Shown: positions 1 through 64,000 of the stretch, one piece after another
Layout: every line of letters starts with the position of its first letter
Position numbering within the stretch: the stretch's first letter is position 1
Notes under the pieces: model-generated
What the model saw: only the letters and a program-made list of their open reading frames with translations
What the model was told of the DNA's origin: nothing
Database searches by the model: none
Origin: a virus
Lineage: Duplodnaviria > Heunggongvirae > Uroviricota > Caudoviricetes
IMG/VR virus record: IMGVR_UViG_2695420859_000012
Length of the DNA stretch: 64,000 bases
Reading direction: 5' to 3' (one strand)
Program-made: the position numbers and the translations under genes

Positions 1-2573
1 GCGTTATCTCTCTCGAACTCTGCCTGAGTAAGTTCCTGAGCAACGGCTTCCAAATGCTCCTGATAACCACGAATACTGCCTTGCAGTTTCTGGATTTGCT
101 CGGTATTGCCATCCTTTTTGGCTTTTTCAAGCTGATCATTAAGAGTCGCGATTTGCTTCTCGGTCGCATTCTTACGAGAAGAAAGTGAATCAACCAGTTT
201 TTGCGCAGGCTCCAGATAGCTTTTGTTTACCGTTTCACGTAACGGTGCCAATAGCTTGTTCTTTTCGTCATCTGAAAGTGAACCGTCATCATTGATTTTC
301 TGGATCTTATCCAGAGCCTCCTGCCGGGCTTTCACGAATGTTGCCGCGAAAATCTGGTTTTCCGCTCGAATTTTCTCAATCTGAGATTCGGCAGCCTCTT
401 TAGCCAAACGCTTTGCTACAGCGCCGTCACCAAGAGCTATCGTGCCGGTTATCTTTTGATACTCTTCCTGATTTTTTTTCAGGCGTGCTTCGATGTCAGC
501 CTTCGACTCTTTGTGAGTAATAACACCGGCAGAGTTAGATACGTAATTAACACCCTCACCAGTTTTTAATGCTCGTTGATCAGCAAGAATCTGCTTTTCG
601 AGCTTTTCTGCGCGGTCGGCCATTTGTGCACGTTTGGCCGCCGTCATCGCCTCTGGTATTTTCCTAATCTCGTCAACGACCTTTGAAGTTTCGCTGCGGA
701 GCATGGTCATGTACGTGATTAGGCCAGCAACAGCTACAGTGGCAACTGTAAATGCTGCCCCTATAGGGTTTGCTGCAATGAACGCCGTTAATCCAGCAAA
801 AGCGCCTTTAAGCCCCGTAATCGCCCCACGGATGGCGAAAATAAGAGAGGGGATCGGAGCCAGCCCCATACGTGCCGCACGATTGAATCGGGTTACTGCT
901 GTAGCGCCGAGGTTAAATGGAGTCTGTATGGCGGTCGCCATCGTGGCAAAGGTGCTAACCATCTGGCTGCCTGCGCCAACTACCCCCATGATCCCTGCTC
1001 GCATCAGTTTGAACGCAACCATCGCGGCCACGACCTTACCGAGATTAATTACCAGCTCTTGGTTCTTTGCTAACCATTGAGCAAGCTGACGCAACCCATC
1101 AATTGCCGTCGTTAACCCCGAGCCTAAAGAATTGGCAAACGAAATCCCTTCGGCGCTATTCATGATTGAAGCCAGTTCTTTCATCCCCTTCGATAGAGAA
1201 TCCAGATATCCGGCCTGACCAACCCGATCAGCAAATAACGTGAATGACGTCTGAAGTTGCGCCAGCGCACCTGTGTAGGTTTGCATCATGTCTTTCGCTG
1301 CGTTCTCATTCTCCGCACGCAGACCAACAAACATCAGAGACAACGCCTGTTTTGCCTCAACCGTACCGCTGGCAACGGCTTTAGTCAGTTCCCCCATAGT
1401 GATGCCTGCGGCGTCTGCCATTGCCTGCATCGCGTTAGGAACGGCTTCACCTAATTGCTGACGTAGCTCTTCCATTGACACAACGCCCTTACCGGACATC
1501 TGCTGAACGGCCACAGCCGCACGTTTCAACAGCTCACTATCACCACCAAAACGAGCAACGGAGTCCACCAGCGCCTTCAGAGAACCATCGGTTGGATCTA
1601 AGCCAGCAGAACGAAACTTCACGAAGGAATCTGTTAACGCCTGCATCGCGAACGGCGCATTTTGCGCCATGTCTACGATGTACTTCATATCATCAGCGGC
1701 AGCCTGGCCAGGGTTGGACTTCTCCTTATTCAACCCTCGAAGCATCACCCGCATACGTTCCATTTCGGCCGCAGCTTCAACAATAGGCTTCTGCCACCCA
1801 AACATGATGTCAGTAACCGTTCTGGCTGCATCTCCGATCTCGCCAAGCAGGAAAATGTTGCCACGAAGGCCAGAGAACATACCTCCTTCGTTACTTTTAC
1901 CGCTATGGCCAGAAGCGCCGCTACGCCGCCCGCTACCACCATCGCCACTTCCAGATGTACGAACGCGTACCGGCTTGCTAATCAGTTGCTGACGTCCGAT
2001 AACTTCGTCCATCTGCTCACGAACCTTTTTCAGTCCCTCGGCAGCCTGACTCGTTGTGACACCCCAATTACTGAGTCGCTTCGTCGTGGTATTAAGGCGC
2101 GTATTCATGCCACTCACGGACGCAGAGGCTTCTTTGACCTCCGTACCAAAGCGGCTTGCGCTTTTGCTTGCATAGGTCGCCCAATCAGAGAAATCATTTA
2201 GCTCTGATTGCACTTTACGTAATGACGCGGTGAGTTTATCTACTGAAGAAGTTGTCGTATCGACGCGCTCAATCAGGGCTTTAAGACCAGAATTGAGGCT
2301 GGTGATGTTGCCACGCATTTTACGCGTAGCATCTGAAGCAAGCTCAAAACCGGCAGCTACATCCTGTAGTTTATCTGCTGTAGAATCGAGCTTGCTTTCC
2401 AGAACGCCAATGATACGGGCGACCGAACCCAAAGAGCGTTCAAAGGTTTGGATTTTTTGAGCAGGCTTTGTTACCTGCTCACCAAATCGAGTAAGCAGTT
2501 TCCCCGCACGATCGATTGACGCTGTAAACTGTTTGTCTTCCAGCGACAGGATAAACTCTACGTTTTGTGACAT
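1..2573 (-). CDS. Tail tape measure protein (N-terminal part; 3' end lies beyond window start)
   Basis: My own reverse-strand translation from an ATG at 2571-2573 (AAGGGA RBS upstream) stays open to the window edge, beginning MSQNVEFILSLEDKQF and including a Gly/Ser-rich stretch. It sits immediately downstream of the G/G-T chaperone pair. It is absent from the ORF track because there is no in-window stop; the forward ORFs at 634-2201 are antisense to it. Confidence 0.65.
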   Translation of the reverse strand, partial: MSQNVEFILSLEDKQFTASIDRAGKLLTRFGEQVTKPAQKIQTFERSLGSVARIIGVLESKLDSTADKLQDVAAGFELASDATRKMRGNITSLNSGLKALIERVDTTTSSVDKLTASLRKVQSELNDFSDWATYASKSASRFGTEVKEASASVSGMNTRLNTTTKRLSNWGVTTSQAAEGLKKVREQMDEVIGRQQLISKPVRVRTSGSGDGGSGRRSGASGHSGKSNEGGMFSGLRGNIFLLGEIGDAARTVTDIMFGWQKPIVEAAAEMERMRVMLRGLNKEKSNPGQAAADDMKYIVDMAQNAPFAMQALTDSFVKFRSAGLDPTDGSLKALVDSVARFGGDSELLKRAAVAVQQMSGKGVVSMEELRQQLGEAVPNAMQAMADAAGITMGELTKAVASGTVEAKQALSLMFVGLRAENENAAKDMMQTYTGALAQLQTSFTLFADRVGQAGYLDSLSKGMKELASIMNSAEGISFANSLGSGLTTAIDGLRQLAQWLAKNQELVINLGKVVAAMVAFKLMRAGIMGVVGAGSQMVSTFATMATAIQTPFNLGATAVTRFNRAARMGLAPIPSLIFAIRGAITGLKGAFAGLTAFIAANPIGAAFTVATVAVAGLITYMTMLRSETSKVVDEIRKIPEAMTAAKRAQMADRAEKLEKQILADQRALKTGEGVNYVSNSAGVITHKESKADIEARLKKNQEEYQKITGTIALGDGAVAKRLAKEAAESQIEKIRAENQIFAATFVKARQEALDKIQKINDDGSLSDDEKNKLLAPLRETVNKSYLEPAQKLVDSLSSRKNATEKQIATLNDQLEKAKKDGNTEQIQKLQGSIRGYQEHLEAVAQELTQAEFERDN

Positions 2574-2580
2574 TCCCTTG

Positions 2581-2967
2581 TCATCCTCTGCCAAATATTT
2601 GCATCAGTTGCTCTTTGGCGTCAGGGTCTGCCTTATCCTGGCTTGGATCGTAGACTTTATCTGTTACGACTGGTCTTCCAATCCTGAGTTGCAAACCCTC
2701 CATGAACGCCTTCACAGCCTCGCCATCCGCCTGGGACGCACGAGCGACTTGTAAGTTGCGGACATCCTCTTCCGCACGCAGACGGTCTATATTGCGACTG
2801 AGCATCCAGAACATCGTGAGAGGAACGTTCAGTAGCTCTAATGGCGACACGGCGTAGTGAGCAACTACACGACTGAAATAGAATCCGAGATCTATTGAGA
2901 CGGTCCTTGTCCCGGATTCATCGCGGGAAATTACTTTGCCCCTTCGCCAGCCGCTTTTTCGTTTTCT
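2581..2967 (-). CDS. Tail assembly chaperone -1 frameshift extension (gpT-like, expressed as G-T fusion)
   Basis: The reading frame of the 2581-2850 ORF stays open upstream to about 2967 and overlaps the 3' end of the G ORF in the -1 frame. A GAAAAAG run (two overlapping AAA Lys codons) lies in the overlap at about 2953-2961. Confidence 0.4.
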   Translation of the reverse strand, partial: RKRKSGWRRGKVISRDESGTRTVSIDLGFYFSRVVAHYAVSPLELLNVPLTMFWMLSRNIDRLRAEEDVRNLQVARASQADGEAVKAFMEGLQLRIGRPVVTDKVYDPSQDKADPDAKEQLMQIFGRG

Positions 2968-3248
2968 TCATCAATCACTTCCATAGCGAAGGTGAAGATC
3001 TGCTGGAGTTGCGGAACAGTCAGTTTTTCAAGAACTTCATCAGGCACTGAAGGGATAACCTTACGAACCAGATCTGCATAAGCTGTCACTTGCTCAACAG
3101 GAGACATGTTCATGAGATCTTTGCCTTCCATCTGCTTGATGGAAACGAACAAACCTACCGTCATTTCAACGATGGGATATTCCTGACCGCCAAATTTGAT
3201 GCTTTTCTTCGGAGGCAGAATGGAATCGAGATCGAGTAATTTGGTCAT
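2931..3248 (-). CDS. Tail assembly chaperone (gpG-like)
   Basis: 105-aa ORF between the major tail protein and tape measure genes, the conserved position for gpG. The downstream ORF is in the -1 frame. Confidence 0.55.
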   Translation of the reverse strand: MTKLLDLDSILPPKKSIKFGGQEYPIVEMTVGLFVSIKQMEGKDLMNMSPVEQVTAYADLVRKVIPSVPDEVLEKLTVPQLQQIFTFAMEVIDEENEKAAGEGAK

Positions 3249-3303
3249 TGGTTTAAATCCTTTTAAAAGAGAGGCTCATCCTGAGCCTCTGCTTAGTTAC
3301 TGA

Positions 3304-4050
3304 TTAATCTGCGGAGTTAATCGTTACTGACTTAGTAGCCTTCTTAGAACCGCTATTGCTGGTGAAGGAGATGTTTGCAGTACCCTGCGCCACACCGCGC
3401 ACAAGACCCGTTTGATCTACCGTGGCCTTTTCCTGGTCTTCGGATTCCCAAACACCGGTTTTGTCTGCGGCATCAGCTGGAGTGATTTCGGCTGTCAGTT
3501 GCACAGTTTCTCCAGCTTTTACGGTTGGAGATTCCGGTTTGATCGACACGGTTTTTACCGGTTTAGGGCCGCTCATTCTTCCCAGAACGCCTTCGTCATC
3601 AGGGTACGCACTGAACTGAACAGAGAACACACGAACATCATCAGACTGGTAAGTCATGGTGAAGTTACCTGCGGTCGCAGCTTTCGGGATGGTCAGAACG
3701 TAGTCGGTAGTGTCCTGCGGAGTCAGAACCAGCTCTTTGGCTACGTCGATCAGGTTGACACCCTGTGCGGAAGTGATGGTCACAGCGTTGTCGTCTTCGT
3801 TCAGAGTAGACCCCGGCATCAGATCGACCATATTTTTCAACACAGACTCGGCCAGCGGCGCAGTAATGGTAATGTTACGACCCTGCACCAGCTCGGACAT
3901 AATTGTCTGCCCGTGCTGGTCGACAGTGACTTTCAGCGTTTCAGTGGCTACTTCAACCTGAACACCACCTTTGGTGTAACCCAAATCCACACCACCAAAC
4001 GACACCTTACAGGCACCAAGTTTGATGTTTTTTACATGGGTATTAGACAT
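3304..4050 (-). CDS. Major tail protein with C-terminal Ig-like (Big_2) domain
   Basis: C-terminal segment (VKTVSIKPESPTVKAGETVQLTAEITPADAADKTGVWESEDQEKATVDQTGLV) matches the Big_2 pattern seen in lambda gpV-type tail tube proteins. Start moved to the internal Met (MSNTHVKNIK), which has an AAGGAG RBS; the track start is 4086. Confidence 0.7.
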   Translation of the reverse strand: MSNTHVKNIKLGACKVSFGGVDLGYTKGGVQVEVATETLKVTVDQHGQTIMSELVQGRNITITAPLAESVLKNMVDLMPGSTLNEDDNAVTITSAQGVNLIDVAKELVLTPQDTTDYVLTIPKAATAGNFTMTYQSDDVRVFSVQFSAYPDDEGVLGRMSGPKPVKTVSIKPESPTVKAGETVQLTAEITPADAADKTGVWESEDQEKATVDQTGLVRGVAQGTANISFTSNSGSKKATKSVTINSAD

Positions 4051-4124
4051 TGATGGAAAACTCCTTTTTCCGTTAATTCTACGCATTCATTGCGCTAATA
4101 GTAAGTATATACTTACCGATTAAC

Positions 4125-4508
4125 TTAATTCAATAAATAGCCAGCAAATTCAACAGGAATGCCTGCTTCTATTAATGCTCCATCATTTTTGGGATAAATG
4201 ATTGGCATCGCAATCGGTCGTACCAGTCGAAAATAAACACCACCAGATTCCGTTTCCTCTACTGGAAACATCTCAATGATTTTATTGGCTTTCTCAACCG
4301 TCGTAGTAATTGACGAACCACGCACAATGATTGTGAATGATTCGTGATAAAAGCCCTGTAGCTCATGATCGATGCTGATACCGGTATTTGGGTTAATAAG
4401 CAGGACGCCAGATTTCACATTGGCAGGCAAGTAGTGACAGAAAATGTCAGTCCCGACCGTGCCAATCTTTGCCTTCTGCATCAAACTTGCAAACGCTTCA
4501 ATAAACAC
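4125..4508 (-). CDS. Phage structural protein (tail completion / neck, hypothetical)
   Basis: ORF in the head-tail joining block. Start placed at an internal GTG with a GAGG RBS just after the stop of the upstream gene; the track ORF extends to 4631 and overlaps the neighbour. Confidence 0.45.
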   Translation of the reverse strand: MFIEAFASLMQKAKIGTVGTDIFCHYLPANVKSGVLLINPNTGISIDHELQGFYHESFTIIVRGSSITTTVEKANKIIEMFPVEETESGGVYFRLVRPIAMPIIYPKNDGALIEAGIPVEFAGYLLN

Positions 4509-4509
4509 A

Positions 4510-4983
4510 TTAACCTCTCGTAAATCCGGCTTTTCTGGCAGCCTCAAGAATCGCTTCTGAGAACTGCTTCTCGCTAATTTCCACCGCTCTTTCCAGAAAG
4601 TGTGGCCCAACACGGGGTTTAACACCGGCAATTGGTGGGTTTGTCACGTTCTTCATTCGAGAAAGATAACCGAGTCGGTATTTACCCAGCTCCATGTACT
4701 TAGCATAGTCACCTACTTCTACGCCCGGATGCCCCTGACGTGGTTTTGCTCCAGACACAGAAAGCTCAATACGCAGCCCTGAATAACCTTCTTTAATCAC
4801 CCTGGCAAAGATGGCTGTCTCCAGAGATCCGGTTTCCAGCGGGGCCATTGCACGGCTGAGGCGCTCAACCAAACGCGCCAGCTTTTCCATGTCCCGAATA
4901 AGATATCGCTTAAATGCTTTCTGGCTGTTGTTGAGTCTATTCCCCGCACGTTTGAACTGATGCGCATCGTATTTCAGACCCAT
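4510..4983 (-). CDS. Phage head-tail joining protein (hypothetical)
   Basis: 157-aa ORF in the conserved position between head and tail genes; no specific motif recognised. Confidence 0.45.
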   Translation of the reverse strand: MGLKYDAHQFKRAGNRLNNSQKAFKRYLIRDMEKLARLVERLSRAMAPLETGSLETAIFARVIKEGYSGLRIELSVSGAKPRQGHPGVEVGDYAKYMELGKYRLGYLSRMKNVTNPPIAGVKPRVGPHFLERAVEISEKQFSEAILEAARKAGFTRG

Positions 4984-5318
4984 ATATTCGCCCCTACTTC
5001 AAGATGCCCAGGTCTTCCTCGTAGCCCCCAGCGGCGATGAACACTGGACACCTTTAATTTTTGACCTTCAAGGATCAGTACATCATCAAGTTGTACAGCC
5101 GCTTCTAAAGGGACAACTAACACAGCATCAAACAGCTCCAGACTCGCCTTACCACGACTACCAGAGCTATCAGCACGAACTGACGATTTCTCATTACTCT
5201 GTTCGAACTTAACCACGCCGACATTCGTCTTCCTGACGAATTGTAATTGCGCCTCACCGTAAACGTTCTTTGCGCCAAAGCGGTAGATCGCAATTTCTGT
5301 TTGCCATGAAATATTCAT
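4974..5318 (-). CDS. Phage head-tail adaptor / head closure protein (hypothetical)
   Basis: ORF in the structural operon. Start placed at the internal Met (MNISWQ) preceded by GGGAG; the track start is 5414. Confidence 0.4.
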   Translation of the reverse strand: MNISWQTEIAIYRFGAKNVYGEAQLQFVRKTNVGVVKFEQSNEKSSVRADSSGSRGKASLELFDAVLVVPLEAAVQLDDVLILEGQKLKVSSVHRRWGLRGRPGHLEVGANIWV

Positions 5319-5397
5319 GCTCTCTCCCTGTTGTTGTCGGTCGCTCTCATTACTGGCCAAAAAACCTTTCGACCAAAAGTAAATAATGCGACTGGCG

Positions 5398-6231
5398 TTA
5401 CGCACGGCGAACAATCATACGGTTGTTGATGTAACTGACCAGCAAGCGCCAGGTACTACGAGCCACATGCACGTTTGCAGCTTTACCGGTACGGTACATG
5501 TTGGTTGTTTCACCGATGGACTCTGACAAAATGCCATCCTCTCGTGCTGCGGCTACATCATTGCCATTTGCGATCTCACACGCTTCGTTGACAACGGCAA
5601 GCATCAACGCTTCTTTGAAGTAGTCAGGGAACTCTTCAAACTTCTCCTGCGTCATCTTTTCCCAATCGACTAAATCATGCCGGTACGCTCCATCTGCTTC
5701 CCACGGAATGTCATACACATTCAGCATATTTTGAGGGCGATCGTATCGGTCAAAGTCGATACGTAGAATTTTGCGGATTGAGAACGGTAAAGTTTTAATT
5801 CGTCTGGTAGCCTCAATGAGACGCTTGCGCATTAAGCCTTCACCATCCGACAGCAAAGTGTCCCCATTCAGCATATCGATCGCCTGCATTTGAGCATCAG
5901 CGACAGTTGCAAACGACTGTTCTGGTATCGACAGTTCAAAACTATTCAGCAGAACATACATTTGCCGCTCTTCATGCGTCAGACCCGATGCAACAGCCTT
6001 CACAATGACGTACCGCAGATCTCGCTCTTTCTCAGAGAGCTGGTTATATTCAGCCGACACGACAACCGGAATCGACATTTGACCGCTGGTAATTTCTAGC
6101 GGCTCGCCATCAACGAGAATAGCCCCGGTGCTGTCCTTTACTGTGTAGGTGGCAGATTCGATATCCAGCACGTTGAAGGCAAATGAAAGAGAAACAGCTT
6201 CACCGCTACGATACGAGTCGATCTGCGCCAT
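5398..6231 (-). CDS. Phage structural protein (hypothetical, 277 aa)
   Basis: Long ORF within the co-directional structural operon, translationally coupled to the downstream gene. Confidence 0.5.
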   Translation of the reverse strand: MAQIDSYRSGEAVSLSFAFNVLDIESATYTVKDSTGAILVDGEPLEITSGQMSIPVVVSAEYNQLSEKERDLRYVIVKAVASGLTHEERQMYVLLNSFELSIPEQSFATVADAQMQAIDMLNGDTLLSDGEGLMRKRLIEATRRIKTLPFSIRKILRIDFDRYDRPQNMLNVYDIPWEADGAYRHDLVDWEKMTQEKFEEFPDYFKEALMLAVVNEACEIANGNDVAAAREDGILSESIGETTNMYRTGKAANVHVARSTWRLLVSYINNRMIVRRA

Positions 6232-6665
6232 TACTCACCGCCTTGTGCTTTCAGGATGCCGTCAATCATTTCGACAATTCCTTTCGCTTTGACACCAACC
6301 TGATTACCAATAACTCGTAGACCGGCAATACCTTCGTTGTCTGCAATTGACTCCAGCTCTTCTCGTGTGAAAGTCTGGATCTGTTTGGCCGGTTCATCTG
6401 GTGTCCCACGTTTCATTGGCACAATGTCAGGCGCTGCTGGCTCGGTAATCAGGTCTGCTGTCAATTCACCACGATCACTGTATGCGGCAGACGGAGAAAC
6501 ATTTTTGCCCTCTACTGTTGACGCTCGCATTGAAGCACAAATCCTCTGCTGATCGATAAAAGGCAACTCCGCTACGGATACCCCGTTCTCGAACTGAACG
6601 CCACACAGCATTCCCGAATAACCGGAAAATTGCGGTTCTAATAAAACAATTTTTGCTGGTTTCAT
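6231..6665 (-). CDS. Phage structural protein (hypothetical, 144 aa)
   Basis: ORF with a start/stop overlap to the next gene at 6231. Confidence 0.45.
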   Translation of the reverse strand: MKPAKIVLLEPQFSGYSGMLCGVQFENGVSVAELPFIDQQRICASMRASTVEGKNVSPSAAYSDRGELTADLITEPAAPDIVPMKRGTPDEPAKQIQTFTREELESIADNEGIAGLRVIGNQVGVKAKGIVEMIDGILKAQGGE

Positions 6666-6709
6666 AACGCTTTCTCTCCACTTGGGCGGCGAAAGCCGCC
6701 CAATATCGG

Positions 6710-7630
6710 TTATTCCTGTGCGGCAGTAACTTCTACAGTTGCTGTCGCTTTGTGGCTACCATCTTGGGTAGTAACCTCGATTGTGGCAGTACCAGCCGCA
6801 ACACCAGTTACAACACCGGTTTCGCTGTCAACCGTTGCAAACTCGGTATTTTTGGATTCCCAAGTAACGGTTTTATTTGTGGCTCCTGCCGGCTCGACAT
6901 TTGCTGTCAGCTGAACAGTTTTGTTTGCCTCAACGGTTGTGCTATTTGGGTCGATTTCGACGCCGGTAACAGCCACAACAGGCGCAGTTACTTCCACCGT
7001 TGCAGTTGCCTTTTTGCTGCCATCTTGGGAAACGATCTCAATCGTCGCAGTGCCAACTTCTACACCAGTAACGTTCCCGCTCTGGTCTACCGTTGCCTTA
7101 TCTTCATTTTTGGAAGACCAGGTAACAGCCTTATTCGTCGCATTTGACGGCTGAACATTCGCTTTCAGACTGACTGATTTCCCTTTCTCAACAGACGTTG
7201 ATTCTGGCGTTACCGTTACGGATTGAACGGCTACCGGATTTACGGTGACTTCCACTGAAGCGGAAAGCTGGGTTTCCTGATCAGTTGCAGTAATTTTTAC
7301 TTTGCCTGGTGCTACGCCAGTTACTAATCCAGTGCCGTTAACGGTTGCAATTTGGTCATTGGCTGACTTCCAGGTGAATGAACTGGCACTCTTACCCATA
7401 CTAATACCTGCACTAAGTTGAACAGTTTTCCCAACCAAAACTGACGGTGAAGCCGGGGTTATGTTTACGGATTGGGAGAGGGGAACCGCCTGCAAACAAG
7501 CAGATAGCTGACTTTGTTGCCGCTCGGTTAAAGGTTCATCGGAGATAGAATTGGTAAATCCGGCACGGCACATATGCCCCGTAAAATCCGAAAATGCCTC
7601 TTCCGTAATCTTCATCTTTTGTTCTGGCAT
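6710..7630 (-). CDS. Ig-like (Big_2 x3) domain protein, probable capsid decoration / surface protein
   Basis: Three tandem repeats of the Big_2-type pattern (KTVQLTANVEPAGATNKTVTWESKN...ATVD...GVVTGVAAGTATI). Located directly after the major capsid gene and its terminator. Confidence 0.6.
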   Translation of the reverse strand: MPEQKMKITEEAFSDFTGHMCRAGFTNSISDEPLTERQQSQLSACLQAVPLSQSVNITPASPSVLVGKTVQLSAGISMGKSASSFTWKSANDQIATVNGTGLVTGVAPGKVKITATDQETQLSASVEVTVNPVAVQSVTVTPESTSVEKGKSVSLKANVQPSNATNKAVTWSSKNEDKATVDQSGNVTGVEVGTATIEIVSQDGSKKATATVEVTAPVVAVTGVEIDPNSTTVEANKTVQLTANVEPAGATNKTVTWESKNTEFATVDSETGVVTGVAAGTATIEVTTQDGSHKATATVEVTAAQE

Positions 7631-7642
7631 TTCTCGCTCCTA

Positions 7643-7672
7643 CAAAAAGGGTGGGCGTATAGCCCACCCTTT
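7643..7672 (-). terminator. Rho-independent terminator downstream of major capsid gene
   Basis: Reverse-strand hairpin AAAGGGTGGGC-TATA-GCCCACCCTTT followed by TTTTTG, between the capsid stop (7704) and the next start (7630). Confidence 0.6.
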
Positions 7673-7703
7673 AACATAGATAACTACTTATCTACTACAC
7701 TGA

Positions 7704-8579
7704 TTAAATTTTTACATTGGTCAGTGCAGCGATAGCCTTATCGTGCTTATTCGCCAGAGAGCAGTACCACTTCACACGGGTACGTACTGCGTCTTTGTTC
7801 TGTACAGTACCAATGTTTTCAACAACGATACCTGCGTTATCGCCGCCATACAGACCAGTAACGCCGTTCTCTTCTGACAGATGCAAGCAGTAGATGCTTG
7901 CTTTGCCAGAATCAGTCGGGATGAAGTCGTTGATGATGAACGGAACGCCGTTATGACACAGCATCGGACGACCGAAGTTCTCCATCATGATTTCAGACGG
8001 ACCTACGTTTACTGTACGCAGCAGCGCACGGTAAGCACGAAGGTGCTCTGAACGCATCATGATGCAGTCAGCACCAAGATCTTTCACCGCATCGACCAGT
8101 TCGTCGAACATAGAGAAAGTCATAGATGCACCGGCGATATCGATCTTCTGATCTGCGTGCATCAGGCGTGGAATGCCGTCAAACGCTTTGTTGTTGGTGC
8201 TGGAGTCACCCAAAATCAGATTGCGACGGAACGCACGAGCCAGACCTTTAACTTTCTGACGAACCTGAATAGCCAACTGGTTATTGGTGTCGGCCATAGT
8301 GGTTGCCAGGAATTTATCAACGTCTACGTCACCAGCCAGAATACGCAGTTTCGCAACGCATTCTTCGAAGGTTGCTGCACCTTCCGGGATGGTGTCGTTA
8401 ACGTCGATGAAGGTAGCCTCACTCAGCGTTTTTTCACGGTTGTACAGATATGCCTTTGAAGTAATTTTCATAAAAGGCAGGATGGCAAACAGGTCATCGC
8501 GATCGATGATGGTTTCAATCACGCCCTGTTCAAGTTCGTTGTTAGACAGCTTTTCAGCTTCTTCACGCAGTAATGGCAT
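7704..8579 (-). CDS. Major capsid protein (putative)
   Basis: 291-aa ORF immediately downstream of the scaffold-like gene and followed by a strong terminator, the typical capsid arrangement. Assigned by position only. Confidence 0.55.
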   Translation of the reverse strand: MPLLREEAEKLSNNELEQGVIETIIDRDDLFAILPFMKITSKAYLYNREKTLSEATFIDVNDTIPEGAATFEECVAKLRILAGDVDVDKFLATTMADTNNQLAIQVRQKVKGLARAFRRNLILGDSSTNNKAFDGIPRLMHADQKIDIAGASMTFSMFDELVDAVKDLGADCIMMRSEHLRAYRALLRTVNVGPSEIMMENFGRPMLCHNGVPFIINDFIPTDSGKASIYCLHLSEENGVTGLYGGDNAGIVVENIGTVQNKDAVRTRVKWYCSLANKHDKAIAALTNVKI

Positions 8580-8604
8580 CTATCAATTCCCTTTGATTTA
8601 GATG

Positions 8605-9492
8605 TTACTTAAGTCCAATTTTCCCCAGACCGGAGGCCAACTTATCCATAGTCGACTTGTTCTTCGGTTGGGATATTGTGTAGGTCGATTTGGAATGTGA
8701 GCCTACACCCTGCTTGGCTTCGCTACGCATCAATGCGTCAGCTTCCGGATCTGCCCGCACAATGCGTTCAATCGCGGATTCAAACGGCAACGGCTTACCT
8801 TCACCGTCAACCAGAACAGCTCGTTCTTTATGACCTGCCGGTTTGTCATAACCCACTACGCTACCGTCTTCACCCACTTCAAAATGAGAACCGTAGATCA
8901 CGCGGGCTTTTGCCGGAGTCATCAGAACTTTGTCACGTAGGAAGAGAGAGTTACTGAAGGAAGCGCCCACGGTCATCTCGACTAATTGAGATTTCAGTGA
9001 TGCGTTTTCACTTTCCAGTGCTGCATAACGTTCGTCACGCTGTGCCAGCTCTGCCTGGTGTGCTTCGATCATCTGTTTTTTAACAGCATCGAACTCACCA
9101 CGACGCTCCAGTTCAGCTTGCTCCGCCTCACGACGTGCGTTTTCTGCGGCCTGTTCAGCTTCTAAAAGCTGGCGAGCACGCGCCGGGTCGATTTCACCGT
9201 ACTGAGCAAGCTGATCGGCCAATGTGCGCTCTTTCTCTTTGCGCTTCATGTTCTCTTTCAGCAGTTCAGCACCAGCTTTCTTGGTTTTGCGAAGTTCGGC
9301 CAGTAACTCTTCATGAGTCATGCCAGCGTATTCGTCATCACCCTTCGGCTGCTCTTTTTGTTCACCCTGCTTGTCAGGATCTTGTGTACTCTGCTCATTA
9401 TCAGCAGCTACACCGCCAGCGCCCCCACGCTCATGCGCTTCAGCAACATCCATCAGACCACGACGGGCCAAAAGCATTTGCCACAGTTTCAT
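8605..9492 (-). CDS. Scaffolding protein (putative)
   Basis: Charged, Ala/Glu/Gln-rich protein with predicted coiled-coil character (AEQAAENARREAEQAELERRGEFDAVKKQMIEAHQAELAQRDERYAALESENASLKSQL), located between portal and capsid genes. Confidence 0.55.
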   Translation of the reverse strand: MKLWQMLLARRGLMDVAEAHERGGAGGVAADNEQSTQDPDKQGEQKEQPKGDDEYAGMTHEELLAELRKTKKAGAELLKENMKRKEKERTLADQLAQYGEIDPARARQLLEAEQAAENARREAEQAELERRGEFDAVKKQMIEAHQAELAQRDERYAALESENASLKSQLVEMTVGASFSNSLFLRDKVLMTPAKARVIYGSHFEVGEDGSVVGYDKPAGHKERAVLVDGEGKPLPFESAIERIVRADPEADALMRSEAKQGVGSHSKSTYTISQPKNKSTMDKLASGLGKIGLK

Positions 9493-9513
9493 AAAAATTC
9501 CCTTTGTTACTTA

Positions 9514-11088
9514 TCACTCGTTCTCTTGAGTAGATGAGTCCCCATTCCCTCGGGGTTGATCTTGCCCGCTTTCTTGGGCTGCACCACGATCATAAGTAAG
9601 TACTGACTTATTTTCAAGGGTATTTAGATCATTTTTTGGCGGAAAATTCAAGAGATCTTTATCAAATTCCTTTTTCATCGCCTCAGTAATGTTCGGGAAA
9701 ATCTTCTCAATAAGCATTTCCATCTGGTGACGACGTACAGAGTCCGGTGCCTGAAGTAATGACAGTTTCTCGGCAACAGAAAATTCATCTGTAAGGCCAC
9801 GAATATCGAAACTTTCTGGATACGCAATTAAAGAGTGGTCTTCGTCCAGATCTACCCCCATCCATTTCGCAACCAGTAGCATGATTTGGCGTTCAGCCCT
9901 TTCCAGACGCTCTGCTTTTGTGACAAGCAAGCTATTTACACGCTGGAAGTCATACATTTTTGCGGCACCAGATGAGTTATCAATTCCCTGTGCGTTGTCC
10001 TGCTTCGTTCGCTCACCAGCGACACCAACTGAATGGTAGATTTCGTTAATCACCGTCTTAATCGTAGTGATGATCATCTGAGCTTGTTTCGGGTCTGGTG
10101 ACAAATAAAACGGCTGGTTTCCACCTTCAGAATCGTAGGTGAAGACTCGCTTTGTGCCCATTTCAAGCACTTTAGTGTGGTTTTCATCACCAGGTAAAAG
10201 CGACTGTACCGGTATAGCCAACTGGCTAAATGTCTGATCCTGAATAATGGCATCAAGGTTTGACAGATAGTTTGCAACCGCACGATCAAGATAAGCGATA
10301 TCATCGATCAACGATGGGCTGAAATACGGTGATTCACTTTCTCCAATACAATCAACAGGAAACACAGGAACTACGCTGAGATTATGCTCACCGCTATCCT
10401 CTAAAATAACTTTTGCCTGACGGCGACCTGCTCCACCAGCGCCCTTCTTCACTTCCTCACGGAACAGATACCACTCGTTTTGTGTCCACAGACGATAACG
10501 TTGGTATTCCTGACCTGTAGAAGTAAAAGGATCTGCATCATCACGAGCGACTTCCACAATTAACGCCCACAACATATTCCCGTCGTCGTCCCATGCCACA
10601 TCCAGCATTTGCTGAGGTGAAATCCAGTAGGCGTAGGCGCGAGCATCTTTCTTTTTCTCGTCAGCTACTGACTCAACATCACCACTCATCGTGCTATCGA
10701 CAACAACCCATATGCGACCGTAAATAGACGACTGCAAATCAATAGCGGCCATAAATGAGTCAATAGAGGCATTCTGGCGAGTCGCACGTTTCCAGAAATT
10801 GCGGATCTGCTCTGGTGCCTCTTCGATATTTCTATGAATGTCTTCTTTAAAGAGATATTTGTTGATGAGGTTTACCACCTCACGAGTGTGGTTGAAGCGA
10901 TAAGCACGCTCAACTCGCTCCTTAAACTCCTGATCTCCCTCTTTAAAGTAACGAAAGATATTGTCTGTAAACCAACCACGCCCGCCAGCGTAAGTGCTGG
11001 CGAGGAAGTCCCAATGTTCTTTTTTCTTTTCGTATTCCGGGTGGCGTCGCGCCACCAGATCCTTAATTTGTTTGTCGTTCAATTCCAT
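9514..11088 (-). CDS. Portal protein (putative)
   Basis: 524-aa ORF immediately downstream of the large terminase gene in the same operon; size and position fit a portal. Confidence 0.6.
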   Translation of the reverse strand: MELNDKQIKDLVARRHPEYEKKKEHWDFLASTYAGGRGWFTDNIFRYFKEGDQEFKERVERAYRFNHTREVVNLINKYLFKEDIHRNIEEAPEQIRNFWKRATRQNASIDSFMAAIDLQSSIYGRIWVVVDSTMSGDVESVADEKKKDARAYAYWISPQQMLDVAWDDDGNMLWALIVEVARDDADPFTSTGQEYQRYRLWTQNEWYLFREEVKKGAGGAGRRQAKVILEDSGEHNLSVVPVFPVDCIGESESPYFSPSLIDDIAYLDRAVANYLSNLDAIIQDQTFSQLAIPVQSLLPGDENHTKVLEMGTKRVFTYDSEGGNQPFYLSPDPKQAQMIITTIKTVINEIYHSVGVAGERTKQDNAQGIDNSSGAAKMYDFQRVNSLLVTKAERLERAERQIMLLVAKWMGVDLDEDHSLIAYPESFDIRGLTDEFSVAEKLSLLQAPDSVRRHQMEMLIEKIFPNITEAMKKEFDKDLLNFPPKNDLNTLENKSVLTYDRGAAQESGQDQPRGNGDSSTQENE

Positions 11089-11114
11089 TTGAATAACCTT
11101 AGATAATTACCTAC

Positions 11115-12371
11115 CTATCGAGAACCACCAAGAATAACACGGTTTTTGACTGGATACCTACGATGTACTGGATAGCCCAATGCGTCTGCACTATGCTCAA
11201 TGCCACCTGTCTTATCCATATCTCGTGTTCCAGGCTTGTAGATGACTTTTTCCAGTGAATCAATCAAATGCTTGCACTTCGGATCGATATACAACCGGAT
11301 ATCTCCAGATGCGGTCATCAGCATTCGGTTAACAGCATTAACACGATCCGCAATTGGCGGGTGCTTTTTCGAATAATCGACACGTAAGAATCCCTTCTCT
11401 TTGAATATGTCGACGTCAGACTCCCCGCGAGCATGTTGGCGATAAGCACCTGCCGGATCTGGAAATACCGTTATCTGTGATTTCCAGCGCCAGAAGCGTC
11501 TCTCAAGCTCATCACAAACCTCTGCCGTGTTAGAGGAAAAGAGCACCAATTCATCAATTGCCCATAGCTCACCATTTGGCTGAGGTTGCAAAATTACTGA
11601 AGACATCGGGTCAATGTTGAAGTCCTGCCCTACCCATATAGGCAACCGAGGGTTGAACTGAAGCGGTTTTACATGCACGTTACGATCGAACGGGTAGTAA
11701 ACGCGCCCGGACATGTTCTCAAAGCTCGCCAGGTACTCCTGAGCGAACGATTTCGGGTCCATATCGTTCTTAGCAGCTTCAATTTCCGCCGTAGGCACAA
11801 ACGGAGAATCGGCAGTTACAAACTGCCAGCTCTTCCACTGTCCCTTTCTTTGCAGCTCTACGTTCTGGCCTATAGTCCACAGTTTGTGAAATTCCGAGAA
11901 ACCTTTTGGCGTACCAATGATAAGTGCACCGCCGCGTGTCGATGAAAGAGTAGGTCGTAACACCTTGTACCAGGTGTCAGCCTTCATATCCTGAAATTCA
12001 TCAAGCACTACAAAATGCAACGCTACGCCGCGCAGAGTGTCAGGCTTATCAGCACCTTTGAGGGCGATCTCCGAACCGTTCTTCAACACGATTGTCATCG
12101 TGGTGTCGTTCTTTTTCCTAACCCACTTACGAGGCAGAACTTCCTGTAGATCGTCCCACAAAATCTGGCGAGCCATCTGGTAAGTAGGAGCGACATACCA
12201 GACCCTTTGCTTTTTTTCCTTTGCCGCCGCACGAATAATAGTGGAGATCGACAACCGGGATTTTCCCCAGCGTCGACCAGCACAAACAACTTTAAATCGA
12301 TGCGGAGACTGGAAGACTTTCATCTGTCCAGAATGCAGTTGCACAAGACTGAGCGAGGACGGGATTGCCAT
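11115..12371 (-). CDS. Terminase large subunit
   Basis: N-terminal Walker A (VVCAGRRWGKS) and Walker B (HFVVLDEF), followed by a nuclease-size C-terminal domain. Start overlaps the stop of the upstream small terminase gene. Confidence 0.75.
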   Translation of the reverse strand: MAIPSSLSLVQLHSGQMKVFQSPHRFKVVCAGRRWGKSRLSISTIIRAAAKEKKQRVWYVAPTYQMARQILWDDLQEVLPRKWVRKKNDTTMTIVLKNGSEIALKGADKPDTLRGVALHFVVLDEFQDMKADTWYKVLRPTLSSTRGGALIIGTPKGFSEFHKLWTIGQNVELQRKGQWKSWQFVTADSPFVPTAEIEAAKNDMDPKSFAQEYLASFENMSGRVYYPFDRNVHVKPLQFNPRLPIWVGQDFNIDPMSSVILQPQPNGELWAIDELVLFSSNTAEVCDELERRFWRWKSQITVFPDPAGAYRQHARGESDVDIFKEKGFLRVDYSKKHPPIADRVNAVNRMLMTASGDIRLYIDPKCKHLIDSLEKVIYKPGTRDMDKTGGIEHSADALGYPVHRRYPVKNRVILGGSR

Positions 12372-13003
12372 TATTCGTCCTCCCCTTCACTTCCATCATC
12401 TGTCGCATCAAATTCGCTTAGAGCTTCTTCTTCCAACGTCTCAAGCAATTCGTCATCGATGATTTCAGGCTCGTCGTCTTCCTGACGTAATTTCGCCACC
12501 TGGGAAGGCGTAAGCTCACCAAATACCAGGTTCGGAATTTCTTCCTCGTCATTTTCCGCATGATCCATGCCCAATGCTTTGGACGAAACTTCAAAGCATT
12601 TTGCAAGGGTATTACTGGCTCTCTGTAAGCTCTTGAGAGAATCCTCAATCGCCCCTAAAGGCTTACCCTCACGTTTGGCCGTAGTGACTTCGACCATCAC
12701 CATCTGCCCCAACGCATACGCCCAGCCGTCATAACGTGTACGACGTTCTTCTATCTTTTCCGCACGGGCTTTAGCGCGAAGCTCTGCGTCAGATTTAAGA
12801 GACTCACGAACCATCTTCCCAACAGAGTCCGCGCCTTTCTCTAATCCTCGCTTTTTGAAATGTCTGGAGAGTGTTTCACGACGAATGCCGTACTCTTCCT
12901 CCAGCTTTGAGAGTGTATATTCGCCTGACGTCCATTTGGCTTCAGCTTCGGCCCACTCCGCTGGTGTCAGGCGAGTTTTTACCTCGTCTTTTTCGACCGT
13001 CAT
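12371..13003 (-). CDS. Terminase small subunit (putative)
   Basis: N-terminal HTH-like segment (YTLSKLEEEYGIRRETLSRHFKKRG) and a highly acidic C-terminus; translationally coupled to the large terminase. Confidence 0.6.
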   Translation of the reverse strand: MTVEKDEVKTRLTPAEWAEAEAKWTSGEYTLSKLEEEYGIRRETLSRHFKKRGLEKGADSVGKMVRESLKSDAELRAKARAEKIEERRTRYDGWAYALGQMVMVEVTTAKREGKPLGAIEDSLKSLQRASNTLAKCFEVSSKALGMDHAENDEEEIPNLVFGELTPSQVAKLRQEDDEPEIIDDELLETLEEEALSEFDATDDGSEGEDE

Positions 13004-13117
13004 AGATCCCTCTAAAACACACAGAGCGCGTCCATGCGCTCTAAAACAACTTGTTTACTGCATTTTCTAACCAACTTGTTTTCTGGGTTGTTTAATTAGG
13101 TCTGGGCATGTCTTATT

Positions 13118-13177
13118 AAGCCTGCTTCCGTATATATTTAATAAGTTACTTATTATTTATATATACAGAAGCAGGTC
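13118..13177. repeat. Long AT-centred palindromic element (copy 1 of 2), upstream of the small terminase gene
   Basis: CCTGCTTCCGTATATAT...ATATATACAGAAGCAGG inverted repeat; a near-identical copy lies at about 37312-37371. Confidence 0.6.
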
Positions 13178-13199
13178 TTTAAATAAGCTCCCAGACCGA

Positions 13200-13466
13200 T
13201 TACATCACCAGTAACTTCGCTTTGGCTCGACCTAAAGTGGTTAACCCAAGAGTTCGGCGGTGATAGCGATTGTCACTGCGTTGGCGCGTATGCCCTTTCT
13301 CCACAAGCCCCTTTTTTATCAGAGCGCGAATTGAGAACTGGATACTTTGCTTGGTTGTCTTGTACGGCAAAACTTCAAGCAATTCGTCCAGATCAAGTAG
13401 ATAACCTCGCTCATAACCGAGATTGAGCGTTTTGATGATGTCCTTTTGTTTATCGGTTAACGTCAT
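13200..13466 (-). CDS. Small winged-helix-like DNA-binding protein (hypothetical)
   Basis: 88-aa basic protein, last gene of the ParB/ABC/GNAT operon; HTH-like segment QSIQFSIRALIKKGLVEKG. Confidence 0.4.
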   Translation of the reverse strand: MTLTDKQKDIIKTLNLGYERGYLLDLDELLEVLPYKTTKQSIQFSIRALIKKGLVEKGHTRQRSDNRYHRRTLGLTTLGRAKAKLLVM

Positions 13467-13475
13467 GGCAAATCC

Positions 13476-14366
13476 TTATGCCGGTAAAGCAATTTCTAAC
13501 GGTTTATCCAAAGGTTGTTTGTCGAATGCCAGCAGTGGCAGCGTGTCAGGCAGTCGACGACCAAAGTCAGGGTTTCGATACACCCCATACAACGGAGACG
13601 TAAAGCTCAGGTTGTGAATGTCCTTGAGCAACTTCACAATGCTGGCCTCGTCCACCAGACTGTCGGCAATGTCCTGAATCGTCGTGCCACGATTCCGCCC
13701 AGCTTTTGCCAGGGAACTGTTCTTGTGGTAGTCCGCCACCAGATCACGCAGTGCACGGCGACGACGAGACTCGCTCATTGCGAACAACTCTTTGACGATC
13801 GCCTCGTTATCACCCGGGTCGGAACGGAAATGGCGCTGGAATACACGCAGTGCACTTTCATAGCTCTTCGGTCGCTCAGGGCGGATGAACTTAAACCCTG
13901 CTTTCATGGCGAAGGGATTGTATTTGCTCATCGAGGACTGGATCTCAATGATTGGCCGGTCATGCATCCTGCTAACCAGGTTAATCATTCGATAAGAGAC
14001 GCCTACGCCACGATACTGAGTATCCACAACTGAGCGACTGATCACCGCAAAGTTGTTATTCACGTACCGACCCCAGTACTGGTTAGCCACGGTGGTATTA
14101 GTGGTTGGTTTCAACTTAGGAAACATGCGGTGGCGAGGTGCCAACAGTAGTTTCGGGTAAGCCATAACCACGACGCCCACCAGACGGTCATCAAGTTCGC
14201 AGCGATAGTAAGTTGGCGCGAAAGGTTTGCCGTCTGTTTTGTAGTGAAGCGACTTAAGAGCGTGCCAGTCCTCTACAGTTCCCTTTGTAACAGTCATTCG
14301 CTCCAGAAAGTCCAGATGACGCGGAAACTCTTCAGGGCGGTAGCGTTTAATGATGATGTCCGTCAT
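13476..14366 (-). CDS. GNAT-like acetyltransferase-fold protein with C-terminal extension (hypothetical)
   Basis: Segment resembling the GNAT acetyl-CoA-binding motif (SVVDTQYRGVGVSYRMINLV); start overlaps the stop of the upstream ABC ATPase gene. Confidence 0.35.
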   Translation of the reverse strand: MTDIIIKRYRPEEFPRHLDFLERMTVTKGTVEDWHALKSLHYKTDGKPFAPTYYRCELDDRLVGVVVMAYPKLLLAPRHRMFPKLKPTTNTTVANQYWGRYVNNNFAVISRSVVDTQYRGVGVSYRMINLVSRMHDRPIIEIQSSMSKYNPFAMKAGFKFIRPERPKSYESALRVFQRHFRSDPGDNEAIVKELFAMSESRRRRALRDLVADYHKNSSLAKAGRNRGTTIQDIADSLVDEASIVKLLKDIHNLSFTSPLYGVYRNPDFGRRLPDTLPLLAFDKQPLDKPLEIALPA

Positions 14367-15028
14367 GAATGGACCTCATCGTGACTACCATTGCGATATT
14401 CCACCTTCACGCGTTCTTTGTAGTGCTTGGTGATCTGCATATCCGGGCGCAGCGCGTTCTTCAGGTCTTCGTGAGTCGTCGCCACCATTACCGTCGCACC
14501 AACCTTTCGAGCGGCACGCTGGAGGTTAGACGCCACAACCTGAGCGGTTACACGGTCGAGAACAGCGCCGAACTCGTCAGCAGCCCACACTTTAGCGCCT
14601 GACTCAATCAGTTTGGCAATCTTGAGACGATATTTCTGGCCGTCTGACATTTCAGAAGGCTTGCGAACAAACAGATATGCATCGTTCAGACCAGCCATAG
14701 ATAACAACCCAAGCGCATCACTGGTCGTTTTGCCCAACTGATCGATGACGTTAACCTCATTATCGAAGGTAAAATCATCGATGGAGGCTACAGACAGCCC
14801 TTCATCCTTCATCTGTCGTTGCAACTCGCGCAGCACAACGGATTTGCCGGAACCGGATTGGCCGGTGATGTACACCACATCGCCCTGCTTCACTTCCAGC
14901 TCCAGATTGTCGTAAAGCGTCCACTCTTTTTCGTCCAGGCCAAGCCCGAACGACTCAGCGATTTCCAACGTGCGCGTGGTTTTATTTACGCGTGTCTGAA
15001 ACGATACGTTGATGATGTATTTGCTCAT
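14363..15028 (-). CDS. ABC-type ATPase (stand-alone nucleotide-binding domain)
   Basis: Walker A (GQSGSGKS), ABC signature-like MSDGQKYRL, Walker B (VWAADEF). Confidence 0.6.
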   Translation of the reverse strand: MSKYIINVSFQTRVNKTTRTLEIAESFGLGLDEKEWTLYDNLELEVKQGDVVYITGQSGSGKSVVLRELQRQMKDEGLSVASIDDFTFDNEVNVIDQLGKTTSDALGLLSMAGLNDAYLFVRKPSEMSDGQKYRLKIAKLIESGAKVWAADEFGAVLDRVTAQVVASNLQRAARKVGATVMVATTHEDLKNALRPDMQITKHYKERVKVEYRNGSHDEVHS

Positions 15029-15693
15029 GCAGCCATCTCCCCGGAAGAGATCTTCTCCGCATATGCCACAAATGCGTCTACCCCGCTTTCTCCCGTCATT
15101 TCTTCCATGTGGGCAAGCAAATCACCAACAACAATGGCAGAGCCAGCAGGGAGCGTTTTAAAGCCCAATACGTCGACAACACGTACTTCTTCCGCTGCAA
15201 CTTCACGACTGATCTCGGTGTGTTCATCCTTCTGTCGTTTAGTTTCTTCGCCAAGATCGATAACTAGCGAGTCGGTGTCCATTTCTTCTGTCATACTGCC
15301 AACGAGAACATTCAACTCACGCTCTTCAAAGCCGAAAACCTCGATATCGTCCAGAACAAGCGACTCAAGCTCTTTCTGTAGCTTAATTGCATCGTAATCA
15401 ATGCTGGCAAGTCGGTTATCTTCAAGGCGCTTCGCACGAACCTCGTCATCACTGAGATCATCGCGAACAATAACCGGTACGCGCTCAAGTCCAGCAAAAA
15501 TTGCAGCCTCACGGCGGCCGTGGCCAGTAATAATTACGTCGTTCTTATCGACCGTAATTGGCTGGTCAAATCCGCGCTTTTTAATGGCTGCGGCTAGATC
15601 TCGGATCTGCTGTTCATCATGCTTTTTGGCATTCATCTCATAGGGAATAAGATCTGCCGGGTCGCGATATACGATTTCAAACTTTTTGGTCAT
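15025..15693 (-). CDS. ParB-like nuclease domain protein
   Basis: ParB N-terminal domain motif (ITGHGRREAA); start placed at the internal Met overlapping the stop of the upstream gene (track start 15726). Confidence 0.6.
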   Translation of the reverse strand: MTKKFEIVYRDPADLIPYEMNAKKHDEQQIRDLAAAIKKRGFDQPITVDKNDVIITGHGRREAAIFAGLERVPVIVRDDLSDDEVRAKRLEDNRLASIDYDAIKLQKELESLVLDDIEVFGFEERELNVLVGSMTEEMDTDSLVIDLGEETKRQKDEHTEISREVAAEEVRVVDVLGFKTLPAGSAIVVGDLLAHMEEMTGESGVDAFVAYAEKISSGEMAA

Positions 15694-16391
15694 TACATAC
15701 GCTCCTTGTAGTAGTCGACCAGCCACACCAGAGCCTCACCAGCGTTCTCCATTTCATTACCGGTGTTAATAGCCTGCTCTTTGATGATGTTTTTTATGGT
15801 TTCTGCAACACGATCTGACGCATCGAAAGTTACTTTGAAGCGCATGGTCTGATGTTCCGCACCCACACGTTCGGTTTTCTCTCGTTTGTCGGTATCGACA
15901 GGCTCATCACTACCACGAGACAACGCCTCCAGTGCTTCAAGGTCGATTGCCGCCTCTTTTGCTAAAACCATCGAGATTTCGTCGTCATACGGGGCGATTT
16001 CAGACAGTTGATAGTCAAGTTCTGACTGAATTTCTTCAATGAAGCGTTGCAATGCGATTTGGTCGTCTTCACCGTATCGCTCGTTGTCCACCAGTGACAT
16101 CTGTTTAGCTACGACATCGCTAATTTTGCCCACAGAAAGCACCGGAACCGTTGAAATTCCTTGCTCAATAGCAGCACGCCAGCGATGTTCGCCGCCGAGG
16201 ATTTCAAAAAATCCATCTTCAAGTTCACGAGCCAAAATTGGCTTAAAAAAGCCCAATTTTTCGATAGAACCTTTCAGTTTTTCAAAATTCTGCGCACCAA
16301 CCGAATTGGTGTTCCAGGTATTCGGGCGAAGGTTGGCAACATCAACCTGCAAAATCGTGATTTTTACATCCATTTTATTGCTACAATCCAC
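15693..16391 (-). CDS. ParB-like nuclease domain protein
   Basis: ParB N-terminal domain motif (ILGGEHRWRAA); first gene of the operon, divergent from the helicase gene. Confidence 0.6.
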   Translation of the reverse strand: MDCSNKMDVKITILQVDVANLRPNTWNTNSVGAQNFEKLKGSIEKLGFFKPILARELEDGFFEILGGEHRWRAAIEQGISTVPVLSVGKISDVVAKQMSLVDNERYGEDDQIALQRFIEEIQSELDYQLSEIAPYDDEISMVLAKEAAIDLEALEALSRGSDEPVDTDKREKTERVGAEHQTMRFKVTFDASDRVAETIKNIIKEQAINTGNEMENAGEALVWLVDYYKERM

Positions 16392-16455
16392 TAAGTAATC
16401 ACTTACTTATTATAATAGCCAAATAACATACAAAAGGCACTAAGGAAAGAGGTTT

Positions 16456-18015
16456 ATGACTGTTCGGATTGTATCTAACGCAGTAAATGCGCTTATTTCT
16501 GGCGCAGATGACAAGGTAAAGCAACTGGTGCAGCAAATGTTGAGCTACGAAGTCGAGACTGGCGACTGGAAGGGCACAAGCACGATGTTCAACTGGAGTA
16601 AAAACTCGTTCCCTGCTGGCTTTGCCAAGCCTGTAGCGGCGAACTTGAACAAGGCGGGCATCAAATGTGTTCATATCCGCAAAGACAAAGCCCCGGCGCT
16701 TGGTAAACCAAATCCGGCGGTTAACCCATTCCCATACAATCCTGATTATGCGTATCAGGATCAGACTGTGGAAACACTGGTTCGAGAGGGAATGATGATT
16801 GCGCAGATCGCTACTGGTGGCGGGAAATCTAACGTTGCCTGCAAAGCAGCTGCACGTATCGGTCGAATGACATTATTTTTAACAACCCGCTCTGTTCTGA
16901 TGTTTCAAATGGCCGAAAACTTCCAGAGATCCATCGACTACCGCGCCGAAAATGGCGAACCGTGGTTAAAAGACCAAAAGGTTGGAGTCATTGGCTCGGG
17001 TGAGTTCCAGGTATCACGACATATCAACGTCGCTACAGTTCAAACTCTTGCAAGTTTCCTCGAAGAACCACCACGCGATGCAACACCAGATAAGAAAAGC
17101 TACCACCTCAAACGTCGGGAGTTGGTGAAACGCTTCCTTTCAAGTGTCTCTCTTCTTATTCTGGAAGAGGCGCATGAGTCTTCAGGCTCAAATTTCTATG
17201 ACATCGCCAGATTATGTGTGAACGCAGACTATCGTCTGGCGCTTACAGCCACGCCGTTCATGAAGGATTCGACGGAAGCCAACATGCGCCTGATGGCGGT
17301 GGCCGGGCGAATTGAAATTAAAGTCACAGAAAAGTACCTGATTGATCGAGGCATTCTGGCAAAGCCGTACTTCCTTTATCATAAAGTTGCCTACAAGCCA
17401 GACGAGGCCAGAATCAAGGCCGAACTTGCCAACAAACACCTCAATTTTAGAGTTGGTATGAGCACCGCCTACCAAAAGGCTTATCAGTTGGGGATCGTGT
17501 ATAATTTGGGACGTAACGAGGCCATTGTTCGCGAAGCATTGCTCTATAAGCAACATTCTCTCAATTGTATGACTCTGGTTCGTCTTAAACGCCACGGGCA
17601 AATCCTGATGGAAATGATGAAAGAGTCCGGCCTTAGAGTTGACTTCATCTATGGGGAATCTAACCAGGCGACAAGGCAAGCAAAGCTGAACAGTTTAGCG
17701 TCTGGAGAAATAGATGTTTTAATAGGCTCGACTATTCTGGATGTCGGTGTTGATGTGCCAAGCGTTGGTGCGGTCATTCTTGCTGGTGGTGGGAAAGCAG
17801 AAGTTGAAATGAGGCAGCGTGTCGGTCGTGGCTTACGAGCCAAAAAAAATCAGGCAAACGTGTGTTTTATCACTGATTTCATTGACATTAGCAACAAATA
17901 CCTGTTGTCTCACTCTTATGAGCGAAAACACATCATCGACACCACACCTGGCTTTGCAGAAGGTGTATTGCCTATTGATGGAGCATTCGATTTTGGAGTT
18001 CTGAAACGAGATTAG
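16456..18015 (+). CDS. Superfamily 2 (DEAD/DEAH-box type) helicase
   Basis: Walker A (ATGGGKS), DEAH-like motif II (LILEEAHES), motif III (ALTATP), motif VI (RQRVGRGLR); AGGAAAGAGG RBS before the ATG. Confidence 0.75.
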   Translation: MTVRIVSNAVNALISGADDKVKQLVQQMLSYEVETGDWKGTSTMFNWSKNSFPAGFAKPVAANLNKAGIKCVHIRKDKAPALGKPNPAVNPFPYNPDYAYQDQTVETLVREGMMIAQIATGGGKSNVACKAAARIGRMTLFLTTRSVLMFQMAENFQRSIDYRAENGEPWLKDQKVGVIGSGEFQVSRHINVATVQTLASFLEEPPRDATPDKKSYHLKRRELVKRFLSSVSLLILEEAHESSGSNFYDIARLCVNADYRLALTATPFMKDSTEANMRLMAVAGRIEIKVTEKYLIDRGILAKPYFLYHKVAYKPDEARIKAELANKHLNFRVGMSTAYQKAYQLGIVYNLGRNEAIVREALLYKQHSLNCMTLVRLKRHGQILMEMMKESGLRVDFIYGESNQATRQAKLNSLASGEIDVLIGSTILDVGVDVPSVGAVILAGGGKAEVEMRQRVGRGLRAKKNQANVCFITDFIDISNKYLLSHSYERKHIIDTTPGFAEGVLPIDGAFDFGVLKRD

Positions 18016-18017
18016 TT

Positions 18018-18296
18018 ATGAGCGAAAAGAAAACAACTTATTGTCAGGTAGCATTGTCTGATAAGGCCAATGACAAACTTGGAAAGTTTCAAGTGAAACT
18101 AAAAGAAAAAAATATCAAAATGTCTAAGGCTGAAGTCATAAATACCATTCTGGAACAATTGACAATGGCCGACTTTGACAAGGTTATATCTTCTGTCGGG
18201 GCTTCCGCTAAGACTCGTGAGAAAATCATGCGTATCTATGAGAACTCTAATATGACAAAGGAAGATCTCGAAACGCTATTAAGCAGATTAAAATAA
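18018..18296 (+). CDS. Hypothetical protein (92 aa)
   Basis: ORF starting 3 nt after the helicase stop, same strand. Confidence 0.45.
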   Translation: MSEKKTTYCQVALSDKANDKLGKFQVKLKEKNIKMSKAEVINTILEQLTMADFDKVISSVGASAKTREKIMRIYENSNMTKEDLETLLSRLK

Positions 18297-18322
18297 TCAC
18301 GCTATCAATTAGGGAGACAAAG

Positions 18323-18787
18323 ATGAAGTCTCCCATACTGTTCACTTTCTGTTCTAAAACTATCATGAAATACTCGCTTCTCCCTCTACTAACGTTACCA
18401 GTGTTGATGCTTACCGCGTGCCAATCACGCCCAATATCAATCCATGACGCCAAACCAGCACCGCAGGCCAAAGTGTTCAAGTATCAAAGCGCAGCGCCAG
18501 CTACGTTGGTGGTAATGAGAGACACAGGTTTTGTAGGAGCTGGATGTGATGCTTCCATTTTCATCAACGGCGAAACTGTCGCAAAACTGGCTACAGGCGA
18601 AAAAGCGACTTTCCATTTAAATGCCGGAGAATTAATTATGGGTGCATCTCTTGAAGGTGCAGGTTTATGTGCTCTAAACCCCGCTCGTCAAGAGCGAGAA
18701 ACGACTCTGAAGAATGGAGACACAAAAGCGTTCAGGGTGTTCACCAGCAATTCTGGTGACATCGACATTCTGCCAACAACTCTGTGA
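18323..18787 (+). CDS. Putative lipoprotein
   Basis: N-terminal hydrophobic segment ending in lipobox-like LTAC (LLPLLTLPVLMLTACQS); GGGAG RBS before the ATG. Confidence 0.5.
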   Translation: MKSPILFTFCSKTIMKYSLLPLLTLPVLMLTACQSRPISIHDAKPAPQAKVFKYQSAAPATLVVMRDTGFVGAGCDASIFINGETVAKLATGEKATFHLNAGELIMGASLEGAGLCALNPARQERETTLKNGDTKAFRVFTSNSGDIDILPTTL

Positions 18788-18791
18788 TGAC

Positions 18792-19316
18792 ATGACAACC
18801 AAAGATATTACCTACGGTATCCAAGCTGAACTCTGGCCGCGAGATTACACTAACGTTGAAAAACTACTGATGTTCTGGCGCAGAGAACAAATTCCTGTAA
18901 GGGTCACTCTCGAAGATGGCCAGGCGTTTTGCATGTACGTTTATGGCCTCATGCCATCTCGTAACAAAGTTGACCTTTGCCCAGCCCCTTTTGACAAAGA
19001 AAATCGTATAAGGCTCCCACTTGAACGCATTAGTACAATTGAATCAGGTGTGGTTGACAGTATCGCTCACGATTTCAAAGGTCGACTAACAGTTCACCCT
19101 GATTATGTCGATAATCGGCCATCACGCCGCGATTTTTTTGCAATTTGCAACCAAGCCTACAAAGCAAACAAATCTATAAGGGTGTACATGGCGGATGGCC
19201 GTGAAATTGAGGGGGTGTCAGCAGGCGCAGATGCTTGTCAGGTTACACTACGTGTCGAGAACGGTAGAAAAATAGTTGTTTTGTTCGATTGGGTTGAACG
19301 AATTTTGCCTTTTTGA
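18792..19316 (+). CDS. Hypothetical protein (175 aa)
   Basis: ORF from the internal Met (MTTKDITY) immediately after the lipoprotein stop; the track ORF begins at 18714 and overlaps. Confidence 0.4.
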   Translation: MTTKDITYGIQAELWPRDYTNVEKLLMFWRREQIPVRVTLEDGQAFCMYVYGLMPSRNKVDLCPAPFDKENRIRLPLERISTIESGVVDSIAHDFKGRLTVHPDYVDNRPSRRDFFAICNQAYKANKSIRVYMADGREIEGVSAGADACQVTLRVENGRKIVVLFDWVERILPF

Positions 19317-19319
19317 GTT

Positions 19320-19628
19320 ATGAAATCGATATTGTTACCACCATTATTTTTACTTTGCTCAGTTACGGCAAATGCAATGGACTATAAGCCTGTCATTCAG
19401 TCGCTGATGAATGACGTGTGCTCAACGTCTCAGAATGTATCAGTTTGCATGTATCAATTTTCGGCAGCCGTAAAAGCAGGAAAAGCGATAGGTGAGAATG
19501 TGGAACTGTGTAAGAAAGTGGCAAATGAAGAAAGGGCAATGTTGGATTGCGAATCTAGCGAGTCATCGGCACAGTTCGTTGATGCGCTATTTGACACCAA
19601 TCGTAAGGCTGTAGAGTCTGTTCAATAA
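19320..19628 (+). CDS. Secreted Cys-containing small protein (hypothetical)
   Basis: Predicted signal peptide (MKSILLPPLFLLCSVTANA), 102 aa, several Cys. Confidence 0.5.
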   Translation: MKSILLPPLFLLCSVTANAMDYKPVIQSLMNDVCSTSQNVSVCMYQFSAAVKAGKAIGENVELCKKVANEERAMLDCESSESSAQFVDALFDTNRKAVESVQ

Positions 19629-19819
19629 ATCTATAAGGTTAATAACCGGCTAAGTCCGGTTATTATTTTTCACATCACTTCTTTATATCTACAAATCAAA
19701 TAACCTAAATATATATAAGGTCTAAAGCCGCAATCGATTATTTATTTAGGGAACACCTTCGACGATCTCGCTTTTATTTCTAGGACTTTCATCCCTGCAA
19801 AAAATTTTAAAAAAACACT

Positions 19820-19850
19820 TGCAATCTATTTTCGCGTATCGATAATTGAA
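19820..19850 (+). promoter_or_regulatory. Sigma70-like promoter for the low-GC cassette
   Basis: TTGCAA - 17 nt - ATAATT upstream of the 19912 gene, followed by an AAGGA RBS. Confidence 0.4.
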
Positions 19851-19911
19851 CTCGTCGAAAGCGAAGACGCTAACGACAATAAATTTTAAATTTACATAAG
19901 GAAAAATTATC

Positions 19912-20562
19912 ATGGCTAACATTATCATTTCTAAAAAATCCATCATTGAAGCTGCTTCCATTGTATCCGATGAACTGCGCGAAAAAGCAGATCTGGCAAC
20001 TCAAACATATAACGAACATTATAAAAATGGTACGCACACTAAAGCAGACAAAGCAAATATGCAAGCTGCGACCACTAAACTTGCTTACTTCATCAACAAC
20101 GTCGTAAACGCAGTAGAAGACGAAAAATTATGCTCTGTTTTCTACTATGCGATTAAAGCAAGCAAACAAGCGCCAGAAGTATTTTTCCGTGATGCAATGA
20201 CTAATAGTTATTCTCTGGAAAAACTGGTTTATCTGGTTAAATCAATTAAATCTGGTAAATGCGTTTATTCCATCGCTGATATGTCAGGATCTCGTGTATT
20301 CGCTTTAATCGATATGATTAACGACGAGATCGACACGTTCACCAATGGCGCTGTTTTCGATTTAATGAATGAAGCTAAAAAAGCGTGCGAAATTAAATTG
20401 GACGCTGGCTATACTCAAGCCAACCAGTTGATCAATCTTTGCGAACGTCTTGGACTTGTTGAGAAAGTCAAAGGAATGGGAAGCGCAAAAGCTGGTACAC
20501 AGCAATATCGCTTTATCAAGAATGATTTCTACAATTATTTAGCTGATGCTTTTAAAGCGTAA
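19912..20562 (+). CDS. Hypothetical protein (216 aa) in low-GC cassette
   Basis: AT-rich coding region with its own promoter-like sequence, RBS and downstream hairpin. Confidence 0.55.
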   Translation: MANIIISKKSIIEAASIVSDELREKADLATQTYNEHYKNGTHTKADKANMQAATTKLAYFINNVVNAVEDEKLCSVFYYAIKASKQAPEVFFRDAMTNSYSLEKLVYLVKSIKSGKCVYSIADMSGSRVFALIDMINDEIDTFTNGAVFDLMNEAKKACEIKLDAGYTQANQLINLCERLGLVEKVKGMGSAKAGTQQYRFIKNDFYNYLADAFKA

Positions 20563-20572
20563 TTAATGGAAT

Positions 20573-20596
20573 CAAGCGCCCACTATGGGCGCTTTA
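20573..20596 (+). terminator. Hairpin (GCGCCCA-CTAT-GGGCGC), weak terminator or RNA structure
   Basis: Same hairpin sequence as the terminator at about 21073; followed by TTTAAAGG rather than a clean U-tract. Confidence 0.35.
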
Positions 20597-20612
20597 AAGG
20601 AGCTTTAAAAAA

Positions 20613-20816
20613 ATGGTCAGCTATGACAAGATCCGCGCAAAGTATCGCGCAAAGTATCGCGCTTATAAACTGGAATTAATCGATGATTTGATCGCGCAAC
20701 GCGACCAATTAAATTTTACGTTTTCTGATTTGCTTAATAGCAAGCGAGATTGCAAGCGCAAACGTGAATACTTACGTTTAAGCGCATTAATCGGAAAACT
20801 TCAAAATTCTATTTAA
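20613..20816 (+). CDS. Small basic protein (67 aa, hypothetical)
   Basis: AAGGAG RBS; Lys/Arg-rich (KIRAKYRAKYRAYK). Confidence 0.45.
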   Translation: MVSYDKIRAKYRAKYRAYKLELIDDLIAQRDQLNFTFSDLLNSKRDCKRKREYLRLSALIGKLQNSI

Positions 20817-20837
20817 TTTTTTTTAAGGAGCTTAATC

Positions 20838-21068
20838 ATGTTTGTTCTTATCGCTGGCGTTAACGTCCATAATGAATATTATGTTAATCGCATCGCTGGG
20901 ATCGCTGGTTACGCTGGGCGCGCAGTCGAGCTTATAGATGAAACGACGCGCAAAATTGACTTATTGAGCGACCAGGAGCGAAAAAAAGCAGACGTGAACG
21001 ACGCTGATATATTTTTAATGTTAAAAGCGTTTGTAGAAATGGGATTTAAAATCAGTTTACACAAATAA
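20838..21068 (+). CDS. Small protein (76 aa, hypothetical)
   Basis: AAGGAG RBS; last gene of the low-GC cassette. Confidence 0.45.
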   Translation: MFVLIAGVNVHNEYYVNRIAGIAGYAGRAVELIDETTRKIDLLSDQERKKADVNDADIFLMLKAFVEMGFKISLHK

Positions 21069-21072
21069 AATC

Positions 21073-21100
21073 GAGCGCCCACTATGGGCGCTTTTTTTCG
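21073..21100 (+). terminator. Rho-independent terminator
   Basis: GAGCGCCCA-CTAT-GGGCGCT hairpin followed by TTTTTTTCGTTT; a second GC hairpin plus T-run follows at about 21120-21150. Confidence 0.7.
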
Positions 21101-21684
21101 TTTCCAATACACCTACCATAACGCGCCATCATTGGCGCGTTTTTATTGTCTTTAACTCACTCCAACAACATAAAAATAAGCGCCAAAATAACGCCATAGA
21201 CGCGCTTTTATATCCTTACCAGTACATGCCCATTACTTAACACATTAACGCGCTTAAAACGCATTATATTGCGCTATAGAGTATGGTTAATCATTGGCTT
21301 TTAGTCTTGCTATGTGATCCGCGTTTATTTGTCGGTGCGGATCGGCATTTTGTTTTGTTCTGTATCCGCTCGCGTATTATGTGCGCGTGATTTTTCACAT
21401 AATCACACCACTTAATCACGTATGTGATTATGCTACGAAAGAAATCTGGATGTCTCAGGCGACGAAAGTCATCATAATTTCCCCCGCTCACCTGTCCGAC
21501 AACCGCTGGTTGGATTCCACCAGCTTCCCGATGTTTTTTCTACACAAAGGCGAATGCAGCCGTTTCCCGAAAAAATCCTGGCCGTTCCCCGTCGGCTCAT
21601 GAATACGTTCCTCGCCGTTTCTGAAAATTTCCCTGCGGCAGCTGGTGGCTATAGAGAAAGGGCCGTTTCTGGCCCTCTTCTCAG

Positions 21685-22167
21685 TTACACGCCATCAAGG
21701 ATGTGGATGCGGTTGCTTGCGTATACATTCAGCATAAAGTTAGCGCAAAACAGTTTCCATGTATCAACGCCAGCGGTATACGTAATGTTTTTGCATTTAA
21801 TTGCATTGTTGGCGATCCGCATCCCCTGCGATACTGCTTCATCGTCGGAAAATTTGAACGACGATTGAGTTTTAATCCAGACAGAAATCTGCGTAGCGAA
21901 CTCAATCAGCTTGGACTGGCAGAATCGCCCGGAGCGCACCGGAAAGACGAACGTTCCGAATCCAGAATTTACCACATATGCTTTCTCAAATACCCGCGAG
22001 TAACGACGATTGCCAATGATGTCGCGTGCAATAATGCATTTTTCTTGTGCTGACAGTTCTACCGTCTCATTGTCGCGCCATGCACCAAGTACTCGTTTTT
22101 CAATGTCAGAGAACGTTACAGCGATATTGCCATGTGCGGGTGCGTTTACAGTAGCGATAAAATTCAT
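21685..22167 (-). CDS. Hypothetical protein (160 aa)
   Basis: ORF preceded by an AAGGA RBS and the conserved AACAAnTTGTTTTCT upstream element. Confidence 0.5.
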   Translation of the reverse strand: MNFIATVNAPAHGNIAVTFSDIEKRVLGAWRDNETVELSAQEKCIIARDIIGNRRYSRVFEKAYVVNSGFGTFVFPVRSGRFCQSKLIEFATQISVWIKTQSSFKFSDDEAVSQGMRIANNAIKCKNITYTAGVDTWKLFCANFMLNVYASNRIHILDGV

Positions 22168-22517
22168 GATTAATTCCTTATCGTAAATAACAAATTGTTT
22201 TCTTGTTGGTGTTAATTATCGTTGTACGAATAAGGCGTCAAAGTGGAAAGTTGCGGTAGCCGGACGGGAACAGGTGGGTTTGTCGGTTGCCTGGAGGTAA
22301 GAGGTTGGTGTTATTAGCCTGAGGGAAACAGGATGGTCATTTAAGACCACCAATGCTGGTGGCCTTAATAATTATCGCCCGATTACGCTAAGGATCTTTT
22401 CCTCAACTGATTTGTTGTTGCGACTAAACTGCCTTGCGTATCTGATGACAGAAGAGGCGTTTTGCTTTCTGACCATCTCGGCTCTTTCCTTCAGGCGTTT
22501 CTTGAAATCGCCCATAT

Positions 22518-22892
22518 TTACCACCAGGCGCAGAAGGTCAGTCTGTTATTGTGAAAGTCGTGGTTCTTAATCAGATCTTCCACAAGCTCTTTCAACTGCC
22601 CCACATCATGCCAGTAACCTTCGTCGTACTCCTGACTGCCGAAGAAAAAACCTTCCCGAGTAGGCAAGTACTCTTCGCAATTGCTTTCGTTTATGTGCAT
22701 CAAATGAGCTTTCAGAAGACAAATGTCATTCATCGTTAATTCTAAAAGCTCACAATTTTCGACTTCACCTACGTTGCGCTCCATCCACCCAACGAGCGCA
22801 TTGAACTTACGGAAGTAAGCAACCTGCTTTCTGGATGCCTCGTTATTCAGATCGTTTTTAGGCTGTGTCTCGATATAGATATCAAGTCCCAT
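22518..22892 (-). CDS. Hypothetical protein (124 aa)
   Basis: Start placed at the internal Met (MGLDIYIETQ) with AAGGA RBS; conserved upstream element at about 22940-22975. Confidence 0.45.
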   Translation of the reverse strand: MGLDIYIETQPKNDLNNEASRKQVAYFRKFNALVGWMERNVGEVENCELLELTMNDICLLKAHLMHINESNCEEYLPTREGFFFGSQEYDEGYWHDVGQLKELVEDLIKNHDFHNNRLTFCAWW

Positions 22893-22983
22893 GATGGTTT
22901 CCTTATTAACTTGCTTCAGTAAAATCATTTTCACAAATCAGATAAGGCAGAAAACAAATTGTTATCGGGCTTAATAAAATGGC

Positions 22984-23008
22984 GCGGTTTACGCGCCATT
23001 TAAAGAGG
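22984..23008 (-). terminator. Rho-independent terminator
   Basis: AATGGCGCG-GTTTA-CGCGCCATT hairpin followed on the reverse strand by TTTTATT, just downstream of the 23010-23405 gene. Confidence 0.55.
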
Positions 23009-23009
23009 A

Positions 23010-23405
23010 TTAAGCGAATACGCTTTCAGGGATTAAGGTGTCGGCAGGAATGCCAGAGGTAATGCGCAGGCCGTACTGACCAATCCAGGTAGTGTTGGTA
23101 TTCAGGCTGGAGGCGAATACGGTGTTAACCATATTCATCATGGTTTCAAACACCTCTTCATCAACCTGGCGGAAGTAGTTCTCGATTTTCAGCAGCAGCG
23201 GGTCAGTTGCATCGAGAATGGACTGGTATTGAGTCGCGTACTCGCCGCCGGAGGCATCACCTTTACGCACGATCGTACTGGCCTGGACTTCGGCACCAGT
23301 TTCGGTGTTGTACGTAACAACGGTAATTTTTGCCACATTCTTACCTTCGGCGGTTTCAGAGGCATAGTAAACATCAACTGTCAGTTTTTCGCGTTTAACG
23401 GTCAT
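23010..23405 (-). CDS. Hypothetical protein (131 aa)
   Basis: ORF with RBS, an upstream AT-rich palindrome and a downstream terminator. Confidence 0.5.
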   Translation of the reverse strand: MTVKREKLTVDVYYASETAEGKNVAKITVVTYNTETGAEVQASTIVRKGDASGGEYATQYQSILDATDPLLLKIENYFRQVDEEVFETMMNMVNTVFASSLNTNTTWIGQYGLRITSGIPADTLIPESVFA

Positions 23406-23530
23406 TTCACTCTCCGTAGTGTATTGGTTATTTTTATATTCTATAATCGTAAGTATTTACTTACAATACAAAAAGCCCCGTAAGGATGGCGGGGCTGTCG
23501 TACTGTCGACTAATTGCCACTTGCACATTA

Positions 23531-23842
23531 TCAGGCTATTGCCATCACTGATGCTCTCTGAATTTCTTGCTGGGCCACGCGGTTAACTTCCATCAAGGCC
23601 AGTTCGAGCTGATGTTCCGGCCACATTCTTTGAAACGCCATCCAGCCTTTTCCACGCTGGCGACGAACATTCATTACATAACGAGTAAAGGTGTTTTTAT
23701 CGAAAGACACCGCTGTTTCACGGAACAGACGAATAGAGGTTCCATTGGCAACGATGTCCAGCAAAGTTAATTGAGCAACCAGCGCAGGCTTCTCTTTTCT
23801 CTTCTGGTCTTTGTCCAGACCAAGAACCAATGATTTTTTCAT
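23531..23842 (-). CDS. Hypothetical protein (104 aa)
   Basis: Start placed at the internal Met (MKKSLVLGL); conserved upstream element directly 5'. Confidence 0.45.
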   Translation of the reverse strand: MKKSLVLGLDKDQKRKEKPALVAQLTLLDIVANGTSIRLFRETAVSFDKNTFTRYVMNVRRQRGKGWMAFQRMWPEHQLELALMEVNRVAQQEIQRASVMAIA

Positions 23843-23996
23843 CACAACTCCGTAAACAACTTGTTTTCTCAATGGCGTAAATAATACCAATAAAAAAACG
23901 GCTACAAAGCATAATGATCAGGTGCATGAGCGATATGCAGGTTCTTCCCTGCGGCTACAGATTAAGTTAAGCCAGCAATGCTGGCTTTGGTTGGGA

Positions 23997-24326
23997 TTAC
24001 GCGAATACCTCAAGAAACTCCTGAACGTCCCAATGCTGGACGAGGTGAAGATAGACCTTAGAAATCACGTCATTTTCGCTATCGCATGTGAAGTAGTACT
24101 TCTGGCTGCGGTTGTATGTGTCCACACAAAATTCGCTCATATCCATAAAGTCAGCATCATCACCCAGGTCGCTAATCATCAAAGCAGGTGCATCATCACG
24201 AGTCATCAGCTCCAGCACCCATCTTGAATTAATCAGAGTGGAAGACCAACCTTCCAGCTCATAAAACTGGTCAAACTCTTTTTGAGTCAATTTCTTAATT
24301 TGGTTGATGTCGATATTTGCAAACAT
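23997..24326 (-). CDS. Hypothetical protein (110 aa)
   Basis: Start placed at the internal Met (MFANIDINQ) preceded by AAGGA; conserved upstream element directly 5'. Confidence 0.45.
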   Translation of the reverse strand: MFANIDINQIKKLTQKEFDQFYELEGWSSTLINSRWVLELMTRDDAPALMISDLGDDADFMDMSEFCVDTYNRSQKYYFTCDSENDVISKVYLHLVQHWDVQEFLEVFA

Positions 24327-24499
24327 AAAGCAATCCTTAAACAAGATGTTTTCTTAATGGTGTTATTATCGCAATAACGCACAGGCGAAAAAGGATTTTA
24401 TTCCGGTGAATGTGGTTTTGGCAGTGAGTTTTCAGGTTCAGTACAGAGTACACTTTTTACATTATTCTGATTTAGTGGCCGAAGATGGCTGGTGGGCAG

Positions 24500-24850
24500 A
24501 ATAATCATCTCCCCGAAAACCTACTGAAATCGATTGTGACCCGTTGGCTGTCTGGCACAATTACGCTGTAACTGGGCATTCAGAGGGAATCCAGCGGTAA
24601 GTAGGTTCGCCTTCACGTGAGCGCCTCTCTTCTTCCCGCACATTACAGGTGGGTAGCCGCAACTCTCCCTCTCGCTATGCCGGTACGCCGCCGTTCCTGA
24701 ACCGGCATCGAGCCTTTTCCCGAAATCCACACAGGCAACTCGACCGTTTCCCTGAAAACCTCCAGCCGTTCCCCGAAGGCAACCCAGCCGTTTCTGTAGC
24801 GGGATGCAACCTTTTCCCTGTATGGACCGAAGGCTGACCGTAGGGGTGTT
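24500..24850. repeat. Degenerate direct repeats of a CCGTT(T)CC(C)GAAAA-type unit (second locus at about 21537-21680)
   Basis: At least six related copies here (CCGTTCCTGAACC, CCTTTTCCCGAAATCC, CCGTTTCCCTGAAAACC, CCGTTCCCCGAAGG, CCGTTTCTGTAGCG, CCTTTTCCCTGTATGG) and four at 21537-21680. Confidence 0.5.
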
Positions 24851-25019
24851 ACGGGGGATAAAATCAGGAGTTGAATAAATACGAAAAAGGAGGCGACACC
24901 CCTCCTTCCCTCCCCACTTATACATACCTGGCTTCTTCGCTATACATGTTGTGTTTTATCTGTCTCAACCTCTCTATAGGCGTTAATGCTCACTCCTTCC
25001 AGAATGTTCTATACGGCAA

Positions 25020-25620
25020 CTATTTCTGTTGGTGAATTGGGTGTGTTGTTCTCTCTGTCGGTGTATGTGGTTTCGTTCGTTTTGCGGTGGTTCTTCTATG
25101 GGGTGTTCTCGTCGTTTTGGTGATTGTTCTTCTCCGTGTATGGAGTAATGGCAGGTGGGCGATTCCTTTCGTTGTTGTGTTTGAGTTGTTTGTCTGGAGT
25201 GTGTGAAAGGCTTTTGCAGTTATTCGTGTATTGGGTAATGGCATTTCCCGTGATTGTTGTGTTTCGTGTCTTTTGGGATTGAGAGAAACCTTGCGGTTAC
25301 AGGCTTCGTTGGGGTTTCAGTGATTCTGGTGTTCTTCGCTGTTTGGGGAATGGCGTGTCGTGGGTATCGCGCGTATGAATGTTTTCGGATTGCCTGTGAA
25401 AGTTAGGTTGGTTGTCCGGTAGCCTGGGGAGAAGAGGTGGGTCTTTTCGGTAGCCTGGGGAGAAGAGGTGGGTCTTTTCGGTAGCCTGCCATAAAGAGGT
25501 TGGTTGTTTTTGGAAATGGCATTTGTGTTATTTAGTTGTTTTGTTATGCCTGAAAATAAGTTGTTTATATGGTTGTGTAACGCAACGGGAGCGATTTTGA
25601 GCGTGTGTTTTTGTTGGTAG
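25020..25620. repeat. G+T-skewed non-coding repeat region with a 32-bp tandem direct repeat (about 25418-25500)
   Basis: Forward strand strongly G/T-rich for about 600 bp; recurring GG(A/G)(G/A)(T/A)AATGGC units at about 25142, 25232, 25345 and 25511; GGTAGCCTGGGGAGAAGAGGTGGGTCTTTTC repeated about 2.3 times in tandem. Only low-complexity ORFs are present. Confidence 0.6.
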
Positions 25621-25921
25621 TGTGTTGGGTCGTCTGTGGTGAAAATTGGACGCTGTGGCGCTGTCTGCTGCGTAGAGTTACGGGTATAAGCAGTGATGTG
25701 TGAAAACGTCAATTTTTTAGACCAAATCGGGTGAAAGCGTTGATGTTTCGTTGATCTGTTATTCAGTTGTTTTCTTGATTGTATAAACAACTATAACTTA
25801 TTGATATTTAAGGATGTGATTGCGGGTATGGAAGAAGAGTAGTGGCGATCAACGGATTCTTATAGAAAAGAATCAAATTGTGACCGCCATTATCAACTGA
25901 TTGATTTGTTTACTTGTGTAG

Positions 25922-26320
25922 TCAGTTCTCGAAATGAATAGGGTCAACGTAATGCCGCTCACCGCTTTTACCATTACACAGCACTGTAACTTTCGCCTTT
26001 TCACTCCAGGCTGAGTATAGAAAGTTCCCATCAGGTTGAACATGGTAACGAGAGAAGTAAACATCGCCGACTGAGGCGTCGAACATGTTCCTATCTTTTT
26101 CACTTTGGGCAAGCGAGATGGATATCACCGAATTCCCATTTGGGGAAACGATTTTAAATTTATTCCCTATATCCATAACAATATTGTAACCAGGTAATTG
26201 CTTGTGTGTTTCCGGATCTATTTTCATGCATCGTGGGTACACGATAGTGTTAGGCTCTTCAACTGGCGTGGCATTAGCAGAAAGCACAAAAAATATTAGT
26301 GCCAATGGTGCATATTTCAT
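25922..26320 (-). CDS. Secreted protein (hypothetical, 132 aa)
   Basis: Predicted signal peptide (MKYAPLALIFFVLSANA). Confidence 0.5.
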   Translation of the reverse strand: MKYAPLALIFFVLSANATPVEEPNTIVYPRCMKIDPETHKQLPGYNIVMDIGNKFKIVSPNGNSVISISLAQSEKDRNMFDASVGDVYFSRYHVQPDGNFLYSAWSEKAKVTVLCNGKSGERHYVDPIHFEN

Positions 26321-26432
26321 TTATCCCTCACAATTTCCAATTTTCCAGACCATCGTCTATTTCAGCGTCAGGGTGGAATTGTACCGCATCAAATCCTACA
26401 TCGAGCACCTTTCGAATGTTCTTGATGGTTTG

Positions 26433-26621
26433 CTATGTGACACCGTAATCACGCAGCTTTTCTTCCCTCCCCTGACTCCCCCATACTCCGTTTCTGTACC
26501 CAATTGAGTCCGAGATTGTATGGTGCTCGAAACAGATATTTGGTAGACACTCAGAGTCATGCTGTGTAACGAGGGTAGGGCTACTAACTGTCGTCTTATA
26601 CAATTTGGTGAGTTTCAGCAT
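26433..26621 (-). CDS. Small hypothetical protein (62 aa)
   Basis: Start overlaps the stop region of the upstream gene; no other support. Confidence 0.25.
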   Translation of the reverse strand: MLKLTKLYKTTVSSPTLVTQHDSECLPNICFEHHTISDSIGYRNGVWGSQGREEKLRDYGVT

Positions 26622-26857
26622 TTTACCACCCCGTTCGGAAACAACTCATTCGCCGTAGTTGATATAACCTCCCAATTAACGCCGACATCAGCGTTATGGC
26701 ATTGTCTGATTTTTTGCATCACCTGTACGCATTGTTCATCAGTGAGATCTGTCCTTACTTCAGCAATATCTTCTTTGTGCCACATAACCATGAGTAAGGG
26801 TTCGTCTTCTGGATAGTTTTTCAGTTTCTCGATGATTTCTTTTGCTGTTCCAAACAT
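26615..26857 (-). CDS. Hypothetical protein (80 aa)
   Basis: Start placed at the second Met after a GGAG RBS; two copies of the conserved upstream element directly 5'. Confidence 0.45.
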   Translation of the reverse strand: MFGTAKEIIEKLKNYPEDEPLLMVMWHKEDIAEVRTDLTDEQCVQVMQKIRQCHNADVGVNWEVISTTANELFPNGVVKC

Positions 26858-26969
26858 CTTCATCTCCTAAACAATTTGTTTTCTTATATGACTTATTATC
26901 TCAATCAACAAAAGGTAGAAAACAAATTGTTTTAGAGTTTGTTAAAGTCAGAAGGGGTTGTGTCTATAT

Positions 26970-26995
26970 GAAAATGCCCGGCGTGTTGCCGGGCA
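26970..26995 (-). terminator. Rho-independent terminator of metG
   Basis: GCCCGGC-AACAC-GCCGGGC hairpin followed by ATTTTCAT on the reverse strand, 25-45 nt after the metG stop. Confidence 0.7.
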
Positions 26996-27016
26996 TTGCG
27001 AAGAGAGGTTGTTTAA

Positions 27017-29050
27017 TTACTTAACCTGGTGGCCAGGTTTAGCACCAGCATCCGGGCTTAACAGGAAGATATCTTTCCCGCCGGGGCCAGCAGCCATCAC
27101 CATGCCTTCAGAGATACCGAAGCGCATTTTACGTGGTGCCAGGTTAGCCACCATAATGGTGTGACGACCAATCAGTGCCTGTGGATCTGGATAAGCGGAA
27201 CGGATGCCTGAGAAGACATTACGCTTTTCACCACCGAGATCCAGCGTCAGGCGAAGCAGTTTGTCAGAACCTTCTACAAACTCTGCGTTTTCAATCAGCG
27301 CCACGCGCAGGTCAACTTTGGCGAAGTCGTCAAAGGTGATAGTTTCCTGAATCGGGTCGTCAGCCAGTGGGCCAGTTACCGGTGCGGCTGTGGCTTTCAC
27401 TTCTTCTTTGGATGCTTCCACCAGTGCTTCAACCTGCTTCATATCGATGCGGTTATACAGTGCCTTGAACGGATTCACTTTATGGCCCAGCAGCGGTTGC
27501 TGGATACCATCCCAGGTCAGTTCTGTATTCAGGAATGCTTCTGCACGTTCAGTCAGTTTCGGCAGTACCGGTTTCAGGTACGTCATCAGCACGCGGAACA
27601 GGTTAATGCCCATAGAGCAAATCGCCTGCAGATCGGCATCGCGTCCTTCCTGCTTTGCCACCACCCACGGAGCCTGTTCATCAACATAGCGGTTAGCCAG
27701 GTCAGCCAGTGCCATGATTTCACGGATAGCTTTGCCAAATTCGCGGCTTTCCCATGCTTCGCCAATCACTTCAGCGGCATCAGTAAAGGTTTTGTACAGT
27801 TGCGGGTCAGCCAGTTCGCTTGCCAGCACGCCGTCAAAACGCTTGTTGATAAAGCCTGCATTACGGGAGGCCAGGTTAACCACTTTGTTAACGATATCGG
27901 CATTCACACGCTGAACGAAATCTTCCAGGTTGAGATCGATATCATCAATGCGCGAAGAGAGTTTCGCAGTGTAGTAGTAACGCAGGCTGTCGGCGTCAAA
28001 ATGATTCAGCCAGGTGCTGGCTTTAATAAAGGTGCCGCGAGACTTGGACATCTTCGCGCCGTTCACCGTCACATAGCCGTGAACAAACAGGTTGGTCGGC
28101 TTGCGGAAGTTGCTGCCTTCCAGCATGGCAGGCCAGAACAGGCTGTGGAAGTAAACGATATCTTTGCCGATGAAGTGGTACAGCTCGGCGGTGGAGTCTT
28201 TCTTCCAGTATTCGTCGAAGCTGGTAGTGTCGCCGCGTTTGTCGCACAGATTCTTGAAGGAACCCATGTAGCCAATCGGCGCGTCCAGCCAGACGTAGAA
28301 GTATTTGCCCGGTGCGTTCGGAATTTCAAAACCGAAGTAAGGTGCGTCACGGGAGATATCCCACTGTTGCAGGCCGGATTCAAACCACTCCTGCATTTTG
28401 TTTGCCACCTGCTCCTGCAACGCACCGCTGCGGGTCCATGCCTGCAACATTTCGCTGAAAGAAGGCAGATCAAAGAAGAAGTGTTCGGAATCACGCATTA
28501 CCGGTGTAGCGCCAGAAACCACTGATTTCGGCTCGATCAGTTCCGTCGGGCTGTATGTCGCGCCGCAGACTTCACAGTTATCGCCGTATTGATCCGGCGC
28601 TTTACATTTCGGGCATGTGCCTTTTACAAAACGGTCCGGCAGGAACATGCCTTTTTCCGGGTCGTACAGCTGAGAGATGGTGCGGTTTTTAATAAAACCG
28701 TTCTCTTTCAGGCGAGTATAGATAAGCTCGGACAACTGACGGTTCTCTTCGCTGTGCGTCGAGTGATAGTTGTCATAGCTGATGTTAAAGCCTGCGAAAT
28801 CAGTCTGATGTTCCTGACTCATTTCGCCAATCATCTGTTCCGGTGTGATACCAAGCTGCTGTGCTTTCAGCATGATTGGCGTACCGTGGGCATCGTCGGC
28901 ACAGATGAAATTAACCTCGTGGCCGCGCATTCGCTGGTAACGAACCCAGACATCAGCCTGGATGTGCTCCAGCATATGGCCGAGGTGGATTGAGCCGTTA
29001 GCGTACGGCAGCGCGCACGTCACCAGAATTTTCTTCGCGACTTGGGTCAT
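27017..29050 (-). CDS. metG: Methionine--tRNA ligase (host-type, near-identical to E. coli MetG by recall)
   Basis: 677-aa protein from [29 protein letters not shown] with HLGH and KMSKS (GAKMSKSRG) class I signatures, C4 zinc knuckle and C-terminal tRNA-binding domain. The track ORF extends 43 codons further upstream to 29179. Confidence 0.95.
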
Positions 29051-29207
29051 AGTAGGCATTACTTCTTTGTAGTGAAAAGGGGCTTGATAGTAACAAAATG
29101 GCCTTATGTCTGCCATGTGATAACAGCATTTCTCATAAATGATTAAATGTCGTAGCTGGAGTACACTACAAGGCGACAATTGCGCAAATTAAAATAAAGG
29201 AGACGGG

Positions 29208-30308
29208 ATGAGCGAGTCCAAATCGCCGGATGCCCTGAGAGCAATGGTAGCCGGTACGCTGGCTAATTTTCAGCACCCAACCCTGAAACACAACCTGACT
29301 ACGCTTAAAGCGTTACACCATGTTGCGTTGATGGATGACACACTGCATGTCGAACTAATCATGCCTTTCGTGTGGAATAAGCCTTTTGAAGACCTGAAAG
29401 AGCAATGTAGTGGTGATCTGCTACGTATCACTGGCGCAAAGGCTATTGACTGGAAGCTGTCGTACAACATTGCCACGCTTAAGCGCGTCAAAAACCAACC
29501 AGGCATTAATGGCGTTAAGAACATTATCGCCGTCAGCTCAGGCAAGGGCGGCGTGGGTAAATCCTCCACGGCGGTAAACCTGGCACTGGCGTTGGCTGCT
29601 GAAGGTGCGAAAGTTGGTATTTTGGATGCCGATATCTATGGTCCATCAATTCCAACCATGCTGGGCGCGGAAAACCAACGTCCAACCTCACCGGACGGTA
29701 CTCACATGGCACCTATCATGTCTCATGGCCTGGCAACCAACTCTATTGGTTATCTGGTCACCGACGACAATGCAATGGTGTGGCGTGGACCGATGGCCAG
29801 CAAGGCGCTGATGCAGATGTTGCAGGAAACACTGTGGCCTGATCTGGACTATCTCGTTCTCGATATGCCACCGGGCACTGGTGATATTCAATTGACGCTG
29901 GCGCAGAACATTCCTGTAACTGGTGCGGTTGTGGTAACTACGCCGCAAGACATCGCGCTGATCGATGCGAAGAAAGGCATTGTGATGTTCGAAAAAGTCG
30001 AAGTGCCGGTACTGGGTATCGTTGAAAACATGAGTGTGCATATTTGCAGTAACTGCGGTCATCACGAGCCAATTTTTGGCACCGGTGGCGCACAGAAACT
30101 GGCCGAGAAATACAACACGCAGTTGTTAGGCCAAATGCCACTTCATATCTCTCTTCGTGAAGATCTGGATAACGGAACACCAACCGTTATTAGTCGTCCA
30201 GATAGTGAATTTACGGCTATTTATCGTGACCTCGCAGATCGCGTTGCTGCCCAAATGTATTGGCAAGGTGAAGTAATACCTGGCGAAATCGCATTCCGCG
30301 CAGTGTGA
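29208..30308 (+). CDS. apbC: Fe-S cluster carrier ATPase Mrp/ApbC (host-type)
   Basis: P-loop ([20 protein letters not shown]), conserved CxxC (CSNCGHHEP); divergently arranged with metG as in enterobacterial chromosomes. Confidence 0.95.
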
Positions 30309-30317
30309 TAAAAAGGT

Positions 30318-30444
30318 GGTGCTTTTGCCGTTACGCACCACCCCGTCAGTAGCTGAACAGGAGGGACAGCTGATAGAAACAGAAGCCACTGGAGCACCTC
30401 AAAAACACCATCATACACTAAATCAGTAAGTTGGCAGCATCACC
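30318..30444 (-). mobile_element. insA: IS1 left-end remnant (terminal inverted repeat plus first 24 codons of insA), truncated internally
   Basis: Track ORF 30126-30389 (-) begins [24 protein letters not shown], the InsA N-terminus, then reads antisense mrp. Upstream of it lies the IS1 terminal repeat GGTGATGCTGCCAACTTACTGAT (reverse-complemented on the forward strand, ending at about 30442-30444). Confidence 0.8.
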
Positions 30445-30606
30445 GAGCGCCAGCGGCGAACATATGAGCTTCGGAAATACTAGACATTCTTAACTCCGTT
30501 GTTTTCTAGTTGTGGTTATTTTCACAAATAAGAAAAGATAGAAAACAATTTATTTAAGGCCACAACTTATGGCCTTTATTTATTCATGCCGAAGGATTTG
30601 TAGCGT

Positions 30607-30987
30607 CTAATTGCCGGATAAAATGGGGTGAGGTGCTTGCCAGTAGGCTCCACCGTTCCATGTGAACCCCATGCGAATAAGAGTGTTTATTGCGGCTTTG
30701 GTAGACTCCGATTCGACACTGGCTTTACGAAACTCTTGAACCTCTTTCGCCAACTTGTATGTAATTGTGCAGGGGACGATTGCAGCCCAGCCTTTCTCAT
30801 GACTGTTAATGACCATCTGGATGTGACCATCCAGAATAGGTTGATTAGGCATGTTATTGAAAATGTCTGCCTGTTTTTGAATGTGAAGAAAAAGCCTTGC
30901 CAGCGCCATTTGCTCACTACGAGACAAGGGATTATCAAGAGGGCTTTTTGCAAAAGCTGCTATACGCTGTGCATCAATGCCAAACAT
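30607..30987 (-). CDS. Hypothetical protein (126 aa)
   Basis: ORF translationally coupled to the upstream gene; hairpin downstream. Confidence 0.45.
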   Translation of the reverse strand: MFGIDAQRIAAFAKSPLDNPLSRSEQMALARLFLHIQKQADIFNNMPNQPILDGHIQMVINSHEKGWAAIVPCTITYKLAKEVQEFRKASVESESTKAAINTLIRMGFTWNGGAYWQAPHPILSGN

Positions 30988-31691
30988 CAGCGCACCTCAC
31001 CATCTTTATGGCTGGAGTTAACTTCCGTCATTAAATGTCTGACGTAATCGACAAGAGAGCCGCCTGGTGGAATCTGGCATTCCTCAACTAACTGGAAGTA
31101 GATATCCGCTGCATTACGTGTATTGCTACCCGCGCATATTCTTTCTTCCCGAAGTGCATGAAGCTCGTTGATCAAACGGTCACACTCTCCGTTACGCTGA
31201 TCCACAACGGCCTCAAGCTCTGCGACGCGTTCACCTGGCGTCTTACCTTCTTTGCGTTGGATGGTAACGACGAAATCGCCAATTGCAGGGACGTTGTAAT
31301 CCAGCTCAAGGTAGTTTTTGGCACCGCTGCGGACGAACTCACCCGCGAACATGGTGGCGAACATCGCAGAGGCCACTTCTCCGTTGAAAAGTGACTCCAG
31401 ATCTAACGGAGTCCCGGCAGCAAGAGCCTCTTTTGCTGTATCCATTGCATCCATGAACCGATCAAACTCACTAGCGCGCTTTTCCAGGTCTTTCCATTGC
31501 TCGCTCCAACGTTTGGCAACGAAGTCTATGAATGTTTTCGCGGATTCATCAAAATTCCCCTCAAACTTAACGATGCCTTTATCAATAATGATCTGGCCTA
31601 CCGCATCCTCTGCATAACCTTTCAATGTAAACTTGAAAGGAAAATCGGAATGGCCTGTGACGTTAAAATGCTCTAACTGGAGGTTGCTCAT
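30987..31691 (-). CDS. Hypothetical protein (234 aa)
   Basis: ORF with an upstream AT-rich palindrome. Confidence 0.5.
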   Translation of the reverse strand: MSNLQLEHFNVTGHSDFPFKFTLKGYAEDAVGQIIIDKGIVKFEGNFDESAKTFIDFVAKRWSEQWKDLEKRASEFDRFMDAMDTAKEALAAGTPLDLESLFNGEVASAMFATMFAGEFVRSGAKNYLELDYNVPAIGDFVVTIQRKEGKTPGERVAELEAVVDQRNGECDRLINELHALREERICAGSNTRNAADIYFQLVEECQIPPGGSLVDYVRHLMTEVNSSHKDGEVR

Positions 31692-31752
31692 GTGTTTTTC
31701 TCTTATCGTTTAGTAACTACATTCTTACATAAATTAAGTAAGCATTTACCTA

Positions 31753-33438
31753 TCATTTAACGCGTTTGAAAACGTATACGCTGACTGTGATCCCTGTGTC
31801 TTCAAACTCGTTGGTAAACGACTTCCCTCTGGCATAAACGTAATTATCCATCGTCATCCAGTCCAGTATTGGCGCAGTGCCCGGCAATACTGCTACAAGA
31901 CGCCCGCCGACTTTCAGATGCCCCAGCGCAGCCAGCGTGTGCTCTCTATGACGACCAAGCGAGTACGGCGGGTTCATAACGATTTTGTCGAACTGATAAC
32001 CTGCGTTGTCCTCAGACCACTTTATGAAGTCGCAGCAAATCGTGTTCGTATACCCTTTTCCACGCAGGATATCAGCGAAGAGAGGTGCGATTTCTATGCA
32101 GGTAACATCTTCCAGATCGGCGTCAATATAGGCCAGAAGATCCCCACGTCCGGCTTGAGGCTCCAACAGCTTCTCACCAGGCTTCAATTCAGTGGCTCTT
32201 GCAACGTACTCAGCAATCAAGCGTGGGGTAGGGTAGAACTGGTGTGATTTTGTATCCGGTATTAAACCGGTAGCCACAATCGTATTTAGCGTATGGCCGA
32301 TGTCATACGGGAACTGCCAGTGCTTTTTCTCCTGCACGCCGCCAATGAAGCTCAGTGTGCGCTCAAGCTCTTCCACCTGCGACTTCTGGAGAGCTGAATC
32401 AGAGAAGTACCATACACCTTTGTCTTTGCTCAATCGCCCGTCACGAAGCGCAGTGCGAACCGGCACGGAGATCGTCTTCTGGATTAAACCGAACTGCTTT
32501 GGTGCCCGTGTTTTTGGCGCAGTTCGGCATGGCGCGGGGATTGCAGCAGGCATACTGTAAGCCAGCACCTCATTCAACTTCCAGGCCACGTCAGGATGTA
32601 TTTCAAAGTGAACGTTGCCGTTCTTGAACATCTTCACGCGCATCAGATTTCCATCGACGTTCATCCAGTCACCGGTCTGGCAGTCGTTTGCCCGATACGC
32701 AGCTGATAGCACCTCAGCAGTGCGGTTGATGGTAATAAATTCTTTGTGCGCGAAGAAATGAAGCAAGACACGCAGATCGTCGATGTAGTCCTCTTTGCGA
32801 TAGTTCACGCTAACGCTGTCCCGCCAGAAATCAGAAATGCAGTCAGCGATTATCAGCCGCTCGCTGAAACCATTTGTCTTATTTGTCTTGTGCACAGGAC
32901 TCAGCGCCTTAAACAAGCCATACACGCGCTCAGAGAGATATTTGTGCCTGTCATTCAGCAAATTAAGCATCGTGGGTATGACCGTTTCTGCTTTGAACTC
33001 CGGTACACCAACGAACTCTTTAACCTTCATCTGGTAGCCGGTTCTGTCAGTTTTGATGACTTCCTGTTTGCCCTCTATAAACTGCTCGCGCCACTCATCT
33101 CGACGGGAAGCTGGCATGATCAGCAAAACGTTAGTCATGTCCGTGACCTTCCTCCAGTACTCGGCCCAAATATTCTGTTTCACCCATTCCAGATCGACTT
33201 TATCCAACCAACCTCGATTTAAACGCGAGCGATCTTCATCTGGTCGATGGTTTAGTTTCAGCAGGCGATTAATCATGTTGTGGCGTTCGTCGCCATAAAC
33301 GAAGTTGTGAACCTGATACATGAAGGCGATCTCTTTCTCGCACTCGGCCACAATTTCGTGGATAACGTTCATTTCCTGACGATAATCGATAGCAGTGTTT
33401 GAGCTGGCATCGTCGATGATGGAAAGGGCTGTATTCAT
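31753..33438 (-). CDS. DNA N6-adenine methyltransferase with large N-terminal domain of unknown function
   Basis: C-terminal about 190 aa carry motif I-like LEPQAGRGDL and motif IV (IVMNPPYS); the N-terminal about 370 aa are unassigned. Conserved upstream element directly 5'. Confidence 0.6.
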   Translation of the reverse strand: MNTALSIIDDASSNTAIDYRQEMNVIHEIVAECEKEIAFMYQVHNFVYGDERHNMINRLLKLNHRPDEDRSRLNRGWLDKVDLEWVKQNIWAEYWRKVTDMTNVLLIMPASRRDEWREQFIEGKQEVIKTDRTGYQMKVKEFVGVPEFKAETVIPTMLNLLNDRHKYLSERVYGLFKALSPVHKTNKTNGFSERLIIADCISDFWRDSVSVNYRKEDYIDDLRVLLHFFAHKEFITINRTAEVLSAAYRANDCQTGDWMNVDGNLMRVKMFKNGNVHFEIHPDVAWKLNEVLAYSMPAAIPAPCRTAPKTRAPKQFGLIQKTISVPVRTALRDGRLSKDKGVWYFSDSALQKSQVEELERTLSFIGGVQEKKHWQFPYDIGHTLNTIVATGLIPDTKSHQFYPTPRLIAEYVARATELKPGEKLLEPQAGRGDLLAYIDADLEDVTCIEIAPLFADILRGKGYTNTICCDFIKWSEDNAGYQFDKIVMNPPYSLGRHREHTLAALGHLKVGGRLVAVLPGTAPILDWMTMDNYVYARGKSFTNEFEDTGITVSVYVFKRVK

Positions 33439-33579
33439 AATTACACCATTAAATAATTTGTTTTCTGATTGGTGTAATTATCGCAAACTTGAAAAGGCAT
33501 AAAAGCTGCATTCATAGGCGTTACAGCAGATTTAAGGCGTAAAAATGGGGGCTGTCGCCCCCTGTCGACTGGTGCTGTA

Positions 33580-34146
33580 TTAGAGTGCGTATTGCGTTTT
33601 GTGCGGCTGCTTATTCAAGTCATGGCGATGCGTGAGCTCCCGCATCATGTCTTCAAGGCGACTCTTTGTGTCGTCGAGCTGGTCGGCCATTGCACCTAAA
33701 AGCTGGCGAACGGCCATCGGACCGTCGCTGTTTAGTGATGGCATTTTAGAACCTGCTTTAGAAGACATAAGGTTGATTGCAGACATCAACATCGTTAGAG
33801 AGGATTTAAGCCCGGCAATTTCACGATCTTTGCTGGCAATAATCGTCTCACTTTTGTTACCGTCATCAGTTTCTTGAGTCTCGCTCACCATATCCAAAGT
33901 CGCTTGCAACTTATCAGCTCTCTCTTTTTCAGCAAGGTAATGAACACCGAAATGGTGTGCCAAAGCTACAATCTGAGTTGGCTCTTCAAAGGTGGAATTA
34001 AAATTAAGTATTGTAAACAGTCTCTCAAATATGGAAACGTCTTCTATTCCTCGAAGAATGGCTAACATTTTGACCAGTTCATTAGCATCCATTTCTTCGA
34101 ATAAGGCGTTTTGTTCATCAGCTATCGCTTTGCATTTCTTGCACAT
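33580..34146 (-). CDS. Hypothetical protein (188 aa)
   Basis: ORF with AGGA RBS and the conserved upstream element. Confidence 0.5.
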   Translation of the reverse strand: MCKKCKAIADEQNALFEEMDANELVKMLAILRGIEDVSIFERLFTILNFNSTFEEPTQIVALAHHFGVHYLAEKERADKLQATLDMVSETQETDDGNKSETIIASKDREIAGLKSSLTMLMSAINLMSSKAGSKMPSLNSDGPMAVRQLLGAMADQLDDTKSRLEDMMRELTHRHDLNKQPHKTQYAL

Positions 34147-34285
34147 GTGTTTTTCCTAATGCTTAAACAAGTTGTTTTCTTATTGTCTTTATTGTGATGT
34201 GGCATAAAAGGGGAGCAAGCTAAACGTAAAGGTGCAAACTCTCTATTTCGGTCAACGAAACACAAGGGCCATTTGGCCCTTGTCA

Positions 34286-34444
34286 TTAACACTTTGCTTT
34301 ACGAACTAACGGATAAGCGAAGTAGATCGCCAAACCAATGAGGACGCCATCAGAAATGACAGACATCATCTTTCCCGTAAAATCCACCAACACCGCCATC
34401 ACCAGAAGAGCAATGACGATCACAAGCCGGAATCTCTCAAGCAT
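34286..34444 (-). CDS. Small membrane protein (52 aa, hypothetical; below ORF-track threshold)
   Basis: My own translation MLERFRLVIVIALLVMAVLVDFTGKMMSVISDGVLIGLAIYFAYPLVRKAKC, two hydrophobic segments; its ATG overlaps the TAA stop of the upstream gene. Confidence 0.3.
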   Translation of the reverse strand: MLERFRLVIVIALLVMAVLVDFTGKMMSVISDGVLIGLAIYFAYPLVRKAKC

Positions 34445-34869
34445 TAGAGATAAGCATCCAGTGACAACTGAAGCGCCTGGGCGATCTTTTTCAGTGCCTG
34501 CTCTTCTTGTTCACCAATGCCGTCCTGATCGGCAATATCAAGGCACAGACACAGAACATCGACCGCCTCTGGAGTACCCGCAATATCAGACAGCTCACGA
34601 ATAGCCTGTGCATTAGCAGAACGAGGGGACGCTTCGTAACGAGCACGGATATTGGCGCTCATTTGGGCAATTTCACCAGCAAACGGAGAAAACGCAGGCA
34701 GAGCTGCAATTGTCTTCTCAAGAATGGCAATTTCTTTTGCGTCACATGTGCCGTCGGCATAGGAGATCATGTACGCGCCCCACACGGTGGCCTCAACCGC
34801 ATCACGGTTCTCCATTTTTTTGACTTCGATAACAGCTTTACGAGTTTTCTTTTTGAAGAAACCTAACAT
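34444..34869 (-). CDS. TerB-like domain protein (hypothetical)
   Basis: About 140 aa; loose resemblance to TerB/DjlA-N type domains (ISYADGTCDAKEIAILEKTIA...QEEQALKKIAQAL). Conserved upstream element present. Confidence 0.35.
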   Translation of the reverse strand: MLGFFKKKTRKAVIEVKKMENRDAVEATVWGAYMISYADGTCDAKEIAILEKTIAALPAFSPFAGEIAQMSANIRARYEASPRSANAQAIRELSDIAGTPEAVDVLCLCLDIADQDGIGEQEEQALKKIAQALQLSLDAYL

Positions 34870-34962
34870 GTGCTTTCCTTTTATTATTTGTCAAAACAAG
34901 TTGTTTTCTAATTACATAAATTGCTTACGCAGAGATGGTCAATGCATATGCACTAACAGCCG

Positions 34963-35151
34963 TCAGAAATAACCAAGTACCGAACCAACTGGAAAAACAA
35001 AAATCCCAACTACACGAGCCAAGGTCATGCCAGCCTGAAACTGGAGATCGCCAGAGCAAACAAGTTTTATAATGTTCGATACCCAACCGGCGGCCATAAG
35101 GGCAAGAATTGCCAGCCAAATTTTTCCAAAGTGATTTGAAAACCAGTTCAT
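34963..35151 (-). CDS. Small membrane protein (62 aa, two predicted TM segments)
   Basis: Hydrophobic segments IWLAILALMAAGWV and VVGIFVFPVGSVLGYF; ATG overlaps the stop of the upstream ORF. Confidence 0.4.
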   Translation of the reverse strand: MNWFSNHFGKIWLAILALMAAGWVSNIIKLVCSGDLQFQAGMTLARVVGIFVFPVGSVLGYF

Positions 35152-35399
35152 ACAACCGCCTTAGTCACAGCATGATCCTGAGTAACTGGATGAACTTGAG
35201 GTATCGCATCCACCGCCATCCCATCCAGAGTGACAGGACGCTCCACTGGAGTGGTGGTAATTGTCGTCGACGAAGGTGTGGTGATGGATGAATCCGGCAT
35301 CAAAAGGCTCTGACCGGCTGGAACGGCTACCGTCGCCAGTGAAACTATAATGAGAACGTAGGCCATTGGTTTCAGCCTCTTTCTTTGAAAATTTTCCAT
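35148..35399 (-). CDS. Small secreted/membrane-anchored Thr/Pro-rich protein (hypothetical)
   Basis: Hydrophobic N-terminal segment (MAYVLIIVSLATVAVPA); start/stop overlap with the downstream gene. It overlaps the 35161-35655 ORF in another frame, so only one of the two may be real. Confidence 0.3.
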   Translation of the reverse strand: MENFQRKRLKPMAYVLIIVSLATVAVPAGQSLLMPDSSITTPSSTTITTTPVERPVTLDGMAVDAIPQVHPVTQDHAVTKAVV

Positions 35400-35655
35400 T
35401 CGAACTGTCCTTGTTGTTTTTCTCCTTCACTAAAGGCCGTGCATTTTTCGCTTCGCGTGAAGAACCAGAGGCAACAATCGCCCCCACGTTCGCAACAACT
35501 GACGCTTGATTATCTAAACGTTCATTCAGCAACCGAACGGTAGTCTCTAGTTCATCAAGGCGTGACATAACACGACCGCTAAATAATTCGGCCAAAATTT
35601 GACGTAAAGAACGAGGACGTTTAGTTACAGAAGTGAAATAGGTTTGACGTGCCAT
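35161..35655 (-). CDS. Hypothetical protein (N-terminal about 90 aa look protein-like; C-terminal part may be out-of-frame read-through)
   Basis: The N-terminal part is helical and charged; the C-terminal Ser/Gly/Cys/His-rich tail looks like non-coding translation. Confidence 0.3.
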   Translation of the reverse strand: MARQTYFTSVTKRPRSLRQILAELFSGRVMSRLDELETTVRLLNERLDNQASVVANVGAIVASGSSREAKNARPLVKEKNNKDSSNGKFSKKEAETNGLRSHYSFTGDGSRSSRSEPFDAGFIHHHTFVDDNYHHSSGASCHSGWDGGGCDTSSSSSYSGSCCD

Positions 35656-35803
35656 GTGGACTCCATCCAGTGTCAGAAAGAGTTGCGGCTGGCGATTGCC
35701 AGCCGCCTTTCTCGTTCCATCCTGGAACTGTGTCTTACCGACACATTGTCATCCTGACGCCGATAAGATACATGATTTAAAATGATAGGTAAACACTTAC
35801 TTA

Positions 35804-36394
35804 CTATTTATTATAAACAAAACCAATATCTTTCTTGTGAGGCATATCTGCTGCTGAAAAAGCTGCGATCTTCGCGAGTCGATCACATATTTCATTTTCA
35901 CGATGCCCGGCGTGACCTTTAACCCACTTCCAGCGAACATTATGTCGACTTGCGGCCTCATCCAGACGCTTCCACAGATCAACATTCTTTACCGGTTTTT
36001 TGTCAGAAGTCATCCATCCATTGCGTTTCCACCATTTCATCCACTGTGTCATGCCGTTTTTCAGATACTGGCTATCAGAGTGCAAAATAACGTTGCATGG
36101 ATATTTCAAACGCTCCAGCCCGATAAGTGCCCCCATCATCTCCATGCGGTTATTGGTGGTGCTATGAAAACCATCTGAGAACTCGCGTTCCTCACCACGA
36201 TACTGGAGAACGATACCGTAACCGCCCGGGCCACCCGGATTTTTAAGGCAAGAGCCATCACTAAAGATTTTCACGGTTTTAAGCTGGGGATTGAACTCTA
36301 CGACAGGCGTTGTGGGATTGGTGCGGGGGGAATTTTTGTTTTTGGCTTTTTTGCGAGTTTTTGCTTGCGATCGGGCTGGTGTCTTCGTCGTCAT
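35804..36394 (-). CDS. rnhA: Ribonuclease HI with basic N-terminal extension
   Basis: RNase H domain near-collinear with E. coli RnhA ([27 protein letters not shown]...[16 protein letters not shown]...HSDSQY...[18 protein letters not shown]). Start placed at the internal Met ([10 protein letters not shown]); the track ORF starts at 36478. Confidence 0.85.
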
Positions 36395-36479
36395 ATAAAC
36401 TCCTGAATCAAGCGCCGCGCCGATTTTTCCTCGCGCGTGCGCACACGCGTGCGTGTTAATAATTATTAAAATAAACAAA

Positions 36480-36960
36480 TTACTTCCCAGAACAGGTTTT
36501 TATAAACCTGAACTGAACGAACGAAGTGAGTGAAATTCACCTCGAACGAAGTGAGAGGTTGTCTTTTCAGGTAATACTCTCCCAGGGAGGTGAGTATAAA
36601 AATCTCTCACCAACCTGGTCGTTTCATAACCTGAAAAGTTATGGTCTAAGTCTACTGCCAGCTTAGACTTGGGAAGTTATGGATGACAGCACCCCAGAAC
36701 CGAGATCTTCCCACACTTTATGAAGGGGAGTACTGGATTCAACCTCTCGAAACACCCCAGACTCGACAATCATAAAGTGACCCTTGTCTCTGCTCACTTT
36801 GGTTCCCCCTTCCCCGACACCTAAACGGCACCAGTTCTACGCTGGTAGTGAGCTTTTTTAAACCTGACGCCAGTGACGCTTACCCCCACCCATCAGGTCG
36901 AGTCTCCAGTCTACGACTGGAAACTATCAGATCTTAGCACTTACAATTCACTTTATGAAT
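36480..36960. other. ORF-free region (about 480 bp) with multiple hairpins and short direct repeats
   Basis: No ORF of 60 aa or more on either strand; GAACGAAGTGAG repeated twice; hairpins such as CAGGTTTTTATAAACCTG and CATAACCTGAAAAGTTATGG. Confidence 0.4.
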
Positions 36961-36976
36961 AGTTTGTACTTATCTA

Positions 36977-37231
36977 TCATTGTGATTGATTATTTTCTCT
37001 ACCATGTAGTTGAACATTCAAGGCAAACACCTCATTGATCAACTCACCTAAAAGCTGTTCAACAAGTTCGCGATGCTCGCCAAGATGCAAGCACTTAATT
37101 GCCCATTCGTACAAGTTGAAAGCCTGCTCACGATCTTTCATCATTTCACGAGCCTGGGCCAGAAAATCGCTCTCTACGAGCGCAACGACATTAGTCGGGT
37201 ATGACATGTTGGTTTCCTTAAAGTGGTTCAT
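36977..37231 (-). CDS. Hypothetical protein (84 aa)
   Basis: ORF downstream of the second long palindromic element. Confidence 0.45.
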   Translation of the reverse strand: MNHFKETNMSYPTNVVALVESDFLAQAREMMKDREQAFNLYEWAIKCLHLGEHRELVEQLLGELINEVFALNVQLHGRENNQSQ

Positions 37232-37311
37232 AAAATCGATTTTAAAGCGTCTGGGAAGGGGTTCTAGTGGATTCTGTTGTGATGTTCAGGTCTGGAGTCT
37301 CTGATACAAAA

Positions 37312-37371
37312 CAGCCTGCTTCCGTATATTAATAATTAATATGTAGTTATTTATATATACAGAAGCAGGCT
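37312..37371. repeat. Long AT-centred palindromic element (copy 2 of 2)
   Basis: AGCCTGCTTCCGTATATTAATAATTAATATGTAGTTATTTATATATACAGAAGCAGGCT, near-identical arms to the element at 13118-13177. Confidence 0.6.
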
Positions 37372-37392
37372 AATTACAGACGCCAGAACAAA

Positions 37393-37986
37393 CTAAGCAG
37401 CCTTCTTTGATGGTCTTTTTTTCCTGATCACATTCGCAGGATCATACCCTCCCAGACTTTTCATGACGTCCAAAGGGATCTTGCTTATAGAGTGCCCAGC
37501 GTCCTGACAGAATCCTCGAAAAACAACGAGCATACTGCCACCTGGGTTGATGTTTACTTCTACCTGACCCAGATTTACGTCAGGCTCGACAAACGCTACG
37601 CGGCCACCAGACAGAATAATCGTCTCATTCGCACACTCTGTTGCACGCTCATACCACTTTGTATCTAGGGATTGAGGAATTAGCATCACTGTTGTAACTC
37701 CGCGAGCCTGCTCACGTATAGCCGCATCAATCCAGGGGTAGATTTTGGAGTAGGGTGGATTGAGGAAGGCAATTGTACCTGGCTGTCCCCATTCAGATTT
37801 CAAAGCATCACGCTCAACGCCTATGAAATTAGGCAGCTTTGCATTGTCCTTGTTGCAGGCAACGTCAACATCAAATGTCACTCCAAGATAACGTTGAATG
37901 GCAGAAAACAGCCAGTCAGGTGTTCTCCAGAGGTCACGAAGAGAGTTGTCACGCTTTCGCTGTTTGATTTTTTCGGCTGCAATCAT
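37393..37986 (-). CDS. Phage-type DNA N6-adenine methyltransferase (Dam-like)
   Basis: About 197 aa with FLNPPYS motif and cofactor-binding-like region; size and motif order fit the small phage Dam family. Confidence 0.7.
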   Translation of the reverse strand: MIAAEKIKQRKRDNSLRDLWRTPDWLFSAIQRYLGVTFDVDVACNKDNAKLPNFIGVERDALKSEWGQPGTIAFLNPPYSKIYPWIDAAIREQARGVTTVMLIPQSLDTKWYERATECANETIILSGGRVAFVEPDVNLGQVEVNINPGGSMLVVFRGFCQDAGHSISKIPLDVMKSLGGYDPANVIRKKRPSKKAA

Positions 37987-38169
37987 CTTCTTTCTCGATA
38001 GGTAAGTAAATACCTATTTTTGCATTTGATTTTATGTCTGGCAATCAAATAAAACGCGCCAGAAATGCAAACGAGAAGCTCTCTGGCGCGTTTTTGTGGT
38101 GCTGGGTATGTGATTGGCTTACCCAGTACTATAAAGCTCTCTATGGGCTTTATTTTAAGTAGGGGAACG

Positions 38170-38979
38170 TCATCCAATAGTGTACTCCGCGACAAACTTC
38201 TTAACGATCGGTGATTCTTCGTTCAATGTTAGATTTCCACCGTCTCTAACGGCAATTCCTGTCGCTGGAAATACAGCCATCATTTGCCCAGCCTGAGTTG
38301 ACGCAGTGTTAAGCGGATACGGTTTTTCTGGATTGCTCATTAAAGCAATCTTAATACTATTACTTGTAGCCTTCTTTTCTGTGAGAAGGTGTCTCATGGA
38401 AATTACCGTGTAAACACTAATATCTGGACCTCCGCTAAACCAATTAAGAAGGTTTAATATCTTATCCTTTGCTTTGACAGGCGCGTTATCGTAAGCGTCT
38501 AAGAAAATATCTTTTTCTAAGCCCGCTTTATTGAAAAACGAATCATCTTTATCACTTAAAGTAAAACGAGGACCTCTTGCAGTACGAGCTTTTTTATTTG
38601 TATTGCTATCATTTGACTGTTGAACTTTTAATTCATCATTAACCTCAACACACTCTTCAACCTCAATAAATCCCAATTGTTCTGGCTCGTTTTCGGCAGC
38701 TTCAACACTTTCAGCGTTAATTACGTTTATAGGCTCATGCGCTAACTCCAACTCATTTAAAGCAGAGCTGAAATCACCTGCTTTTTCTTCATTGAAAAGT
38801 TCTTCGGCAACATCATCAGAACTCATGGCTACGCCAGCATCTAGGCCGAGCAGCAGATCGTCAATATCATCAGTATTTTCAACCTGTGCAGCTTTTTTTA
38901 CTGGTTCATCAAGTGATTGCAACATGGCTGTCAGCTCGTCCAGATCATCATTTGTCATTACATTTTCAACCGAACTCAT
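38170..38979 (-). CDS. Acidic protein (hypothetical, 269 aa)
   Basis: N-terminal half strongly Asp/Glu-rich (DDLDELTAMLQSLDEP...NEPEQLGFIEVEECVEVNDEL). Confidence 0.5.
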   Translation of the reverse strand: MSSVENVMTNDDLDELTAMLQSLDEPVKKAAQVENTDDIDDLLLGLDAGVAMSSDDVAEELFNEEKAGDFSSALNELELAHEPINVINAESVEAAENEPEQLGFIEVEECVEVNDELKVQQSNDSNTNKKARTARGPRFTLSDKDDSFFNKAGLEKDIFLDAYDNAPVKAKDKILNLLNWFSGGPDISVYTVISMRHLLTEKKATSNSIKIALMSNPEKPYPLNTASTQAGQMMAVFPATGIAVRDGGNLTLNEESPIVKKFVAEYTIG

Positions 38980-39137
38980 GTAAGTCTCCTTCTGTTTGGT
39001 TACATTTGCGTTTCGATGGCTGCATTTTGACTAAACCTATCAGGCGGAAAAGTATTAAATACAGGCAGAAAATGATTGAAAGGCGACTGTTCTTTAAAAA
39101 AAAGCCTACTTTAAACTTTTTAAAGTAGGCTTTTGTT

Positions 39138-39695
39138 TTACACAATTTCAGAGGGTAATTTAAAAAATCCGTACTTATTACGTGCCTTAAAGAAGCATTG
39201 CATCATTAAGTTTGTGTCATATAAGGCACTATGTGCTTTGGCATGATCGTATATAAAGCCAAGAGAGAAGGCCAACTCTTCAAGGCGGGGACGTTTACCG
39301 TCTTCTGTGGCCCACAATCCCGATAACATAGTATCTATAACAGGAACTTCTGGCAGTCTTACTCCATACCCTGAAAACTCGTGTCGAATAAATGGTATAT
39401 CAAATGCTTCGCCGTTATGAGCAACCCACACACTACATGCCCCCATATAAGCGCCAATTTCGCTGGCATGATTTGACAACAAAGGTTCAGCTGCGAGCTG
39501 TTCCAATGAAATGCCATGAACGGCTTGAGCTTTCGGATCTATGTTTCTGCGAGGGTTAAAACGCATCTCCAGACTATCAATATGTCTCTGTGTCTCCAGT
39601 TCATAGCGGGTAATTGCGATTTCAATAATTTTATGACCAGCAAGGAAATCCAGTCCCGTAGACTCGATATCGATGCCTGCAACAATCGTTGTCAT
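39138..39695 (-). CDS. DEDDh-type 3'-5' exonuclease (DnaQ-like fold)
   Basis: Exo I (GIDIESTG), Exo II (HNGEAFDIPF), Exo III (HSALYDT) motifs. Confidence 0.7.
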   Translation of the reverse strand: MTTIVAGIDIESTGLDFLAGHKIIEIAITRYELETQRHIDSLEMRFNPRRNIDPKAQAVHGISLEQLAAEPLLSNHASEIGAYMGACSVWVAHNGEAFDIPFIRHEFSGYGVRLPEVPVIDTMLSGLWATEDGKRPRLEELAFSLGFIYDHAKAHSALYDTNLMMQCFFKARNKYGFFKLPSEIV

Positions 39696-39704
39696 CAGAA
39701 CTCC

Positions 39705-40124
39705 TTACAACTTCTTAGCGCCCTTAAGTAGTGCGCTACGTACAAATTGAGCCGCTTTTTTCAAAGTTTCTTCACTGGTTTCACAGACAATCGGATCTTT
39801 CCACTTACCTGACACAGTGTTGAGAATATTGATTTGGTTGCTATCCAGACAAACAGAGATATAAAGCACTGTGCCACCAGCCAGCATCAAATGCATAGGA
39901 AACAGAGGCTTTTTACTGCCTTCACTGAACTGAGACATGGCGATGTTAATGGCTTCACCCACTTGTGTACCAACAAGCCCCTGCGCAGTTTCGAATATGG
40001 CACGAATAGCCAGACGAGCCTCTCGATCGCTCATAAGCGACCGGGAATGTTCGTCCGCTACACGAATCAAAGCCTCTGTTGTTTTCCGATCCAGTTCATC
40101 TTCAAGCAACATTTCACTAAACAT
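39705..40124 (-). CDS. Hypothetical protein (139 aa)
   Basis: ORF in the DNA-metabolism operon. Confidence 0.45.
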   Translation of the reverse strand: MFSEMLLEDELDRKTTEALIRVADEHSRSLMSDREARLAIRAIFETAQGLVGTQVGEAINIAMSQFSEGSKKPLFPMHLMLAGGTVLYISVCLDSNQINILNTVSGKWKDPIVCETSEETLKKAAQFVRSALLKGAKKL

Positions 40125-40185
40125 TTTTTATCCTTAACCCATTTTGAGAGTTTTATTGTCGCAATGTCGAAGAGGCGAACAATTT

Positions 40186-40830
40186 CTAATGAACGGTCAC
40201 TCGGCCACAGAACCGGTTTTCTATCTTTTCTACAGCGTTATCTAGCATTCTCATCACTGATCTGGCTCTTGCTTCAACCGTGCGATATCGGTTGGAAACG
40301 ACGAAGGTTTGCAGATCTCCCCTTTGCGGATGCAGGTGAATTTTTGTCAGTTCCCCGCACATCAACGCATCAATACGAGCGACATACAGACGGTCTAATG
40401 ATGCTCGTTGTGATCGCAAGTAATCTCGCTCTGAGAGAGCGACTCCCGGGCGTAAGCCAGCAATGGCGTTAAAGTTTGAAATAGCAGTTTTGTGGCAAAA
40501 CTTTTCGATATCGAGGGCTAACTCAATACACCGATCTTCATTTGTATGGCCGACCAAATCCAACGTGTAGGCCATAACATCAGCAGGTGTGCGATCGATA
40601 ACAAAGCCTTCAACACCACGCGTAAGTAGCTCTATATGCTTTGCTATTTCCATTTGAATCTGAAGCCGCTCATATAGAGGCATAGAATCACCTACTCGAA
40701 CACCGAGGCGGCTCATCAAACTTCCGACACCAGCATCCACGTAAGGGATTCCGTAATGTTTGTCGATATATTTAGCCAGGGTTGTTTTCCCACTGCCCTG
40801 AGCACCAGTGATCCCAATCCGGTAATCCAT
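40186..40830 (-). CDS. P-loop nucleotide/nucleoside kinase-like protein
   Basis: N-terminal Walker A (GITGAQGSGKTTLAKYI); about 214 aa; the stop overlaps the DHFR gene region. Confidence 0.5.
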   Translation of the reverse strand: MDYRIGITGAQGSGKTTLAKYIDKHYGIPYVDAGVGSLMSRLGVRVGDSMPLYERLQIQMEIAKHIELLTRGVEGFVIDRTPADVMAYTLDLVGHTNEDRCIELALDIEKFCHKTAISNFNAIAGLRPGVALSERDYLRSQRASLDRLYVARIDALMCGELTKIHLHPQRGDLQTFVVSNRYRTVEARARSVMRMLDNAVEKIENRFCGRVTVH

Positions 40831-41306
40831 TACGACCTTCTGTATACGATCTGCGAAAAGCCAGGCTCTTCCTCGCTGGCTCGTTGGGTATAAGCTGTTT
40901 CAACAGGCACAAAGCCTAAGTTACGCATCATGCTTGCCGGGAAGAATGCATCGGCGTTTGGTACATCAATGCCGATGTGGGAGAGCCAAATCTCTTCAAC
41001 ATGCGGCATGAATAGCGAGTAAATTTGTTCCCCGCCAATCACCCACACAGGCTCTGGTAATCGCAACACATCATCCACACCAGCAGGGTAGAATCCATTT
41101 GGTACAAAGCCATGAGAGCGCGTCAAAACGAGGTTATGACGCTCTGGAAGAGGGCGTTTGAGACTTTCCATCGTTTTACGCCCCATAACGACAGTGGCGT
41201 TTTTGGTGAGTCTCTTAAATAGCTTCAGATCGGTAGAACAACGCCAGGGGAGTTCATTCGCTATGCCGATCTCATAGTTACGGCCAACAGCAGCGATCAT
41301 CTTCAT
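40830..41306 (-). CDS. folA: Dihydrofolate reductase
   Basis: 158 aa; DHFR N-terminal signature (IAAVGRNYEIGIANELPWRCSTDLKLFKRLTKNATVVMGRKTMESL). Confidence 0.85.
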   Translation of the reverse strand: MKMIAAVGRNYEIGIANELPWRCSTDLKLFKRLTKNATVVMGRKTMESLKRPLPERHNLVLTRSHGFVPNGFYPAGVDDVLRLPEPVWVIGGEQIYSLFMPHVEEIWLSHIGIDVPNADAFFPASMMRNLGFVPVETAYTQRASEEEPGFSQIVYRRS

Positions 41307-41716
41307 TTGCTCACCTCATAGATGACCGGTCGATGGTGAGAGTCGGCTAAAGCGGCACGGAGTCGAGGATCGTGCACCAGCGCAGCGATAAGCAGATCGC
41401 CTTTATGCTCCGCTAATGTGCGCTTAATATGCTTCTCATAACTGGTGCCATTCGGTACGAGATGAAGCCAGTCATAATCAACGCCAAAATCTTTCAGCCA
41501 TCGTTTAGTTGGCGCTTCAAGAGTTTCAGAGCGGCTACTGATAAGCACCACTTCAGCCCCTGAGCGAGCAAAACCACGCAACATACGGCTGGTGGGGAAA
41601 ATGAGTTCATCACCGGCAATGAATTGGCCTGCATCCGAGTCAGATACAGATTTACGATGGCTGGTATTTGCCAGCACACCTTCAATTTCGCATAAGACAT
41701 ACATACCTCTTGCCAT
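41303..41716 (-). CDS. Hypothetical protein (137 aa)
   Basis: Start placed at the internal Met just after the thymidylate synthase stop; the track ORF extends to 41812 and overlaps the upstream gene. Confidence 0.4.
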   Translation of the reverse strand: MARGMYVLCEIEGVLANTSHRKSVSDSDAGQFIAGDELIFPTSRMLRGFARSGAEVVLISSRSETLEAPTKRWLKDFGVDYDWLHLVPNGTSYEKHIKRTLAEHKGDLLIAALVHDPRLRAALADSHHRPVIYEVSK

Positions 41717-41717
41717 A

Positions 41718-42848
41718 TCACACCGCCACTGGAACCTTGATCCACGGTAGAGGGGCATAGCCAAGAATAAGAATCTCGTCCCATTTGAAATCATCCAGCT
41801 CAGACCATTCATTAGGGAATATAACGACCGGATCTGAATGCTCTGGAGCCTGTCGTTGCATTAGCTCACACACACCTTCCATGTGGTTGTTGTACAAATG
41901 CACGTCAAAGCCAAAATGCACAAATGCACCGGCCATGTGACCCGTAATCTTCGCGAGAAAATGAGTGAGAATGCCATAGCCAGCAATATTGAATGGCATA
42001 CCAACAAAAGTGTCTACGCTACGCTGTACGAGGCAGGAGTTGAGGATGCGTTTGGGGATTCCAAGTTCATCCAGTTCAGTTTCAGTAACACTGCCGTCCA
42101 TCTCCAGATCGTATAGCATCTTGGTGTAGATAGACTCATAACCGAGGCGACTGTGTTGAAGACCAATGTCAGTTGCCATCGTTAAACGGGTTTCAAAATC
42201 CAGTTCACGACTCCACAAAGAGAAGACAAAGTGGCAAGGTGGCAGTTTCATATCCTCAAGCTCGCCTACGTTCCATGCGTTAAGCATGATGCGACGATCG
42301 GTAGGGTTCGTGCGCAGTGTATCGACAATACGCTGTAGCTGATCGATTTCACGGGACAGCACTACGCGATCTTCACTGATACCCAGGTATCCCTCGACTT
42401 TGTACCCGCGTTCACGGAAAGTAGCGATCTTGCTCAGATATTCACTATGGCTCACGATGCGGGTATCTTCCCATCGACGCCACTGCTTACCGTAAACCGG
42501 CCCCAAATCGCCATTCTCATCGGCCCATGCATCCCAAATCTTAACGCCGTTATCCTTGAGAAATTGGATGTTGCCCGTGCCTTTCAGATACCACTCAAGT
42601 TCGACAAGCAGTGGCTTAAGATTTACCGCCTTTCCAGAAATAAGCGGCACAGTCCCACCAGTAAGCATGTAGTAAGAGGGAACGTAGCAGGTGCTTAAAG
42701 TACCAGTGCCTGTGCGATCATCAGCCTGCACGCCGCTTTTAAGCACCGTCTCAATAACTTTTGCATACGATGCGTTTGTTACCTGACCGTTCGTATGCTC
42801 ACGATTCAAAAGGAGTGACACAAAAACCTCACAAAGATAAGTAACCAC
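41718..42848 (-). CDS. thyA: Thymidylate synthase (ThyA family) with two insertions
   Basis: Conserved blocks DDRTGTGT, KIWDAWADENGDLGPVYGKQWRRW, DRRIMLNAWNVGEL, catalytic PCH (KLPPCHF) and FNIAGY. About 100 aa longer than E. coli ThyA. The true start may be an internal GTG near 42821. Confidence 0.8.
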   Translation of the reverse strand: MVTYLCEVFVSLLLNREHTNGQVTNASYAKVIETVLKSGVQADDRTGTGTLSTCYVPSYYMLTGGTVPLISGKAVNLKPLLVELEWYLKGTGNIQFLKDNGVKIWDAWADENGDLGPVYGKQWRRWEDTRIVSHSEYLSKIATFRERGYKVEGYLGISEDRVVLSREIDQLQRIVDTLRTNPTDRRIMLNAWNVGELEDMKLPPCHFVFSLWSRELDFETRLTMATDIGLQHSRLGYESIYTKMLYDLEMDGSVTETELDELGIPKRILNSCLVQRSVDTFVGMPFNIAGYGILTHFLAKITGHMAGAFVHFGFDVHLYNNHMEGVCELMQRQAPEHSDPVVIFPNEWSELDDFKWDEILILGYAPLPWIKVPVAV

Positions 42849-42992
42849 TTATTCATTAAGTGAGTTTACATTTATTGAGGGAACAAGGCCAGATAGATAA
42901 AAAAATGGTGGCCATAGGCCACCAAAAACGAATAGTTGTTTCAGAAATTTAACGCGCCAGCGCAATATACACAGATAGATAACTACCTACAA

Positions 42993-43862
42993 TTATTTTT
43001 TGATCATTCCGTACATTGCTGAGGCTTTAGCTTGCTCAACAAAGGAGGATAAATCGACATCACTATAGGTTGGAGACTTCAGAATCTTTCCATCGGAAAT
43101 TCGAAAACCGATCATCTTATCGGTGCCATCAGCATGGCGAAATCCCAGGTCAGAAGAGTCGTATTTGCAGTTGGCCACAGCATGGCGACGCTCTTCGGCA
43201 TCTGCAGGCCATAATTTTGTCATGTTGGACCGATGAATTTCGCCAACCAGCTCGACGACATTGATACCGAGAAAATCAGCCAGTCGATAAGTCATCATGC
43301 ACGCCACATAGATTTTGTTCATTACACGGCGCAGTTCCTGAATCAGCTCAGAATCCTTAACAGTCTTCTTCTCAAGTTTATCTGCCAGCTCTTCGAGCAT
43401 ACATGACGCCTCACGAGCTTCCTGAAATGGCATTGCCATATCATCGAAAACAGTGTTACCAGGCACAAAAATTGTCTGCATAAAGCGATCAATGCTCTGT
43501 TCCTGCGTGTAATAAGTCATGCCGGTAGAAATACCACCTTTGATGGCGACCATCGTACCAACACCAACGTATAAAAAGTCGGCCATTGCATCCAGCAGTT
43601 GCTCAATATCCCCATTCATTGCGGCTGGAATACCTTCCACTACAGCTTCTTCATGAATCAGGCTTGCACGGAGACGAAGCAGCTCTGGTGTCGGCATAAC
43701 GCGTCTCGGATGCTGGAAGAGTTCATGAAACTGATCGACCATCTTGTAAATACTTTCAGTGGCTACACCATGGCCTTCATGCAATTCATATGGTTCTGGC
43801 TTAAATCCAATGAGTCGATCGGTGGCAAGTTTCAGGTGGTCAGTCAGTTTGGTAAAGTTCAT
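42993..43862 (-). CDS. Hypothetical protein (289 aa); possibly an all-alpha NTP pyrophosphohydrolase-like enzyme
   Basis: Only a weak helical, charged-motif resemblance; position within the nucleotide-metabolism block. Confidence 0.3.
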   Translation of the reverse strand: MNFTKLTDHLKLATDRLIGFKPEPYELHEGHGVATESIYKMVDQFHELFQHPRRVMPTPELLRLRASLIHEEAVVEGIPAAMNGDIEQLLDAMADFLYVGVGTMVAIKGGISTGMTYYTQEQSIDRFMQTIFVPGNTVFDDMAMPFQEAREASCMLEELADKLEKKTVKDSELIQELRRVMNKIYVACMMTYRLADFLGINVVELVGEIHRSNMTKLWPADAEERRHAVANCKYDSSDLGFRHADGTDKMIGFRISDGKILKSPTYSDVDLSSFVEQAKASAMYGMIKK

Positions 43863-43939
43863 GCTAGTTTTGTTCCTTCTTAATTCTTGTGATCCATTGT
43901 GGCCCAGCGTTGCCAGGCCACATAATGCTTTGTATCGGT

Positions 43940-45082
43940 TTACAGGTCTGCAAACTGGCTTAGAGAAGCCTTATCCACGGTAGAATCGATCTGACCTACC
44001 AGATATGTGCTTTGCTCTGCCTCTTGTGGTGCAATTTGCAGTGTGTCGGTTAACAACCACTTGTTCATCCAGACCAGCGGGTCAGTGGTAACTTCTGGAA
44101 ATAAAGCCTTCAGGCCAAGACGATTCATAGCCAGATTGGTGCGGTATTTTACATAGGTTTTGAGAATATCCGCGTTTAAACCAATCATCGAACCGTCTTT
44201 GAAGAGATAGTCTGCCCAGTTCATTTCTTGTTCGGCGACTGATTTCATGGTGTCGTAAATGACGTTTTCTTCATCAGCAGCAATCTCTTTCCACAATAAA
44301 CCTTCGCGACCGGTACGCATGAAGCGGATCATGCGTTCAGTTCCTTCGCAATGCAGAGCTTCATCACGGGCAATAAAGCGCATAATTTTGGTGTTACCCT
44401 CAAGCAACTTCCGTTCACCAAAGGCAAACGTACATGCAAAACTTACGTAGAAACGGATCGCCTCAAGCGCATTAATGGACACCAACGTGCGGAAAAGCTG
44501 ACGATGCAAAGGGTATGGCTCCCAGCCATATTCATTTACGTACAGACGCTCAAATTCCTTCTCACCTAACGACTGGCGCTCGCAGGTCATCCCATAAAGC
44601 CTGTCATATTCAGCAGAGATACTGATCGCTCGGTTGATGATTTCTTCATCCGTAACAATACCGTCAAAAACAATGCTCGGATCGTCCACCATGCCACGAA
44701 TAATGTGGGTGTAGCTGCGGCTATGGATAGTCTCAGAGAAAGACCACGTTTCAACCCACGTTTCCAGTTCAGGAATAGAGATAAGCGGCAGCAGCGTTGC
44801 ATTTGGGCTACGTCCCTGAACTGAATCGAGTAACGTTTGATAACGGAGATTGCTCAGAAAAATGTGACGTTCGTGGTCCCGCAGCTTCGTGTTGAAGTCG
44901 ATACGATCGCTCGAAATATCAACTTCTTCCGGCCGCCAGAAGAAAGACAATTGACGTTCAATCAACTTTTCAAAATCACGGTATTTTTGCTGATCGTAAC
45001 GTGCCACGTTGACAGATTGTCCGAGGAACATAGACTCTTTGGTTGCATCATTAGCACCCAAACGGAACGTTGAATATGACAT
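43940..45082 (-). CDS. nrdB: Ribonucleotide reductase class Ia beta subunit
   Basis: Near-collinear with E. coli NrdB ([15 protein letters not shown]...[11 protein letters not shown]...ARDEALH). Start placed at the internal Met (MSYSTF); track start 45118. Confidence 0.9.
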
Positions 45083-45187
45083 GTGTTTTTCCTTTTTCTT
45101 TTTTATGTGTTTAAACAAGCTGTTATCTTATTTGTTTAAACAAGGCTTACAAATCAAAGAGAAGGTGGGGATACACCCCACCATATG

Positions 45188-47503
45188 TCAGATTTTGCAG
45201 GCTCCGTCGCACTCATCTTCTGGCTCGACGGCTACAGCTTGCGTCAGTGGATTCTGCGGTTCGTCGTCATCACGCTTTCCTGCCCCATCTCTGGTGTTGT
45301 GGTAGTAAAGCGTTTTAACTCCCATCTTGTAGGCGAGAAGCACATCTGACAGTAGCGTCATCATTGGGACTTTATCGCCTTCAAAGCGAGAAGGGTCATA
45401 GTTGGTATTGGCTGAAATAGCCTGGTCAAAGAACTTCTGGATGATCGCCACCTTTGTCAGATAGCCGCGGTTGTCCGGCATATCCCACAGGTATTCATAC
45501 TGTTCCTTCAGTTTTTCAAACTCAGGCACGACCATCTTGACGATGCCGTCCTTAGAAGATTTCACTGACACCGGGCCACGAGGCGGTTCGATGCCGTTGG
45601 TGGAATTAGTGATCTGGCTGGAAGTCTCGCATGGCATTTGTGCCGTCAGTGTGGAGTTGCGAAGGCCGTATTTTGCAATACGTTCACGCAGTTCTTCCCA
45701 CGGCATCTTTAACTCAAAGTTGGTTTCGCCACTTTCGTCTAATGAAGAACGGTAATGGTCGATCGGCAACTGACCAATTGCGTACTTGGTCTGCTCAAAC
45801 CAGTCACACTCACCTTTTGCTTCAGCAAGTCGGCAGCTGGCATCAAGAAGGTAATACTGGATAGCTTCGAACGTTTCATGCACCAGTTTATTGCCAGCGG
45901 TATCAGAATAACGAACGCCATTTTTTGCCAGGTAATAAGCAAAGTTGGTTACACCAATTCCCAAGCTACGACGAGCTTTGGCAGGCACTTCGGCTGCCTC
46001 CATCGGATAGTCTTGATAATCCAGTAACGAATCCAGTGCAGCAACGGCATAGAACGCCACCTCTTTAAGAGACTCCAGTGAACGGATGGCTCCGAGGTTA
46101 AAAGCGGATAAAGTGCATAGCGCGATCTCACCGTTCGGGTCGTCGGTAAATGCCAGTGGACGGGTGGGTAGGGTGATCTCCATACACAGGTTTGACTGGC
46201 GGACAGGTGCAAGAGCAGGAATGAAAGCGCCATGCTCATTAATATGATCGACGTTCGCAATATAAATTCGGCCCGTGGACGCTCGTTCCTGCATCAGAGA
46301 TGAGAACAGCTCAATGGCAGGTACTGACTTCTTGCGAATTGAATCATCGGCTTCGTATTTATGGTACAGCTTTTCAAACAGATCCTGGTCTGTGAAGAAG
46401 GCTTCGTACATATCAGGCACATCATGCGGGCTGAACAGAGTGATGTTCTCGCTTCTGACGAGTCGACGGTACATCAGACGGTTACTCATGACACCGTAAT
46501 CAAGATGGCGAACGCGGTTTTCATCGATACCACGGTTATTTTTCACCACCAGCAGACTTTCAACTTCAAGATGCCAAATCGGGTAAAACGCTGTTGCTGC
46601 GCCACCACGGACACCACCTTGCGAGCAAGATTTAACAGCAGTCTGGAAATGCTTCAGGAATGGAATAACTCCGGTATGGGTGGCTTCACCATTGCGGATC
46701 TCGCTGCCCAGCGCACGGATACGGCCAAAACCAATACCAATTCCAGCACGACGTGAAACGTAGTCGATAATTGCGGCTGAAGCTGCACTAATCCCTTTCA
46801 GACTATCGCCAGACTCAATCAGCACACAACTGGAGAACTGACGGGTTGGAGTACGGACGCCGGCCATGATTGGTGTGGGCAGAGACAGTTTGAACGTACT
46901 TGTAACGTCATAGAAACCTTTGACCATCTCCATACGTGTTTTGCCAGCGCAGTCGTCTTCCCAATTCTGGAACAGACACATGCCCACCAGCATATAGATA
47001 TGTTGCGGCCCCTCATGAATCTCACCAGTAACACGGTTTTGAACGAGGTATTTGCTTTGCAATTGCACCGTAGCCGCATAGCCAAAAAGATCGTCACGTT
47101 TAGGCTTAATGTAATTGCCGAGTTCTTCGATCTCTTCAAATGAATAATGTGTCAGCAAATCCTTGTCATAAACGCCCTTGCTAACGTTCTTGATAATGTG
47201 TTGGTAGAAGTTCGGATAGTCGTAACGACCGAAGGCATCTTTGCGGATTTTAAAAATGTTCAGGCGGGCAGCCACCTGCGAGTAATTTGGTGCATCTGGT
47301 GAGATCAAATCAGCGGCAGATTTAACCAAAGCCTCATGCAACTGGCTGGTGGTAATCCCATCAAAAATGCTGGCCGCAGCTCCCATTGCTACAGCGGATG
47401 CGCTTACACCACGAATGCCTTCTACGCCATACATTACGACGCGGTTGTATTTTTCTTCGGATAACGGCTCTGTTTGGCCGTTACGTTTTACGATGCTTAT
47501 CAT
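45188..47503 (-). CDS. nrdA: Ribonucleotide reductase class Ia alpha subunit
   Basis: 771 aa with N-terminal ATP-cone-like region and conserved catalytic core (NLCMEITLPT, C-terminal CxxC tail ...ECDGACKI). Confidence 0.9.
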   Translation of the reverse strand: MISIVKRNGQTEPLSEEKYNRVVMYGVEGIRGVSASAVAMGAAASIFDGITTSQLHEALVKSAADLISPDAPNYSQVAARLNIFKIRKDAFGRYDYPNFYQHIIKNVSKGVYDKDLLTHYSFEEIEELGNYIKPKRDDLFGYAATVQLQSKYLVQNRVTGEIHEGPQHIYMLVGMCLFQNWEDDCAGKTRMEMVKGFYDVTSTFKLSLPTPIMAGVRTPTRQFSSCVLIESGDSLKGISAASAAIIDYVSRRAGIGIGFGRIRALGSEIRNGEATHTGVIPFLKHFQTAVKSCSQGGVRGGAATAFYPIWHLEVESLLVVKNNRGIDENRVRHLDYGVMSNRLMYRRLVRSENITLFSPHDVPDMYEAFFTDQDLFEKLYHKYEADDSIRKKSVPAIELFSSLMQERASTGRIYIANVDHINEHGAFIPALAPVRQSNLCMEITLPTRPLAFTDDPNGEIALCTLSAFNLGAIRSLESLKEVAFYAVAALDSLLDYQDYPMEAAEVPAKARRSLGIGVTNFAYYLAKNGVRYSDTAGNKLVHETFEAIQYYLLDASCRLAEAKGECDWFEQTKYAIGQLPIDHYRSSLDESGETNFELKMPWEELRERIAKYGLRNSTLTAQMPCETSSQITNSTNGIEPPRGPVSVKSSKDGIVKMVVPEFEKLKEQYEYLWDMPDNRGYLTKVAIIQKFFDQAISANTNYDPSRFEGDKVPMMTLLSDVLLAYKMGVKTLYYHNTRDGAGKRDDDEPQNPLTQAVAVEPEDECDGACKI

Positions 47504-47576
47504 GTATCACCAAATAAAGAGGGCCACTATATTTAGTGGCCCATGTTAATAGATAAGCACTTACCTATCAATGAGA

Positions 47577-48146
47577 TCAAATGAGAGACTTGAGAACATC
47601 GCGCACCTGGCGAAACTGATCTGTTTGCATACCGGTATGGATGGCAGCCACCGCATCAGCCAAATGTTCGTTTTTGTTCACGAGAACATCCTGTCCAGAT
47701 TGCTTACGACGCAGCCACGGTGCTTTAGGGTGTTTTTTCGTAGCCCACTGGATAATCTCTTCTTTCGATGTAGTAAGTTTATTGCCAACAAAATGCTTGA
47801 TTTCGTTTGGAGTGACCTGGATCAATGGCTTATCCACACACGCAAGTACACCGATACAAATACCGTAAGACGTCTGCGAACGAGAGTTTTGGCTCCCAAC
47901 CGGTAGTTCACAAAAAACCATATTCGCCTTATCAATGATTGGCTTCGCAACACGCCATATTTCACTGGCACGGCGCAGATCGTCACTGTTCACACGAACG
48001 GTCTTTTTGTTACTCCCCGCTTTAGTCTCAACAAGAGTAAGGCCGTGAATCTCAAGTTCGTCCGTTTCAAGGTCTAAAGTGCCCACAGCAAGCCCAAAGT
48101 TGCTCATAGAGGGATCAACACCAACTACGCTGATTTTTTTACTCAT
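47577..48146 (-). CDS. RuvC-like Holliday junction resolvase (putative)
   Basis: N-terminal VVGVDPSMSNFGLAV pattern typical of the RuvC/YqgF fold; 189 aa. Confidence 0.55.
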   Translation of the reverse strand: MSKKISVVGVDPSMSNFGLAVGTLDLETDELEIHGLTLVETKAGSNKKTVRVNSDDLRRASEIWRVAKPIIDKANMVFCELPVGSQNSRSQTSYGICIGVLACVDKPLIQVTPNEIKHFVGNKLTTSKEEIIQWATKKHPKAPWLRRKQSGQDVLVNKNEHLADAVAAIHTGMQTDQFRQVRDVLKSLI

Positions 48147-48155
48147 ATAGTCTCC

Positions 48156-48899
48156 TTACCATGTTCCCCATAGAGGGTTTTCCAATAATCTCGCCTCCAA
48201 CGAATTGGCTACTATTGCCGTTTGCAACGTTGGTTGGGGATAGTTTGCAAAGTCTGAATACTCATTTTCCTGCGTGACACGTTTATCTACGGCATGTTTA
48301 ACGCCACTTGCTATGAAATGACGCATGATGCCCAACAGCCTCCGACTGTCTGCACTATCGTTTGCTAAAACATGAGGGAGCTGAAGTTCGATTTCTACCA
48401 TTTCTCCATACTTACCAACAAACTGTAGTTTGTCCGCACTGTACTTTTTATCCCTCCTTTGGATAAGGAAACCAGTAAAAGCATCACCTGGCGATGCCAA
48501 ACTATCCACCCGCTTATTGGCAAGTCGAATAAGGTTCGTGAAAGCCATACAGTGATGCGCACCCATTCCCCCAAAGAACCCTTCGCTATTAATGTTAAGA
48601 TCTTCAGTTTCATGGGATGCAATAAACCCAGGCCCGACGTTGGGAAGATATCCCCCCTCAACAAAAGGATTAATCAGGATCGGCGCAATACATCCAGGTG
48701 GTAGTGATTTCAAACTTTGCATCAATGGTGTCTCGGATATTAGACCAAGCAACGCGGCGAATTGTACTCCGTCAATATTGTTGCTGCCCCATAGAATACG
48801 TGGAGCCGCACCATTGGAAGTATGCCCATTGATCAGTTTTATCGACTGCATCACTGCAAATACCTGCAAAAACTGCGAGCGGCTTAATTTAAACGACAT
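48156..48899 (-). CDS. Hypothetical protein (247 aa)
   Basis: ORF between the Rad50-like ATPase and the resolvase; overlaps the upstream gene by 11 nt. Confidence 0.45.
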   Translation of the reverse strand: MSFKLSRSQFLQVFAVMQSIKLINGHTSNGAAPRILWGSNNIDGVQFAALLGLISETPLMQSLKSLPPGCIAPILINPFVEGGYLPNVGPGFIASHETEDLNINSEGFFGGMGAHHCMAFTNLIRLANKRVDSLASPGDAFTGFLIQRRDKKYSADKLQFVGKYGEMVEIELQLPHVLANDSADSRRLLGIMRHFIASGVKHAVDKRVTQENEYSDFANYPQPTLQTAIVANSLEARLLENPLWGTW

Positions 48900-50805
48900 A
48901 GCTGCGCCCCTCTTTAACTTCCAGCGTAATAGTTTCCCGGAACCATGACTTCATCTCTTTATGGGAGATAATCAGCACAGTACCTCGCTCGCGAGCTTTG
49001 GACTCCAGAATACCCATGAGGCGTTCAAGACCGGCTGTATCGAGTGCATCGTCAATTTCGTCGCCGATAAACAAATCGATGTTTTTACTCGCCCGGTTAC
49101 TAACCAGATCCTGCAATGCCAAAGAACACGCAATGCGAACCTTCCGCTTCTCACCACCAGAGAGGGTTTGGAACGACTTACTTGAACCTTTCTTCTGCAC
49201 ACTAATGTTGAATTTGTCGCGATACTCACCTTTTTTAGTGACATCCATCGTCGACCACTCAGCAGTAATATTCCCGTCAGACAACGTATTGAGATACTCG
49301 GCAGTGCGTGTATTCAGGAAAGGCGTAACAGACGTCAAAATATGAGAACGCACCCCGGCAGGAGAGTAGACCTGACGAGCTTTTTCCAATAGCAACGTTT
49401 GTTCCTGAATAGCCTTCAACTCATCTTTTAAGGACTTGAAGGTAGACTTACTGGATACCAGGTTATCTTCGTGTCTGGCGATAAGAGCAATAAACGGATT
49501 AATCTCTTTTGATATACGATCGACCTCAGTACGAGCACGAGTCACAAGAGACTCAATAGCAACAACCTCCTTCTCACGATGACGCAAAGATGAGAGTTGT
49601 TTCGTAAGCTCTTCAATCCGGGCAATGATAGCCGTTACATCAGGTGTCGTTTTAACAAGGGCAGACTCAATGCTTAACGCTTTCTCAAGATTCGTTTTGT
49701 GTTTAGCCATTGCCTCTGCAAGTGTCTTCGCCTGACCAATTTCCTGACGTGCTTGTTCAATGAAATTCTCCTTCACCGTTGATAGATCTTCTTCGCAGTA
49801 GGCTTTGCCACAAGTAGGGCATGGTGATCCCACTTTAGTACCAACCTCTTCTGCTTTGGTCTTAAAATTACGCGCGCGGCTCATTGCATCAGCCTGACTA
49901 TTTTCTGTAGCTTTGATGCTTGCCCGAATATCAGTTATCGCACCACGAACTTTGAGCAACTTGGCGTCATGTTCTTCTTTTGAGGCTAACTTTTTGCGCT
50001 CACTTTCGATTGCCTTCTCGGTATCACGGATCTGTTCGGGAAGAGTGCGGATCTCAAGTTCAACTTCCGTTAACTCAACTTCGGCACTGGCCAGCCCAGC
50101 CAGGGCATCGTCATAACGTTTAGAACGCTCTTGCTCCCATGATTCAGAGGAGGCTTTCGCTGACTCAATTTCTGACTGTGTTGCCTCAATGGTCGAGATT
50201 GTCGACTCCAATTTGGTTTTAACCACATCCATACGTGCGGCAGCTGCATTAGCTCGCTCACGAGCAATAGCGTAGGCGCGTGTCAGTCTGTCAACGCCAG
50301 CGGCTTCTTCTACGATGGTTTTGAGGTTTTTGTCGGACATTCCAGGTAAATCTGGCATAGCTTCTTGGCTCGCATAGATGGAAGCCATGAAAACCTCTTT
50401 AGATGCACCGATCAGACGCTCGACGAACTCTTGCGTCAGCGCATCTTTGCCTTTCGTCATATCGCCGTCTTCACCACGAACGATAAGCCGATTTTTGAAC
50501 TCTTTGTGTTTACGGTGACGAATGATCGCATATCTCTTGCCTTCATCCTCGATGGTTACTGCAACACGACAGTTCTTTTCATGGTCGGTAGACAACACAT
50601 CGTCCCCCTTCACACCATGAGCTGTTTCGCCATAAAGACACCACATCAGGCTATTCATTAGCGTTGACTTTCCAGAGCCATTACTTGATGCGGAACTATC
50701 ATCACTATTAACACCCTGAATGAGCACTAAACCACGCTGATCTAACTCGACCTCCGCGCTGGCGATAGCCATAAAATTCTCAACCTGGAGCTTTAAAAAC
50801 TTCAT
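48889..50805 (-). CDS. SbcC/Rad50-like recombination ATPase
   Basis: N-terminal Walker A (GVNSDDSSASSNGSGKST), long central coiled-coil with CPTC hook-like motif (KVGSPCPTCGK), C-terminal signature and Walker B (LSGGEKRK...LFIGDEIDDALD). Confidence 0.75.
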   Translation of the reverse strand: MKFLKLQVENFMAIASAEVELDQRGLVLIQGVNSDDSSASSNGSGKSTLMNSLMWCLYGETAHGVKGDDVLSTDHEKNCRVAVTIEDEGKRYAIIRHRKHKEFKNRLIVRGEDGDMTKGKDALTQEFVERLIGASKEVFMASIYASQEAMPDLPGMSDKNLKTIVEEAAGVDRLTRAYAIARERANAAAARMDVVKTKLESTISTIEATQSEIESAKASSESWEQERSKRYDDALAGLASAEVELTEVELEIRTLPEQIRDTEKAIESERKKLASKEEHDAKLLKVRGAITDIRASIKATENSQADAMSRARNFKTKAEEVGTKVGSPCPTCGKAYCEEDLSTVKENFIEQARQEIGQAKTLAEAMAKHKTNLEKALSIESALVKTTPDVTAIIARIEELTKQLSSLRHREKEVVAIESLVTRARTEVDRISKEINPFIALIARHEDNLVSSKSTFKSLKDELKAIQEQTLLLEKARQVYSPAGVRSHILTSVTPFLNTRTAEYLNTLSDGNITAEWSTMDVTKKGEYRDKFNISVQKKGSSKSFQTLSGGEKRKVRIACSLALQDLVSNRASKNIDLFIGDEIDDALDTAGLERLMGILESKARERGTVLIISHKEMKSWFRETITLEVKEGRSYVV

Positions 50806-51034
50806 ATAACACCTTTGATACCGTGTGTTAGCTTTTGACCTTCTTTCAATCTGAACTCCGTATGCGCCGGGAAGGATCTGCGCCTCAATACGCCTTTTCT
50901 GGTTAACCTTCCAAGATAAAACGCTACGGGATTTCCTTGTGGCGGGTAGGGCTTGTGAAACATCACCGTCTGGCCTCGTTCAAGTCTTTTCATCGTGATG
51001 GCAAAGTCTCGAAAGCTCCCATAACGACTTTGCC

Positions 51035-52120
51035 TCACACAGCCTCCGAACTCTCCGCTTCGGTGAGGATTTCCTGACACAAAATATCCAACTTGCTCAG
51101 ATCAAATCCGCCGTCAGTATCGTGGACAATCTTGCAATAAGCAGATACCGACTCTCCCAGGCTATCGATTTTGCTGGTTTCCGTTGTGCTTGCTGTCCCT
51201 TCCATCATTGATGACTTACGGATGAAGTTGCACACGACACCTTTTGCACCCATTGTTTTGAGGATGTTCTGGTACTTAATGCCTTCTTCATCGTTCTCAA
51301 TTACGGCGCGGAAACGCACGTAGTTGCCGCGAATTTGGTCATCGGCAACATAATCTTCCAGGTTAATGAATTTAGGCGCACTGGTTTCGTAGTGACTGAA
51401 ACTGCCGTCCGGGTTTACGATCATGTAACCAGCCAGAGATCCAACATCTCCCCAATTTTGATGGGTCAGCGCACCGACACTGATAACTCCAGGAATGACC
51501 TCTTTGTGGTTGTGGTAATGCCCACTAAGCACGAGACGAAAGCCGATATCCTTTAACTCCTGCGCATCGATACCGACGTCAGGCATTGTTGGAATGGCTT
51601 TGTTAATGGATGTATGGATAACAACGTCATGGTTATCACCTTCTACGCTCTTACGTAATGCTTTCAGATCGCTGATAAGCTCCGCATGATTGTTACGCCA
51701 GCTAATCAGGTGGACAGTCACATCACCAATTTTTATTGAGTGTGGGCGCTTGCCACATACGATTACCACGCCGATAGAACTCAGCGATGCTGCTGCGTTG
51801 GCGCTATATACTGAATCGTTGGTTTCAAGATCGTGATTACCGGCCAGCATTACTACTGTCAGATCAAGCTCGTTGATAATCCACTTGTACGTTTCAGTTA
51901 CGTAATGCAAAACAGAAGGGGACACAGTTCCTCGGACGTGAAATGTATCACCGGCAACCAACATGTACTTACAACCGGCCTTCTTCATGGCGATGGCTGC
52001 TTCTTTCGTTGCTTCCAACTGTATTTCAAGTCTGGAGTTAAGCCCCTCTGCGTTCGTCGTGGAGAACGCATCCCATTTGTGGTAGTGGCAGTCAGAAATG
52101 ACGCCGTATGGCAAAGTCAT
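51035..52120 (-). CDS. SbcD/Mre11-like nuclease (calcineurin-like metallophosphoesterase)
   Basis: Phosphoesterase motifs (ISDCHYH, LVAGDTFH, GNHD, SGHYH). Confidence 0.8.
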   Translation of the reverse strand: MTLPYGVISDCHYHKWDAFSTTNAEGLNSRLEIQLEATKEAAIAMKKAGCKYMLVAGDTFHVRGTVSPSVLHYVTETYKWIINELDLTVVMLAGNHDLETNDSVYSANAAASLSSIGVVIVCGKRPHSIKIGDVTVHLISWRNNHAELISDLKALRKSVEGDNHDVVIHTSINKAIPTMPDVGIDAQELKDIGFRLVLSGHYHNHKEVIPGVISVGALTHQNWGDVGSLAGYMIVNPDGSFSHYETSAPKFINLEDYVADDQIRGNYVRFRAVIENDEEGIKYQNILKTMGAKGVVCNFIRKSSMMEGTASTTETSKIDSLGESVSAYCKIVHDTDGGFDLSKLDILCQEILTEAESSEAV

Positions 52121-52374
52121 GTGTTTTTCCTTTGTGGTTATTTTGATACAAATTTTAAGAGCAATGAGAAGGTAAACAACTATGCATAACGGTATGTTAG
52201 GAATGAAACGAGCGTCTTAATATACAAAACTTATAAGTAAGTATATACCTATTTATTGTGGCGCAACTTTGCTTGTCTGTATGACTAAAAATAAGACAGG
52301 ATCACTGTAGAACGCTATGAGAGCTATTTTGAGGAGGCGTAGATTCTATCTACGCCAATATACGATCTGGAGGG

Positions 52375-53019
52375 TTACAGCGCGTCAGTGGGCTTTTTAC
52401 GCGCTGCGTTTATGCTTATGACGCCAGCTTTTGGACGTGGGTCAACAAGGTTAAGCTCTTCTTCGCTGTGGTATTCGAGGTCGAACTCACGTTTTACATG
52501 TCTGATGTAGATTGCGGTGAGCAGGCTATCTTTGGTCAGAAAGTGTCCGTAGGATTTGCGGATCACTTCTTCTACCTTCTCGATTTTCTCACCACCCATA
52601 CAGAGATGATTAAACCGGCTGTGTTTCCGCAACATTTCGTCTACTGGGCCTGAGTAAACCTTGTCTACTTTCCCAAAACGGATGATTTTCCCTGTGTCTG
52701 CGGATACGAGGCAAATCAGCTTGTCTGGTGATAAACGATCTCGCCACGTCACACCTGAACGGAGTGTGTTGAAGTAGGGAGCATCCAATCCGATGATCGG
52801 TTTACGAAATGCGAGTAATGGAACGTACCTGATGCAACTGTTTAAATGAAAATTCACACCAGCCTTATCAAGTTTAATTCTGGTTTCGTAGATCGGGCAC
52901 TTCGCCGCTATACCGCAGATGTCACAAAGCAACTTCTGCTTATTCAGGTTGGAATTTGATTCGATAGTGTAGGAGCCGTCTTCAAGACGACGAACCCAGC
53001 GCGTGCGTTTTAGATCCAT
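52375..53019 (-). CDS. Hypothetical protein (214 aa) with Cys cluster
   Basis: CDICGIAAKCP-type Cys pairs suggest a metal-binding motif; no family assigned. Confidence 0.45.
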   Translation of the reverse strand: MDLKRTRWVRRLEDGSYTIESNSNLNKQKLLCDICGIAAKCPIYETRIKLDKAGVNFHLNSCIRYVPLLAFRKPIIGLDAPYFNTLRSGVTWRDRLSPDKLICLVSADTGKIIRFGKVDKVYSGPVDEMLRKHSRFNHLCMGGEKIEKVEEVIRKSYGHFLTKDSLLTAIYIRHVKREFDLEYHSEEELNLVDPRPKAGVISINAARKKPTDAL

Positions 53020-53094
53020 ATGTCATTTTTCTGTGATTGTTAGCCGAGGCAACGATAACCCACCAGGTGCGCCGAAGGTAGTAAATGCCTGTTT

Positions 53095-53215
53095 TAATTA
53101 TTCACATATCCACAGGATAGATCCTAATAAAGAGATCCATAGATAGATCCTTATATAGATCAAATAAGATCCCCGATCGCTGTAAGCCGCGCCACGACTG
53201 GTCTGAAGTCATGTT
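53095..53215. promoter_or_regulatory. Origin-like region: DnaA-box-like site and GATC cluster upstream of repA iterons
   Basis: ATATCCACA (one mismatch to the TTATCCACA DnaA box) at about 53101-53113, followed by GATAGATCC-type repeats containing at least five GATC sites in about 70 bp. Confidence 0.5.
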
Positions 53216-53218
53216 CAT

Positions 53219-53321
53219 GTATGCTGTCAGCGGTAATTGATAGTCTGTCAGCGGTTCACCGTATGCTGCCAACTGTTTTTGGTATTCTGTCAGCGGCAAA
53301 TCAAGTATGCTGTCAGCGGTT
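53219..53321. repeat. Iterons upstream of repA (about 5 copies, 22-24 bp spacing)
   Basis: (G)TATGCTGTCAGCGGT and variants (TCTGTCAGCGGT, TATGCTGCCAACTGT, TATTCTGTCAGCGG) at regular two-turn spacing. Confidence 0.8.
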
Positions 53322-53340
53322 GAATGACAAAGGTGTCCAC

Positions 53341-54435
53341 ATGTCCACAAAAAATAAAAAAGGTAAAAATAACAAAGAAGTAGAAGATAACATCGACAAC
53401 TTTGAAGAAGGTTCCCTTGAATTGTACACAGGGGAACTTGTCCCTAATAGCAACAATACAGTCCAACCAATTGCGTTGATGCGACTGGGGTTGTTCGTCC
53501 CCACGCTTAAGGGAACAAAATACAGTAAACGTAACAAGCCAAATGAGATCGATGCTTCAAAGGAGCTTGTCCAGCTCGAAGTAGCCCGTTCTGAAGGCTA
53601 TTCCGATATCAAGATAACCGGTCCTCGTCTCGACATGGATCATGATTTCAAAACGTGGGTGGGCGTTGTGCGTTCGCTGGCAGAATACGGCGAACCTAAC
53701 GGTCGTGTCGAGTTAAGCATCACGAAATTTGCGAAGTTTTGTGGCTATCCATCGTCACAGATCCGCAAAACACTCCGCGACCGGCTTACAAACAGTCTTT
53801 TGAAGATCATGCGTACAACTCTGTCTTTCCAGAGAACGTATGAAGAAAAGAACGTCGACGGCTCTAACAAGATCTCGCTTCTGATGGTGCACCTCATCAA
53901 TAGCGTGGACTACAACGAGCAGAAAGATACGGTGGTGTTCTATGCAGAACCGAAGCTGGCCGAACTATATCGCTTTGACCATAAGGTTCTTTTGCAGTTA
54001 AAGGTTATCAATAAGCTACCACGCAAAGAAACAGCACAGGCTCTGTACACCTTCATCGAAAGTCTTCCAACCAAGCCTGCGCCGGTATCGCTTGCTCGAT
54101 TGCGTGCGCGACTCAATTTGAGTAGCAGGAATGTCAGCTCGCAGAATCAGACTATACGTAACGGCTTAAAAGCTCTCCAAGATTTGGGCTATCTCGAATA
54201 CAGCGAGATTAAGCGTGGGCGGTCGATCTATATCCAGATTCACAGCCGCAATCCAAAACTCAAAGTCGCACCGCCAAAACCTGAAGACATCGAACCCAAA
54301 AAACCAGATGAGAAAGCCGGGGAAATTGATGCCAAACAGAACATTATCAATAAGATAACCGAACTTTCGCAGAATTTGACGCCTGAAAATATCAAGATGA
54401 TTGAGATCCTTTCCAATAGTCTCAAACTGCTTTGA
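53341..54435 (+). CDS. repA: Iteron-binding replication initiator RepA (putative)
   Basis: 365-aa basic protein flanked on both sides by arrays of its probable binding iterons. Start placed at the internal Met after an AAAGGTG RBS; the track ORF start at 53221 lies inside the iterons. Confidence 0.7.
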   Translation: MSTKNKKGKNNKEVEDNIDNFEEGSLELYTGELVPNSNNTVQPIALMRLGLFVPTLKGTKYSKRNKPNEIDASKELVQLEVARSEGYSDIKITGPRLDMDHDFKTWVGVVRSLAEYGEPNGRVELSITKFAKFCGYPSSQIRKTLRDRLTNSLLKIMRTTLSFQRTYEEKNVDGSNKISLLMVHLINSVDYNEQKDTVVFYAEPKLAELYRFDHKVLLQLKVINKLPRKETAQALYTFIESLPTKPAPVSLARLRARLNLSSRNVSSQNQTIRNGLKALQDLGYLEYSEIKRGRSIYIQIHSRNPKLKVAPPKPEDIEPKKPDEKAGEIDAKQNIINKITELSQNLTPENIKMIEILSNSLKLL

Positions 54436-54970
54436 TATGCTGTCAGCGGTGAAATGTATGCTATCAGCGGCTATTTTTCTGAAAAGTATGCTGTGAACGG
54501 TTAAAGATATGCTACCAGCGGTATAGTGAGATGAACGTATGCTGTGAGCGGTAAATCATCTATCACCACTCAATGCTCTGCCATACCTCCCCAGTGGTTA
54601 CTAACCTCGAAGAGTGCATTCCATATAGGTTTGCGCTCACTAACATTCTATTGCTATTGCGCTGATTGCTTGTAGTGAAAGGCATTTATTGCCTGCTACT
54701 CCCTGATAGAATGTATGCTGTCAGCGGTGTTTTATTGAGGAATTTTTGTTTGGATATGCTATCAGCGGTAATTAATGGTATATGTCAGACCTTCGTATGC
54801 TGCCAGCGGTAATTTTGTTCTGGTTATACCCATACCGGGACACATTATTCATGCAATGTCTTAAGTATGCTGTCAGCGGTAAAAAATCGAGTAAAGTATG
54901 CTGTGAGCGGTGAGATAGACTCTCGATATGCTATCAGCGGTAGTTGATTGTGTATGCTGTCAGCGGTGAC
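54436..54970. repeat. Iteron arrays downstream of repA (about 12 copies in two clusters)
   Basis: TATGCTGTCAGCGGT, TATGCTATCAGCGG, TATGCTGTGAACGG, TATGCTACCAGCGG, TATGCTGTGAGCGG and similar at about 54436-54552 and 54712-54967. Confidence 0.8.
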
Positions 54971-55014
54971 GACTATGAAATATGACTGCGGAACGTGCCG
55001 CAGTCAGTTTGCAT

Positions 55015-55227
55015 TTAGTGTATTTTCTTTAACAGACCCCAAAGTGTTCCGGCTTTTGTAGTCAGTTTTCCTGTTTCTGGATCGTACATACGCCATTCAC
55101 GCCGCTGGTGGACGATATACCCATCTTCACGTTCCAGACGCTCAAGAATGCCAGGCTGCTTGAAACCCTTAGCACGCCAGTAGCCGCTTGTTTTCTCGAT
55201 TTCCAGACCTGCCAGTGTTAATGCCAT
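55015..55227 (-). CDS. Hypothetical protein (70 aa)
   Basis: ORF whose start overlaps the stop of the upstream gene. Confidence 0.4.
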   Translation of the reverse strand: MALTLAGLEIEKTSGYWRAKGFKQPGILERLEREDGYIVHQRREWRMYDPETGKLTTKAGTLWGLLKKIH

Positions 55228-55562
55228 TACCCAACCTCCTTGCAGTCATCGAAAAGGTAGCTGTCGTTCTTCGCGTGAACGCCGTATACATCACCCGATT
55301 TGTTGTAAACGAACCTATCTTTACCTACGCCAGATAGTTCGCCGTTACGTTTAGTGAGAAACGGGGAAGACAGGACGCGATCATCGCGTACCACATAAAA
55401 CTGTTCGCCACGGTCCACAACCATCGCGCCGTAATTAGCTTTAACGGCGTTGCGGATCAGGCCGTTTTTCGCTTCGACCACAAACATTTCGCACTCATAG
55501 ACATGTGTGTCCGCAAAGACGGGGAGAGTGAGCAGCGCCAGTACCAGGGCTGTTTTCTTCAT
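55227..55562 (-). CDS. Secreted protein (hypothetical, 111 aa)
   Basis: Predicted signal peptide (MKKTALVLALLTLPVFA). Confidence 0.5.
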   Translation of the reverse strand: MKKTALVLALLTLPVFADTHVYECEMFVVEAKNGLIRNAVKANYGAMVVDRGEQFYVVRDDRVLSSPFLTKRNGELSGVGKDRFVYNKSGDVYGVHAKNDSYLFDDCKEVG

Positions 55563-55736
55563 GCCACGACTCCTTTGAAAACGCCTAATGCTGAGTCGAA
55601 GACCAGTACTACGGCCAGCGCATTGATCATCACATCATTAACAGGCGCCAGCGCTTTACGGATTGCCCCTGTGAAGATGCAGTCGAGCACAAAGGCTATC
55701 GAGATAATAAGTAACGTGATATCTAATAAAATTTTC
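55563..55736 (-). CDS. Small membrane protein (58 aa; below ORF-track threshold)
   Basis: My own translation from a GTG start: VKILLDITLLIISIAFVLDCIFTGAIRKALAPVNDVMINALAVVLVFDSALGVFKGVVA; its stop overlaps the ATG of the downstream secreted-protein gene. Confidence 0.3.
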
Positions 55737-55777
55737 ACGATAGGTAAATGCTAACTTATATATTTTTGCTGTAAATA

Positions 55778-56116
55778 TCACTCAAAAGTGCTGATACCCA
55801 AAATGCGCTCAAGATGGGCCGCGTCTTCATCGCTTACCAGCATTGTGTCGTCTACGTACCAGCAGCTACCGTTGTGCCAACAAACACCGTCATCATCGAT
55901 ATAAATAGAATCCGCATCCATTCCTGTGTATTCAACTAGATTGCGTTCAATTGCCGCTTGAATTTCTTCATCGTTCAGCCCGTCGCACTTGATCATGAAC
56001 AACGGGTAAACGTCATAGTCGGTACTAGATGAAATGCGAACCAAAGTCTTCATGTGTTTTCTCCTTGTTGGTAAGTACTTATCTATCTTAATGGGCGCTA
56101 TAAGGCGCACAATCAT
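55778..56116 (-). CDS. Hypothetical protein (112 aa or shorter)
   Basis: ORF with a possible internal start (MKTLVRISS). Confidence 0.4.
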   Translation of the reverse strand: MIVRLIAPIKIDKYLPTRRKHMKTLVRISSSTDYDVYPLFMIKCDGLNDEEIQAAIERNLVEYTGMDADSIYIDDDGVCWHNGSCWYVDDTMLVSDEDAAHLERILGISTFE

Positions 56117-56232
56117 TGTGTTCAGGCTGGTGGAAAGAACTTCTCCAGCGTGTGGTTGATAGCCTTATCAATGTGCATCAGGTGCCAGACGATCATATCT
56201 TTGCTTCCAATGCCGCGAGTGTAGATGAAGTG

Positions 56233-59951
<3,719 letters not shown>

Positions 59952-59965
59952 AATTGTAAGTTCCC

Positions 59966-61129
59966 TTAATCAAAATTCTTCTGTTTCATTGCCTCAGCCG
60001 CTTTTTGCAGCGGTCCTTTTAAGGCTTTTTCTAACTTTGTCATCTGCTCTAAGTGCCACGCAACCGCTTGGGGCCAAGTCTCTTTGTTAAACCCGTCAGC
60101 TTTGGTCGAAAACTGGATACGGCAAGATTTCTTCTCATCCAGCCTCATCCACTCAAGTTCTGCACCAAAAGTATGCTCAATGTCTTGTTTGGACTGACTC
60201 AACAAATCAAAAAGGTATTTATTCTCTTCGGTAACCCCACGGCTGATCCAAAGCTCTACTCGAAGCTCTTTTTGCAGAAATATCAGGTTATACGGACATC
60301 CACTTAGCCCTGAGCCTGCTGATAACCAATGATCTTTGCTTGGGCTAATGTTGTTATAGAGTTGGCAAGAGCTTTTCTGAAACGCCTCTAAGGCACGCTC
60401 CCAGTACTCGCGACGCACGGTATGGCGGTTTTTTAGTACCACTTCGGTGGTTTTTTCTTCCGCTTCCTTGGCATTAATGCCGATCATCAACTCTTTCGCT
60501 TCTGGCGTTGGAATGATCTGGTCAATATTAATCAGTAGCTGTTCACCCAGTGAATAAGGCGTGATTTTGAAGCAGGCAATGCTAATGCCTTGACCCAATA
60601 ACCACAGCGCGGTGCTGGTCACTTCTTTGCGAAAGTTTGCCGCAACTAACATAATGCGCTGGCTGTTACCCAGGTTGAGCTTTAACTCATCGAGATCGGG
60701 CGCATCCAAAAACTCACATATTCTAGCAGAGGCACTTGCAGGGGTATTAAACAAGTCAACCTCTCCTGTTACAGGCTCATAGCGGTCTAAGTACTGCTGG
60801 TAAATTTCAACGATTTGCGCTTTGGTTAAACTTGCGCAGTAGGAGGCATATTTAAGCGCCTGCCACACCACATCGCGGCCACTGTCGTCCAGCTTGTTTT
60901 CAATAATGACCAAGTTGCCATCTTTATCCAGTGCCAGTAAATCTAAGCGTTCACGGGTGTCATCAAAGCCATCGAACTCTTTTTGAATAATCAGCAGCTC
61001 TTCACCCAGTGCGGAAGGCTCGTGTGCCAACCATTCCTGAAGATTTTTGCGCTCAGTAAAGCCCAACTCACTGAATCTCTTCGTCTTAACCGGACTAATC
61101 CTGTTGGTCTGATGATTTACCGTGAACAT
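59966..61129 (-). CDS. NucS-like / DUF4268-type protein inserted in the type I R-M operon
   Basis: N-terminal region resembles PD-(D/E)xK NucS-type nucleases (ERLDLLALDKDGNLVIIENKLD...VWQALKYASY); located between hsdS and hsdR. Confidence 0.45.
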   Translation of the reverse strand: MFTVNHQTNRISPVKTKRFSELGFTERKNLQEWLAHEPSALGEELLIIQKEFDGFDDTRERLDLLALDKDGNLVIIENKLDDSGRDVVWQALKYASYCASLTKAQIVEIYQQYLDRYEPVTGEVDLFNTPASASARICEFLDAPDLDELKLNLGNSQRIMLVAANFRKEVTSTALWLLGQGISIACFKITPYSLGEQLLINIDQIIPTPEAKELMIGINAKEAEEKTTEVVLKNRHTVRREYWERALEAFQKSSCQLYNNISPSKDHWLSAGSGLSGCPYNLIFLQKELRVELWISRGVTEENKYLFDLLSQSKQDIEHTFGAELEWMRLDEKKSCRIQFSTKADGFNKETWPQAVAWHLEQMTKLEKALKGPLQKAAEAMKQKNFD

Positions 61130-61138
61130 ATTCGCTTC

Positions 61139-62470
61139 CTATTGCTCAACCATTTCTGGGGTGATCTTGATTTTTCCTGTCACGGCGCTGTTGATCAGGG
61201 TGGTTTTATATTCTTTAAGCTTTTCGATTTGTATTTTTTGATACTCTATAGCTCGCTCAACATCACCATTTAATCTGTTAATGTACGTAATAATTCCATC
61301 TCGTTCATTTTTAGAAGGGGGGAAAGGCACAAAAATGCTATTAAGATTCCCCACTGTAAGCTGATTAATTGTTGATGTAAGAAATGTCCCTGATAACATT
61401 TTGAAAACATCACTATTTAGAATGCAAAATAAATACTCATTGTGTTTAGATCTGAATACCGTAGTAAAGGCCCCGAAGCTGTTTCCCTCATCAGCGTCAG
61501 ATACAAATGCACACTTGCCAATTAGGTCTCGACTTCCATTCCTGGAGCATATCAAAATATCACCTTTTTTAAGCTTTAAGTGCTCAGGAATAAAGCAATT
61601 GACATAAACATTTTCCTTTTCACCATACTTAAACTTCCCTTCGTATAAGTTTGATGATCGCGCAACTAGAGTTCCGCCTTTTTCATCACTTAAATCATTT
61701 GGCGAATAAGTTAACCCAATGATCGATTTACCAAGATATTTTAACCTCTTAACGTCCCAATGCGCTGGAATCTTACCAATCCAATCCACACCGGAGTCTT
61801 TCATTGGCACATTGGGATCAAGCCCTTGGGTCACCGCCTGTTGGATGATGATCTGCTTACGCTCTTTCAGCAGGCTAATTTGCTGCTCTTTGATCGAAAT
61901 CGCTTCGTCGATTAGAGCGGTTTTCTTGTCGAGAAAATTTGCAATTAGGGACTGCTCTTCTTCTGAAGGCAGGACAAAAGGAATCACCTTCATCCGTGCT
62001 TTTGAAAGGTCCCACTGACCAATCCTTACACCATCTGATGCACTACCAAAAAACGATACATATAACTTACTGCGTATCGCCCAATTGAAAAACTCAGGAT
62101 TTATTGCCTTTGTAAAATCAAAAATAAAATACGCAGGACTTACAATTCCAGTGAACTTTGATACACCGTAAGAACCCTGCCACGCTTTCATTTTATTCAT
62201 TCCAAATTGACCTTTCTCAAGCTTTTTATAGCCGCTAAGATCATCTGGTATAAAATTGTGATTTGACTCTTGATTATCCACGTCTCTCTCGATAACACCT
62301 TGTTCGCGTGTTATCGAAAGTAGTGGCAATTCAGGGCAGTTTTTGACCGACACCGGAGATAGGCACGAGCCTAACTTAACCAAGTCCCAATGCTCTGGAA
62401 TCTCGCCAATCCACTCATAACCAGAGTCACTATATTGATCATACTTTAGCGTTGAGGTAATGCTTTCCAT
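61139..62470 (-). CDS. hsdS: Type I restriction-modification specificity subunit
   Basis: 443 aa with two target-recognition-domain halves, each introduced by an IP(E/A)HWD-type motif (GEIPEHWDLVKL and GKIPAHWDVKRL); start overlaps the hsdM stop. Confidence 0.8.
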   Translation of the reverse strand: MESITSTLKYDQYSDSGYEWIGEIPEHWDLVKLGSCLSPVSVKNCPELPLLSITREQGVIERDVDNQESNHNFIPDDLSGYKKLEKGQFGMNKMKAWQGSYGVSKFTGIVSPAYFIFDFTKAINPEFFNWAIRSKLYVSFFGSASDGVRIGQWDLSKARMKVIPFVLPSEEEQSLIANFLDKKTALIDEAISIKEQQISLLKERKQIIIQQAVTQGLDPNVPMKDSGVDWIGKIPAHWDVKRLKYLGKSIIGLTYSPNDLSDEKGGTLVARSSNLYEGKFKYGEKENVYVNCFIPEHLKLKKGDILICSRNGSRDLIGKCAFVSDADEGNSFGAFTTVFRSKHNEYLFCILNSDVFKMLSGTFLTSTINQLTVGNLNSIFVPFPPSKNERDGIITYINRLNGDVERAIEYQKIQIEKLKEYKTTLINSAVTGKIKITPEMVEQ

Positions 62471-64000
62471 TAGGCTTCTCCCTGAACTTCCGCCACTTTC
62501 ACGCCTAATATTTGTGCAATCAAACCATCAGCCTTCTGCTCTAGATTGATAATGTCAGTTGCTACTTCTTCAAGACTACGTAATGGCTTATGCAGATAGA
62601 AATACTTATTGAAGCTGATTTCATAGCCAATTTTTACCGTATCTAGGTTTATCCATGCTTCATCGACATGAGGCTTCACTTCATCTAGGAAGTACTGGTA
62701 AATGCTTTGCTTTAATGGAACAGATTCTGTATCTCGCAGGTCTGAATTGGTCTCGTAAGTGATATACTCGCCTTTTTTACCGCCTTCTGCTGAAGGAACG
62801 GGGTAATAACCAAAATCTGGCAAGTCAGCGACTTCACACTCATAGCGCTCCAGCAGGTCGTTTAATTTATCACCCGTTAATTTAACTACCTTTTTAACCA
62901 CTTTCTTGGCGGTTTCGTCATACCAGCTCACCGCGTGAAGAATGGCATTTTTCTCAGGTGCTGAAAGCTTAATAGCATGGGCTTTTAGCGATTTATCAAC
63001 TTGGGTTTTAAAGCTATTGAAGTCATCAAATTCAATGCTACCGATGTCAGCCATCAGCGTTTGTGCAGTTTCAAGCAATGCTTTTAGCGCCAGCCAGTGT
63101 TTCACATCAAGCAGTTTGGCCTTAGCCTTAGCATTGAGACTGATGTCGTTATCTTCACACCAAGAAAGAATGTCTTTCTCGATGGATTTTAAGAAGCTCT
63201 TTTTCTGATCTGACCCGTAGCCAGTTTTTTCGTAAACACGTTCGCCGTGCTCTGCGTACACGTACTCCATCACTTCACTAAGTTGCTTATCAAAACGCAG
63301 TGGGGCTATGGCATCTTGAGTAAACTTGGCTTTGCGGCGATCTGGGCGCTCGATAGTGACTTTGTAGTAGCCAAAATCGTCATTGCTGAATACCTTACTG
63401 GCGATGCCAACAGGATCATTGTTTGCATCCAGTGCTCTTTCAACATCCTTACACGCGAGGTAAGTATCGGTAATTTCCGTGATGTGCTCAGGCGCAAATT
63501 CGCAGTTTTTGTTACCTAAGTTCTTGCGCAACTTACGGTAGAGCAAGCTGGCATCAATTAATTGCACCTTACCTTTACGCGCCTCAGGTTTATTGTTGCT
63601 CAACACCCAAATGTAAGTGGTAATGCCAGTGTTATAGAACAGGTTATTAGGTAACTGAACGATGGCATCTAGCATGTCGTTTTCAATGATGAAGCGACGA
63701 ATATTACTTTCACCACCGCCCGCATCTCCGGTAAAGAGCGATGAGCCGTTATGAACAGAGGCAATCCGGCTGCCTAATGGACTTACGCTCGGATCTTTCA
63801 TCTTGTTGACCATCTCCATTAAGAAAAGCAGCTGGCCATCACTCGAACGTGGCGTGGCATCCACCACTTCGAGATTTCCCCAATAGTCTTTCAGGCTAAC
63901 CTTAAAACGCGGGTCAATCACATCACTGCCGTCTTTAATGTACTTCTGTTCAGACGCCCAACTCTTACCGTATGGCGGGTTAGACAACATAAAGTCAAAG
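62470..64000 (-). CDS. hsdM: Type I restriction-modification methyltransferase subunit (5' end beyond window)
   Basis: Frame is open to the window edge; NPPYG motif IV sits at the in-window N-terminus, so motifs X and I must lie upstream of 64000. Confidence 0.85.
   Translation of the reverse strand, partial: FDFMLSNPPYGKSWASEQKYIKDGSDVIDPRFKVSLKDYWGNLEVVDATPRSSDGQLLFLMEMVNKMKDPSVSPLGSRIASVHNGSSLFTGDAGGGESNIRRFIIENDMLDAIVQLPNNLFYNTGITTYIWVLSNNKPEARKGKVQLIDASLLYRKLRKNLGNKNCEFAPEHITEITDTYLACKDVERALDANNDPVGIASKVFSNDDFGYYKVTIERPDRRKAKFTQDAIAPLRFDKQLSEVMEYVYAEHGERVYEKTGYGSDQKKSFLKSIEKDILSWCEDNDISLNAKAKAKLLDVKHWLALKALLETAQTLMADIGSIEFDDFNSFKTQVDKSLKAHAIKLSAPEKNAILHAVSWYDETAKKVVKKVVKLTGDKLNDLLERYECEVADLPDFGYYPVPSAEGGKKGEYITYETNSDLRDTESVPLKQSIYQYFLDEVKPHVDEAWINLDTVKIGYEISFNKYFYLHKPLRSLEEVATDIINLEQKADGLIAQILGVKVAEVQGEA

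Follow-up and report, generated by a model that had tools for sequence, protein, structure and literature searches.

A low-GC three-gene unit of an SSU5-like phage-plasmid and its probable role as a repressed lytic-phase transcription unit

Organization of the locus

The 64-kb stretch of DNA under study, here called the window, belongs to an Escherichia coli SSU5-like phage-plasmid of 113 kb that is identical to pSJC33-2 at this locus. The low-GC region at 19640-21150 contains three open reading frames, designated genes A, B, and C, together with a set of control elements, all on the plus strand:

19640..19665, + strand: upstream intrinsic terminator, TAATAACCGG-CTAAGT-CCGGTTATTA followed by TTTTT (-12.6 kcal/mol, z -3.8)
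19712..19789, + strand: three candidate protein-binding blocks, ~30 bp apart, conserved upstream of the promoter
19712-19721, + strand: block ATATATAAGG, candidate site
19742-19757, + strand: block TTATTTAGGGAACACC, candidate site
19774-19789, + strand: block TTATTTCTAGGACTTT, candidate site
19798..19846, + strand: promoter, with a UP-element-like A/T tract (19798-19817), -35 element TTGCAA (19819-19824), 16-nt spacer, and -10 element GATAAT (19841-19846)
19854..19877, + strand: leader dyad forming a 5'-proximal stem-loop, GTCGAAAGCG-AAGA-CGCTAACGAC, based on fold and covariation
19912..20562, + strand: gene A, 216 aa, core family-specific protein with two predicted domains
20573..20594, + strand: proximal hairpin (core 20576-20592), with only TTT after the stem, ahead of the gene B ribosome-binding site
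20613..20816, + strand: gene B, 67 aa, very basic (pI 9.9), phrog_6145, variable accessory gene
20838..21068, + strand: gene C, 76 aa, small alpha/beta protein, phrog_1585, variable accessory gene
21073..21100, + strand: distal hairpin (core 21075-21091), a 9-bp stem followed by T7, the intrinsic terminator of the unit
21120..21141, + strand: further terminator hairpin in tandem, AACGCGCCATCATTGGCGCGTT with TTTTAT behind it (-15.7 kcal/mol, z -4.9), conserved in relatives

The GC content of the region is 0.375, compared to 0.463 on average for the window (z = -3.15), and no other 1511-nt interval of the 64 kb is as poor in GC as 19611-21121, which bears out the initial annotation of the segment as more AT-rich than its surroundings. 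Gene A has the minimum GC content (0.38) among the 64 open reading frames of at least 100 aa in the window. The three genes described earlier are found with their Shine-Dalgarno sequences (AAGGA with a 9-nt spacer for A, AAGGAG with 10 nt for B, and AAGGAG with 7 nt for C). Differences from relatives at the three codon positions number 26/13/79 for A, 8/4/25 for B, and 3/2/7 for C. The bias toward the third position identifies A and B as real genes, with B under purifying selection, and for C the pattern is consistent with a coding function, given the few differences.

The proteins had been described as lacking recognized domains, and A, B, and C indeed show no matches in Pfam, NCBIfam, or PADLOC; the defense models of PADLOC match neither these proteins nor their neighbors at E ≤ 1. 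The corresponding PHROGs are phrog_1513 and phrog_1585, both listed as "unknown," and phrog_6145, for which no credible function is given; its label "MIT metal ion transporter" is implausible for gene B, which encodes a soluble basic protein of 67 aa. A literature search returned no functional study of gene A. An Rfam scan of positions 19000-22300 at E ≤ 5 yields two chance-level matches only and no known RNA family.

Promoter, upstream blocks, and leader

A generic promoter scan returns 12 sites, compared to 11.7 expected from shuffled sequences, so that a hexamer match by itself proves nothing. The sigma70-like promoter proposed earlier gains its support from comparison: TTGCAA and GATAAT are retained at the same distance from each other in all 52 distinct relatives examined while the sequence of the spacer varies, as expected of a real promoter. 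The predicted start of transcription lies near 19853. The three upstream blocks are retained in 13 of 14 diverse relatives, even where protein A is only ~33% identical, and each block is present as a single copy in both the window and the whole plasmid. In comparison with the most distant relatives, the 250 nt upstream are 66 to 69% identical, versus 60 to 62% for the coding sequence. Promoter, blocks, and 5' stem-loop are conserved even at protein A identities of 30 to 50%.

The leader stem-loop has a fold energy of -9.9 kcal/mol with a z score of only -1.3. It is predicted at the same place in 12 of 12 diverse relatives, with a different sequence in three of them; 85% of cells are paired, and four of eight pairs are changed on both sides. 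The covariation score is reached by none of 500 shuffles and the number of pairs changed on both sides by 1 of 500. The leader dyad is unique in the plasmid, and a search of the whole 113-kb element gives no extra copies of the dyad, the upstream blocks, or the hairpin. Blocks and hairpin are confined to this locus, and no shared operator ties the promoter to a known prophage repressor.

Hairpins and the variable slot

The hairpin core GCGCCCACTATGGGCGC occurs exactly twice in the window, at 20576-20592 and 21075-21091 (0 expected in shuffles), with no further copy in the element. The two copies have fold energies of -15.5 and -16.9 kcal/mol (z -3.2 and -5.5). The earlier view that one hairpin is used twice as a terminator stands for the two exact copies, but a proper U-tract (T7) follows only the distal copy, the proximal one being followed by TTT. 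In relatives, the last hairpin is followed by a conserved tail, TTTTTTCGTTTC, and the proximal hairpin is positioned +10 to +14 nt from the stop codon of gene A in nearly all cases. Judged from its sequence, the proximal hairpin may serve as a partial terminator and as a 3' stabilizer of the A transcript. The hairpin at 19640-19665, taken initially as the start of the cassette, is actually the terminator of the preceding 102-aa open reading frame (19320-19628) and is conserved in relatives. The unit has the autonomous appearance ascribed to it, its promoter being private and conserved and terminators bounding it on both sides.

The stem of the palindrome, GCGCCCA-NNN-TGGGCGC, is unchanged over 189 copies, and its loop is found in both orientations (CTA in 158 copies and TAG in 21). 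The hairpin is found downstream of A in 101 of 103 loci, with one copy in 22, two in 70, and three in 9. The two copies of one locus stay identical while their flanks diverge. Ten unrelated IMG/VR loci also contain the exact 17-mer, seven in phages of higher GC content (0.57 to 0.67); these are judged to be chance occurrences or independent terminators.

The slots between hairpins hold B, C, B plus C, a paralog of C, or an empty spacer of 27 to 31 nt. The window contains a B-C junction without a hairpin, indicating that not every junction is hairpin mediated. Gene B is found in 517 plasmids of PLSDB, none of them from Yersinia, and gene C is found in 374, with a 51%-identical variant in pMT1; the homologues of C lie nearly all on contigs of phage-plasmid size. 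The AlphaFold2 model of C reaches a pLDDT of 82 and is confident in only one of five models. Variable presence among relatives applies to B and C, which come and go, always flanked by two copies of the hairpin, whereas A is a core gene at the same position in the family.

The invariant stem, the two loop orientations, and the identity of paired copies despite diverged flanks have led to the proposal that the 17-bp palindrome, beyond its role as a terminator, is a specific recognition or recombination site of a miniature cassette slot behind gene A, bound by A or another family-specific factor that would link control of the unit to exchange of B and C. This is regarded as improbable. For an integron-type cassette array with attC sites, no integrase is found near the locus: the sole annotated integrase is located at record position 110909-112012, ~54 kb away, and an attC site is far longer than the 17-nt hairpin described here.

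Protein A and its codon usage

The confident structural model of protein A shows an N-terminal helical domain (residues ~8 to 114) and a putative C-terminal winged-helix fold (residues ~126 to 213) with the predicted topology H-S-H-H-S-S. The best structural matches are YgaV, PerR, MarR, TubR, and RTP, all weak and at the domain level only. No structural neighbor is found for the whole protein and no specific match for the ~110-residue N-terminal domain, and comparison with the MarR, PadR, and ArsR family profiles gives no Pfam, NCBIfam, or PDB-sequence match. Winged-helix folds are also used for protein-protein contacts. Due to the weak domain-level matches and the acidic character of the winged-helix domain (pI 5.0), DNA binding by the modeled protein is uncertain.

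The codon adaptation index (CAI) of gene A is 0.431, compared to a mean of 0.306 (standard deviation, 0.088), calculated with weights attributed to Sharp & Li 1987. Its neighbors on this scale are the gene for the capsid (0.606), one of the tail genes (0.455), and the open reading frame beside the capsid gene (0.439). Codon adaptation like that of virion genes suggests that A is made in stoichiometric rather than catalytic or regulatory amounts. The optimal codons used by A (GCT, AAA, GAA, TCT, ACT, GTT, and CGT) end in A or T, which together with a composition rich in K, N, and I explains much of the low GC content.

Distribution and composition among relatives

Gene A is present in 815 plasmids of PLSDB, and a close terminase gene is present in ~802. 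The counts of A and terminase agree for Klebsiella (346/342), Escherichia (217/206), Enterobacter (91/90), Yersinia (62/62), Salmonella (49/50), and Citrobacter (25/25), giving ~1 copy of A per terminase gene in every enterobacterial genus, including the Yersinia pestis plasmid pMT1. Among complete E. coli genomes, 240 of 5,426 (4.4%) carry the unit, on a plasmid every time. The synteny of A is alike in SSU5, pMT1, and Klebsiella, Pectobacterium, and metagenomic relatives, with the exception of one rearranged Serratia-like relative. A metagenomic contig of 109 kb retains the promoter architecture upstream of A; the distant A homologues P0106 and P0108 were not located in IMG/VR. Gene A is a core gene of the SSU5/pHCM2/pMT1-type phage-plasmids throughout the family.

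The GC content of gene A in relatives is 0.38 to 0.41, against 0.43 to 0.50 for the locus, and in Pectobacterium it is 0.317 against 0.371, so the depression is similar everywhere. A GC drop common to all relatives, combined with host-optimal codons, gives no indication of recent acquisition. The reading of the segment in the initial annotation as a horizontally acquired moron is not supported for gene A, which is conserved in place and similarly AT-rich in relatives.

Expression in the carrier state

Transcription of the unit can be followed in RNA sequencing data for E. coli LF82 carrying Cyrano, a single relative in a single host, which is 91% identical at this locus and does not contain gene B. 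On the scale used, a log2(FPKM+5) value of 2.32 corresponds to zero expression. In the LB lysogen, CYRAN_113 (gene A) shows values of 2.78 and 2.32 and CYRAN_112 (gene C) shows 2.32 and 2.32 (PMC9928086, S1 Table). Both genes are also at the floor in the B1, B6, and MB1 samples (PMC9928086). For A, this corresponds to an FPKM of ~0 to 2 at ~5.5 plasmid copies per cell (PMC9928086). The upstream genes CYRAN_118, CYRAN_117, CYRAN_115, and CYRAN_114 reach 46, 114, 29, and 18 normalized counts compared to a median of 9.8 (PMC9928086). With these genes on and CYRAN_113 at the floor, the terminator at 19640-19665 insulates the unit from upstream transcription.

CYRAN_113 rises, to log2 values of 5.5 to 5.7, only in the MB6 sample, i.e., bacteria inside macrophages at 6 h, where the major capsid gene (7.4 to 7.8), tail genes (7.6 to 8.5), endolysin (5.0 to 5.5), and ParB (5.2) rise from the floor as well (PMC9928086). 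In these data, A and C go up only alongside lytic genes (PMC9928086). This joint rise and the codon usage of A suggest a lytic timing of the unit.

Expression from the carrier state, as assumed initially, is contradicted by these values. The assumption belonged to the reading of the unit as a moron cassette, horizontally acquired and serving exclusion, anti-defense, or abortive infection, to which the private promoter and terminators, the lowest GC content of the window, the variable presence of B and C, and small orphan proteins typical of such functions lend some weight. A systematic screen lists 13 morons of Cyrano, and A and C are not among them (PMC9928086). The family-wide presence of A in place with a matching low GC content and its silence in the lysogen do not support a moron, PADLOC gives no match, and the codon usage of A is host adapted. 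The moron reading is very improbable overall and largely refuted for gene A, while for B and C the results speak neither for nor against exclusion or anti-defense functions.

The silence of a near-consensus promoter could also arise, instead of from a phage repressor, from xenogeneic silencing of this AT-rich and A-tract-rich promoter region by the host protein H-NS, relieved by an anti-silencing event. The 300 nt upstream have a GC content of 0.31, and the conserved -10 region TCGATAATT resembles the high-affinity H-NS motif TCGATAAATT, reportedly described by Lang et al. 2007. The region is one base short of this consensus, however, and one-mismatch matches to the motif are scattered over the plasmid without enrichment. 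Silencing by H-NS is unlikely; it is compatible with the explanation preferred below rather than opposed to it.

FljA is an RNA-binding protein acting on the 5' untranslated region of fliC. A gene for a FljA-like protein (18714-19316; PF03614, E = 2.5e-84) lies just upstream and is the conserved neighbor of A in most relatives, which together with the conserved leader raises the option of posttranscriptional repression of A through its 5' leader. CYRAN_114 is expressed in the lysogen (PMC9928086), in line with such a role. The adjacency is broken in some relatives, the near-zero level of A mRNA points to transcriptional silencing instead, and host flagellin is the more obvious target, making this mechanism very unlikely.

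Proposed function of the unit

The explanation favored here, with a probability of roughly 0.6, is a tightly repressed lytic-phase transcription unit for an abundant, probably DNA-binding protein A, in which the hairpin acts as attenuator, terminator, and module boundary. The unit would stay silent throughout the plasmid-prophage state and would give a burst of high expression once the lytic programme runs. Its payload would be gene A, with its predicted helical domain and winged-helix fold, and abundant synthesis would be achieved through the near-consensus sigma70 promoter with its A/T tract, the stem-loop leader, a good Shine-Dalgarno sequence, and host-optimal codons. The hairpin past the stop codon of A would end or attenuate most transcripts and protect their 3' ends, leaving A in excess over B and C, and the unit would close with the same hairpin, now with a U7 tract, and a second hairpin. 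B and C would be small accessory genes inserted into the terminator region of A with duplication of the hairpin around them, the repeats providing a substrate for their gain and loss. The analysis establishes the conservation and synteny of the unit, its composition, its silence in one lysogen, the fold prediction, and the arrangement of the hairpins; we infer DNA binding by A, the lytic timing, the attenuation at the proximal hairpin, the recombination at the hairpins, and the means by which the promoter is repressed.

A possible, if rather unlikely, alternative makes A a locus-specific regulator, either of its own gene or as part of a switch for lysis-lysogeny or copy number, with the blocks, the leader dyad, and/or the hairpin as its own sites. 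The predicted winged-helix fold fits such a role, as do cis-elements that are found nowhere else in the 113-kb element, as expected for sites of A only, and that are more strongly conserved than the coding sequence. The 17-bp palindrome does not change even between relatives with A proteins that differ by 50%, and the presence of its loop in both orientations is more in keeping with a symmetric DNA site than with a simple terminator. Conversely, autorepression would usually leave a small transcript level that can still be measured, unlike the values in the Cyrano lysogen; the high codon adaptation suggests a stoichiometric amount, and the winged-helix domain is acidic.

The unit is of wider relevance because SSU5-like phage-plasmids are common in clinical Enterobacterales, with Salmonella Typhi pHCM2 and Y. 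pestis pMT1 in the family, and carry resistance genes too, while their regulation is almost unstudied. Few core genes specific to the family lie outside the structural and replication modules, and gene A with its unit is one such case. The control DNA of the unit is conserved to an unusual degree, and its silence is complete in the one lysogen with data, which makes it a concrete entry point to the switch from plasmid life to lytic growth. The case also illustrates that low GC and a private promoter and terminator are insufficient for calling a moron.

Comparison with known systems

Morons of temperate phages follow the definition of Juhala and Hendrix, in operational use in PMC9928086. The unit resembles them in its promoter-gene-terminator autonomy, its atypically low GC content, and the variability of B and C between conserved neighbors. 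It differs in that A is core and syntenic family-wide, neither A nor C is expressed in the lysogen, and the low GC content is found in all relatives.

The promoter-early stem-loop (PeSL) elements of T4-type phages are reported to act as mobile regulatory cassettes (Arbiol et al. 2010). As in the PeSL arrangement, a near-identical repeated stem-loop flanks small orphan genes that vary among relatives, and this suggests shuffling by recombination between the stem-loop repeats. In contrast to PeSLs, the stem-loop alone is repeated here, without a promoter and at one locus per genome, and the slot is occupied by two gene families only, B-like and C-like.

The predicted winged-helix topology of A resembles that of regulators of the MarR, PadR, and ArsR types and of TubR and RTP. 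Contrary to winged-helix DNA-binding proteins, A shows no sequence-profile membership, and its winged helix is acidic.

P22 ant and the P1 early genes under C1 control are strong but tightly repressed phage genes. While A is not homologous to Ant, Coi, or any further known antirepressor, the unit resembles these genes in its near-consensus promoter that is off in the prophage, its high-output design, and its position outside the structural operons.

Genomic setting and organization of the unit

The segment at 19640-21150 is matched at 100% identity by the E. coli plasmid pSJC33-2 (NZ_CP080257.1) and at 81 to 97% identity by phage SSU5, the phage-plasmid Cyrano, and hundreds of non-mobilizable plasmids of ~105 to 115 kb. 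The window thus belongs to a phage-plasmid of the SSU5/pHCM2/pMT1 type. The initial annotation described the segment as a horizontally acquired, low-GC moron cassette of a kind often expressed from the prophage or plasmid state. Its observations hold, while the moron interpretation largely fails for the main gene, gene A. In GC content, the segment ranks lowest among 1.5-kb stretches of the window (0.375 versus 0.463; z = -3.15), and it contains three open reading frames, genes A (216 aa), B (67 aa), and C (76 aa), each preceded by an AAGGA(G) Shine-Dalgarno sequence. The window contains exactly two copies of the repeated hairpin, the 17-mer GCGCCCACTATGGGCGC, and the rest of the 113-kb plasmid contains none.

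Features of the segment and its surroundings
Left of the segment, minus strand: virion and packaging genes
Ending just before the segment, plus strand: UvsW-like helicase, small ORF, lipoprotein, FljA-like protein, 102-aa secreted protein
18714-19316: FljA-like protein of this group (PF03614, "repressor of phase-1 flagellin", E = 2.5e-84)
19640-19665: hairpin, terminator of the preceding gene
19712-19721, 19742-19757, 19774-19789: three conserved upstream blocks, ~30 bp spacing (alignment of relatives)
19819-19846, plus strand: promoter TTGCAA-16-GATAAT (consensus match and conservation in relatives)
19854-19877: conserved leader dyad directly 3' of the -10 element (alignment of relatives)
19912-20562, plus strand: gene A
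20576-20592: proximal copy of the repeated hairpin
20613-20816, plus strand: gene B
20838-21068, plus strand: gene C
21075-21091: distal copy of the repeated hairpin, with a T7 U-tract, the only one of the two copies to have a U-tract
21120-21141: second terminator, 3' of the distal hairpin
Converging from the right, minus strand: long block of DNA-metabolism genes

Farther along, the element carries full-length, host-like metG (methionyl-tRNA synthetase, CAI of 0.52) and apbC at 27017-29116 and 29208-30308, respectively. The apbC-like gene of Cyrano (annotation: septum site-determining protein) is transcribed at 9 times background in the lysogen (PMC9928086).

Control region upstream of gene A

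A consensus scan of the window for promoters gives many matches, with no enrichment over shuffles. The proposed sigma70-like promoter draws its support from conservation instead: across 52 distinct variants taken from relatives, the spacer sequence varies freely, but the two hexamers, the distance between them, and the A/T tract upstream are retained. In the deepest comparisons, the upstream 250 nt are 66 to 69% identical, compared to 60 to 62% for gene A. The upstream blocks and the leader dyad do not recur across the rest of the plasmid and are thus private to the gene A promoter. A 5'-proximal stem-loop is predicted in 12 of 12 diverse relatives, in some with a different sequence. Both sides of the leader stem have changed in four of eight pairs, and the observed covariation score is matched by 0 of 500 shuffles; the fold of the single sequence is unexceptional (z = -1.3).

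The FljA-like gene is the conserved upstream neighbor of the unit in most relatives, and its Cyrano homolog, CYRAN_114, is expressed in the lysogen (PMC9928086). The protein may repress host flagellin or, possibly, the gene A leader.

Distribution and composition of gene A

By tblastn, gene A is found in 815 PLSDB plasmids, compared to ~802 with a closely related large terminase, at a ratio of nearly 1:1 within each genus; all 62 Yersinia pMT1 plasmids have it. The order of helicase, small ORF, variable genes, FljA-like gene, ~300-bp gap, gene A, and convergent 160-aa gene is unchanged in SSU5, pMT1, Klebsiella, a Klebsiella lineage at 50% identity, a Pectobacterium plasmid, and a metagenomic 109-kb contig, with one rearranged Serratia-like lineage as the exception. 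The family is narrow: a set of 1.84 billion proteins yields only 23 representative clusters of it, nearly all from contigs of ~105 to 115 kb. The unit is present in 240 of 5,426 complete E. coli genomes and is plasmid borne in every case.

Gene A has a GC content of 0.38 to 0.41 in all relatives, compared to 0.43 to 0.50 for the surrounding locus, which suggests that the low GC content is old and maintained. Its CAI of 0.431 (weights of Sharp and Li 1987) ranks sixth among 64 ORFs (mean, 0.306), similar to capsid and tail genes, and its AT richness is largely attributable to AT-ending optimal codons and a composition rich in K, N, and I. With a GC deviation common to the whole family, host-adapted codons, and conserved synteny, gene A carries no mark of recent acquisition and is a core gene rather than an acquired moron.

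Versions of gene A at 85 to 91% identity to the enterobacterial one occur at JAEWTL010000044.1 and as protein P0091, on contigs labeled "Bacillota bacterium MAG" and "Finegoldia magna MAG." These are most likely mis-binned phage-plasmid contigs and not a real host jump.

Proteins A, B, and C

Genes A and B are under purifying selection, as their differences from relatives cluster at third codon positions; the few differences in gene C are compatible with it as well. The AlphaFold2 model of protein A, which is confident (pLDDT of 91), shows an N-terminal domain of long helices and a C-terminal winged helix (H-S-H-H-S-S). With an acidic winged-helix half (pI 5.0) and a basic N-terminal half (pI 8.8), protein A is a plausible but not a secure DNA binder. 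The model of protein C, a small alpha/beta protein, is uncertain. Protein B is very basic (pI 9.9) and 67 aa long, which makes its inherited annotation as an "MIT family metal ion transporter" implausible.

Expression in the Cyrano lysogen

Misson et al. reanalyzed RNA-seq data of E. coli LF82, in which Cyrano carries genes A (CYRAN_113) and C (CYRAN_112) without B (PMC9928086). In LB stationary phase, gene A reaches log2(FPKM+5) values of 2.78 and 2.32 and gene C 2.32 and 2.32, the zero floor, and both lie at the floor in three further conditions (PMC9928086). The genes directly upstream, CYRAN_118, CYRAN_117, CYRAN_115, and CYRAN_114, show clear expression, with 46, 114, 29, and 18 normalized counts versus a median of 9.8 (PMC9928086). 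Therefore, in this relative, the terminator upstream of gene A is functional and the gene A promoter is off in the carrier state. Neither gene is among the 13 Cyrano genes of the systematic moron screen (PMC9928086). Gene A rises (log2 of 5.5 to 5.7) only at 6 h inside macrophages, in samples in which the genes for the major capsid protein, tail, endolysin, and ParB leave the floor as well (PMC9928086). As indirect evidence from a single relative, this hints that gene A is part of the lytic program.

By far the strongest carrier-state signal in Cyrano belongs to the hypothetical gene CYRAN_43 (OV696614.1, 40268-40822), at 723-fold over prophage background (PMC9928086).

Other repeats and palindromes

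A palindromic element of ~55 bp, CCTGCTTCTGTATATATAAATAATAAGTAACTTATTAAATATATACGGAAGCAGG, has three copies in the plasmid, two in the window (~13121-13175 and ~37315-37369) and one outside it (pSJC33-2, ~11409). All three are read on the minus strand and precede leftward operons; one of them lies just upstream of the small-terminase gene. The element is a candidate shared regulatory site (late/middle promoter or operator) or terminator. The 616-bp noncoding gap between the convergent units (21069-21684) is conserved across the family and matches no Rfam family. Within it lie a perfect palindrome, TAATCAC-GTAT-GTGATTA (21413-21430), an invariant TTTCCCTGCGG block, and three exact GCCGTTTC repeats (21559, 21614, and 21662) with a variant at ~21581; the repeats look iteron-like.

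Repeated hairpin and accessory-gene slot

Among the 103 loci with a complete gene A 3' end, 101 carry the GCGCCCA-NNN-TGGGCGC hairpin 3' of gene A, in one (22 loci), two (70), or three (9) copies; because the search pattern fixed the stem, part of this invariance is built in. Exact-match scans find the hairpin in nearly every relative, even at 50% protein A identity, with differing flanking bases. The 3-nt loop reads CTA in 158 copies; in 21 others it is TAG, the exact inverse, with the stem unchanged (IMG/VR loci L019 to L122), which suggests inversion via template switching or recombination within the palindrome. The strict invariance of the stem and the occurrence of the loop in two orientations are compatible with a sequence-specific role of the hairpin as DNA.

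The layouts, with hp as the hairpin, are A-hp, A-hp-B-hp, A-hp-C-hp, A-hp-B-C-hp (this window), and A-hp-C'-hp-C-hp. The small genes are enclosed by hairpin copies in every case, and a conserved TTTTTTCGTTTC tail comes after the last of these. On the simplest reading, B and C would have been inserted into the gene A terminator, duplicating it, and the hairpin repeats would favor their gain and loss.

Overall, the best description is that of a conserved transcription unit, built for high output and silent in the prophage, that encodes an uncharacterized core protein of SSU5-type phage-plasmids with a predicted winged-helix fold and includes a slot, bounded by hairpins, for two accessory genes. 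It offers a starting point for work on the regulation, so far unstudied, of an element that is widespread in clinical settings. Its components are of familiar types: a regulatory or DNA-binding phage gene, an intrinsic terminator, and small modular genes. The hairpin-bounded slot loosely resembles the PeSL cassettes of T4-type phages.

Follow-up and report, generated by a model that had tools for sequence, protein, structure and literature searches.

Paired arrays of phased direct repeats in SSU5/pHCM2-like phage-plasmids, candidate sites for phage-mode replication or its control

Two arrays of direct repeats, kept throughout a family of phage-plasmids, bracket a block of small genes in the 64,000-nucleotide stretch of DNA analysed here, the window. 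The arrays are best read as cis-acting double-stranded DNA sites, neither RNA nor coding sequence, at which copies of a protein would sit. A role as the origin of phage-mode replication, or in the control of that origin, is weakly favoured. That the winged-helix protein p216, encoded next to the arrays, is the binder in such a role is a possibility put forward tentatively.

The window comes from an SSU5/pHCM2-like phage-plasmid of E. coli, and is 99.9% identical to pM160133_p3. Near megablast matches to the window segment occur in 638 PLSDB plasmid records, 184 of which cover at least 80% of the segment. SSU5-like phage-plasmids are frequent in clinical Enterobacteriaceae, and some carry resistance genes. 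To the family belong the S. Typhi plasmid pHCM2 and a large part of the Y. pestis plasmid pMT1. The phage-mode replicon of this SSU5/pHCM2/pMT1 family encodes Pol III alpha, a DnaB-like helicase, a primase, a ligase and RNase H; to our knowledge its origin has been mapped in no member. The plasmid replicons of SSU5-like elements have been typed, and we know of no account of where the phage-mode replicon starts, or of how the switch between modes is wired. No published description of the repeats was found in the literature searched.

Organization of the two arrays

The repeat unit is degenerate, CCAGCC[G/T]TT[T/C]CC with the core CCGTTTCCC. Nine units, all on the + strand, make up two same-strand arrays, in which units follow each other at about 22 bases. 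The features of the two loci are as follows.

21069..21555, no strand: conserved non-coding gap that separates convergent genes to the left of array A, with four + strand terminators
21517..21524, - strand: Chi site (CCACCAGC on the + strand), left member of an inverted pair around array A
21556..21636, + strand: array A, made up of three direct repeat units whose register is kept in seven genera
Cores of array A, + strand: CCGTTTCCC at 21560, CCGTTCCCC at 21582, CCGTTTCTG at 21615; spacing 22 and 33 bp
21641..21648, + strand: Chi site GCTGGTGG, right-hand partner in this pair, 5 bp past array A
21653..21682, - strand: intrinsic terminator of the 160-aa gene (21685-22167), with compensatory stem changes between genera
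24488..24495, + strand: Chi site some 200 bp to the left of array B, kept in Klebsiella, Cronobacter and K. oxytoca
24687..24831, + strand: array B, six direct repeat units
Cores of array B, + strand: 24691, 24713, 24744, 24766, 24788, 24810; spacing 22, 31, 22, 22 and 22 bp
24832..24930, no strand: strongly conserved non-coding block to the right of array B, GACCGTAGGG..TTACGGGGGATAAAATCAGGAGTTGAATAAATACG..hairpin..CACTTATAC
24910->24884, - strand: intrinsic terminator within this block

The first-pass annotation was right in describing related units at two loci. The clusters exist beyond chance, with the units enriched over expectation. The pattern CCGTTYCYB has 13 matches in the window against 4.9 expected, and eight of them, all on the + strand, are packed into two segments, each about 110 bp long (21560-21671 and 24691-24796). 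A longer pattern has four matches against 0.26 expected, every one inside the two loci, and a 37-nt piece of array A is 76% identical to array B. Weight matrices trained on one array were tested on the other, over the whole window and both strands. With the matrix built from array A only, four array B units are the best out-of-sample sites on either strand; with that built from array B only, the unit at 21560 is the top site overall.

Details of the annotation had to be amended. At least four units had been counted at 21537-21680, where an array is indeed present but consists of three true units; the look-alike at 21663 is not counted because the loop of the terminator (GTTTCT, 21665-21670) mimics a unit. 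The stem of this terminator pairs as GGGCC/GGCCC in some genera and as GGGGC/GCCCC in others. At least six units had been assigned to 24500-24850; six are found, but the supposed unit at about 24509 is merely a half-motif (CCCGAAAACC). Nor is the spacing irregular, as had been stated: the steps are of 22 bp, with a single one of 31 bp in array B. Same-orientation repeats of about 17-22 bp, set roughly two helical turns apart, are the mark of iterons, and both arrays have this layout. The units carry T- and A-tracts, which are predicted to bend DNA when phased.

Both arrays are insulated from transcription. Each lies immediately downstream of a - strand terminator, and array A is shielded on its left side by several + strand terminators, at 21073-21093, 21120-21141, 21315-21344 and 21371-21387, in a gap of about 600 bp found in all genera compared. 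The inverted Chi pair flanks array A in most genera, as does its left, - strand member.

Conservation of the arrays and what they are not

Both arrays are found in register in Escherichia, Salmonella SSU5, Klebsiella, Enterobacter, Citrobacter and Cronobacter, and array A is also kept in Yersinia pMT1. They persist in register while the flanking non-coding DNA and the neighbouring proteins have diverged between genera; FljA-like, ParB-N and UvsW-like neighbours are about 45-50% identical. The 22/31/22/22/22 spacing is identical in 16 of 38 distinct array B sequences of related elements. Divergent lineages have one to four units at a spacing of 24-36 bp, hence strict helical phasing is not universal. 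Replicon type differs within the family (IncFIB, rep_cluster_488, 711, 763), and the arrays are nonetheless kept. The exact two-unit pattern, searched over IMG/VR, returned 66 loci, of which 65 are SSU5-like; the lone exception, on a high-GC contig (L061), corresponds to about the single chance match expected. The arrays also provide a marker sequence specific to the family.

Degenerate units, varying from one to six according to the lineage, might be what is left of an old tandem duplication, functionless and retained through the close kinship of the elements. This is extremely unlikely. Both loci keep the motif in lineages whose neighbouring proteins are just 33-53% identical; core columns vary less than spacer columns (entropy 0.80 vs 1.05, p=0.003), and indels, plentiful in the flanking non-coding DNA, are rare inside the arrays.

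The earlier statement that the pattern is neither coding nor CRISPR stands. A period of 22 bp cannot encode a peptide repeat, and overlapping ORFs are broken elsewhere: the ORF at 24521-24925 on the - strand, which covers array B and is not called by PGAP, is interrupted by stops and frame shifts in Salmonella, Klebsiella, Cronobacter and Citrobacter. A CRISPR array is dismissed by the same 22-bp period, the degenerate units, the lack of spacers, and the conservation of orthologous units across genera.

Action at the RNA level was considered as well. On the - strand the units read (C)AGGGAAACGGC, with GGA, and most of them GGGAA or CAGGAA; several sit between short GCC..GGC complements, and among the conserved neighbouring genes is a FljA-like one (PF03614, E=2.5e-84), which also gives a weak Hfq-like match. 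A read-through transcript could be imagined to serve an RNA-binding protein, such as CsrA or this FljA-like neighbour, as target or sponge. We consider this very unlikely. Consensus folding of the 38 distinct array B sequences gave, on both strands, an energy of about 0 and essentially no supported pairs. The GCC..GGC complements do not covary consistently: one and the same position holds A-C in SSU5 and G-G in Cronobacter. Both arrays lie past - strand intrinsic terminators with no promoter-like site between, and spacing exact to the base pair is unexpected for a sponge RNA. A CsrB/RsmZ-type sponge, in particular, was rejected for the lack of a conserved fold, the position downstream of terminators with no promoter-like site, and the absence of any match in an Rfam scan of 20500-27000 at E<=1.

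The annotation had likened the repeats to protein-binding site arrays. Core conservation, shielding by terminators and the adjoining winged-helix gene speak for this view; binding itself is what we infer from them.

Neighbouring genes, and the arrays as control or partition sites

The genes closest to the arrays are the following.

19912..20562, + strand: p216 (phrog_1513), candidate array binder, with a helical domain at the N terminus and a winged helix at the C terminus
21685..22167, - strand: p160 (phrog_1641), conserved, always adjoining array A
22518..24326, - strand: bracketed small leftward genes p124, p131, p103 and p109, each with its own promoter-like region, AACAAnnTGTT box and terminator

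Among nearby proteins p216 is the best conserved; its identity is 84-87% between genera and 49% for the K. oxytoca lineage, and the motif is present wherever p216 is, down to 53% p216 identity. Its winged helix is of a generic kind, with TubR among the top structural matches; comparison with viral structures returned generic winged-helix matches alone, none significant. The fold of p160 has no recognisable match. This 160-aa gene was considered as the "repA" of the IncpKPHS1 paper and discarded, pKPHS1 repA being a 406-aa protein encoded elsewhere. The gene content of the bracketed block differs between genera, and only p131 and p103 are widely kept.

A first alternative is that the arrays control or insulate transcription: a phage protein (p216, p103 or another) would silence or insulate the moron-like block, via looping or as a roadblock, with no part in replication. 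We regard this as rather unlikely, though several observations agree with it. The arrays flank independently transcribed small genes of genus-variable content, and both end leftward transcription units, directly after terminators. Winged-helix proteins of the MarR/ArsR and Cox/Xis type act as transcriptional silencers or insulators. P2 Cox and lambda Xis are small winged-helix proteins which oligomerise on same-orientation boxes, bend DNA and switch temperate phages; their boxes, however, recur at roughly every helical turn and belong to promoters or att sites, whereas the arrays have a two-turn spacing and neither setting is evident. Some genes of the array region are moreover expressed in the lysogen (PMC9928086); the same work gives 5.5 plasmid copies per cell in E. 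coli LF82 (Cyrano). Yet no promoter-like site is overlapped by either array; in a sigma-70 promoter scan sites were not enriched, and none was found at either array. The palindromic box AACAAnnTGTT, with 22 matches against 1.2 expected, is a more obvious operator; it is found in the block's promoters and in many further promoters throughout the element. Because this different, dispersed box sits in the promoters, the general regulator role offered by the annotation is weakened. Control of the block would also leave the Chi pair and the polarity switch described below unexplained. If the arrays only regulate accessory genes locally, the finding is an ordinary one.

Partition, another of the roles offered, is the least likely of the three. 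According to this view the arrays would be centromere-like or DNA-organising and act in segregation or in condensing the element. They would be either the partition site of the plasmid's ParA/ParB or the place where two ParB-N-domain proteins, encoded about 6 kb away, are loaded. Two clusters of direct repeats recall parC1/parC2 of pB171 and tubC of TubZRC, TubR is among the structural matches of p216, and no repeat array was found next to parAB. The likeness to TubR-tubC and parC1/parC2 does not extend to unit length or sequence, which are unrelated, and unlike in TubZRC, no cognate motor gene, tubulin-like or actin-like, was noticed beside p216. The arrays are no centromere beside the partition operon: parAB resides at 40.1-41.1 kb of the record and the arrays at 81.7-84.9 kb, about 40 kb apart, and the parA promoter region lacks the motif and has an AACAAnnTGTT box instead. 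Immediately past parB lies a 30-bp palindrome, which is another candidate for the centromere. Partition modules vary in the family, yet pMT1, whose partition system Youngren et al. reportedly assigned in 2000 to the P1/P7 type, keeps array A. The ParB-like proteins, which the annotation had listed as candidate binders, have no specific link to the arrays. All in all, a centromere-like function is improbable.

A putative phage-mode origin

Replication is the favoured one of the three roles, on indirect hints from the sequence; Chi/KOPS polarity and the skew at third codon positions (GC3) both reverse sign close to the arrays. Copies of one phage-encoded protein, for which the adjoining p216 is the best candidate, would occupy adjacent units on the same helical face, some two turns from one another. 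As both arrays point the same way, they could be paired by the bound protein, and the 3-kb block of small genes looped out. The arrays would be recognised as origin, or control replication, in the lytic replicon of the SSU5/pHCM2/pMT1 family, and array A may lie at or near the divergence point of bidirectional forks. In a more specific and somewhat more doubtful version, the arrays and the inverted Chi pair would mark a family-wide bidirectional phage-mode origin, with p216 as a new winged-helix initiator lacking sequence relatives outside the family, and array B as a paired control locus, acting like ori/crr of P4 or by incA-like handcuffing. If true, the polarity of Chi and KOPS sites was shaped by the phage-mode origin, and not by the interchangeable plasmid replicon. 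A conserved, insulated pair of arrays together with a winged-helix protein would provide a testable handle on how phage-mode replication starts and how the element switches between its two modes.

Known replicons offer partial precedents. In P1-type replicons iterons flank the initiator gene (incC/oriR and incA around repA), and likewise in F and R6K. The arrays resemble P1-type iterons, as they are same-orientation direct repeats about two helical turns apart, in two clusters at most a few kb from each other, able in principle to handcuff; the same architecture is found at this element's own repA. They differ because variable small genes are bracketed, and no Rep-family gene, by Pfam or PHROGs, lies between or beside them. 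They differ also because no AT-rich unwinding element or DnaA-box cluster was seen beside either array (GC 0.39-0.59); one good DnaA-box-like nonamer, TTTTTCACA, was spotted by eye at about 21392, with no cluster conserved across genera. The lambda ori consists of four O-protein iterons, palindromic and placed inside the O gene. P4 requires both ori and crr for replication; these are two clusters of alpha-protein sites that lie 4.5 kb from each other, and the sites are octamers bound by the primase-helicase. Shared with lambda and P4 origins would be phased repeats as phage-mode origin and binding by a winged-helix-type domain, here that of a candidate, and two separated clusters are shared with P4. 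In contrast to both, the initiator is here a candidate and origin activity putative.

Two other origins were set aside. The arrays are not the iterons of the plasmid RepA (IncFIB/pKPHS1-like replicon), which are repeats of GTATGCTGTCAGCGGT at 53199-54987, 32 kb away and unrelated in sequence; published iterons were placed just downstream of repA, in agreement with this location (PMC6735626). An R-loop origin at a GT-rich region was dropped because, judging by the sole terminator and the promoter-like box, it is the opposite, CA-rich strand that is transcribed; ORFs over this region are broken in other genera.

The polarity of Chi and KOPS sites provides a modest signal. In the complete E. coli plasmid, the strand of the 39 sites switches best at 77.0-81.75 kb of the record, and array A is at 81.68 kb; 30 sites agree and nine disagree with this polarity (permutation p=0.014 over all possible origins). 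With Chi sites by themselves p is 0.19. Control words of matching composition show no polarity, and the RepA origin scores -3. The switch lies 3-8 kb from the arrays in SSU5 (p=0.04) and polarity is not significant in Klebsiella (p=0.70), the three genomes compared sharing ancestry. Against an origin at array A, genes to its right would meet outgoing forks head-on in transcription.

Whole-plasmid GC skew mainly reflects gene orientation and is not informative. GC3 skew of - strand genes, compared left and right of the arrays, is flat in SSU5. In the E. coli plasmid it is 0.040 vs -0.031 (p=0.01), the best split, at 110 kb, being equally good, so that the arrays are not separable from the RepA origin. 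The corresponding values in Klebsiella are 0.007 and -0.068 (p=0.007).

Repeat units and their conservation

The two arrays are formed by degenerate direct repeats with a CCGTT-type core, in the following arrangement:

Array A, 21556-21636 (+): three units, at 21560, 21582 and 21615, spaced 22 and 33 bp
Array B, 24687-24831 (+): six units, at 24691, 24713, 24744, 24766, 24788 and 24810, spaced 22, 31, 22, 22 and 22 bp

The units noted in the first-pass annotation are enriched over expectation. CCGTTYCYB occurs 13 times in the 64 kb, both strands counted (4.9 expected), and 8 of these matches, every one on the + strand, reside within 21560-21671 and 24691-24796; a longer pattern matches four times (0.26 expected), always inside the two loci. 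The best non-training sites found in the window by a weight matrix derived from array A only are four array-B units, and a matrix derived from array B only places 21560 at the top of all sites. Arrays A and B are truly related, since a matrix trained on either one finds the other. The at least six units previously counted at the right locus are six. Of the at least four counted at the left, three are real, and a fourth, at 21663, was rejected, since it is the terminator loop of gene 21685-22167 (-), an intrinsic terminator whose stem carries compensatory changes between genera. The spacing, formerly described as irregular, is regular.

The 4.1-kb segment around the arrays is 99.9% identical to the E. 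coli plasmid pM160133_p3 (NZ_CP022167.1) and 97.6% identical to Cyrano, a phage-plasmid of E. coli LF82; the matches to Salmonella phage SSU5 and to phage-plasmids of Klebsiella are weaker. By the annotation of the matching records, the window is an SSU5/pHCM2-type element, whose left part carries structural genes and terminase and whose right part carries a large DNA-metabolism module. Full-length homologues of host genes, encoding methionyl-tRNA synthetase (metG) and an ApbC/MinD-like ATPase, reside at 26986-30277, and RNR, thymidylate synthase, DHFR and RNase HI are encoded further right.

Both arrays have been identified, with order, strand and register kept, in Salmonella SSU5, two Klebsiella lineages, Enterobacter, Citrobacter and Cronobacter. 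Yersinia pestis pMT1 retains array A, the array-B side having been removed by an IS element. Among 38 distinct array-B sequences the spacing of the window is the commonest (16/38), followed by a shorter 22, 22 pattern (9/38), and one-base spacing changes are rare. Core columns (C0, C1, T3, T4, C6) are less variable than between-core columns (mean entropy 0.80 vs 1.05, p=0.003, computed ignoring the relatedness of the sequences). In the most divergent lineages found, where neighbouring proteins are 33-62% identical, the motif still occurs at both loci, as one to four units spaced 24-36 bp apart. Across IMG/VR, 65 of the 66 loci hosting the exact two-unit pattern are SSU5-like, and the remaining one approximates the single chance match expected. 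The arrays are a real, conserved and family-specific cis element, and it is hardly credible that they are non-functional remnant repeats. The remaining IMG/VR locus, the probable chance match, is on an unrelated high-GC viral contig (UViG_3300036790_000265, 8370-8405), where two intergenic copies of GCCGTTTCCCG lie 22 bp apart.

Non-coding surroundings

Array A resides in an unusually long conserved non-coding stretch between convergent genes (21069-21684), array B in a similar one (24330-25890). Features close to array A are:

21517-21524: Chi, left of array A, member of an inverted pair, CCACCAGC
21641-21648: Chi, right of array A, member of the same pair, GCTGGTGG
21263-21290 (-) and 21179-21203 (-): leftward promoter-like site and hairpins, in the non-coding stretch left of array A

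On the - strand, arrays A and B start just past the intrinsic terminators 21682->21653 and 24910->24884, respectively, and at least two strong + strand terminators screen array A on its left side. By this layout the arrays seem to be shut off from transcription, which fits a protein-DNA complex and not an RNA element. They have no Rfam match, and consensus folding gave near-zero energy on both strands; a known or conserved RNA was discarded, and action at the RNA level is very improbable. The claim that the arrays are not coding also stands, given the 22-bp period and the interruption in other genera of ORF 24521-24925 (-), annotated in Cyrano and not by PGAP. Plausibly, and indeed probably, the arrays are double-stranded DNA binding sites.

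A different, palindromic box, AACAAnnTGTT(T/A)TC, matches 22 times (1.2 expected; at most one mismatch), at about 16 sites, with these window positions:

13045, 13070, 18029, 22189, 22953, 23855, 24340, 25552, 26870, 26921, 30541, 33452, 34166, 34895, 45114, 62291

It lies between promoter-like hexamers and start codon in many leftward genes, small genes included, as well as upstream of parA, outside the window, and resembles a dispersed operator, or a 5'-leader element, of a putative master regulator. Because this box fills promoter and 5'-leader regions, the arrays are unlikely to be a general transcriptional operator. A local regulator, working by looping or as an insulator, is rather unlikely too.

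Within the region, no non-coding stretch is better conserved than 24832-24930, right of array B, and this holds even in K. oxytoca. It conserves TTACGGGGGAT, CTTGAATAAATACG, a hairpin and CACTTATAC; no convincing sigma-70 promoter is readable in it. An unannotated, extremely GT-rich region (24980-25800; + strand G 31%, T 39%, C 13%, A 17%) is conserved in the family, with about 68% identity to SSU5, and the ORFs on its - strand are disrupted in other genera. The - strand terminator 24910->24884 points to a non-coding, CA-rich transcript some 0.9 kb long. Inside the region, 25417-25504 host a tandem repeat of the 31-bp unit CGGTAGCCTGGGGAGAAGAGGTGGGTCTTTT (2.3 copies if perfect, 2.8 at 89% match). 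The best promoter-like site around the arrays (TTAACC-16-TATAAT, 10 of 12) leads leftward into short terminator-like hairpins, and a small antisense or non-coding RNA may be encoded there, to the left of array A.

Replication and partition

The arrays are not the plasmid replicon, as the iterons around repA differ from them in sequence:

53199-54987: plasmid replicon, 21-bp-phased iterons GTATGCTGTCAGCGGT on both sides of repA
53221-54435: repA

Five iterons lie upstream and about eleven downstream of repA, a layout resembling P1 incC/incA. Their position fits that published for IncpKPHS1 iterons, just downstream of repA (PMC6735626). In the PLSDB gene table repA is absent because the gene crosses the record start.

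With 14 sites in the 64 kb vs about 2 expected, Chi (GCTGGTGG) shows an excess of about 7-fold, and four sites cluster at 21517-24495; the complete 113-kb plasmid NZ_CP022167.1 has 24, a density close to that of the E. coli chromosome. The inverted pair is found in the same arrangement in most genera, the left member being shifted in position. In the complete plasmid, Chi and the FtsK-orienting octamer GGGNAGGG switch strand at record 77.0-81.75 kb, an interval including array A (81.68 kb; record coordinate minus 60119 gives window coordinate). The switch has the sense observed around a bidirectional origin in E. coli, and 30 of 39 sites agree with it (permutation p=0.014, any origin position allowed). 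Composition-matched control words show no polarity in this plasmid, and the RepA origin scores -3. An opposite switch, at about 20-31 kb of the record, lies diametrically across the circle, at a tyrosine recombinase gene. In SSU5 the switch is 3-8 kb from the arrays (p=0.04); in Klebsiella it maps to the same place and is not significant. In E. coli and Klebsiella, - strand genes to the left of the arrays differ in GC3 skew from those to the right; in SSU5 they do not, and in E. coli the skew does not exclude the RepA origin. The polarity is some indirect evidence for a replication role. The lack next to the arrays of an AT-rich unwinding element, a DnaA-box cluster or a recognisable initiator counts against an origin. 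Within the binding-site reading, a phage-mode origin or replication control is the leading, though tentative, possibility.

A site beside the partition genes was rejected, since these do not adjoin the arrays and their promoter lacks the motif. Centromere-like organisation is quite improbable. Four conserved genes at 13476-16391 (-), beside the terminase genes, encode two ParB-N-only proteins, an ABC-type ATPase and a 296-aa protein without Pfam domain. Beyond the window, at 40042-40070 of NZ_CP022167.1, the small parB-like gene is directly followed by TGCATTGGCGCGTACATTGCGCCAATGCA, a unique palindrome some 30 bp long that is either a terminator or the partition site of the type Ib-like parAB.

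Known systems and candidate binder

The closest anatomy is that of iteron arrays (P1 incC/incA, lambda ori, P4 ori/crr), P4 ori/crr being formed by two separated clusters, like arrays A and B. The arrays also resemble TubR-tubC and P2 Cox boxes, where winged-helix proteins coat direct repeats. They share the repeats and phasing of iterons, but no Rep-family gene was recognised beside them (Pfam, PHROGs), no unwinding element was seen next to them, and any origin activity is putative. They are therefore provisionally filed with the general class of phased, protein-binding repeat arrays and not among proven origins. The literature searched holds no description of these repeats.

Adjacency, conservation and fold make p216 (19912-20562 (+), phrog_1513), which has a C-terminal winged helix, a candidate array binder. 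It is 84-87% identical between genera (49% in the K. oxytoca lineage), vs 43-53% for the FljA-like, ParB-N and UvsW-like neighbours, and has no Pfam domain and no relatives outside the family. For p160, the product of 21685-22167 (-), the gene that always adjoins array A, the model is confident and matched no structure. All lineages of the family keep a homologue of FljA (18714-19316 (+); PF03614, E=2.5e-84), which also matches Hfq weakly; FljA itself represses phase-1 flagellin and is an mRNA-binding translational repressor.

Follow-up and report, generated by a model that had tools for sequence, protein, structure and literature searches.

A dispersed palindrome as a putative repressor operator in an SSU5-like phage-plasmid

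Many small genes of one viral element are preceded by the same palindrome, which raises the question of whether it serves as a promoter, an operator or an RNA signal, or marks the edge of a mobile cassette. We addressed this in a 64,000-nt stretch of DNA (the window) that is 97% identical to the E. coli phage Cyrano/pLF82 and, on its sequence, belongs to the SSU5-like phage-plasmids of E. coli. Elements of this kind are widespread among clinical Enterobacteriaceae: one of the window's promoter cassettes matched 894 plasmids in PLSDB, including 456 from Klebsiella, 260 from Escherichia, 90 from Enterobacter and 49 from Salmonella, and a P1-like phage carries a single copy of the motif-promoter cassette. 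We found no published description of the repeated operator element and nothing in the literature on the control of plasmid life versus lysis in SSU5-like phage-plasmids. The reading that we favor, with a probability of roughly 0.6, is that the palindrome is a dispersed operator for one putative global repressor, set on ordinary sigma-70 promoters and holding a lytic regulon off in the plasmid state.

The palindrome and its copies

The copies of the shared element listed in the first-pass annotation were all present at their coordinates, and the alignment and matrix that it had called for gave 13 intergenic sites in the window with the symmetric consensus AGAAAACAAnTTGTTTA. The dyad is 17 bp long, with half-sites AAAAC and GTTTT spaced by one helical turn, and its flanks are asymmetric. 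The exact core AACAANTTGTT (AACAAnTTGTT) occurs eight times in the window against 0.10 expected, a count attained in no shuffle, and the 16-mer with at most three mismatches occurs 30 times against 4.4 expected. Matrix matches above 18 bits numbered 15 against 0.045 in 200 dinucleotide shuffles, a comparison that is circular as the matrix was trained on the same sites. Three copies, at 23854, 34165 and 34894, are perfect 16-mers, and those at 24339, 33451, 13069 and 45113 have one or two core mismatches. Open reading frames of at least 100 aa leave 16.6% of the window uncovered, and 12 of the 13 sites fall there; the 13th lies inside an over-extended TTG reading frame. Two further matrix matches, at 18028 and 19266, were dropped as both are within coding sequence, the former without conservation in relatives. 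Around the dyad, the motif copies share about 60 bp of similarity.

Placement at predicted promoters and expression in the lysogen

The upstream half of the element, reading CGATAAT...ACACC, has the sequence of a common sigma-70 promoter, with an extended -10 (TGnGATAAT or TGnGAAAAT) and a weak -35. A plain TTGACA-N16-18-TATAAT scan of the window did not flag the class A promoters (12 matches versus 18.3 in shuffles) because their -35 hexamers are weak. At extended -10 sigma-70 promoters, both the -35 and an activator are dispensable. We counted the geometry over the window, SSU5 and pJN2-26, taking promoter and start positions as predictions from sequence and measuring site distances from the predicted -10s. 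The 45 sites divided into 34 in sense orientation (class A) and 11 inverted. A -10-like hexamer was found for 23 of the class A sites, and in 19 of these 23 the dyad center lies 20–21 bp from the last base of the upstream hexamer; for eight of the 11 inverted sites (class B), GATAAT or GAAAAT follows the center at exactly 31 bp. TGn precedes the -10 in 17 of the 23 class A and seven of the eight class B promoters (in the window, those with TGCGATAAT, TGAGATAAT, TGGTATTAT and TGTGAAAAT). The predicted centers are at about +14 for class A and about -38 for class B, and the promoters of nrdB and the helicase have theirs between about +3 and +6; where both classes occur at one promoter, 51 bp separate them, placing them on roughly one helix face. 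Many copies are paralogous cassettes, and the fixed spacing could in part be inherited and not selected.

Class A operators on the minus strand account for most copies in the window. The first, at 22188..22203 with a predicted center near +14, precedes a 160-aa gene (21685-22167) and has the -10 hexamer GATAAT at 22215..22220 on the same strand and a TTGACG -35-like hexamer upstream. The perfect copy at 23854..23869 is paired with the -10 TGGTATTAT (23881-23886), and AGAAAACATCTTGTTT at 24339..24354 with TGCGATAAT (24365-24370). The copy at 33451..33466 lies before a DUF4942 methyltransferase-like gene (31753-33438) with TGCGATAAT at 33477-33482, and the perfect 16-mer at 34165..34180 lies before the gene 33580-34146 with CACAAT at 34191-34196. 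A third perfect 16-mer (34894..34909) has the class A orientation before a TerB-family gene (34444-34869); a search for a -10 at the standard distance found none that was clear.

The first-pass annotation had placed the element directly 5' of the ribosome-binding site, which holds for the class A copies and fails for those at 22949, 26917 and 30540, which are inverted, centered 31 bp upstream of the -10 and lie over the -35 region. The first of these, at 22949..22964 (plus strand), belongs to the gene 22518-22892, with the -10 TGTGAAAAT at 22927-22932. The second (26917..26932, plus) shares its promoter with a class A operator at 26869..26884 (minus; -10 TGAGATAAT at 26895-26900), 51 bp away center to center. 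The third, AGAAAACAATTTATTT at 30540..30555 (plus), has TGTGAAAAT at 30518-30523. Two copies had been claimed at 30480-30560; the one at 30540 is a full site, and the class A position of this promoter holds only the half-site AGAAAACAAcggagtt (30490..30509, minus), whose right half is replaced by the Shine-Dalgarno (SD) sequence. SSU5 has a like half-site arrangement at position 85600. A weak, degenerate copy, TGAAAATAAGTTGTTT (25551..25566, plus; 13.8 bits), lies in a long intergenic region, and its SSU5 orthologue at position 90738 scores 22 bits.

At core genes the dyad takes other positions. Between nrdA and nrdB, the operator AGATAACAGCTTGTTT (45113..45128, minus) forms with its left edge a predicted -10, TAAGAT, and the A-to-T motif change that creates it is shared by Cyrano, SSU5 and pJN2-26. 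The helicase promoter has varying -10s in four genomes (TAGTAT, TACGAT, CATAAT and, in Cyrano, a weaker TAATAC), while the register is approximately constant, the -10 lying 1–2 nt from the motif. The terS leader of the late operon carries two minus-strand operators, AGAAAACAAGTTGGTT at 13069..13084, also present in SSU5, pJN2-26 and the K. oxytoca and K. quasipneumoniae relatives, and AGTAAACAAGTTGTTT at 13044..13059, 25 bp from the first center to center. The first is conserved in 38 IMG/VR variants of the region, in which the 9-bp spacer to the second varies. Between these operators and the terS ribosome-binding site is a terminator-like hairpin (13024..13041, minus), GAGCGC-atggac-GCGCTC followed by TGTGTGTTTT, whose stem is kept across variants by compensatory changes (GAGCAC/GTGCTC) and G-T wobbles. 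We searched the terS promoter for a recognizable -10 and found none.

Published RNA-seq of the LF82 lysogen bears on what the sites may do. The first genes behind 12 of the 15 motif promoters read 5.7–12.9, the plasmid median being 9.8, and the exceptions were the par operon (50–89), the helicase (21) and CYRAN_111 (25.5) (PMC9928086, S1 table). The low values coexist with near-consensus -10 elements at the motif promoters, and the par operon is prone to autoregulation. A missing activator could explain the silence of the motif-linked genes equally well. The palindrome would then serve a class of phage-specific promoters turned on in lytic growth, either as the site of an activator or as a specificity element, a reading to which the lack of a recognizable -10 at terS also lends itself, as do the class B centers, which at about -38 are near the position -41.5 used by class II activators. 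We nevertheless consider it improbable, because in most copies the palindrome lies downstream of the -10: a protein centered at about +14, past a near-consensus extended -10, blocks polymerase and does not recruit it, and an activator is unnecessary at promoters of this kind. Moreover, the annotations of Cyrano, SSU5 and pJN2-26 list neither an RNA polymerase gene nor one for a sigma factor. The first-pass annotation had suggested a phage-specific promoter or operator class. Its promoter half finds no support, as the upstream part is of the ordinary sigma-70 kind and the palindrome follows the -10 in most copies; its operator half fits a dyad at fixed predicted promoter positions that is conserved in relatives and whose linked genes are silent in the lysogen.

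Under the operator reading, we infer from the sequence that the promoters fire at the predicted positions and that a repressor binds the dyad. A dimeric or dimer-of-dimers repressor would sit on it near +14 in class A, near -38 in class B and over the start site at nrdB and the helicase, and would so block RNA polymerase. The shared operator before about 15–20 operons argues for one regulon, which would be kept silent as long as the element lives as a plasmid or prophage. It would take in most small accessory genes, the replicative helicase operon, cobT, nrdB and parA, as well as the late operon from terS, which would be under tandem operators.

Conservation, symmetry and the level of action

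The first-pass annotation had made the element's standing depend on its conservation in related genomes. Orthologous promoters of SSU5, pMT1 and three Klebsiella relatives carry the sites as well, set between diverged flanks, and the motif is the best-conserved block at core-gene promoters. The matrix found 19 intergenic sites in Cyrano, 26 matches above 14 bits in SSU5, 16 sites in pJN2-26, seven in pMT1, 18 in K. oxytoca and 12 strong matches in 40 kb of K. quasipneumoniae; dispersed sites were sought in a distant Moellerella relative and were absent. A copy is present at the parA promoter of every ParA/ParG-bearing relative examined, in degenerate form in the Moellerella relative. The pair of class A and B sites at a single promoter also occurs in Cyrano, SSU5 (twice) and pJN2-26. 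At cobT, the site has opposite orientations in Cyrano and SSU5 at an unchanged position, as a symmetric DNA site would permit.

A copy close to the start codon could also act in the transcript. FljA blocks translation of the fliC mRNA and destabilizes the message, and the window encodes a FljA-family protein (18774-19316, plus strand; PF03614, E = 2e-84) that might likewise bind the motif in 5' leaders. This protein is found in six of six motif-bearing genomes examined and is absent from the motif-free Moellerella plasmid, and its AF2 model (pLDDT 82) predicts two tandem Hfq/Sm-like domains, to whose Sm-type binding faces the A-rich and U-rich motif halves would be suited. The class A copies adjoin the SD sequence, 5–40 nt before the start codon, 34 of the 45 sites are in sense orientation relative to the gene, which together with the asymmetric flanks of the dyad would also suit a role in RNA, and CAAGTTGT stands just before the SD in the Salmonella and Citrobacter fliC leaders.

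The pattern of substitutions speaks against this. Among 61 unique sites, the symmetric positions of the dyad are equally conserved, and in the four core pairs all 20 of 20 departures are one-sided and none is compensatory. As the changes are never compensatory, we read the motif as a dyad in DNA and not as an RNA hairpin, whose closing pair would be broken in eight of the 61 sites; no Rfam family matched the window. For single-stranded RNA, in turn, inverted-complement symmetry has no meaning. Eleven of the 45 sites are inverted, and the eight of them exactly 31 bp upstream of the -10 would be untranscribed from that promoter; for the helicase and nrdB, transcription is predicted to start within the motif. 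Beyond the 8-nt core, the fliC leader has a chance-level matrix score, equaled by 41% of random windows, and the motif is unchanged although the FljA-family protein falls to 39–40% identity. An RNA-level operator therefore appears unlikely. Should the FljA-family protein read the element in the promoter-proximal leader after all, which we regard as equally doubtful, the phase-variation repressor FljA of Salmonella flagella would be a domesticated copy of a phage-plasmid master regulator. The fliC leader of the host, with its CAAGTTGT core by the ribosome-binding site, might in that case also be a target of SSU5-like plasmids, for example pHCM2 of S. Typhi.

The palindrome could, finally, owe its spread to a mobile promoter cassette or recombination boundary, kept by descent and gene shuffling without a dedicated binding protein. 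Window and Cyrano stop being homologous at the motif or the -10 (at 26864, right after the 26869 site, at 30513 and at 22336-22369), relatives have different genes downstream of the same promoter, and promoter-plus-gene modules have been gained or lost whole between them; the single copy in the P1-like phage and the extended similarity among copies agree with such mobility. As a full account, this seems very improbable. The motif occurs alone, in nonhomologous contexts, before terS, parA, helicase, cobT and nrdB, and descent alone would not hold 17 bp across lineages whose proteins are 40–50% identical. Cassette movement is in any case compatible with the operator model and not a true alternative to it.

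Candidate repressors and known systems

Granted that a single protein reads the operator, what might it be? A tentative candidate is encoded beyond the window: the ParG-like homologue of CYRAN_29, a ribbon-helix-helix protein that partners ParA. Its DNA-reading strand KSRTxSxEDE is invariant; the protein is also encoded by the motif-free Moellerella plasmid. We searched for a half-site array, as a possible centromere, near parA and for an independent ParA/ParG cassette outside the SSU5-like family; the former search found none, and the sole candidate in the latter was an IS-truncated remnant. An Enterobacteriaceae host factor is a weaker possibility. We rate the winged-helix protein of 71 aa that the helicase operon encodes, a homologue of CYRAN_37, as somewhat less probable still and the FljA-like protein, now acting on DNA, as a long shot, the remainder falling to something else. 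When the candidate sequences were compared with PDB, Pfam and PHROGs, none could be assigned as DNA-binding, and no candidate came through all of the tests. Among the E. coli transcription factor consensus sequences known to us, none matches the motif; the sites of KdgR, Cra and IHF are spaced differently.

The first-pass annotation had pointed to small DNA-binding proteins encoded beside the copies, and we could link none of these to the motif. The winged-helix protein beside the terS sites (13200-13466) is an improbable binder, its recognition helix being identical in the motif-free Moellerella plasmid and its expression in the lysogen poor. A 92-aa ribbon-helix-helix-like protein (18018-18296), the first codons of whose gene give a motif-like, nonconserved match, is an unlikely binder, as the residues of its DNA-facing strand are variable and the motif is not. 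The XRE "putative repressor" CYRAN_45 was set aside, as its divergent region lacks the motif and has its own conserved dyad GGTAAGTnCTTACC, and SSU5 lacks the gene yet bears the motif. CYRAN_43, the top-expressed lysogen gene, is missing from pJN2-26. A sigma-28 promoter was also dismissed: CGATAA resembles GCCGATAA, but by eye TAAA is missing at the required distance.

The cis-element defines a regulon that spans genes for replication, nucleotide metabolism and partition together with the late and accessory genes, offers a direct route to the master regulator and marks the boundaries of accessory-gene exchange among relatives.

Several known systems have parts of this arrangement. The fliC leader resembles it in that the element has a FljA-family gene and the FljA target just upstream of the SD contains CAAGTTGT; the motif here, however, is a DNA-type palindrome that also occurs upstream of promoters, and just 8 nt are common to the two. 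The T4 PeSL and IncN CUP repeats are likewise promoter cassettes repeated before small variable-region genes, with mosaic breakpoints at the cassette, whereas the core here is a protein-type dyad, also found cassette-free at core-gene promoters and with no obligatory stem-loop. The phage-plasmid P1 is similar in scattering one operator sequence before many operons, replication and late control included, for one repressor, here putative, that keeps the lytic program off. The P1 C1 operators are asymmetric 17-mers, ATTGCTCTAATAAATTT, bound by a monomer, whereas the site here is a symmetric dyad of unrelated sequence, and we saw no C1 homologue. KorB of IncP (13-bp palindrome OB) and omega of pSM19035 (ribbon-helix-helix, heptad repeats) are global plasmid repressors that also serve as partition proteins, and their sites, too, stand at many promoters of the replicon, including the partition operon; they differ in sequence, there is no centromere-like array by parA here, and the ParG-like candidate also occurs in a relative without dispersed sites. 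In its geometry, the arrangement recalls lac O1, a dyad about 11–14 bp downstream of a sigma-70 start accompanied by an auxiliary operator upstream, although the auxiliary site here is at -38, 51 bp off, and those of lac are 92 or 401 bp away.

Distribution and conservation of the motif

Over positions 22000–35000, the window shares 97% identity with Escherichia phage Cyrano, known in E. coli LF82 as plasmid pLF82; Salmonella phage SSU5 and Klebsiella phage-plasmids are remoter kin. Because the alignment with Cyrano starts in the structural genes and runs past terS and the small-gene region to nrdAB, we regard the window, most of whose genes are on the minus strand, as a piece of an SSU5-like phage-plasmid. 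The core of the 17-bp motif, AACAANTTGTT, was found 8 times in the window (0.10 expected) and the 16-mer AGAAAACAANTTGTTT, allowing up to three mismatches, 30 times (4.4 expected). The weight matrix called for by the first-pass annotation recovered 13 sites between genes, together with a half-site and a weak copy, and our motif search found all of that annotation's coordinates to be correct. Two additional matrix matches lay within coding sequence, one of them not conserved in relatives, and were dropped. At the threshold giving 15 matches in the window, shuffled sequence gave 0.045, a comparison that is circular for the window because the matrix was trained on it. Twelve of the 13 sites fall outside ORFs of at least 100 aa, a space making up 16.6% of the window. 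The copies had been placed immediately 5' of ribosome-binding sites, which does not hold for three of them (22949, 26917, and 30540), oriented opposite to the genes and lacking an adjoining ribosome-binding site.

A lack of conservation in relatives had been named in the first pass as part of what would count against its reading; we saw the opposite. Counting recurrence at orthologous promoters of six relatives, we found 19 intergenic matrix sites in Cyrano, 26 matrix matches above 14 bits in SSU5, 16 in Klebsiella pJN2-26, 7 in Y. pestis pMT1, 12 strong matches within 40 kb of a K. quasipneumoniae plasmid, and 18 in K. oxytoca pCAV1099-111; the element is therefore present in, rather than absent from, its relatives. 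The genes behind the motif include terS, parA, helicase, cobT, nrdB, and many accessory genes, and the flanks have diverged. In PLSDB, 894 Enterobacteriaceae plasmids match one cassette; a distant SSU5-like Moellerella plasmid has no sites except a degenerate one at parA. We conclude that the element is a genuine, conserved promoter-plus-operator unit, marking out a single regulon in a phage-plasmid family that is widespread.

Predicted promoter geometry and expression in the lysogen

The string "CGATAAT...ACACC" reported earlier corresponds to TG plus a −10 hexamer, in the forms TGCGATAAT, TGAGATAAT, TGGTATTAT, or TGTGAAAAT. We surveyed spacing in the window, SSU5, and pJN2-26, with start sites being predictions throughout. 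A −10 hexamer was recognized at 23 of 34 gene-oriented sites, its last base lying 20–21 bp upstream of the dyad center in 19 of the 23, and 17 of these promoters carry a TGn extension. If transcription starts the usual 7 nt from the hexamer, the dyad of this arrangement (class A) is predicted to center at about +14. Among inverted sites, 8 of 11 have GATAAT or GAAAAT precisely 31 bp downstream of the dyad center, giving a predicted center at about −38 that covers the −35 region (class B). Two-site promoters show a spacing of 51 bp, the pair in the window being centered at 26875 and 26926. In four genomes, the −10 hexamers of the helicase promoter differ in sequence and keep about the same register, 1–2 nt off the motif, and at nrdB a conserved motif variant (AGATAAC) generates the −10 TAAGAT; in both, the predicted start is spanned by the dyad. 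Owing to their weak −35 hexamers, the motif-linked promoters escaped a plain consensus scan. Directly upstream of the 26869/26917 promoter lies a full-length methionyl-tRNA synthetase gene by the Cyrano annotation (27017–29179, minus strand). Just downstream of the 30540 promoter is a 130-bp fragment with 99% identity to IS1 (insA region; ~30315–30448), and the window lacks, or has only a shortened form of, the gene that Cyrano and SSU5 have behind this promoter.

In published RNA-seq of the LF82 lysogen (PMC9928086, S1 table), the first genes of 12 of 15 motif promoters read 5.7–12.9 against a plasmid median of 9.8; the readings were 50–89 for the par operon, 21 for the helicase, and 25.5 for CYRAN_111. 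Near-consensus extended −10 promoters that are silent in the lysogen fit repression, though a missing activator may also cause the silence. We consider it somewhat probable (roughly 60%) that the element works by being bound by a repressor, either at sigma-70 promoters or a short way downstream of them. Of the phage-specific promoter or operator class first proposed, the operator part is favored, and the promoter part is sigma-70. Cyrano is reported to be induced by genotoxic stress (PMC9928086), and a LexA-box-like sequence, CACTGTATAAGTAAACAGTAT, lies outside the window where the integrase gene adjoins CYRAN_43, a gene with very high expression (Cyrano sequence L002, ~40850–41090, between the two); it may tie Cyrano to the SOS response, which would agree with the reported induction by ciprofloxacin. 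CYRAN_81 (Cyrano sequence L003, 28657–28791; near 36.5 kb in the window), annotated as 44 aa with a GTG start, reads 117 in the lysogen against the median of 9.8 and is 89–95% conserved. Its translation is unlike a protein and it had no Rfam match; it may be a noncoding RNA.

In the late operon, two motif sites stand in tandem at a distance of 25 bp. Between this pair and the terS ribosome-binding site lies a terminator-like hairpin that carries a T-run (13024–13041, minus strand). Compensatory changes preserve pairing in its stem across 38 sequence variants, which suggests that attenuation or antitermination may control the late genes. A second repeated element, a ~55-bp inverted repeat CCTGCTTCYGTATATA...TAAGTnACTTA...TATATACRGAAGCAGG, occurs just upstream of the terS promoter (13121–13175), adjoining an adenine methyltransferase gene (37315–37369), and directly after the par operon (Cyrano L002, 31159–31211). 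Its pattern was observed 6 times versus 0.42 expected, with equivalents in SSU5, pJN2-26 (two), and pMT1 (one pair), and none in the K. oxytoca and Moellerella relatives. One arm contains TATAAATA; a centromere, a late-activator site, and a bidirectional terminator are possibilities.

A probable DNA site and its candidate binders

Among 61 unique motif sites from five genomes, departures from the palindrome were one-sided in every case, with no compensatory changes, and in 8 of the sites the base pair needed to close a hairpin is broken. The Rfam search of the window matched no family, promoters have inverted motif copies on their upstream side, and the cobT site keeps its position with reversed orientation between Cyrano and SSU5. 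Taken together, these patterns favor recognition by a symmetric protein, with the site read as double-stranded DNA.

Three candidate binders were rejected or judged unlikely. The control region of Cyrano's XRE "putative repressor" lacks the motif and carries another conserved dyad, and SSU5 retains the motif without that gene. The 14-bp dyad, GGTAAGTnCTTACC, is absent from the window and has further copies in late regions of SSU5 and pJN2-26. It was located at 42606–42619 in Cyrano L002, at 90502 in pJN2-26, and at 2034, 27477, and 78712 in SSU5; as its chance expectation is only ~0.01 per genome, it probably marks a second regulon. For the winged-helix protein beside terS (13200–13466), the Moellerella plasmid, itself motif-free, encodes the same recognition helix without change, and in a 92-aa ribbon-helix-helix-like protein (18018–18296) the DNA-facing residues vary while the motif is invariant.

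The small ParA is paired with a ParG-like protein that is encoded outside the window. This ParG-like protein has an invariant reading strand and is expressed in the lysogen, and its own promoter carries a site, the diverged K. oxytoca promoter included; the protein is present in motif-free Moellerella and absent from pMT1. The helicase operon encodes a weakly expressed, winged-helix-like protein of 71 aa that is found together with the motif, although pMT1 retains sites without it. The FljA-family protein (18774–19316, plus strand; PF03614, E = 2e-84) also co-occurs with the motif and has homologues in 835 plasmids, Y. pestis pMT1 among them. Its AF2 model (pLDDT 82) has two tandem Hfq/Sm-like domains, each superposing on Hfq at ~1.1 Å over 57 residues, and a DNA dyad is not an obvious target for an Sm fold. 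FljA, to which the protein is related, blocks translation of fliC; the fliC leader and the motif have CAAGTTGT in common, but scored against the whole matrix the leader does no better than chance. A host factor of the Enterobacteriaceae would also fit as binder; the motif is constant where all element-encoded candidates have fallen to 38–51% identity.

Mosaic boundaries and known dispersed operators

Homology to Cyrano stops at the motif or the −10 at window positions 26864, 30513, and 22336–22369, and one promoter precedes different genes depending on the relative. The promoter-operator unit is therefore also a mosaic boundary, like the T4 PeSL or IncN CUP repeats. The P1-like phage MH422554.1 carries a single class B cassette copy (hairpin, operator, TGAGAAAAT; 2478–2540) in an accessory region near humD/phd-doc, which suggests that promoter cassettes may be exchanged between phage-plasmid families. 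Our literature search found no published description of the element. Its kind is already known, the motif resembling the dispersed operators of P1 C1, KorB, and omega, and it differs from all three in its sequence, which is new.

Follow-up and report, generated by a model that had tools for sequence, protein, structure and literature searches.

A conserved, gene-free and strand-skewed region of SSU5/pHCM2-type phage-plasmids most probably serves the phage as a DNA control site

What does a phage-plasmid maintain in 1.6 kb of DNA without a gene? The 64,000-nucleotide stretch that we analysed (the window; IMG/VR record IMGVR_UViG_2695420859_000012) belongs to an SSU5/pHCM2-type phage-plasmid of E. 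coli. It contains a gene-free gap of 1,577 bp (24345-25921), flanked by two minus-strand ORFs (23997-24344 and 25922-26320) and ending 21 bases before position 25942. This gap is by far the largest segment without genes anywhere on the plasmid, and a literature search found no paper describing it. A sequence-only reading had noticed here an ORF-poor region of about 1.5 kb, rich in repeats, and had proposed a lytic origin, a centromere-like or packaging-related site, or a long non-coding RNA. We demonstrate that the ORF-poor character is real, since the gap holds no conserved ORF. Indeed, no RefSeq CDS is annotated in it on the 100%-identical plasmid NZ_CP080257.1, and a conserved gene was looked for across the region in relatives, where none spans it. 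Some annotators do call short ORFs in the gap. The five ORFs of its skewed tract (45-157 aa) carry frameshifts, stops or lost starts in most alleles, even inside the 88-99%-identical E. coli clade (e.g., intact in 1/20 and 1/23); they are compositional artefacts. Protein coding was rejected on either strand, as substitutions are without codon periodicity (1605/1518/1389), indels are spread evenly modulo 3 and frames are not kept. Small hydrophobic peptides read from the G+T-rich DNA of the plus strand were rejected as well, because their ORFs are broken in relatives.

The gap is syntenic in every SSU5-like relative examined (in Escherichia, Salmonella, Klebsiella and Enterobacter), and DNA matches to the region were also found in Citrobacter and Cronobacter. 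It was matched in 839 plasmid records and in 243 of the 5,426 complete E. coli genomes; a scan of species-representative genomes added only Kluyvera, besides matches at what we estimate to be the chance rate. Identity between clades is 59-71%, and the 4-fold codon sites of the neighbouring genes are saturated at 36-40%. Because the identity of the region lies far above that of these saturated sites, and because synteny is kept, the region has to be functional: on sequence comparison, it is under purifying selection and a function is certain. Near-invariant blocks extend across four genera, and the invariant right-end block served as the anchor for fetching 67 IMG/VR loci. Among E. coli genomes, terL is counted in 216, the region in 214-243 and this rep type in only 129, so that the region follows the phage backbone and not the rep gene or replicon. 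Variable cargo genes begin just to its right, which places it at the border of the cargo hot spot. It is internal, not terminal, in all deposited phage records. An independent mobile module was discarded, the partial copies in 170-240-kb Klebsiella plasmids being IS-flanked remnants of a Klebsiella SSU5-like element.

The strongly G+T-rich forward strand, previously placed at about 25020-25620, was recovered by our measurements. About 650 bp stand at 72-73% G+T on the plus strand, against a mean of 49.8% (sd 3.2) for the 64-kb window, and the 600-nt windows starting at 24951-25251 reach 69-73%, i.e., about 7 sd and the maximum of the window. Positions 25020-25620 consist of 40% T, 33% G, 14% A and 12% C, with a plus-strand GC skew of +0.38 to +0.55 and an AT skew down to -0.62. 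The skew is kept in SSU5-like relatives (62-82% G+T per 100 nt), and the tract sequence itself is under purifying selection. Among low-frequency variants of the E. coli clade, changes from G/T to A/C outnumber the reverse (48 vs 21), a net flux against the skew, and C>T per C is not higher than G>A per G; a mutation bias due to single-strandedness is ruled out as the cause of the skew, since these variants run against it. Chi-like octamers, primase trinucleotides, G-quadruplex motifs and G-clusters show no enrichment beyond composition, and intrinsic bending was rejected, as the 11-bp TT/AA periodicity is only marginal. Such an extreme strand composition, conserved although variants flow on balance the other way, is a puzzling design feature.

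Table 1. Features of the gene-free region and of its partner sites (window coordinates)
Feature	Position	Strand	Remarks
Class I array A, six CCKTTYCYS (CCGTTTCCC-type) direct repeats	24691-24818	+	
Class I array B, four CCGTTTCCC-type repeats	21560-21671	+	at 21560, 21582, 21615, 21663
Class II site 1, TTCTCCGTGTATGGAGTAATGGCA	25130-25153	+	
Class II site 2, TTATTCGTGTATTGGGTAATGGCA	25220-25243	+	
Class II site 3, GCTGTTTGGGGAATGGCGT	25338-25356	+	
Class II site 4, TGTTTTTGGAAATGGCATTT	25505-25524	+	
Class III array A, 31-nt unit CGGTAGCCTGGGGAGAAGAGGTGGGTCTTTT	25417-25509	+	two perfect copies and one at 74%
Class III array B, three 31-nt copies	22254-22342	+	68-77% identity
p115 promoter/operator-like module	24340-24373	-	leftward gene p115 = 23997-24344
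26-nt early-promoter/operator-like element, gene-less copy	25555-25580	-	in AT-rich segment
Chi site GCTGGTGG	24488-24495	+	non-coding DNA
Terminator-like hairpin and T-run	24884-24910	-	left edge of skewed tract
G+T-skewed tract	25020-25640	+	G+T 72-73%; minus strand 73% A+C
AT-rich segment	25731-25820		80-bp window at 25741: GC 26%, lowest 0.4% of the window
Invariant right-end block	25844-25888		inverted repeat around TCTTATAGAAA

At least four repeat classes are found in the region, i.e., class I, class II, class III and operator-like elements (Table 1). Class I array A, in the left half, had been overlooked by the sequence-only reading. Its repeats start at 24691, 24713, 24744, 24766, 24788 and 24810, with spacings of 22, 31, 22, 22 and 22 bp, which corresponds to a feature of iteron origins, phased direct repeats at about two helical turns. 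Array B is located 3.0 kb to the left, inside the convergent intergenic region 21070-21685, and the two together reproduce a P4-type feature, two same-orientation clusters of one short repeat. CCKTTYCYS is matched 16 times in the window for 7.6 expected, and 10 of these matches fall in the two clusters. Array A has the same place and orientation in all of the 30 SSU5-like loci having enough flank; the distance from array B to array A ranges from 1.4 to 4.2 kb in relatives, always in the same orientation (30/30 loci), and almost no class I repeat lies between the clusters or is inverted.

The GTAATGGC-type sites of class II number four to six. Four spaced copies of GG(A/G)(G/A)(T/A)AATGGC had been proposed; this exact pattern occurs only once (25142), whereas four sites made of a G-rich stretch and AATGGC do stand, at 25142, 25233, 25345 and 25512. 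In composition-matched shuffles of the tract, 0.03 matches of this relaxed form are expected. Two of these sites belong to a longer 24-nt repeat, that of site 1 in Table 1, and the best-conserved block of the tract is GTGTATGGAGTAATGGC (94% identity). In the same way, the tandem repeat reported at about 2.3 copies was found again, though with a unit of 31 nt instead of 32: TRF gives 2.3 perfect copies at 25417-25488, or 2.8 copies at 89% identity up to 25504. The comparison of copy number among relatives, which had also been suggested, found the repeats present there, with one, two or three copies of class III (counted by its GTAGCCTG core) in 8, 54 and 8 of 70 loci, respectively. Class III array B, which 14 of the 15 scanned relatives possess with one to three units, lies upstream of the promoter-like module of p160 (21685-22167, minus strand; p115 and p160 are gene names coined in this analysis), in an intergenic region that is G-skewed too (+0.33). 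The p115 module consists of the 26-nt element (24340-24365), with a palindrome-like core AAACAnnTTGTTT, and of a -10-like GATAAT (24370-24365 on the minus strand) preceded by TGC, and this block is 80-88% conserved across clades. Besides the gene-less copy of the 26-nt element listed in Table 1, a second one is present at 25761-25786, and both are devoid of the -10 hexamer found at the real ones. The 26-nt element and the 31-nt units are common to the region and to early promoter regions.

Other features complete this architecture. Three clades (E. coli, Enterobacter/Salmonella and Klebsiella) keep the Chi site, which is replaced in the SSU5/pHCM2 clade. The block flanking the terminator-like hairpin (CCCACTTATAC) is conserved, the hairpin itself only partly so between clades. 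Two AT-rich segments (25491-25580 and 25731-25820) reach 26-29% GC per 80 bp at 0.7-0.9 kb from array A, and windows as AT-rich as these also occur at many promoters. The right-hand segment contains two CGTTGAT repeats (25738 and 25749) and a TGTTATTTATTTGTTTTCTT sequence that is nearly invariant across clades. Next to it, the right-end inverted repeat has GGCGATCA (25844-25851) and TGACCGCC (25881-25888) as its arms, and an IHF-like match is located at 25891.

We also considered a role of the region as RNA. Rfam 15 (including OLE, GOLLD, ROOL and HEARO) gives no gathering-score match in the window and none in the region at E<=5. In a search of 42 sequences for a conserved RNA structure, consensus energies for both strands went no further than -1 to -10 kcal/mol per 120 nt; the plus strand folds no better than shuffles (z = +0.9) and the minus-strand RNA has an MFE of only -89 kcal/mol over 701 nt. 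The minus-strand RNA of 25020-25620 would be made of 33% C and 12% G. The region does not show the marks of known protein-sponge RNAs (CsrB/RsmZ, CrcZ), as GGA (10 vs 11.8 expected), AANAANAA (3 vs 2.4) and (ARN)4 are not enriched and lysogens give only floor-level signal for the annotated strand; Hfq/Crc motifs, CsrA motifs and Rho YC dinucleotides likewise do not exceed composition. The repeats are not those of a type III toxin-antitoxin (ToxIN-like) system, in which tandem units of ~34-40 nt are transcribed immediately before a ToxN-like endoribonuclease gene. A consensus scan of 23800-26600 revealed no sigma-70-like promoter on the plus strand.

Published RNA-seq of strain LF82, which covers the annotated (minus) strand in 10 lysogen or macrophage samples, shows the ORFs of phage Cyrano in the region at or near the detection floor in 10/10 samples. 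The right neighbour CYRAN_102 is at log2 5.6-9.2, CYRAN_103, inside the region, at 2.3-4.3 (floor), and the left neighbour CYRAN_105 (the p115 homologue) at 2.3-7.8, with 5.5-7.8 in 8/10 samples. The minus strand of the region is thus silent in lysogeny and the genes on both sides are expressed; since CYRAN_105 is expressed while CYRAN_103 is at the floor, it seems to have its own promoter. On the minus strand, the transcript level has already dropped by the right edge (25800-25920), before transcription would enter the skewed tract, so that the tract is not needed for this drop. With no Rfam match, no conserved fold and a minus strand at the floor, the long non-coding RNA, if structured or expressed in lysogeny, is not supported.

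The region thus belongs to the phage backbone as a cis-acting element of non-coding DNA that selection maintains; it is neither a gene nor a structured RNA, and its most likely role is to control the phage at the DNA level. The plasmid-mode origin is elsewhere: the P1-like rep gene, at a distance of 28 kb, has its own set of about 16 (5 + ~11) GTATGCTGTCAGCGGT iterons, which are unrelated to any motif of the region. A plasmid-mode origin or an incA-like control locus of the plasmid Rep was rejected on these two grounds, i.e., different iterons and a distance of 28 kb. The element encodes dnaE, a primase, a DnaB-like helicase, RNase HI, a 5'-3' exonuclease and a ligase; two separate genes, 41 kb from the region, code for the primase and the DnaB-like helicase. 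No lytic origin is annotated on the element, and an alternative origin in the helicase-primase module was rejected, no repeat or iteron cluster being present there. Because of the phased arrays, the phage's own replisome, the location of the plasmid origin elsewhere, the tracking of the backbone and the silence in lysogeny, we tentatively propose that the region may be a cis-acting control region for phage-mode (lytic) replication. Among the candidates initially listed, the lytic origin thus remains the best single guess, resting on anatomy and exclusion, and we regard it as a real possibility without calling it probable.

Protein binding, looping, opening and initiation are the steps that we infer for such an origin. 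A phage protein would bind the phased CCGTTTCCC array (24691-24818) and its partner (21560-21671), as at P4 ori/crr, and other proteins would occupy the class II (GTAATGGC-type) sites as well as the tandem units of 31 nt. The 650-bp strand-asymmetric tract, poor in self-pairing, and the AT-rich right end would then permit opening of the duplex, where the phage's DnaB-like helicase, primase and DnaE polymerase could be loaded. In the prophage-plasmid state, the site would be held transcriptionally silent, and the operator-like elements common with early promoters would link its firing to derepression. Several observations speak against a lytic origin. No initiator gene lies beside the region, the flanking ORFs matching only PHROG families of unknown function and no Rep/O-like family of Pfam or NCBIfam. 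DnaA boxes (TTATNCACA) are absent from both strands and GATC occurs only 2 times in 1.6 kb. The cumulative GC skew does not switch at the region; its course is monotonic and reflects mainly gene orientation, with a turn at about 112 kb of the record. Genes do not diverge from the region, and the 31-nt units and 26-nt element at early promoters would fit a purely transcriptional role equally well. Finally, to our knowledge, the origins of phages are far shorter than this region, and a G+T tract of 650 bp is required by none of them.

Known systems offer partial models. The satellite phage P4, also a plasmid-capable phage, has a bipartite origin, ori and crr, bound by the alpha primase-helicase. 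The likeness lies in the two same-orientation clusters of a short (8-9 bp) direct repeat a few kb apart; the two are, however, not similar in sequence, the present element has no gene for a fused primase-helicase of the alpha type, and the 650-bp skewed tract is absent from P4. In P1, the oriR/incA iterons coexist with a lytic replicon, oriL, controlled by a C1 operator. The element studied here has a P1-like rep with iterons, and by analogy a separate, operator-controlled lytic origin might be expected, for which the operator-like elements of the region would be suitable; unlike P1, where oriL is inside repL, no gene overlaps the region. R-loop or transcription-primed origins (ColE1, T4 oriF/oriG, the mitochondrial D-loop, herpesvirus oriLyt) are also non-coding, repeat-rich and G-skewed, and the element has genes for RNase HI and a 5'-3' exonuclease. 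On the contrary, no promoter was found here for the G-rich transcript, G is only 33% with no excess of G-clusters or G4 motifs, and T-richness is not among the features of those systems. The injection-stop region (iss) of T5 is defined by DnaA boxes, arranged as an ordered series, in a large, repeat-containing untranslated stretch within the terminal repeat (bioRxiv 10.1101/866236). The present region resembles it as a large, repeat-filled untranslated region of a ~100-120-kb siphovirus that has its own nucleotide-metabolism and replication genes, and differs from it in its lack of DnaA boxes and its internal position in deposited phage records.

Another possible reading, nearly as likely as lytic replication, is that the region is a transcription insulator and regulatory hub between the right cargo genes, expressed in lysogeny, and the left early operon p115-p160. 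The arrays would be operators or decoys for early-gene regulators, the class I arrays looping by analogy with lambda OL/OR, and the A+C-rich, G-poor and structure-free transcript of the minus strand would be a long Rho loading tract against read-through. Indeed, features of Rho-dependent terminators such as the lambda tR1 rut are present: C exceeds G, G is poor over at least ~80 nt, and the RNA is untranslated with little secondary structure, all of which define rut sites. The minus-strand signal is moreover lost at the region in lysogens, with CYRAN_102 high, CYRAN_103 at the floor and CYRAN_105 seemingly under its own promoter. An insulator is also favoured by the elements common with early promoter regions, by the class I arrays that bracket the operon in all relatives and by a position that coincides with the border of the cargo hot spot. 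However, the signal drops before the tract, a rut site needs ~80 nt and not 650 (the tract is about eight times rut length and carries conserved repeats), and neither the excess of A over U nor the conserved class II motif is explained by Rho, whose YC dinucleotides are not above composition. Furthermore, 330-480 bp separate array A from the promoter-like module closest to it, and array B is located behind the last gene instead of at a promoter. The region might also produce, in the lytic cycle only, an unstructured long non-coding RNA (from the A+C-rich minus or G+U-rich plus strand) serving an RNA-binding protein (e.g., Rho, or a FljA/Hfq-like phage protein encoded 5 kb away) as sponge or platform, with the repeats as its binding sites. 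We consider this unlikely, although strand composition is kept while the sequence drifts, the short repeated motifs are all in one orientation, the left end of the tract coincides with a minus-strand terminator-like hairpin, the early-promoter element has gene-less copies that face leftward into the tract and a FljA-like RNA-binding protein is conserved nearby. Against such an RNA, no transcript of the annotated strand is seen in the 10 samples, these copies have no -10 hexamer, the plus strand has no recognisable sigma-70-like promoter, sponge motifs stay at composition level, the hairpin is not conserved in every clade, and two repeat classes recur where they resemble DNA sites. A more novel and rather doubtful proposal is that the 650-bp tract is itself the working part of a phage element of a new kind, either as a long duplex between protein arrays, with strands that cannot self-pair, dedicated to opening and to loading of the phage's DnaB/DnaG/DnaE replisome, or as a Rho-titrating lytic RNA; the conserved feature would then be composition, not sequence. 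We know of no described bacterial or phage origin, terminator or non-coding RNA class with such a design.

A partition centromere or a packaging (pac)/injection-related site, whose arrays would be bound by ParB-like proteins or the small terminase, is improbable in our view; of the candidates initially listed, it is the centromere that has become less likely. Direct-repeat arrays at two dispersed places recall the dispersed centromeres of N15, two genes with a ParB_N domain lie 8-10 kb to the left, and T5-like phages have a comparable untranslated repeat region. Yet the region tracks the phage core (it co-occurs with terL, not with rep type) and not the plasmid maintenance module, and a likelier partition locus, made of a ParA-like gene and a small partner, lies outside the window at 12.7-13.4 kb of the record. 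The terminase genes are 12 kb distant, the region is never terminal in phage records and, unlike the T5 iss, it has no DnaA boxes. That the gap is a decaying remnant of earlier genes or a functionless neutral spacer is hardly credible. The lack of a gene and the short ORFs called by some annotators would agree with it, but it is contradicted by an evolution far slower than that of 4-fold sites, by the near-invariant blocks in four genera and by the skew, which is maintained although new variants run, on balance, against it.

Clinical and farm Enterobacteriaceae commonly harbour SSU5/pHCM2-type phage-plasmids, which bear resistance genes, dfrA51 in the case of this one. If the region is a lytic origin or an early-operon insulator, it would give a handle on induction, copy-number amplification and engineering of these elements, and would provide a backbone marker independent of the variable rep gene. 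This conserved 1.6-kb region is the obvious place to look for the switch from plasmid to phage replication.

The gap at window 24345-25921 (1,577 bp) is free of conserved ORFs and RefSeq annotates nothing inside it, in agreement with the ORF-poor stretch described by a sequence-only reading. The G+T skew reported by that reading on the + strand is equally real, reaching 73% G+T per 600 nt (window mean 49.8%, sd 3.2), with extremes of +0.55 for GC skew and -0.62 for AT skew. Of the two repeats that it proposed, the tandem one exists (2.3 perfect or 2.8 imperfect copies) with a unit of 31 nt and not 32 (class III); the 11-mer said to occur four times matches only once as written, but four G-rich sites with AATGGC (class II) are indeed present, against 0.03 expected in shuffles of matched composition. 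In the Salmonella clade, a looser class II motif matches up to seven times, and class III copy number among 70 loci is one in 8, two in 54 and three in 8. The CCKTTYCYS direct repeats (class I) had escaped that reading.

Features of the region and of its surroundings
Feature	Window position	Strand	Remark
Promoter/operator-like module of leftward gene p115	24340-24373		
Chi site	24488	+	conserved
Class I array A, six CCGTTTCCC-type units	24691-24818		about 22 bp apart
Terminator-like hairpin	24884-24910	-	conserved only in part
G+T-skewed tract with class II sites	25020-25640		
Class III 31-nt units	25417-25509		
Gene-less 26-nt element copies, within two AT-rich segments	25555-25580, 25761-25786		CGTTGAY repeats too
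Inverted repeat GGCGATCA...TGACCGCC	25844-25888		invariant
26-nt element	22189-22214, 22953-22966, 23855-23880, 24340-24365		
Further copies of AAACAAnTTGTTT palindrome	13044, 26869, 26920, 34165, 34894		
Class I partner array (B)	21560-21671		same orientation as array A
Class III partner array	22254-22342		upstream of p160 promoter-like module
Convergent intergenic stretch	21070-21685		
Other intergenic Chi sites	21517 (-), 21641 (+), 22355 (+)		
Plasmid replicon iterons	53199-53340, 54435-54987		about 5 before rep, about 11 after
132-aa ORF	25922-26320	-	clear signal peptide (MKYAPLALIFFVLSANA...)
metG	27017-29179	-	near-chromosomal copy
FljA-like gene	18792-19316	+	
ATPase-like/ParB_N operon	13476-16373	-	
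XPB/Rad25-like SF2 helicase	16456-18015		divergent from this operon

Over 24350-25920, the sequence shows 100% identity to plasmid pSJC33-2 of E. coli (NZ_CP080257.1, 113 kb), and the region matches in 243 of the 5,426 complete genomes of this species, where its carrier is in every case a plasmid of about 107-114 kb. Annotated genes include a siphovirus structural module, terminase, nrdAB, thyA, dfrA51, rnhA, a Dam-type methylase and a RepB-family plasmid initiator; beyond the window, the same plasmid carries dnaE, a primase, a DnaB-like helicase, a ligase, a 5'-3' exonuclease, tRNAs and a tyrosine recombinase. The closest phages are Cyrano (94.7%), PhiR41_1, SSU5 (68%) and Klebsiella phage-plasmids. 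Hence, the element is an SSU5/pHCM2-type phage-plasmid, with chromosome-like metG and apbC as cargo. This methionyl-tRNA synthetase gene and apbC, to its right, lie beside an IS1 remnant; the pair is also found in Cyrano, whose lysogens transcribe the apbC-like gene. Variable cargo starts just past the invariant inverted repeat. The 132-aa ORF located there is absent from the annotation of the identical RefSeq plasmid, so that the annotated gap is 2.3 kb and not 1.6 kb, and its slot is filled by different genes in relatives, which makes it a cargo hot spot. Large non-phage Klebsiella IncF plasmids of 170-240 kb (L006 5690-6470, L007 5690-6350) contain IS5/IS903/IS3-flanked pieces of the region's right half that keep its Klebsiella-type right flank; these are remnants of recombination between phage-plasmid and conjugative plasmid. 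The region is present in hundreds of deposited sequences, unannotated or with spurious short ORFs, and no description of it was found in the literature searched.

We aligned 42 representatives sharing less than 97% identity, taken from BLAST hits and from 67 IMG/VR loci fetched via the invariant block at the right end. In this alignment, substitutions are spread evenly over the three codon positions, indels show no preference for any length modulo 3, and open frames differ from clade to clade. Moreover, all five ORFs of the tract in the window are broken in most alleles, even within the 88-99% identical E. coli clade. On these grounds a gene was rejected; the many - strand frames exist because this strand is poor in T and G. 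A recognisable or structured RNA was rejected as well, since Rfam gave no match at gathering score (none in the region even at E<=5), for both strands consensus folding of the alignment yielded only -1 to -10 kcal/mol per 120 nt, and shuffles fold at least as well as + strand RNA (z = +0.9). The - strand RNA is nearly structure-free (-89 kcal/mol over 701 nt); that the region produces an unstructured lytic-phase RNA seems improbable.

Between the E. coli and Salmonella/Enterobacter clades, four neighbouring genes have saturated 4-fold degenerate sites (36-40% identity). The region retains 59-71% identity, for 31% expected by chance at its composition, and several blocks are near-invariant across four genera. 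This comparison shows that the region is under selection. All SSU5-like relatives retain the G+T bias (62-82% per 100 nt), and low-frequency variants of the E. coli clade erode it in 48 cases versus 21 that build it. These counts, which are small, lend no support to the bias having arisen by mutation and fit a selection that maintains it.

Three kinds of repeat tie the region to its surroundings. The two class I arrays are paired in all 30 SSU5-like loci with enough flank, at a spacing of 1.4-4.2 kb, and p160 and p119 are the only genes invariably present between them; leads from their proteins gave no functional clue. The class III partner array is found in 14 of 15 relatives scanned. The 26-nt element has a palindrome-like core, AAACAAnTTGTTT, whose arms are separated by 2-3 nt in some copies. 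At the early genes p160, p138, p119 and p115, it lies between a -10-like hexamer, which it closely follows, and the ribosome site; it adjoins an upstream GATAAT or TATTAT, 10-20 nt ahead of the starts of several small early genes, and copies inside the region lack this hexamer. It looks like a shared early promoter and operator, comparable to the dispersed C1 operators of P1. The recurrence of class I, class III and the 26-nt element indicates that the region is a dense collection of sites also decorating the adjoining early operon.

The convergent intergenic stretch adjoining class I array B, with two strong terminator-like hairpins, repeats that are GCGC-rich or of the TAATCAC/GTGATTA type, and a hairpin whose two opposed arms are Chi-like, appears to be another densely packed non-coding control region. 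Chi (GCTGGTGG) is present at 14 sites in the 64 kb, for 1.2 expected from shuffles; the four intergenic sites lie no more than 3 kb away, immediately left of the region, and three are oriented to stop leftward-moving RecBCD. Further left, the FljA-like protein (Pfam Flag1_repress, E = 1.5e-84; weak Hfq-like C-terminal match) is kept beside the helicase in 10 of 10 SSU5-like loci compared. FljA is a post-transcriptional repressor of flagellin, and the phage-plasmid may in this way shut off host flagellin. The neighbouring operon, with two ABC-type ATPase-like and two ParB_N-domain genes, shows only weak similarities in PADLOC (PbeA, mads components) and could have a partition-like, defence or DNA modification role.

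In lysogens of E. coli LF82, the two ORFs put in the region by the annotators of Cyrano, CYRAN_103 and CYRAN_104, reach log2 values of only 2.3-4.3 and 2.6-4.7 in 10 RNA-seq samples, versus 5.6-9.2 for the right neighbour CYRAN_102 and 2.3-7.8 (5.5-7.8 in 8 of 10) for the left neighbour CYRAN_105 (PMC9928086, table S1). Thus, two active genes flank a stretch that is silent on the strand counted for both ORFs (the - strand here), and a promoter of its own seems to drive the left gene. This study reports antisense transcripts, does not state the strand-specificity of its library, and its table has no separate + strand row.

What we infer about function draws on sequence, comparison and this published expression table. 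A plasmid origin was rejected, since the rep gene lies 28 kb away with its own 5 + ~11 GTATGCTGTCAGCGGT iterons, laid out as in P1 oriR/incA. A tie to the plasmid module was also rejected: the region occurs in 214 (at >=80% coverage) to 243 E. coli genomes and terL in 216, versus only 129 for this rep type, found in no more than about half of the E. coli plasmids with the common phage backbone. Of host-type origin signals, the region has no DnaA box, only two GATC sites and no turn of cumulative skew, and Chi-like, primase-site, G4, Hfq/Crc and CsrA motifs are not enriched in it beyond composition. A centromere is probably not involved, a ParA-like gene being located elsewhere, and a partition or packaging site would be very unlikely.

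Likeness to known systems is partial: to P4 ori/crr in the two-cluster layout, to P1 in its separate operator-controlled lytic replicon, to rut sites in its - strand composition, and to R-loop origins and herpesvirus oriLyt in being skewed, repeat-rich and non-coding. The region is filed with none of these families because at least one defining feature failed in each family testable. The region could be a transcription insulator and regulatory hub, its arrays serving as operators or decoys for early regulators, looping around the operon, and its A+C-rich - strand as a Rho trap; this is nearly as likely as a lytic replication role, itself only tentatively preferred, but in LF82 the loss of signal precedes the tract. 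Neither reading explains the need for 650 bp of extreme G+T bias, which is the real puzzle. For a cis-acting region in lytic replication count the full replisome encoded by a phage whose lytic origin is not known, the lack of a repeat cluster at the helicase-primase module, the fact that no gene-free gap of the plasmid is larger, the phased, iteron-like repeats paired with a distant array in the manner of P4 ori/crr, the AT-rich segments and operator-like sites, and silence in lysogeny. If the region does act in lytic replication, its operator-like sites could couple origin firing to derepression.
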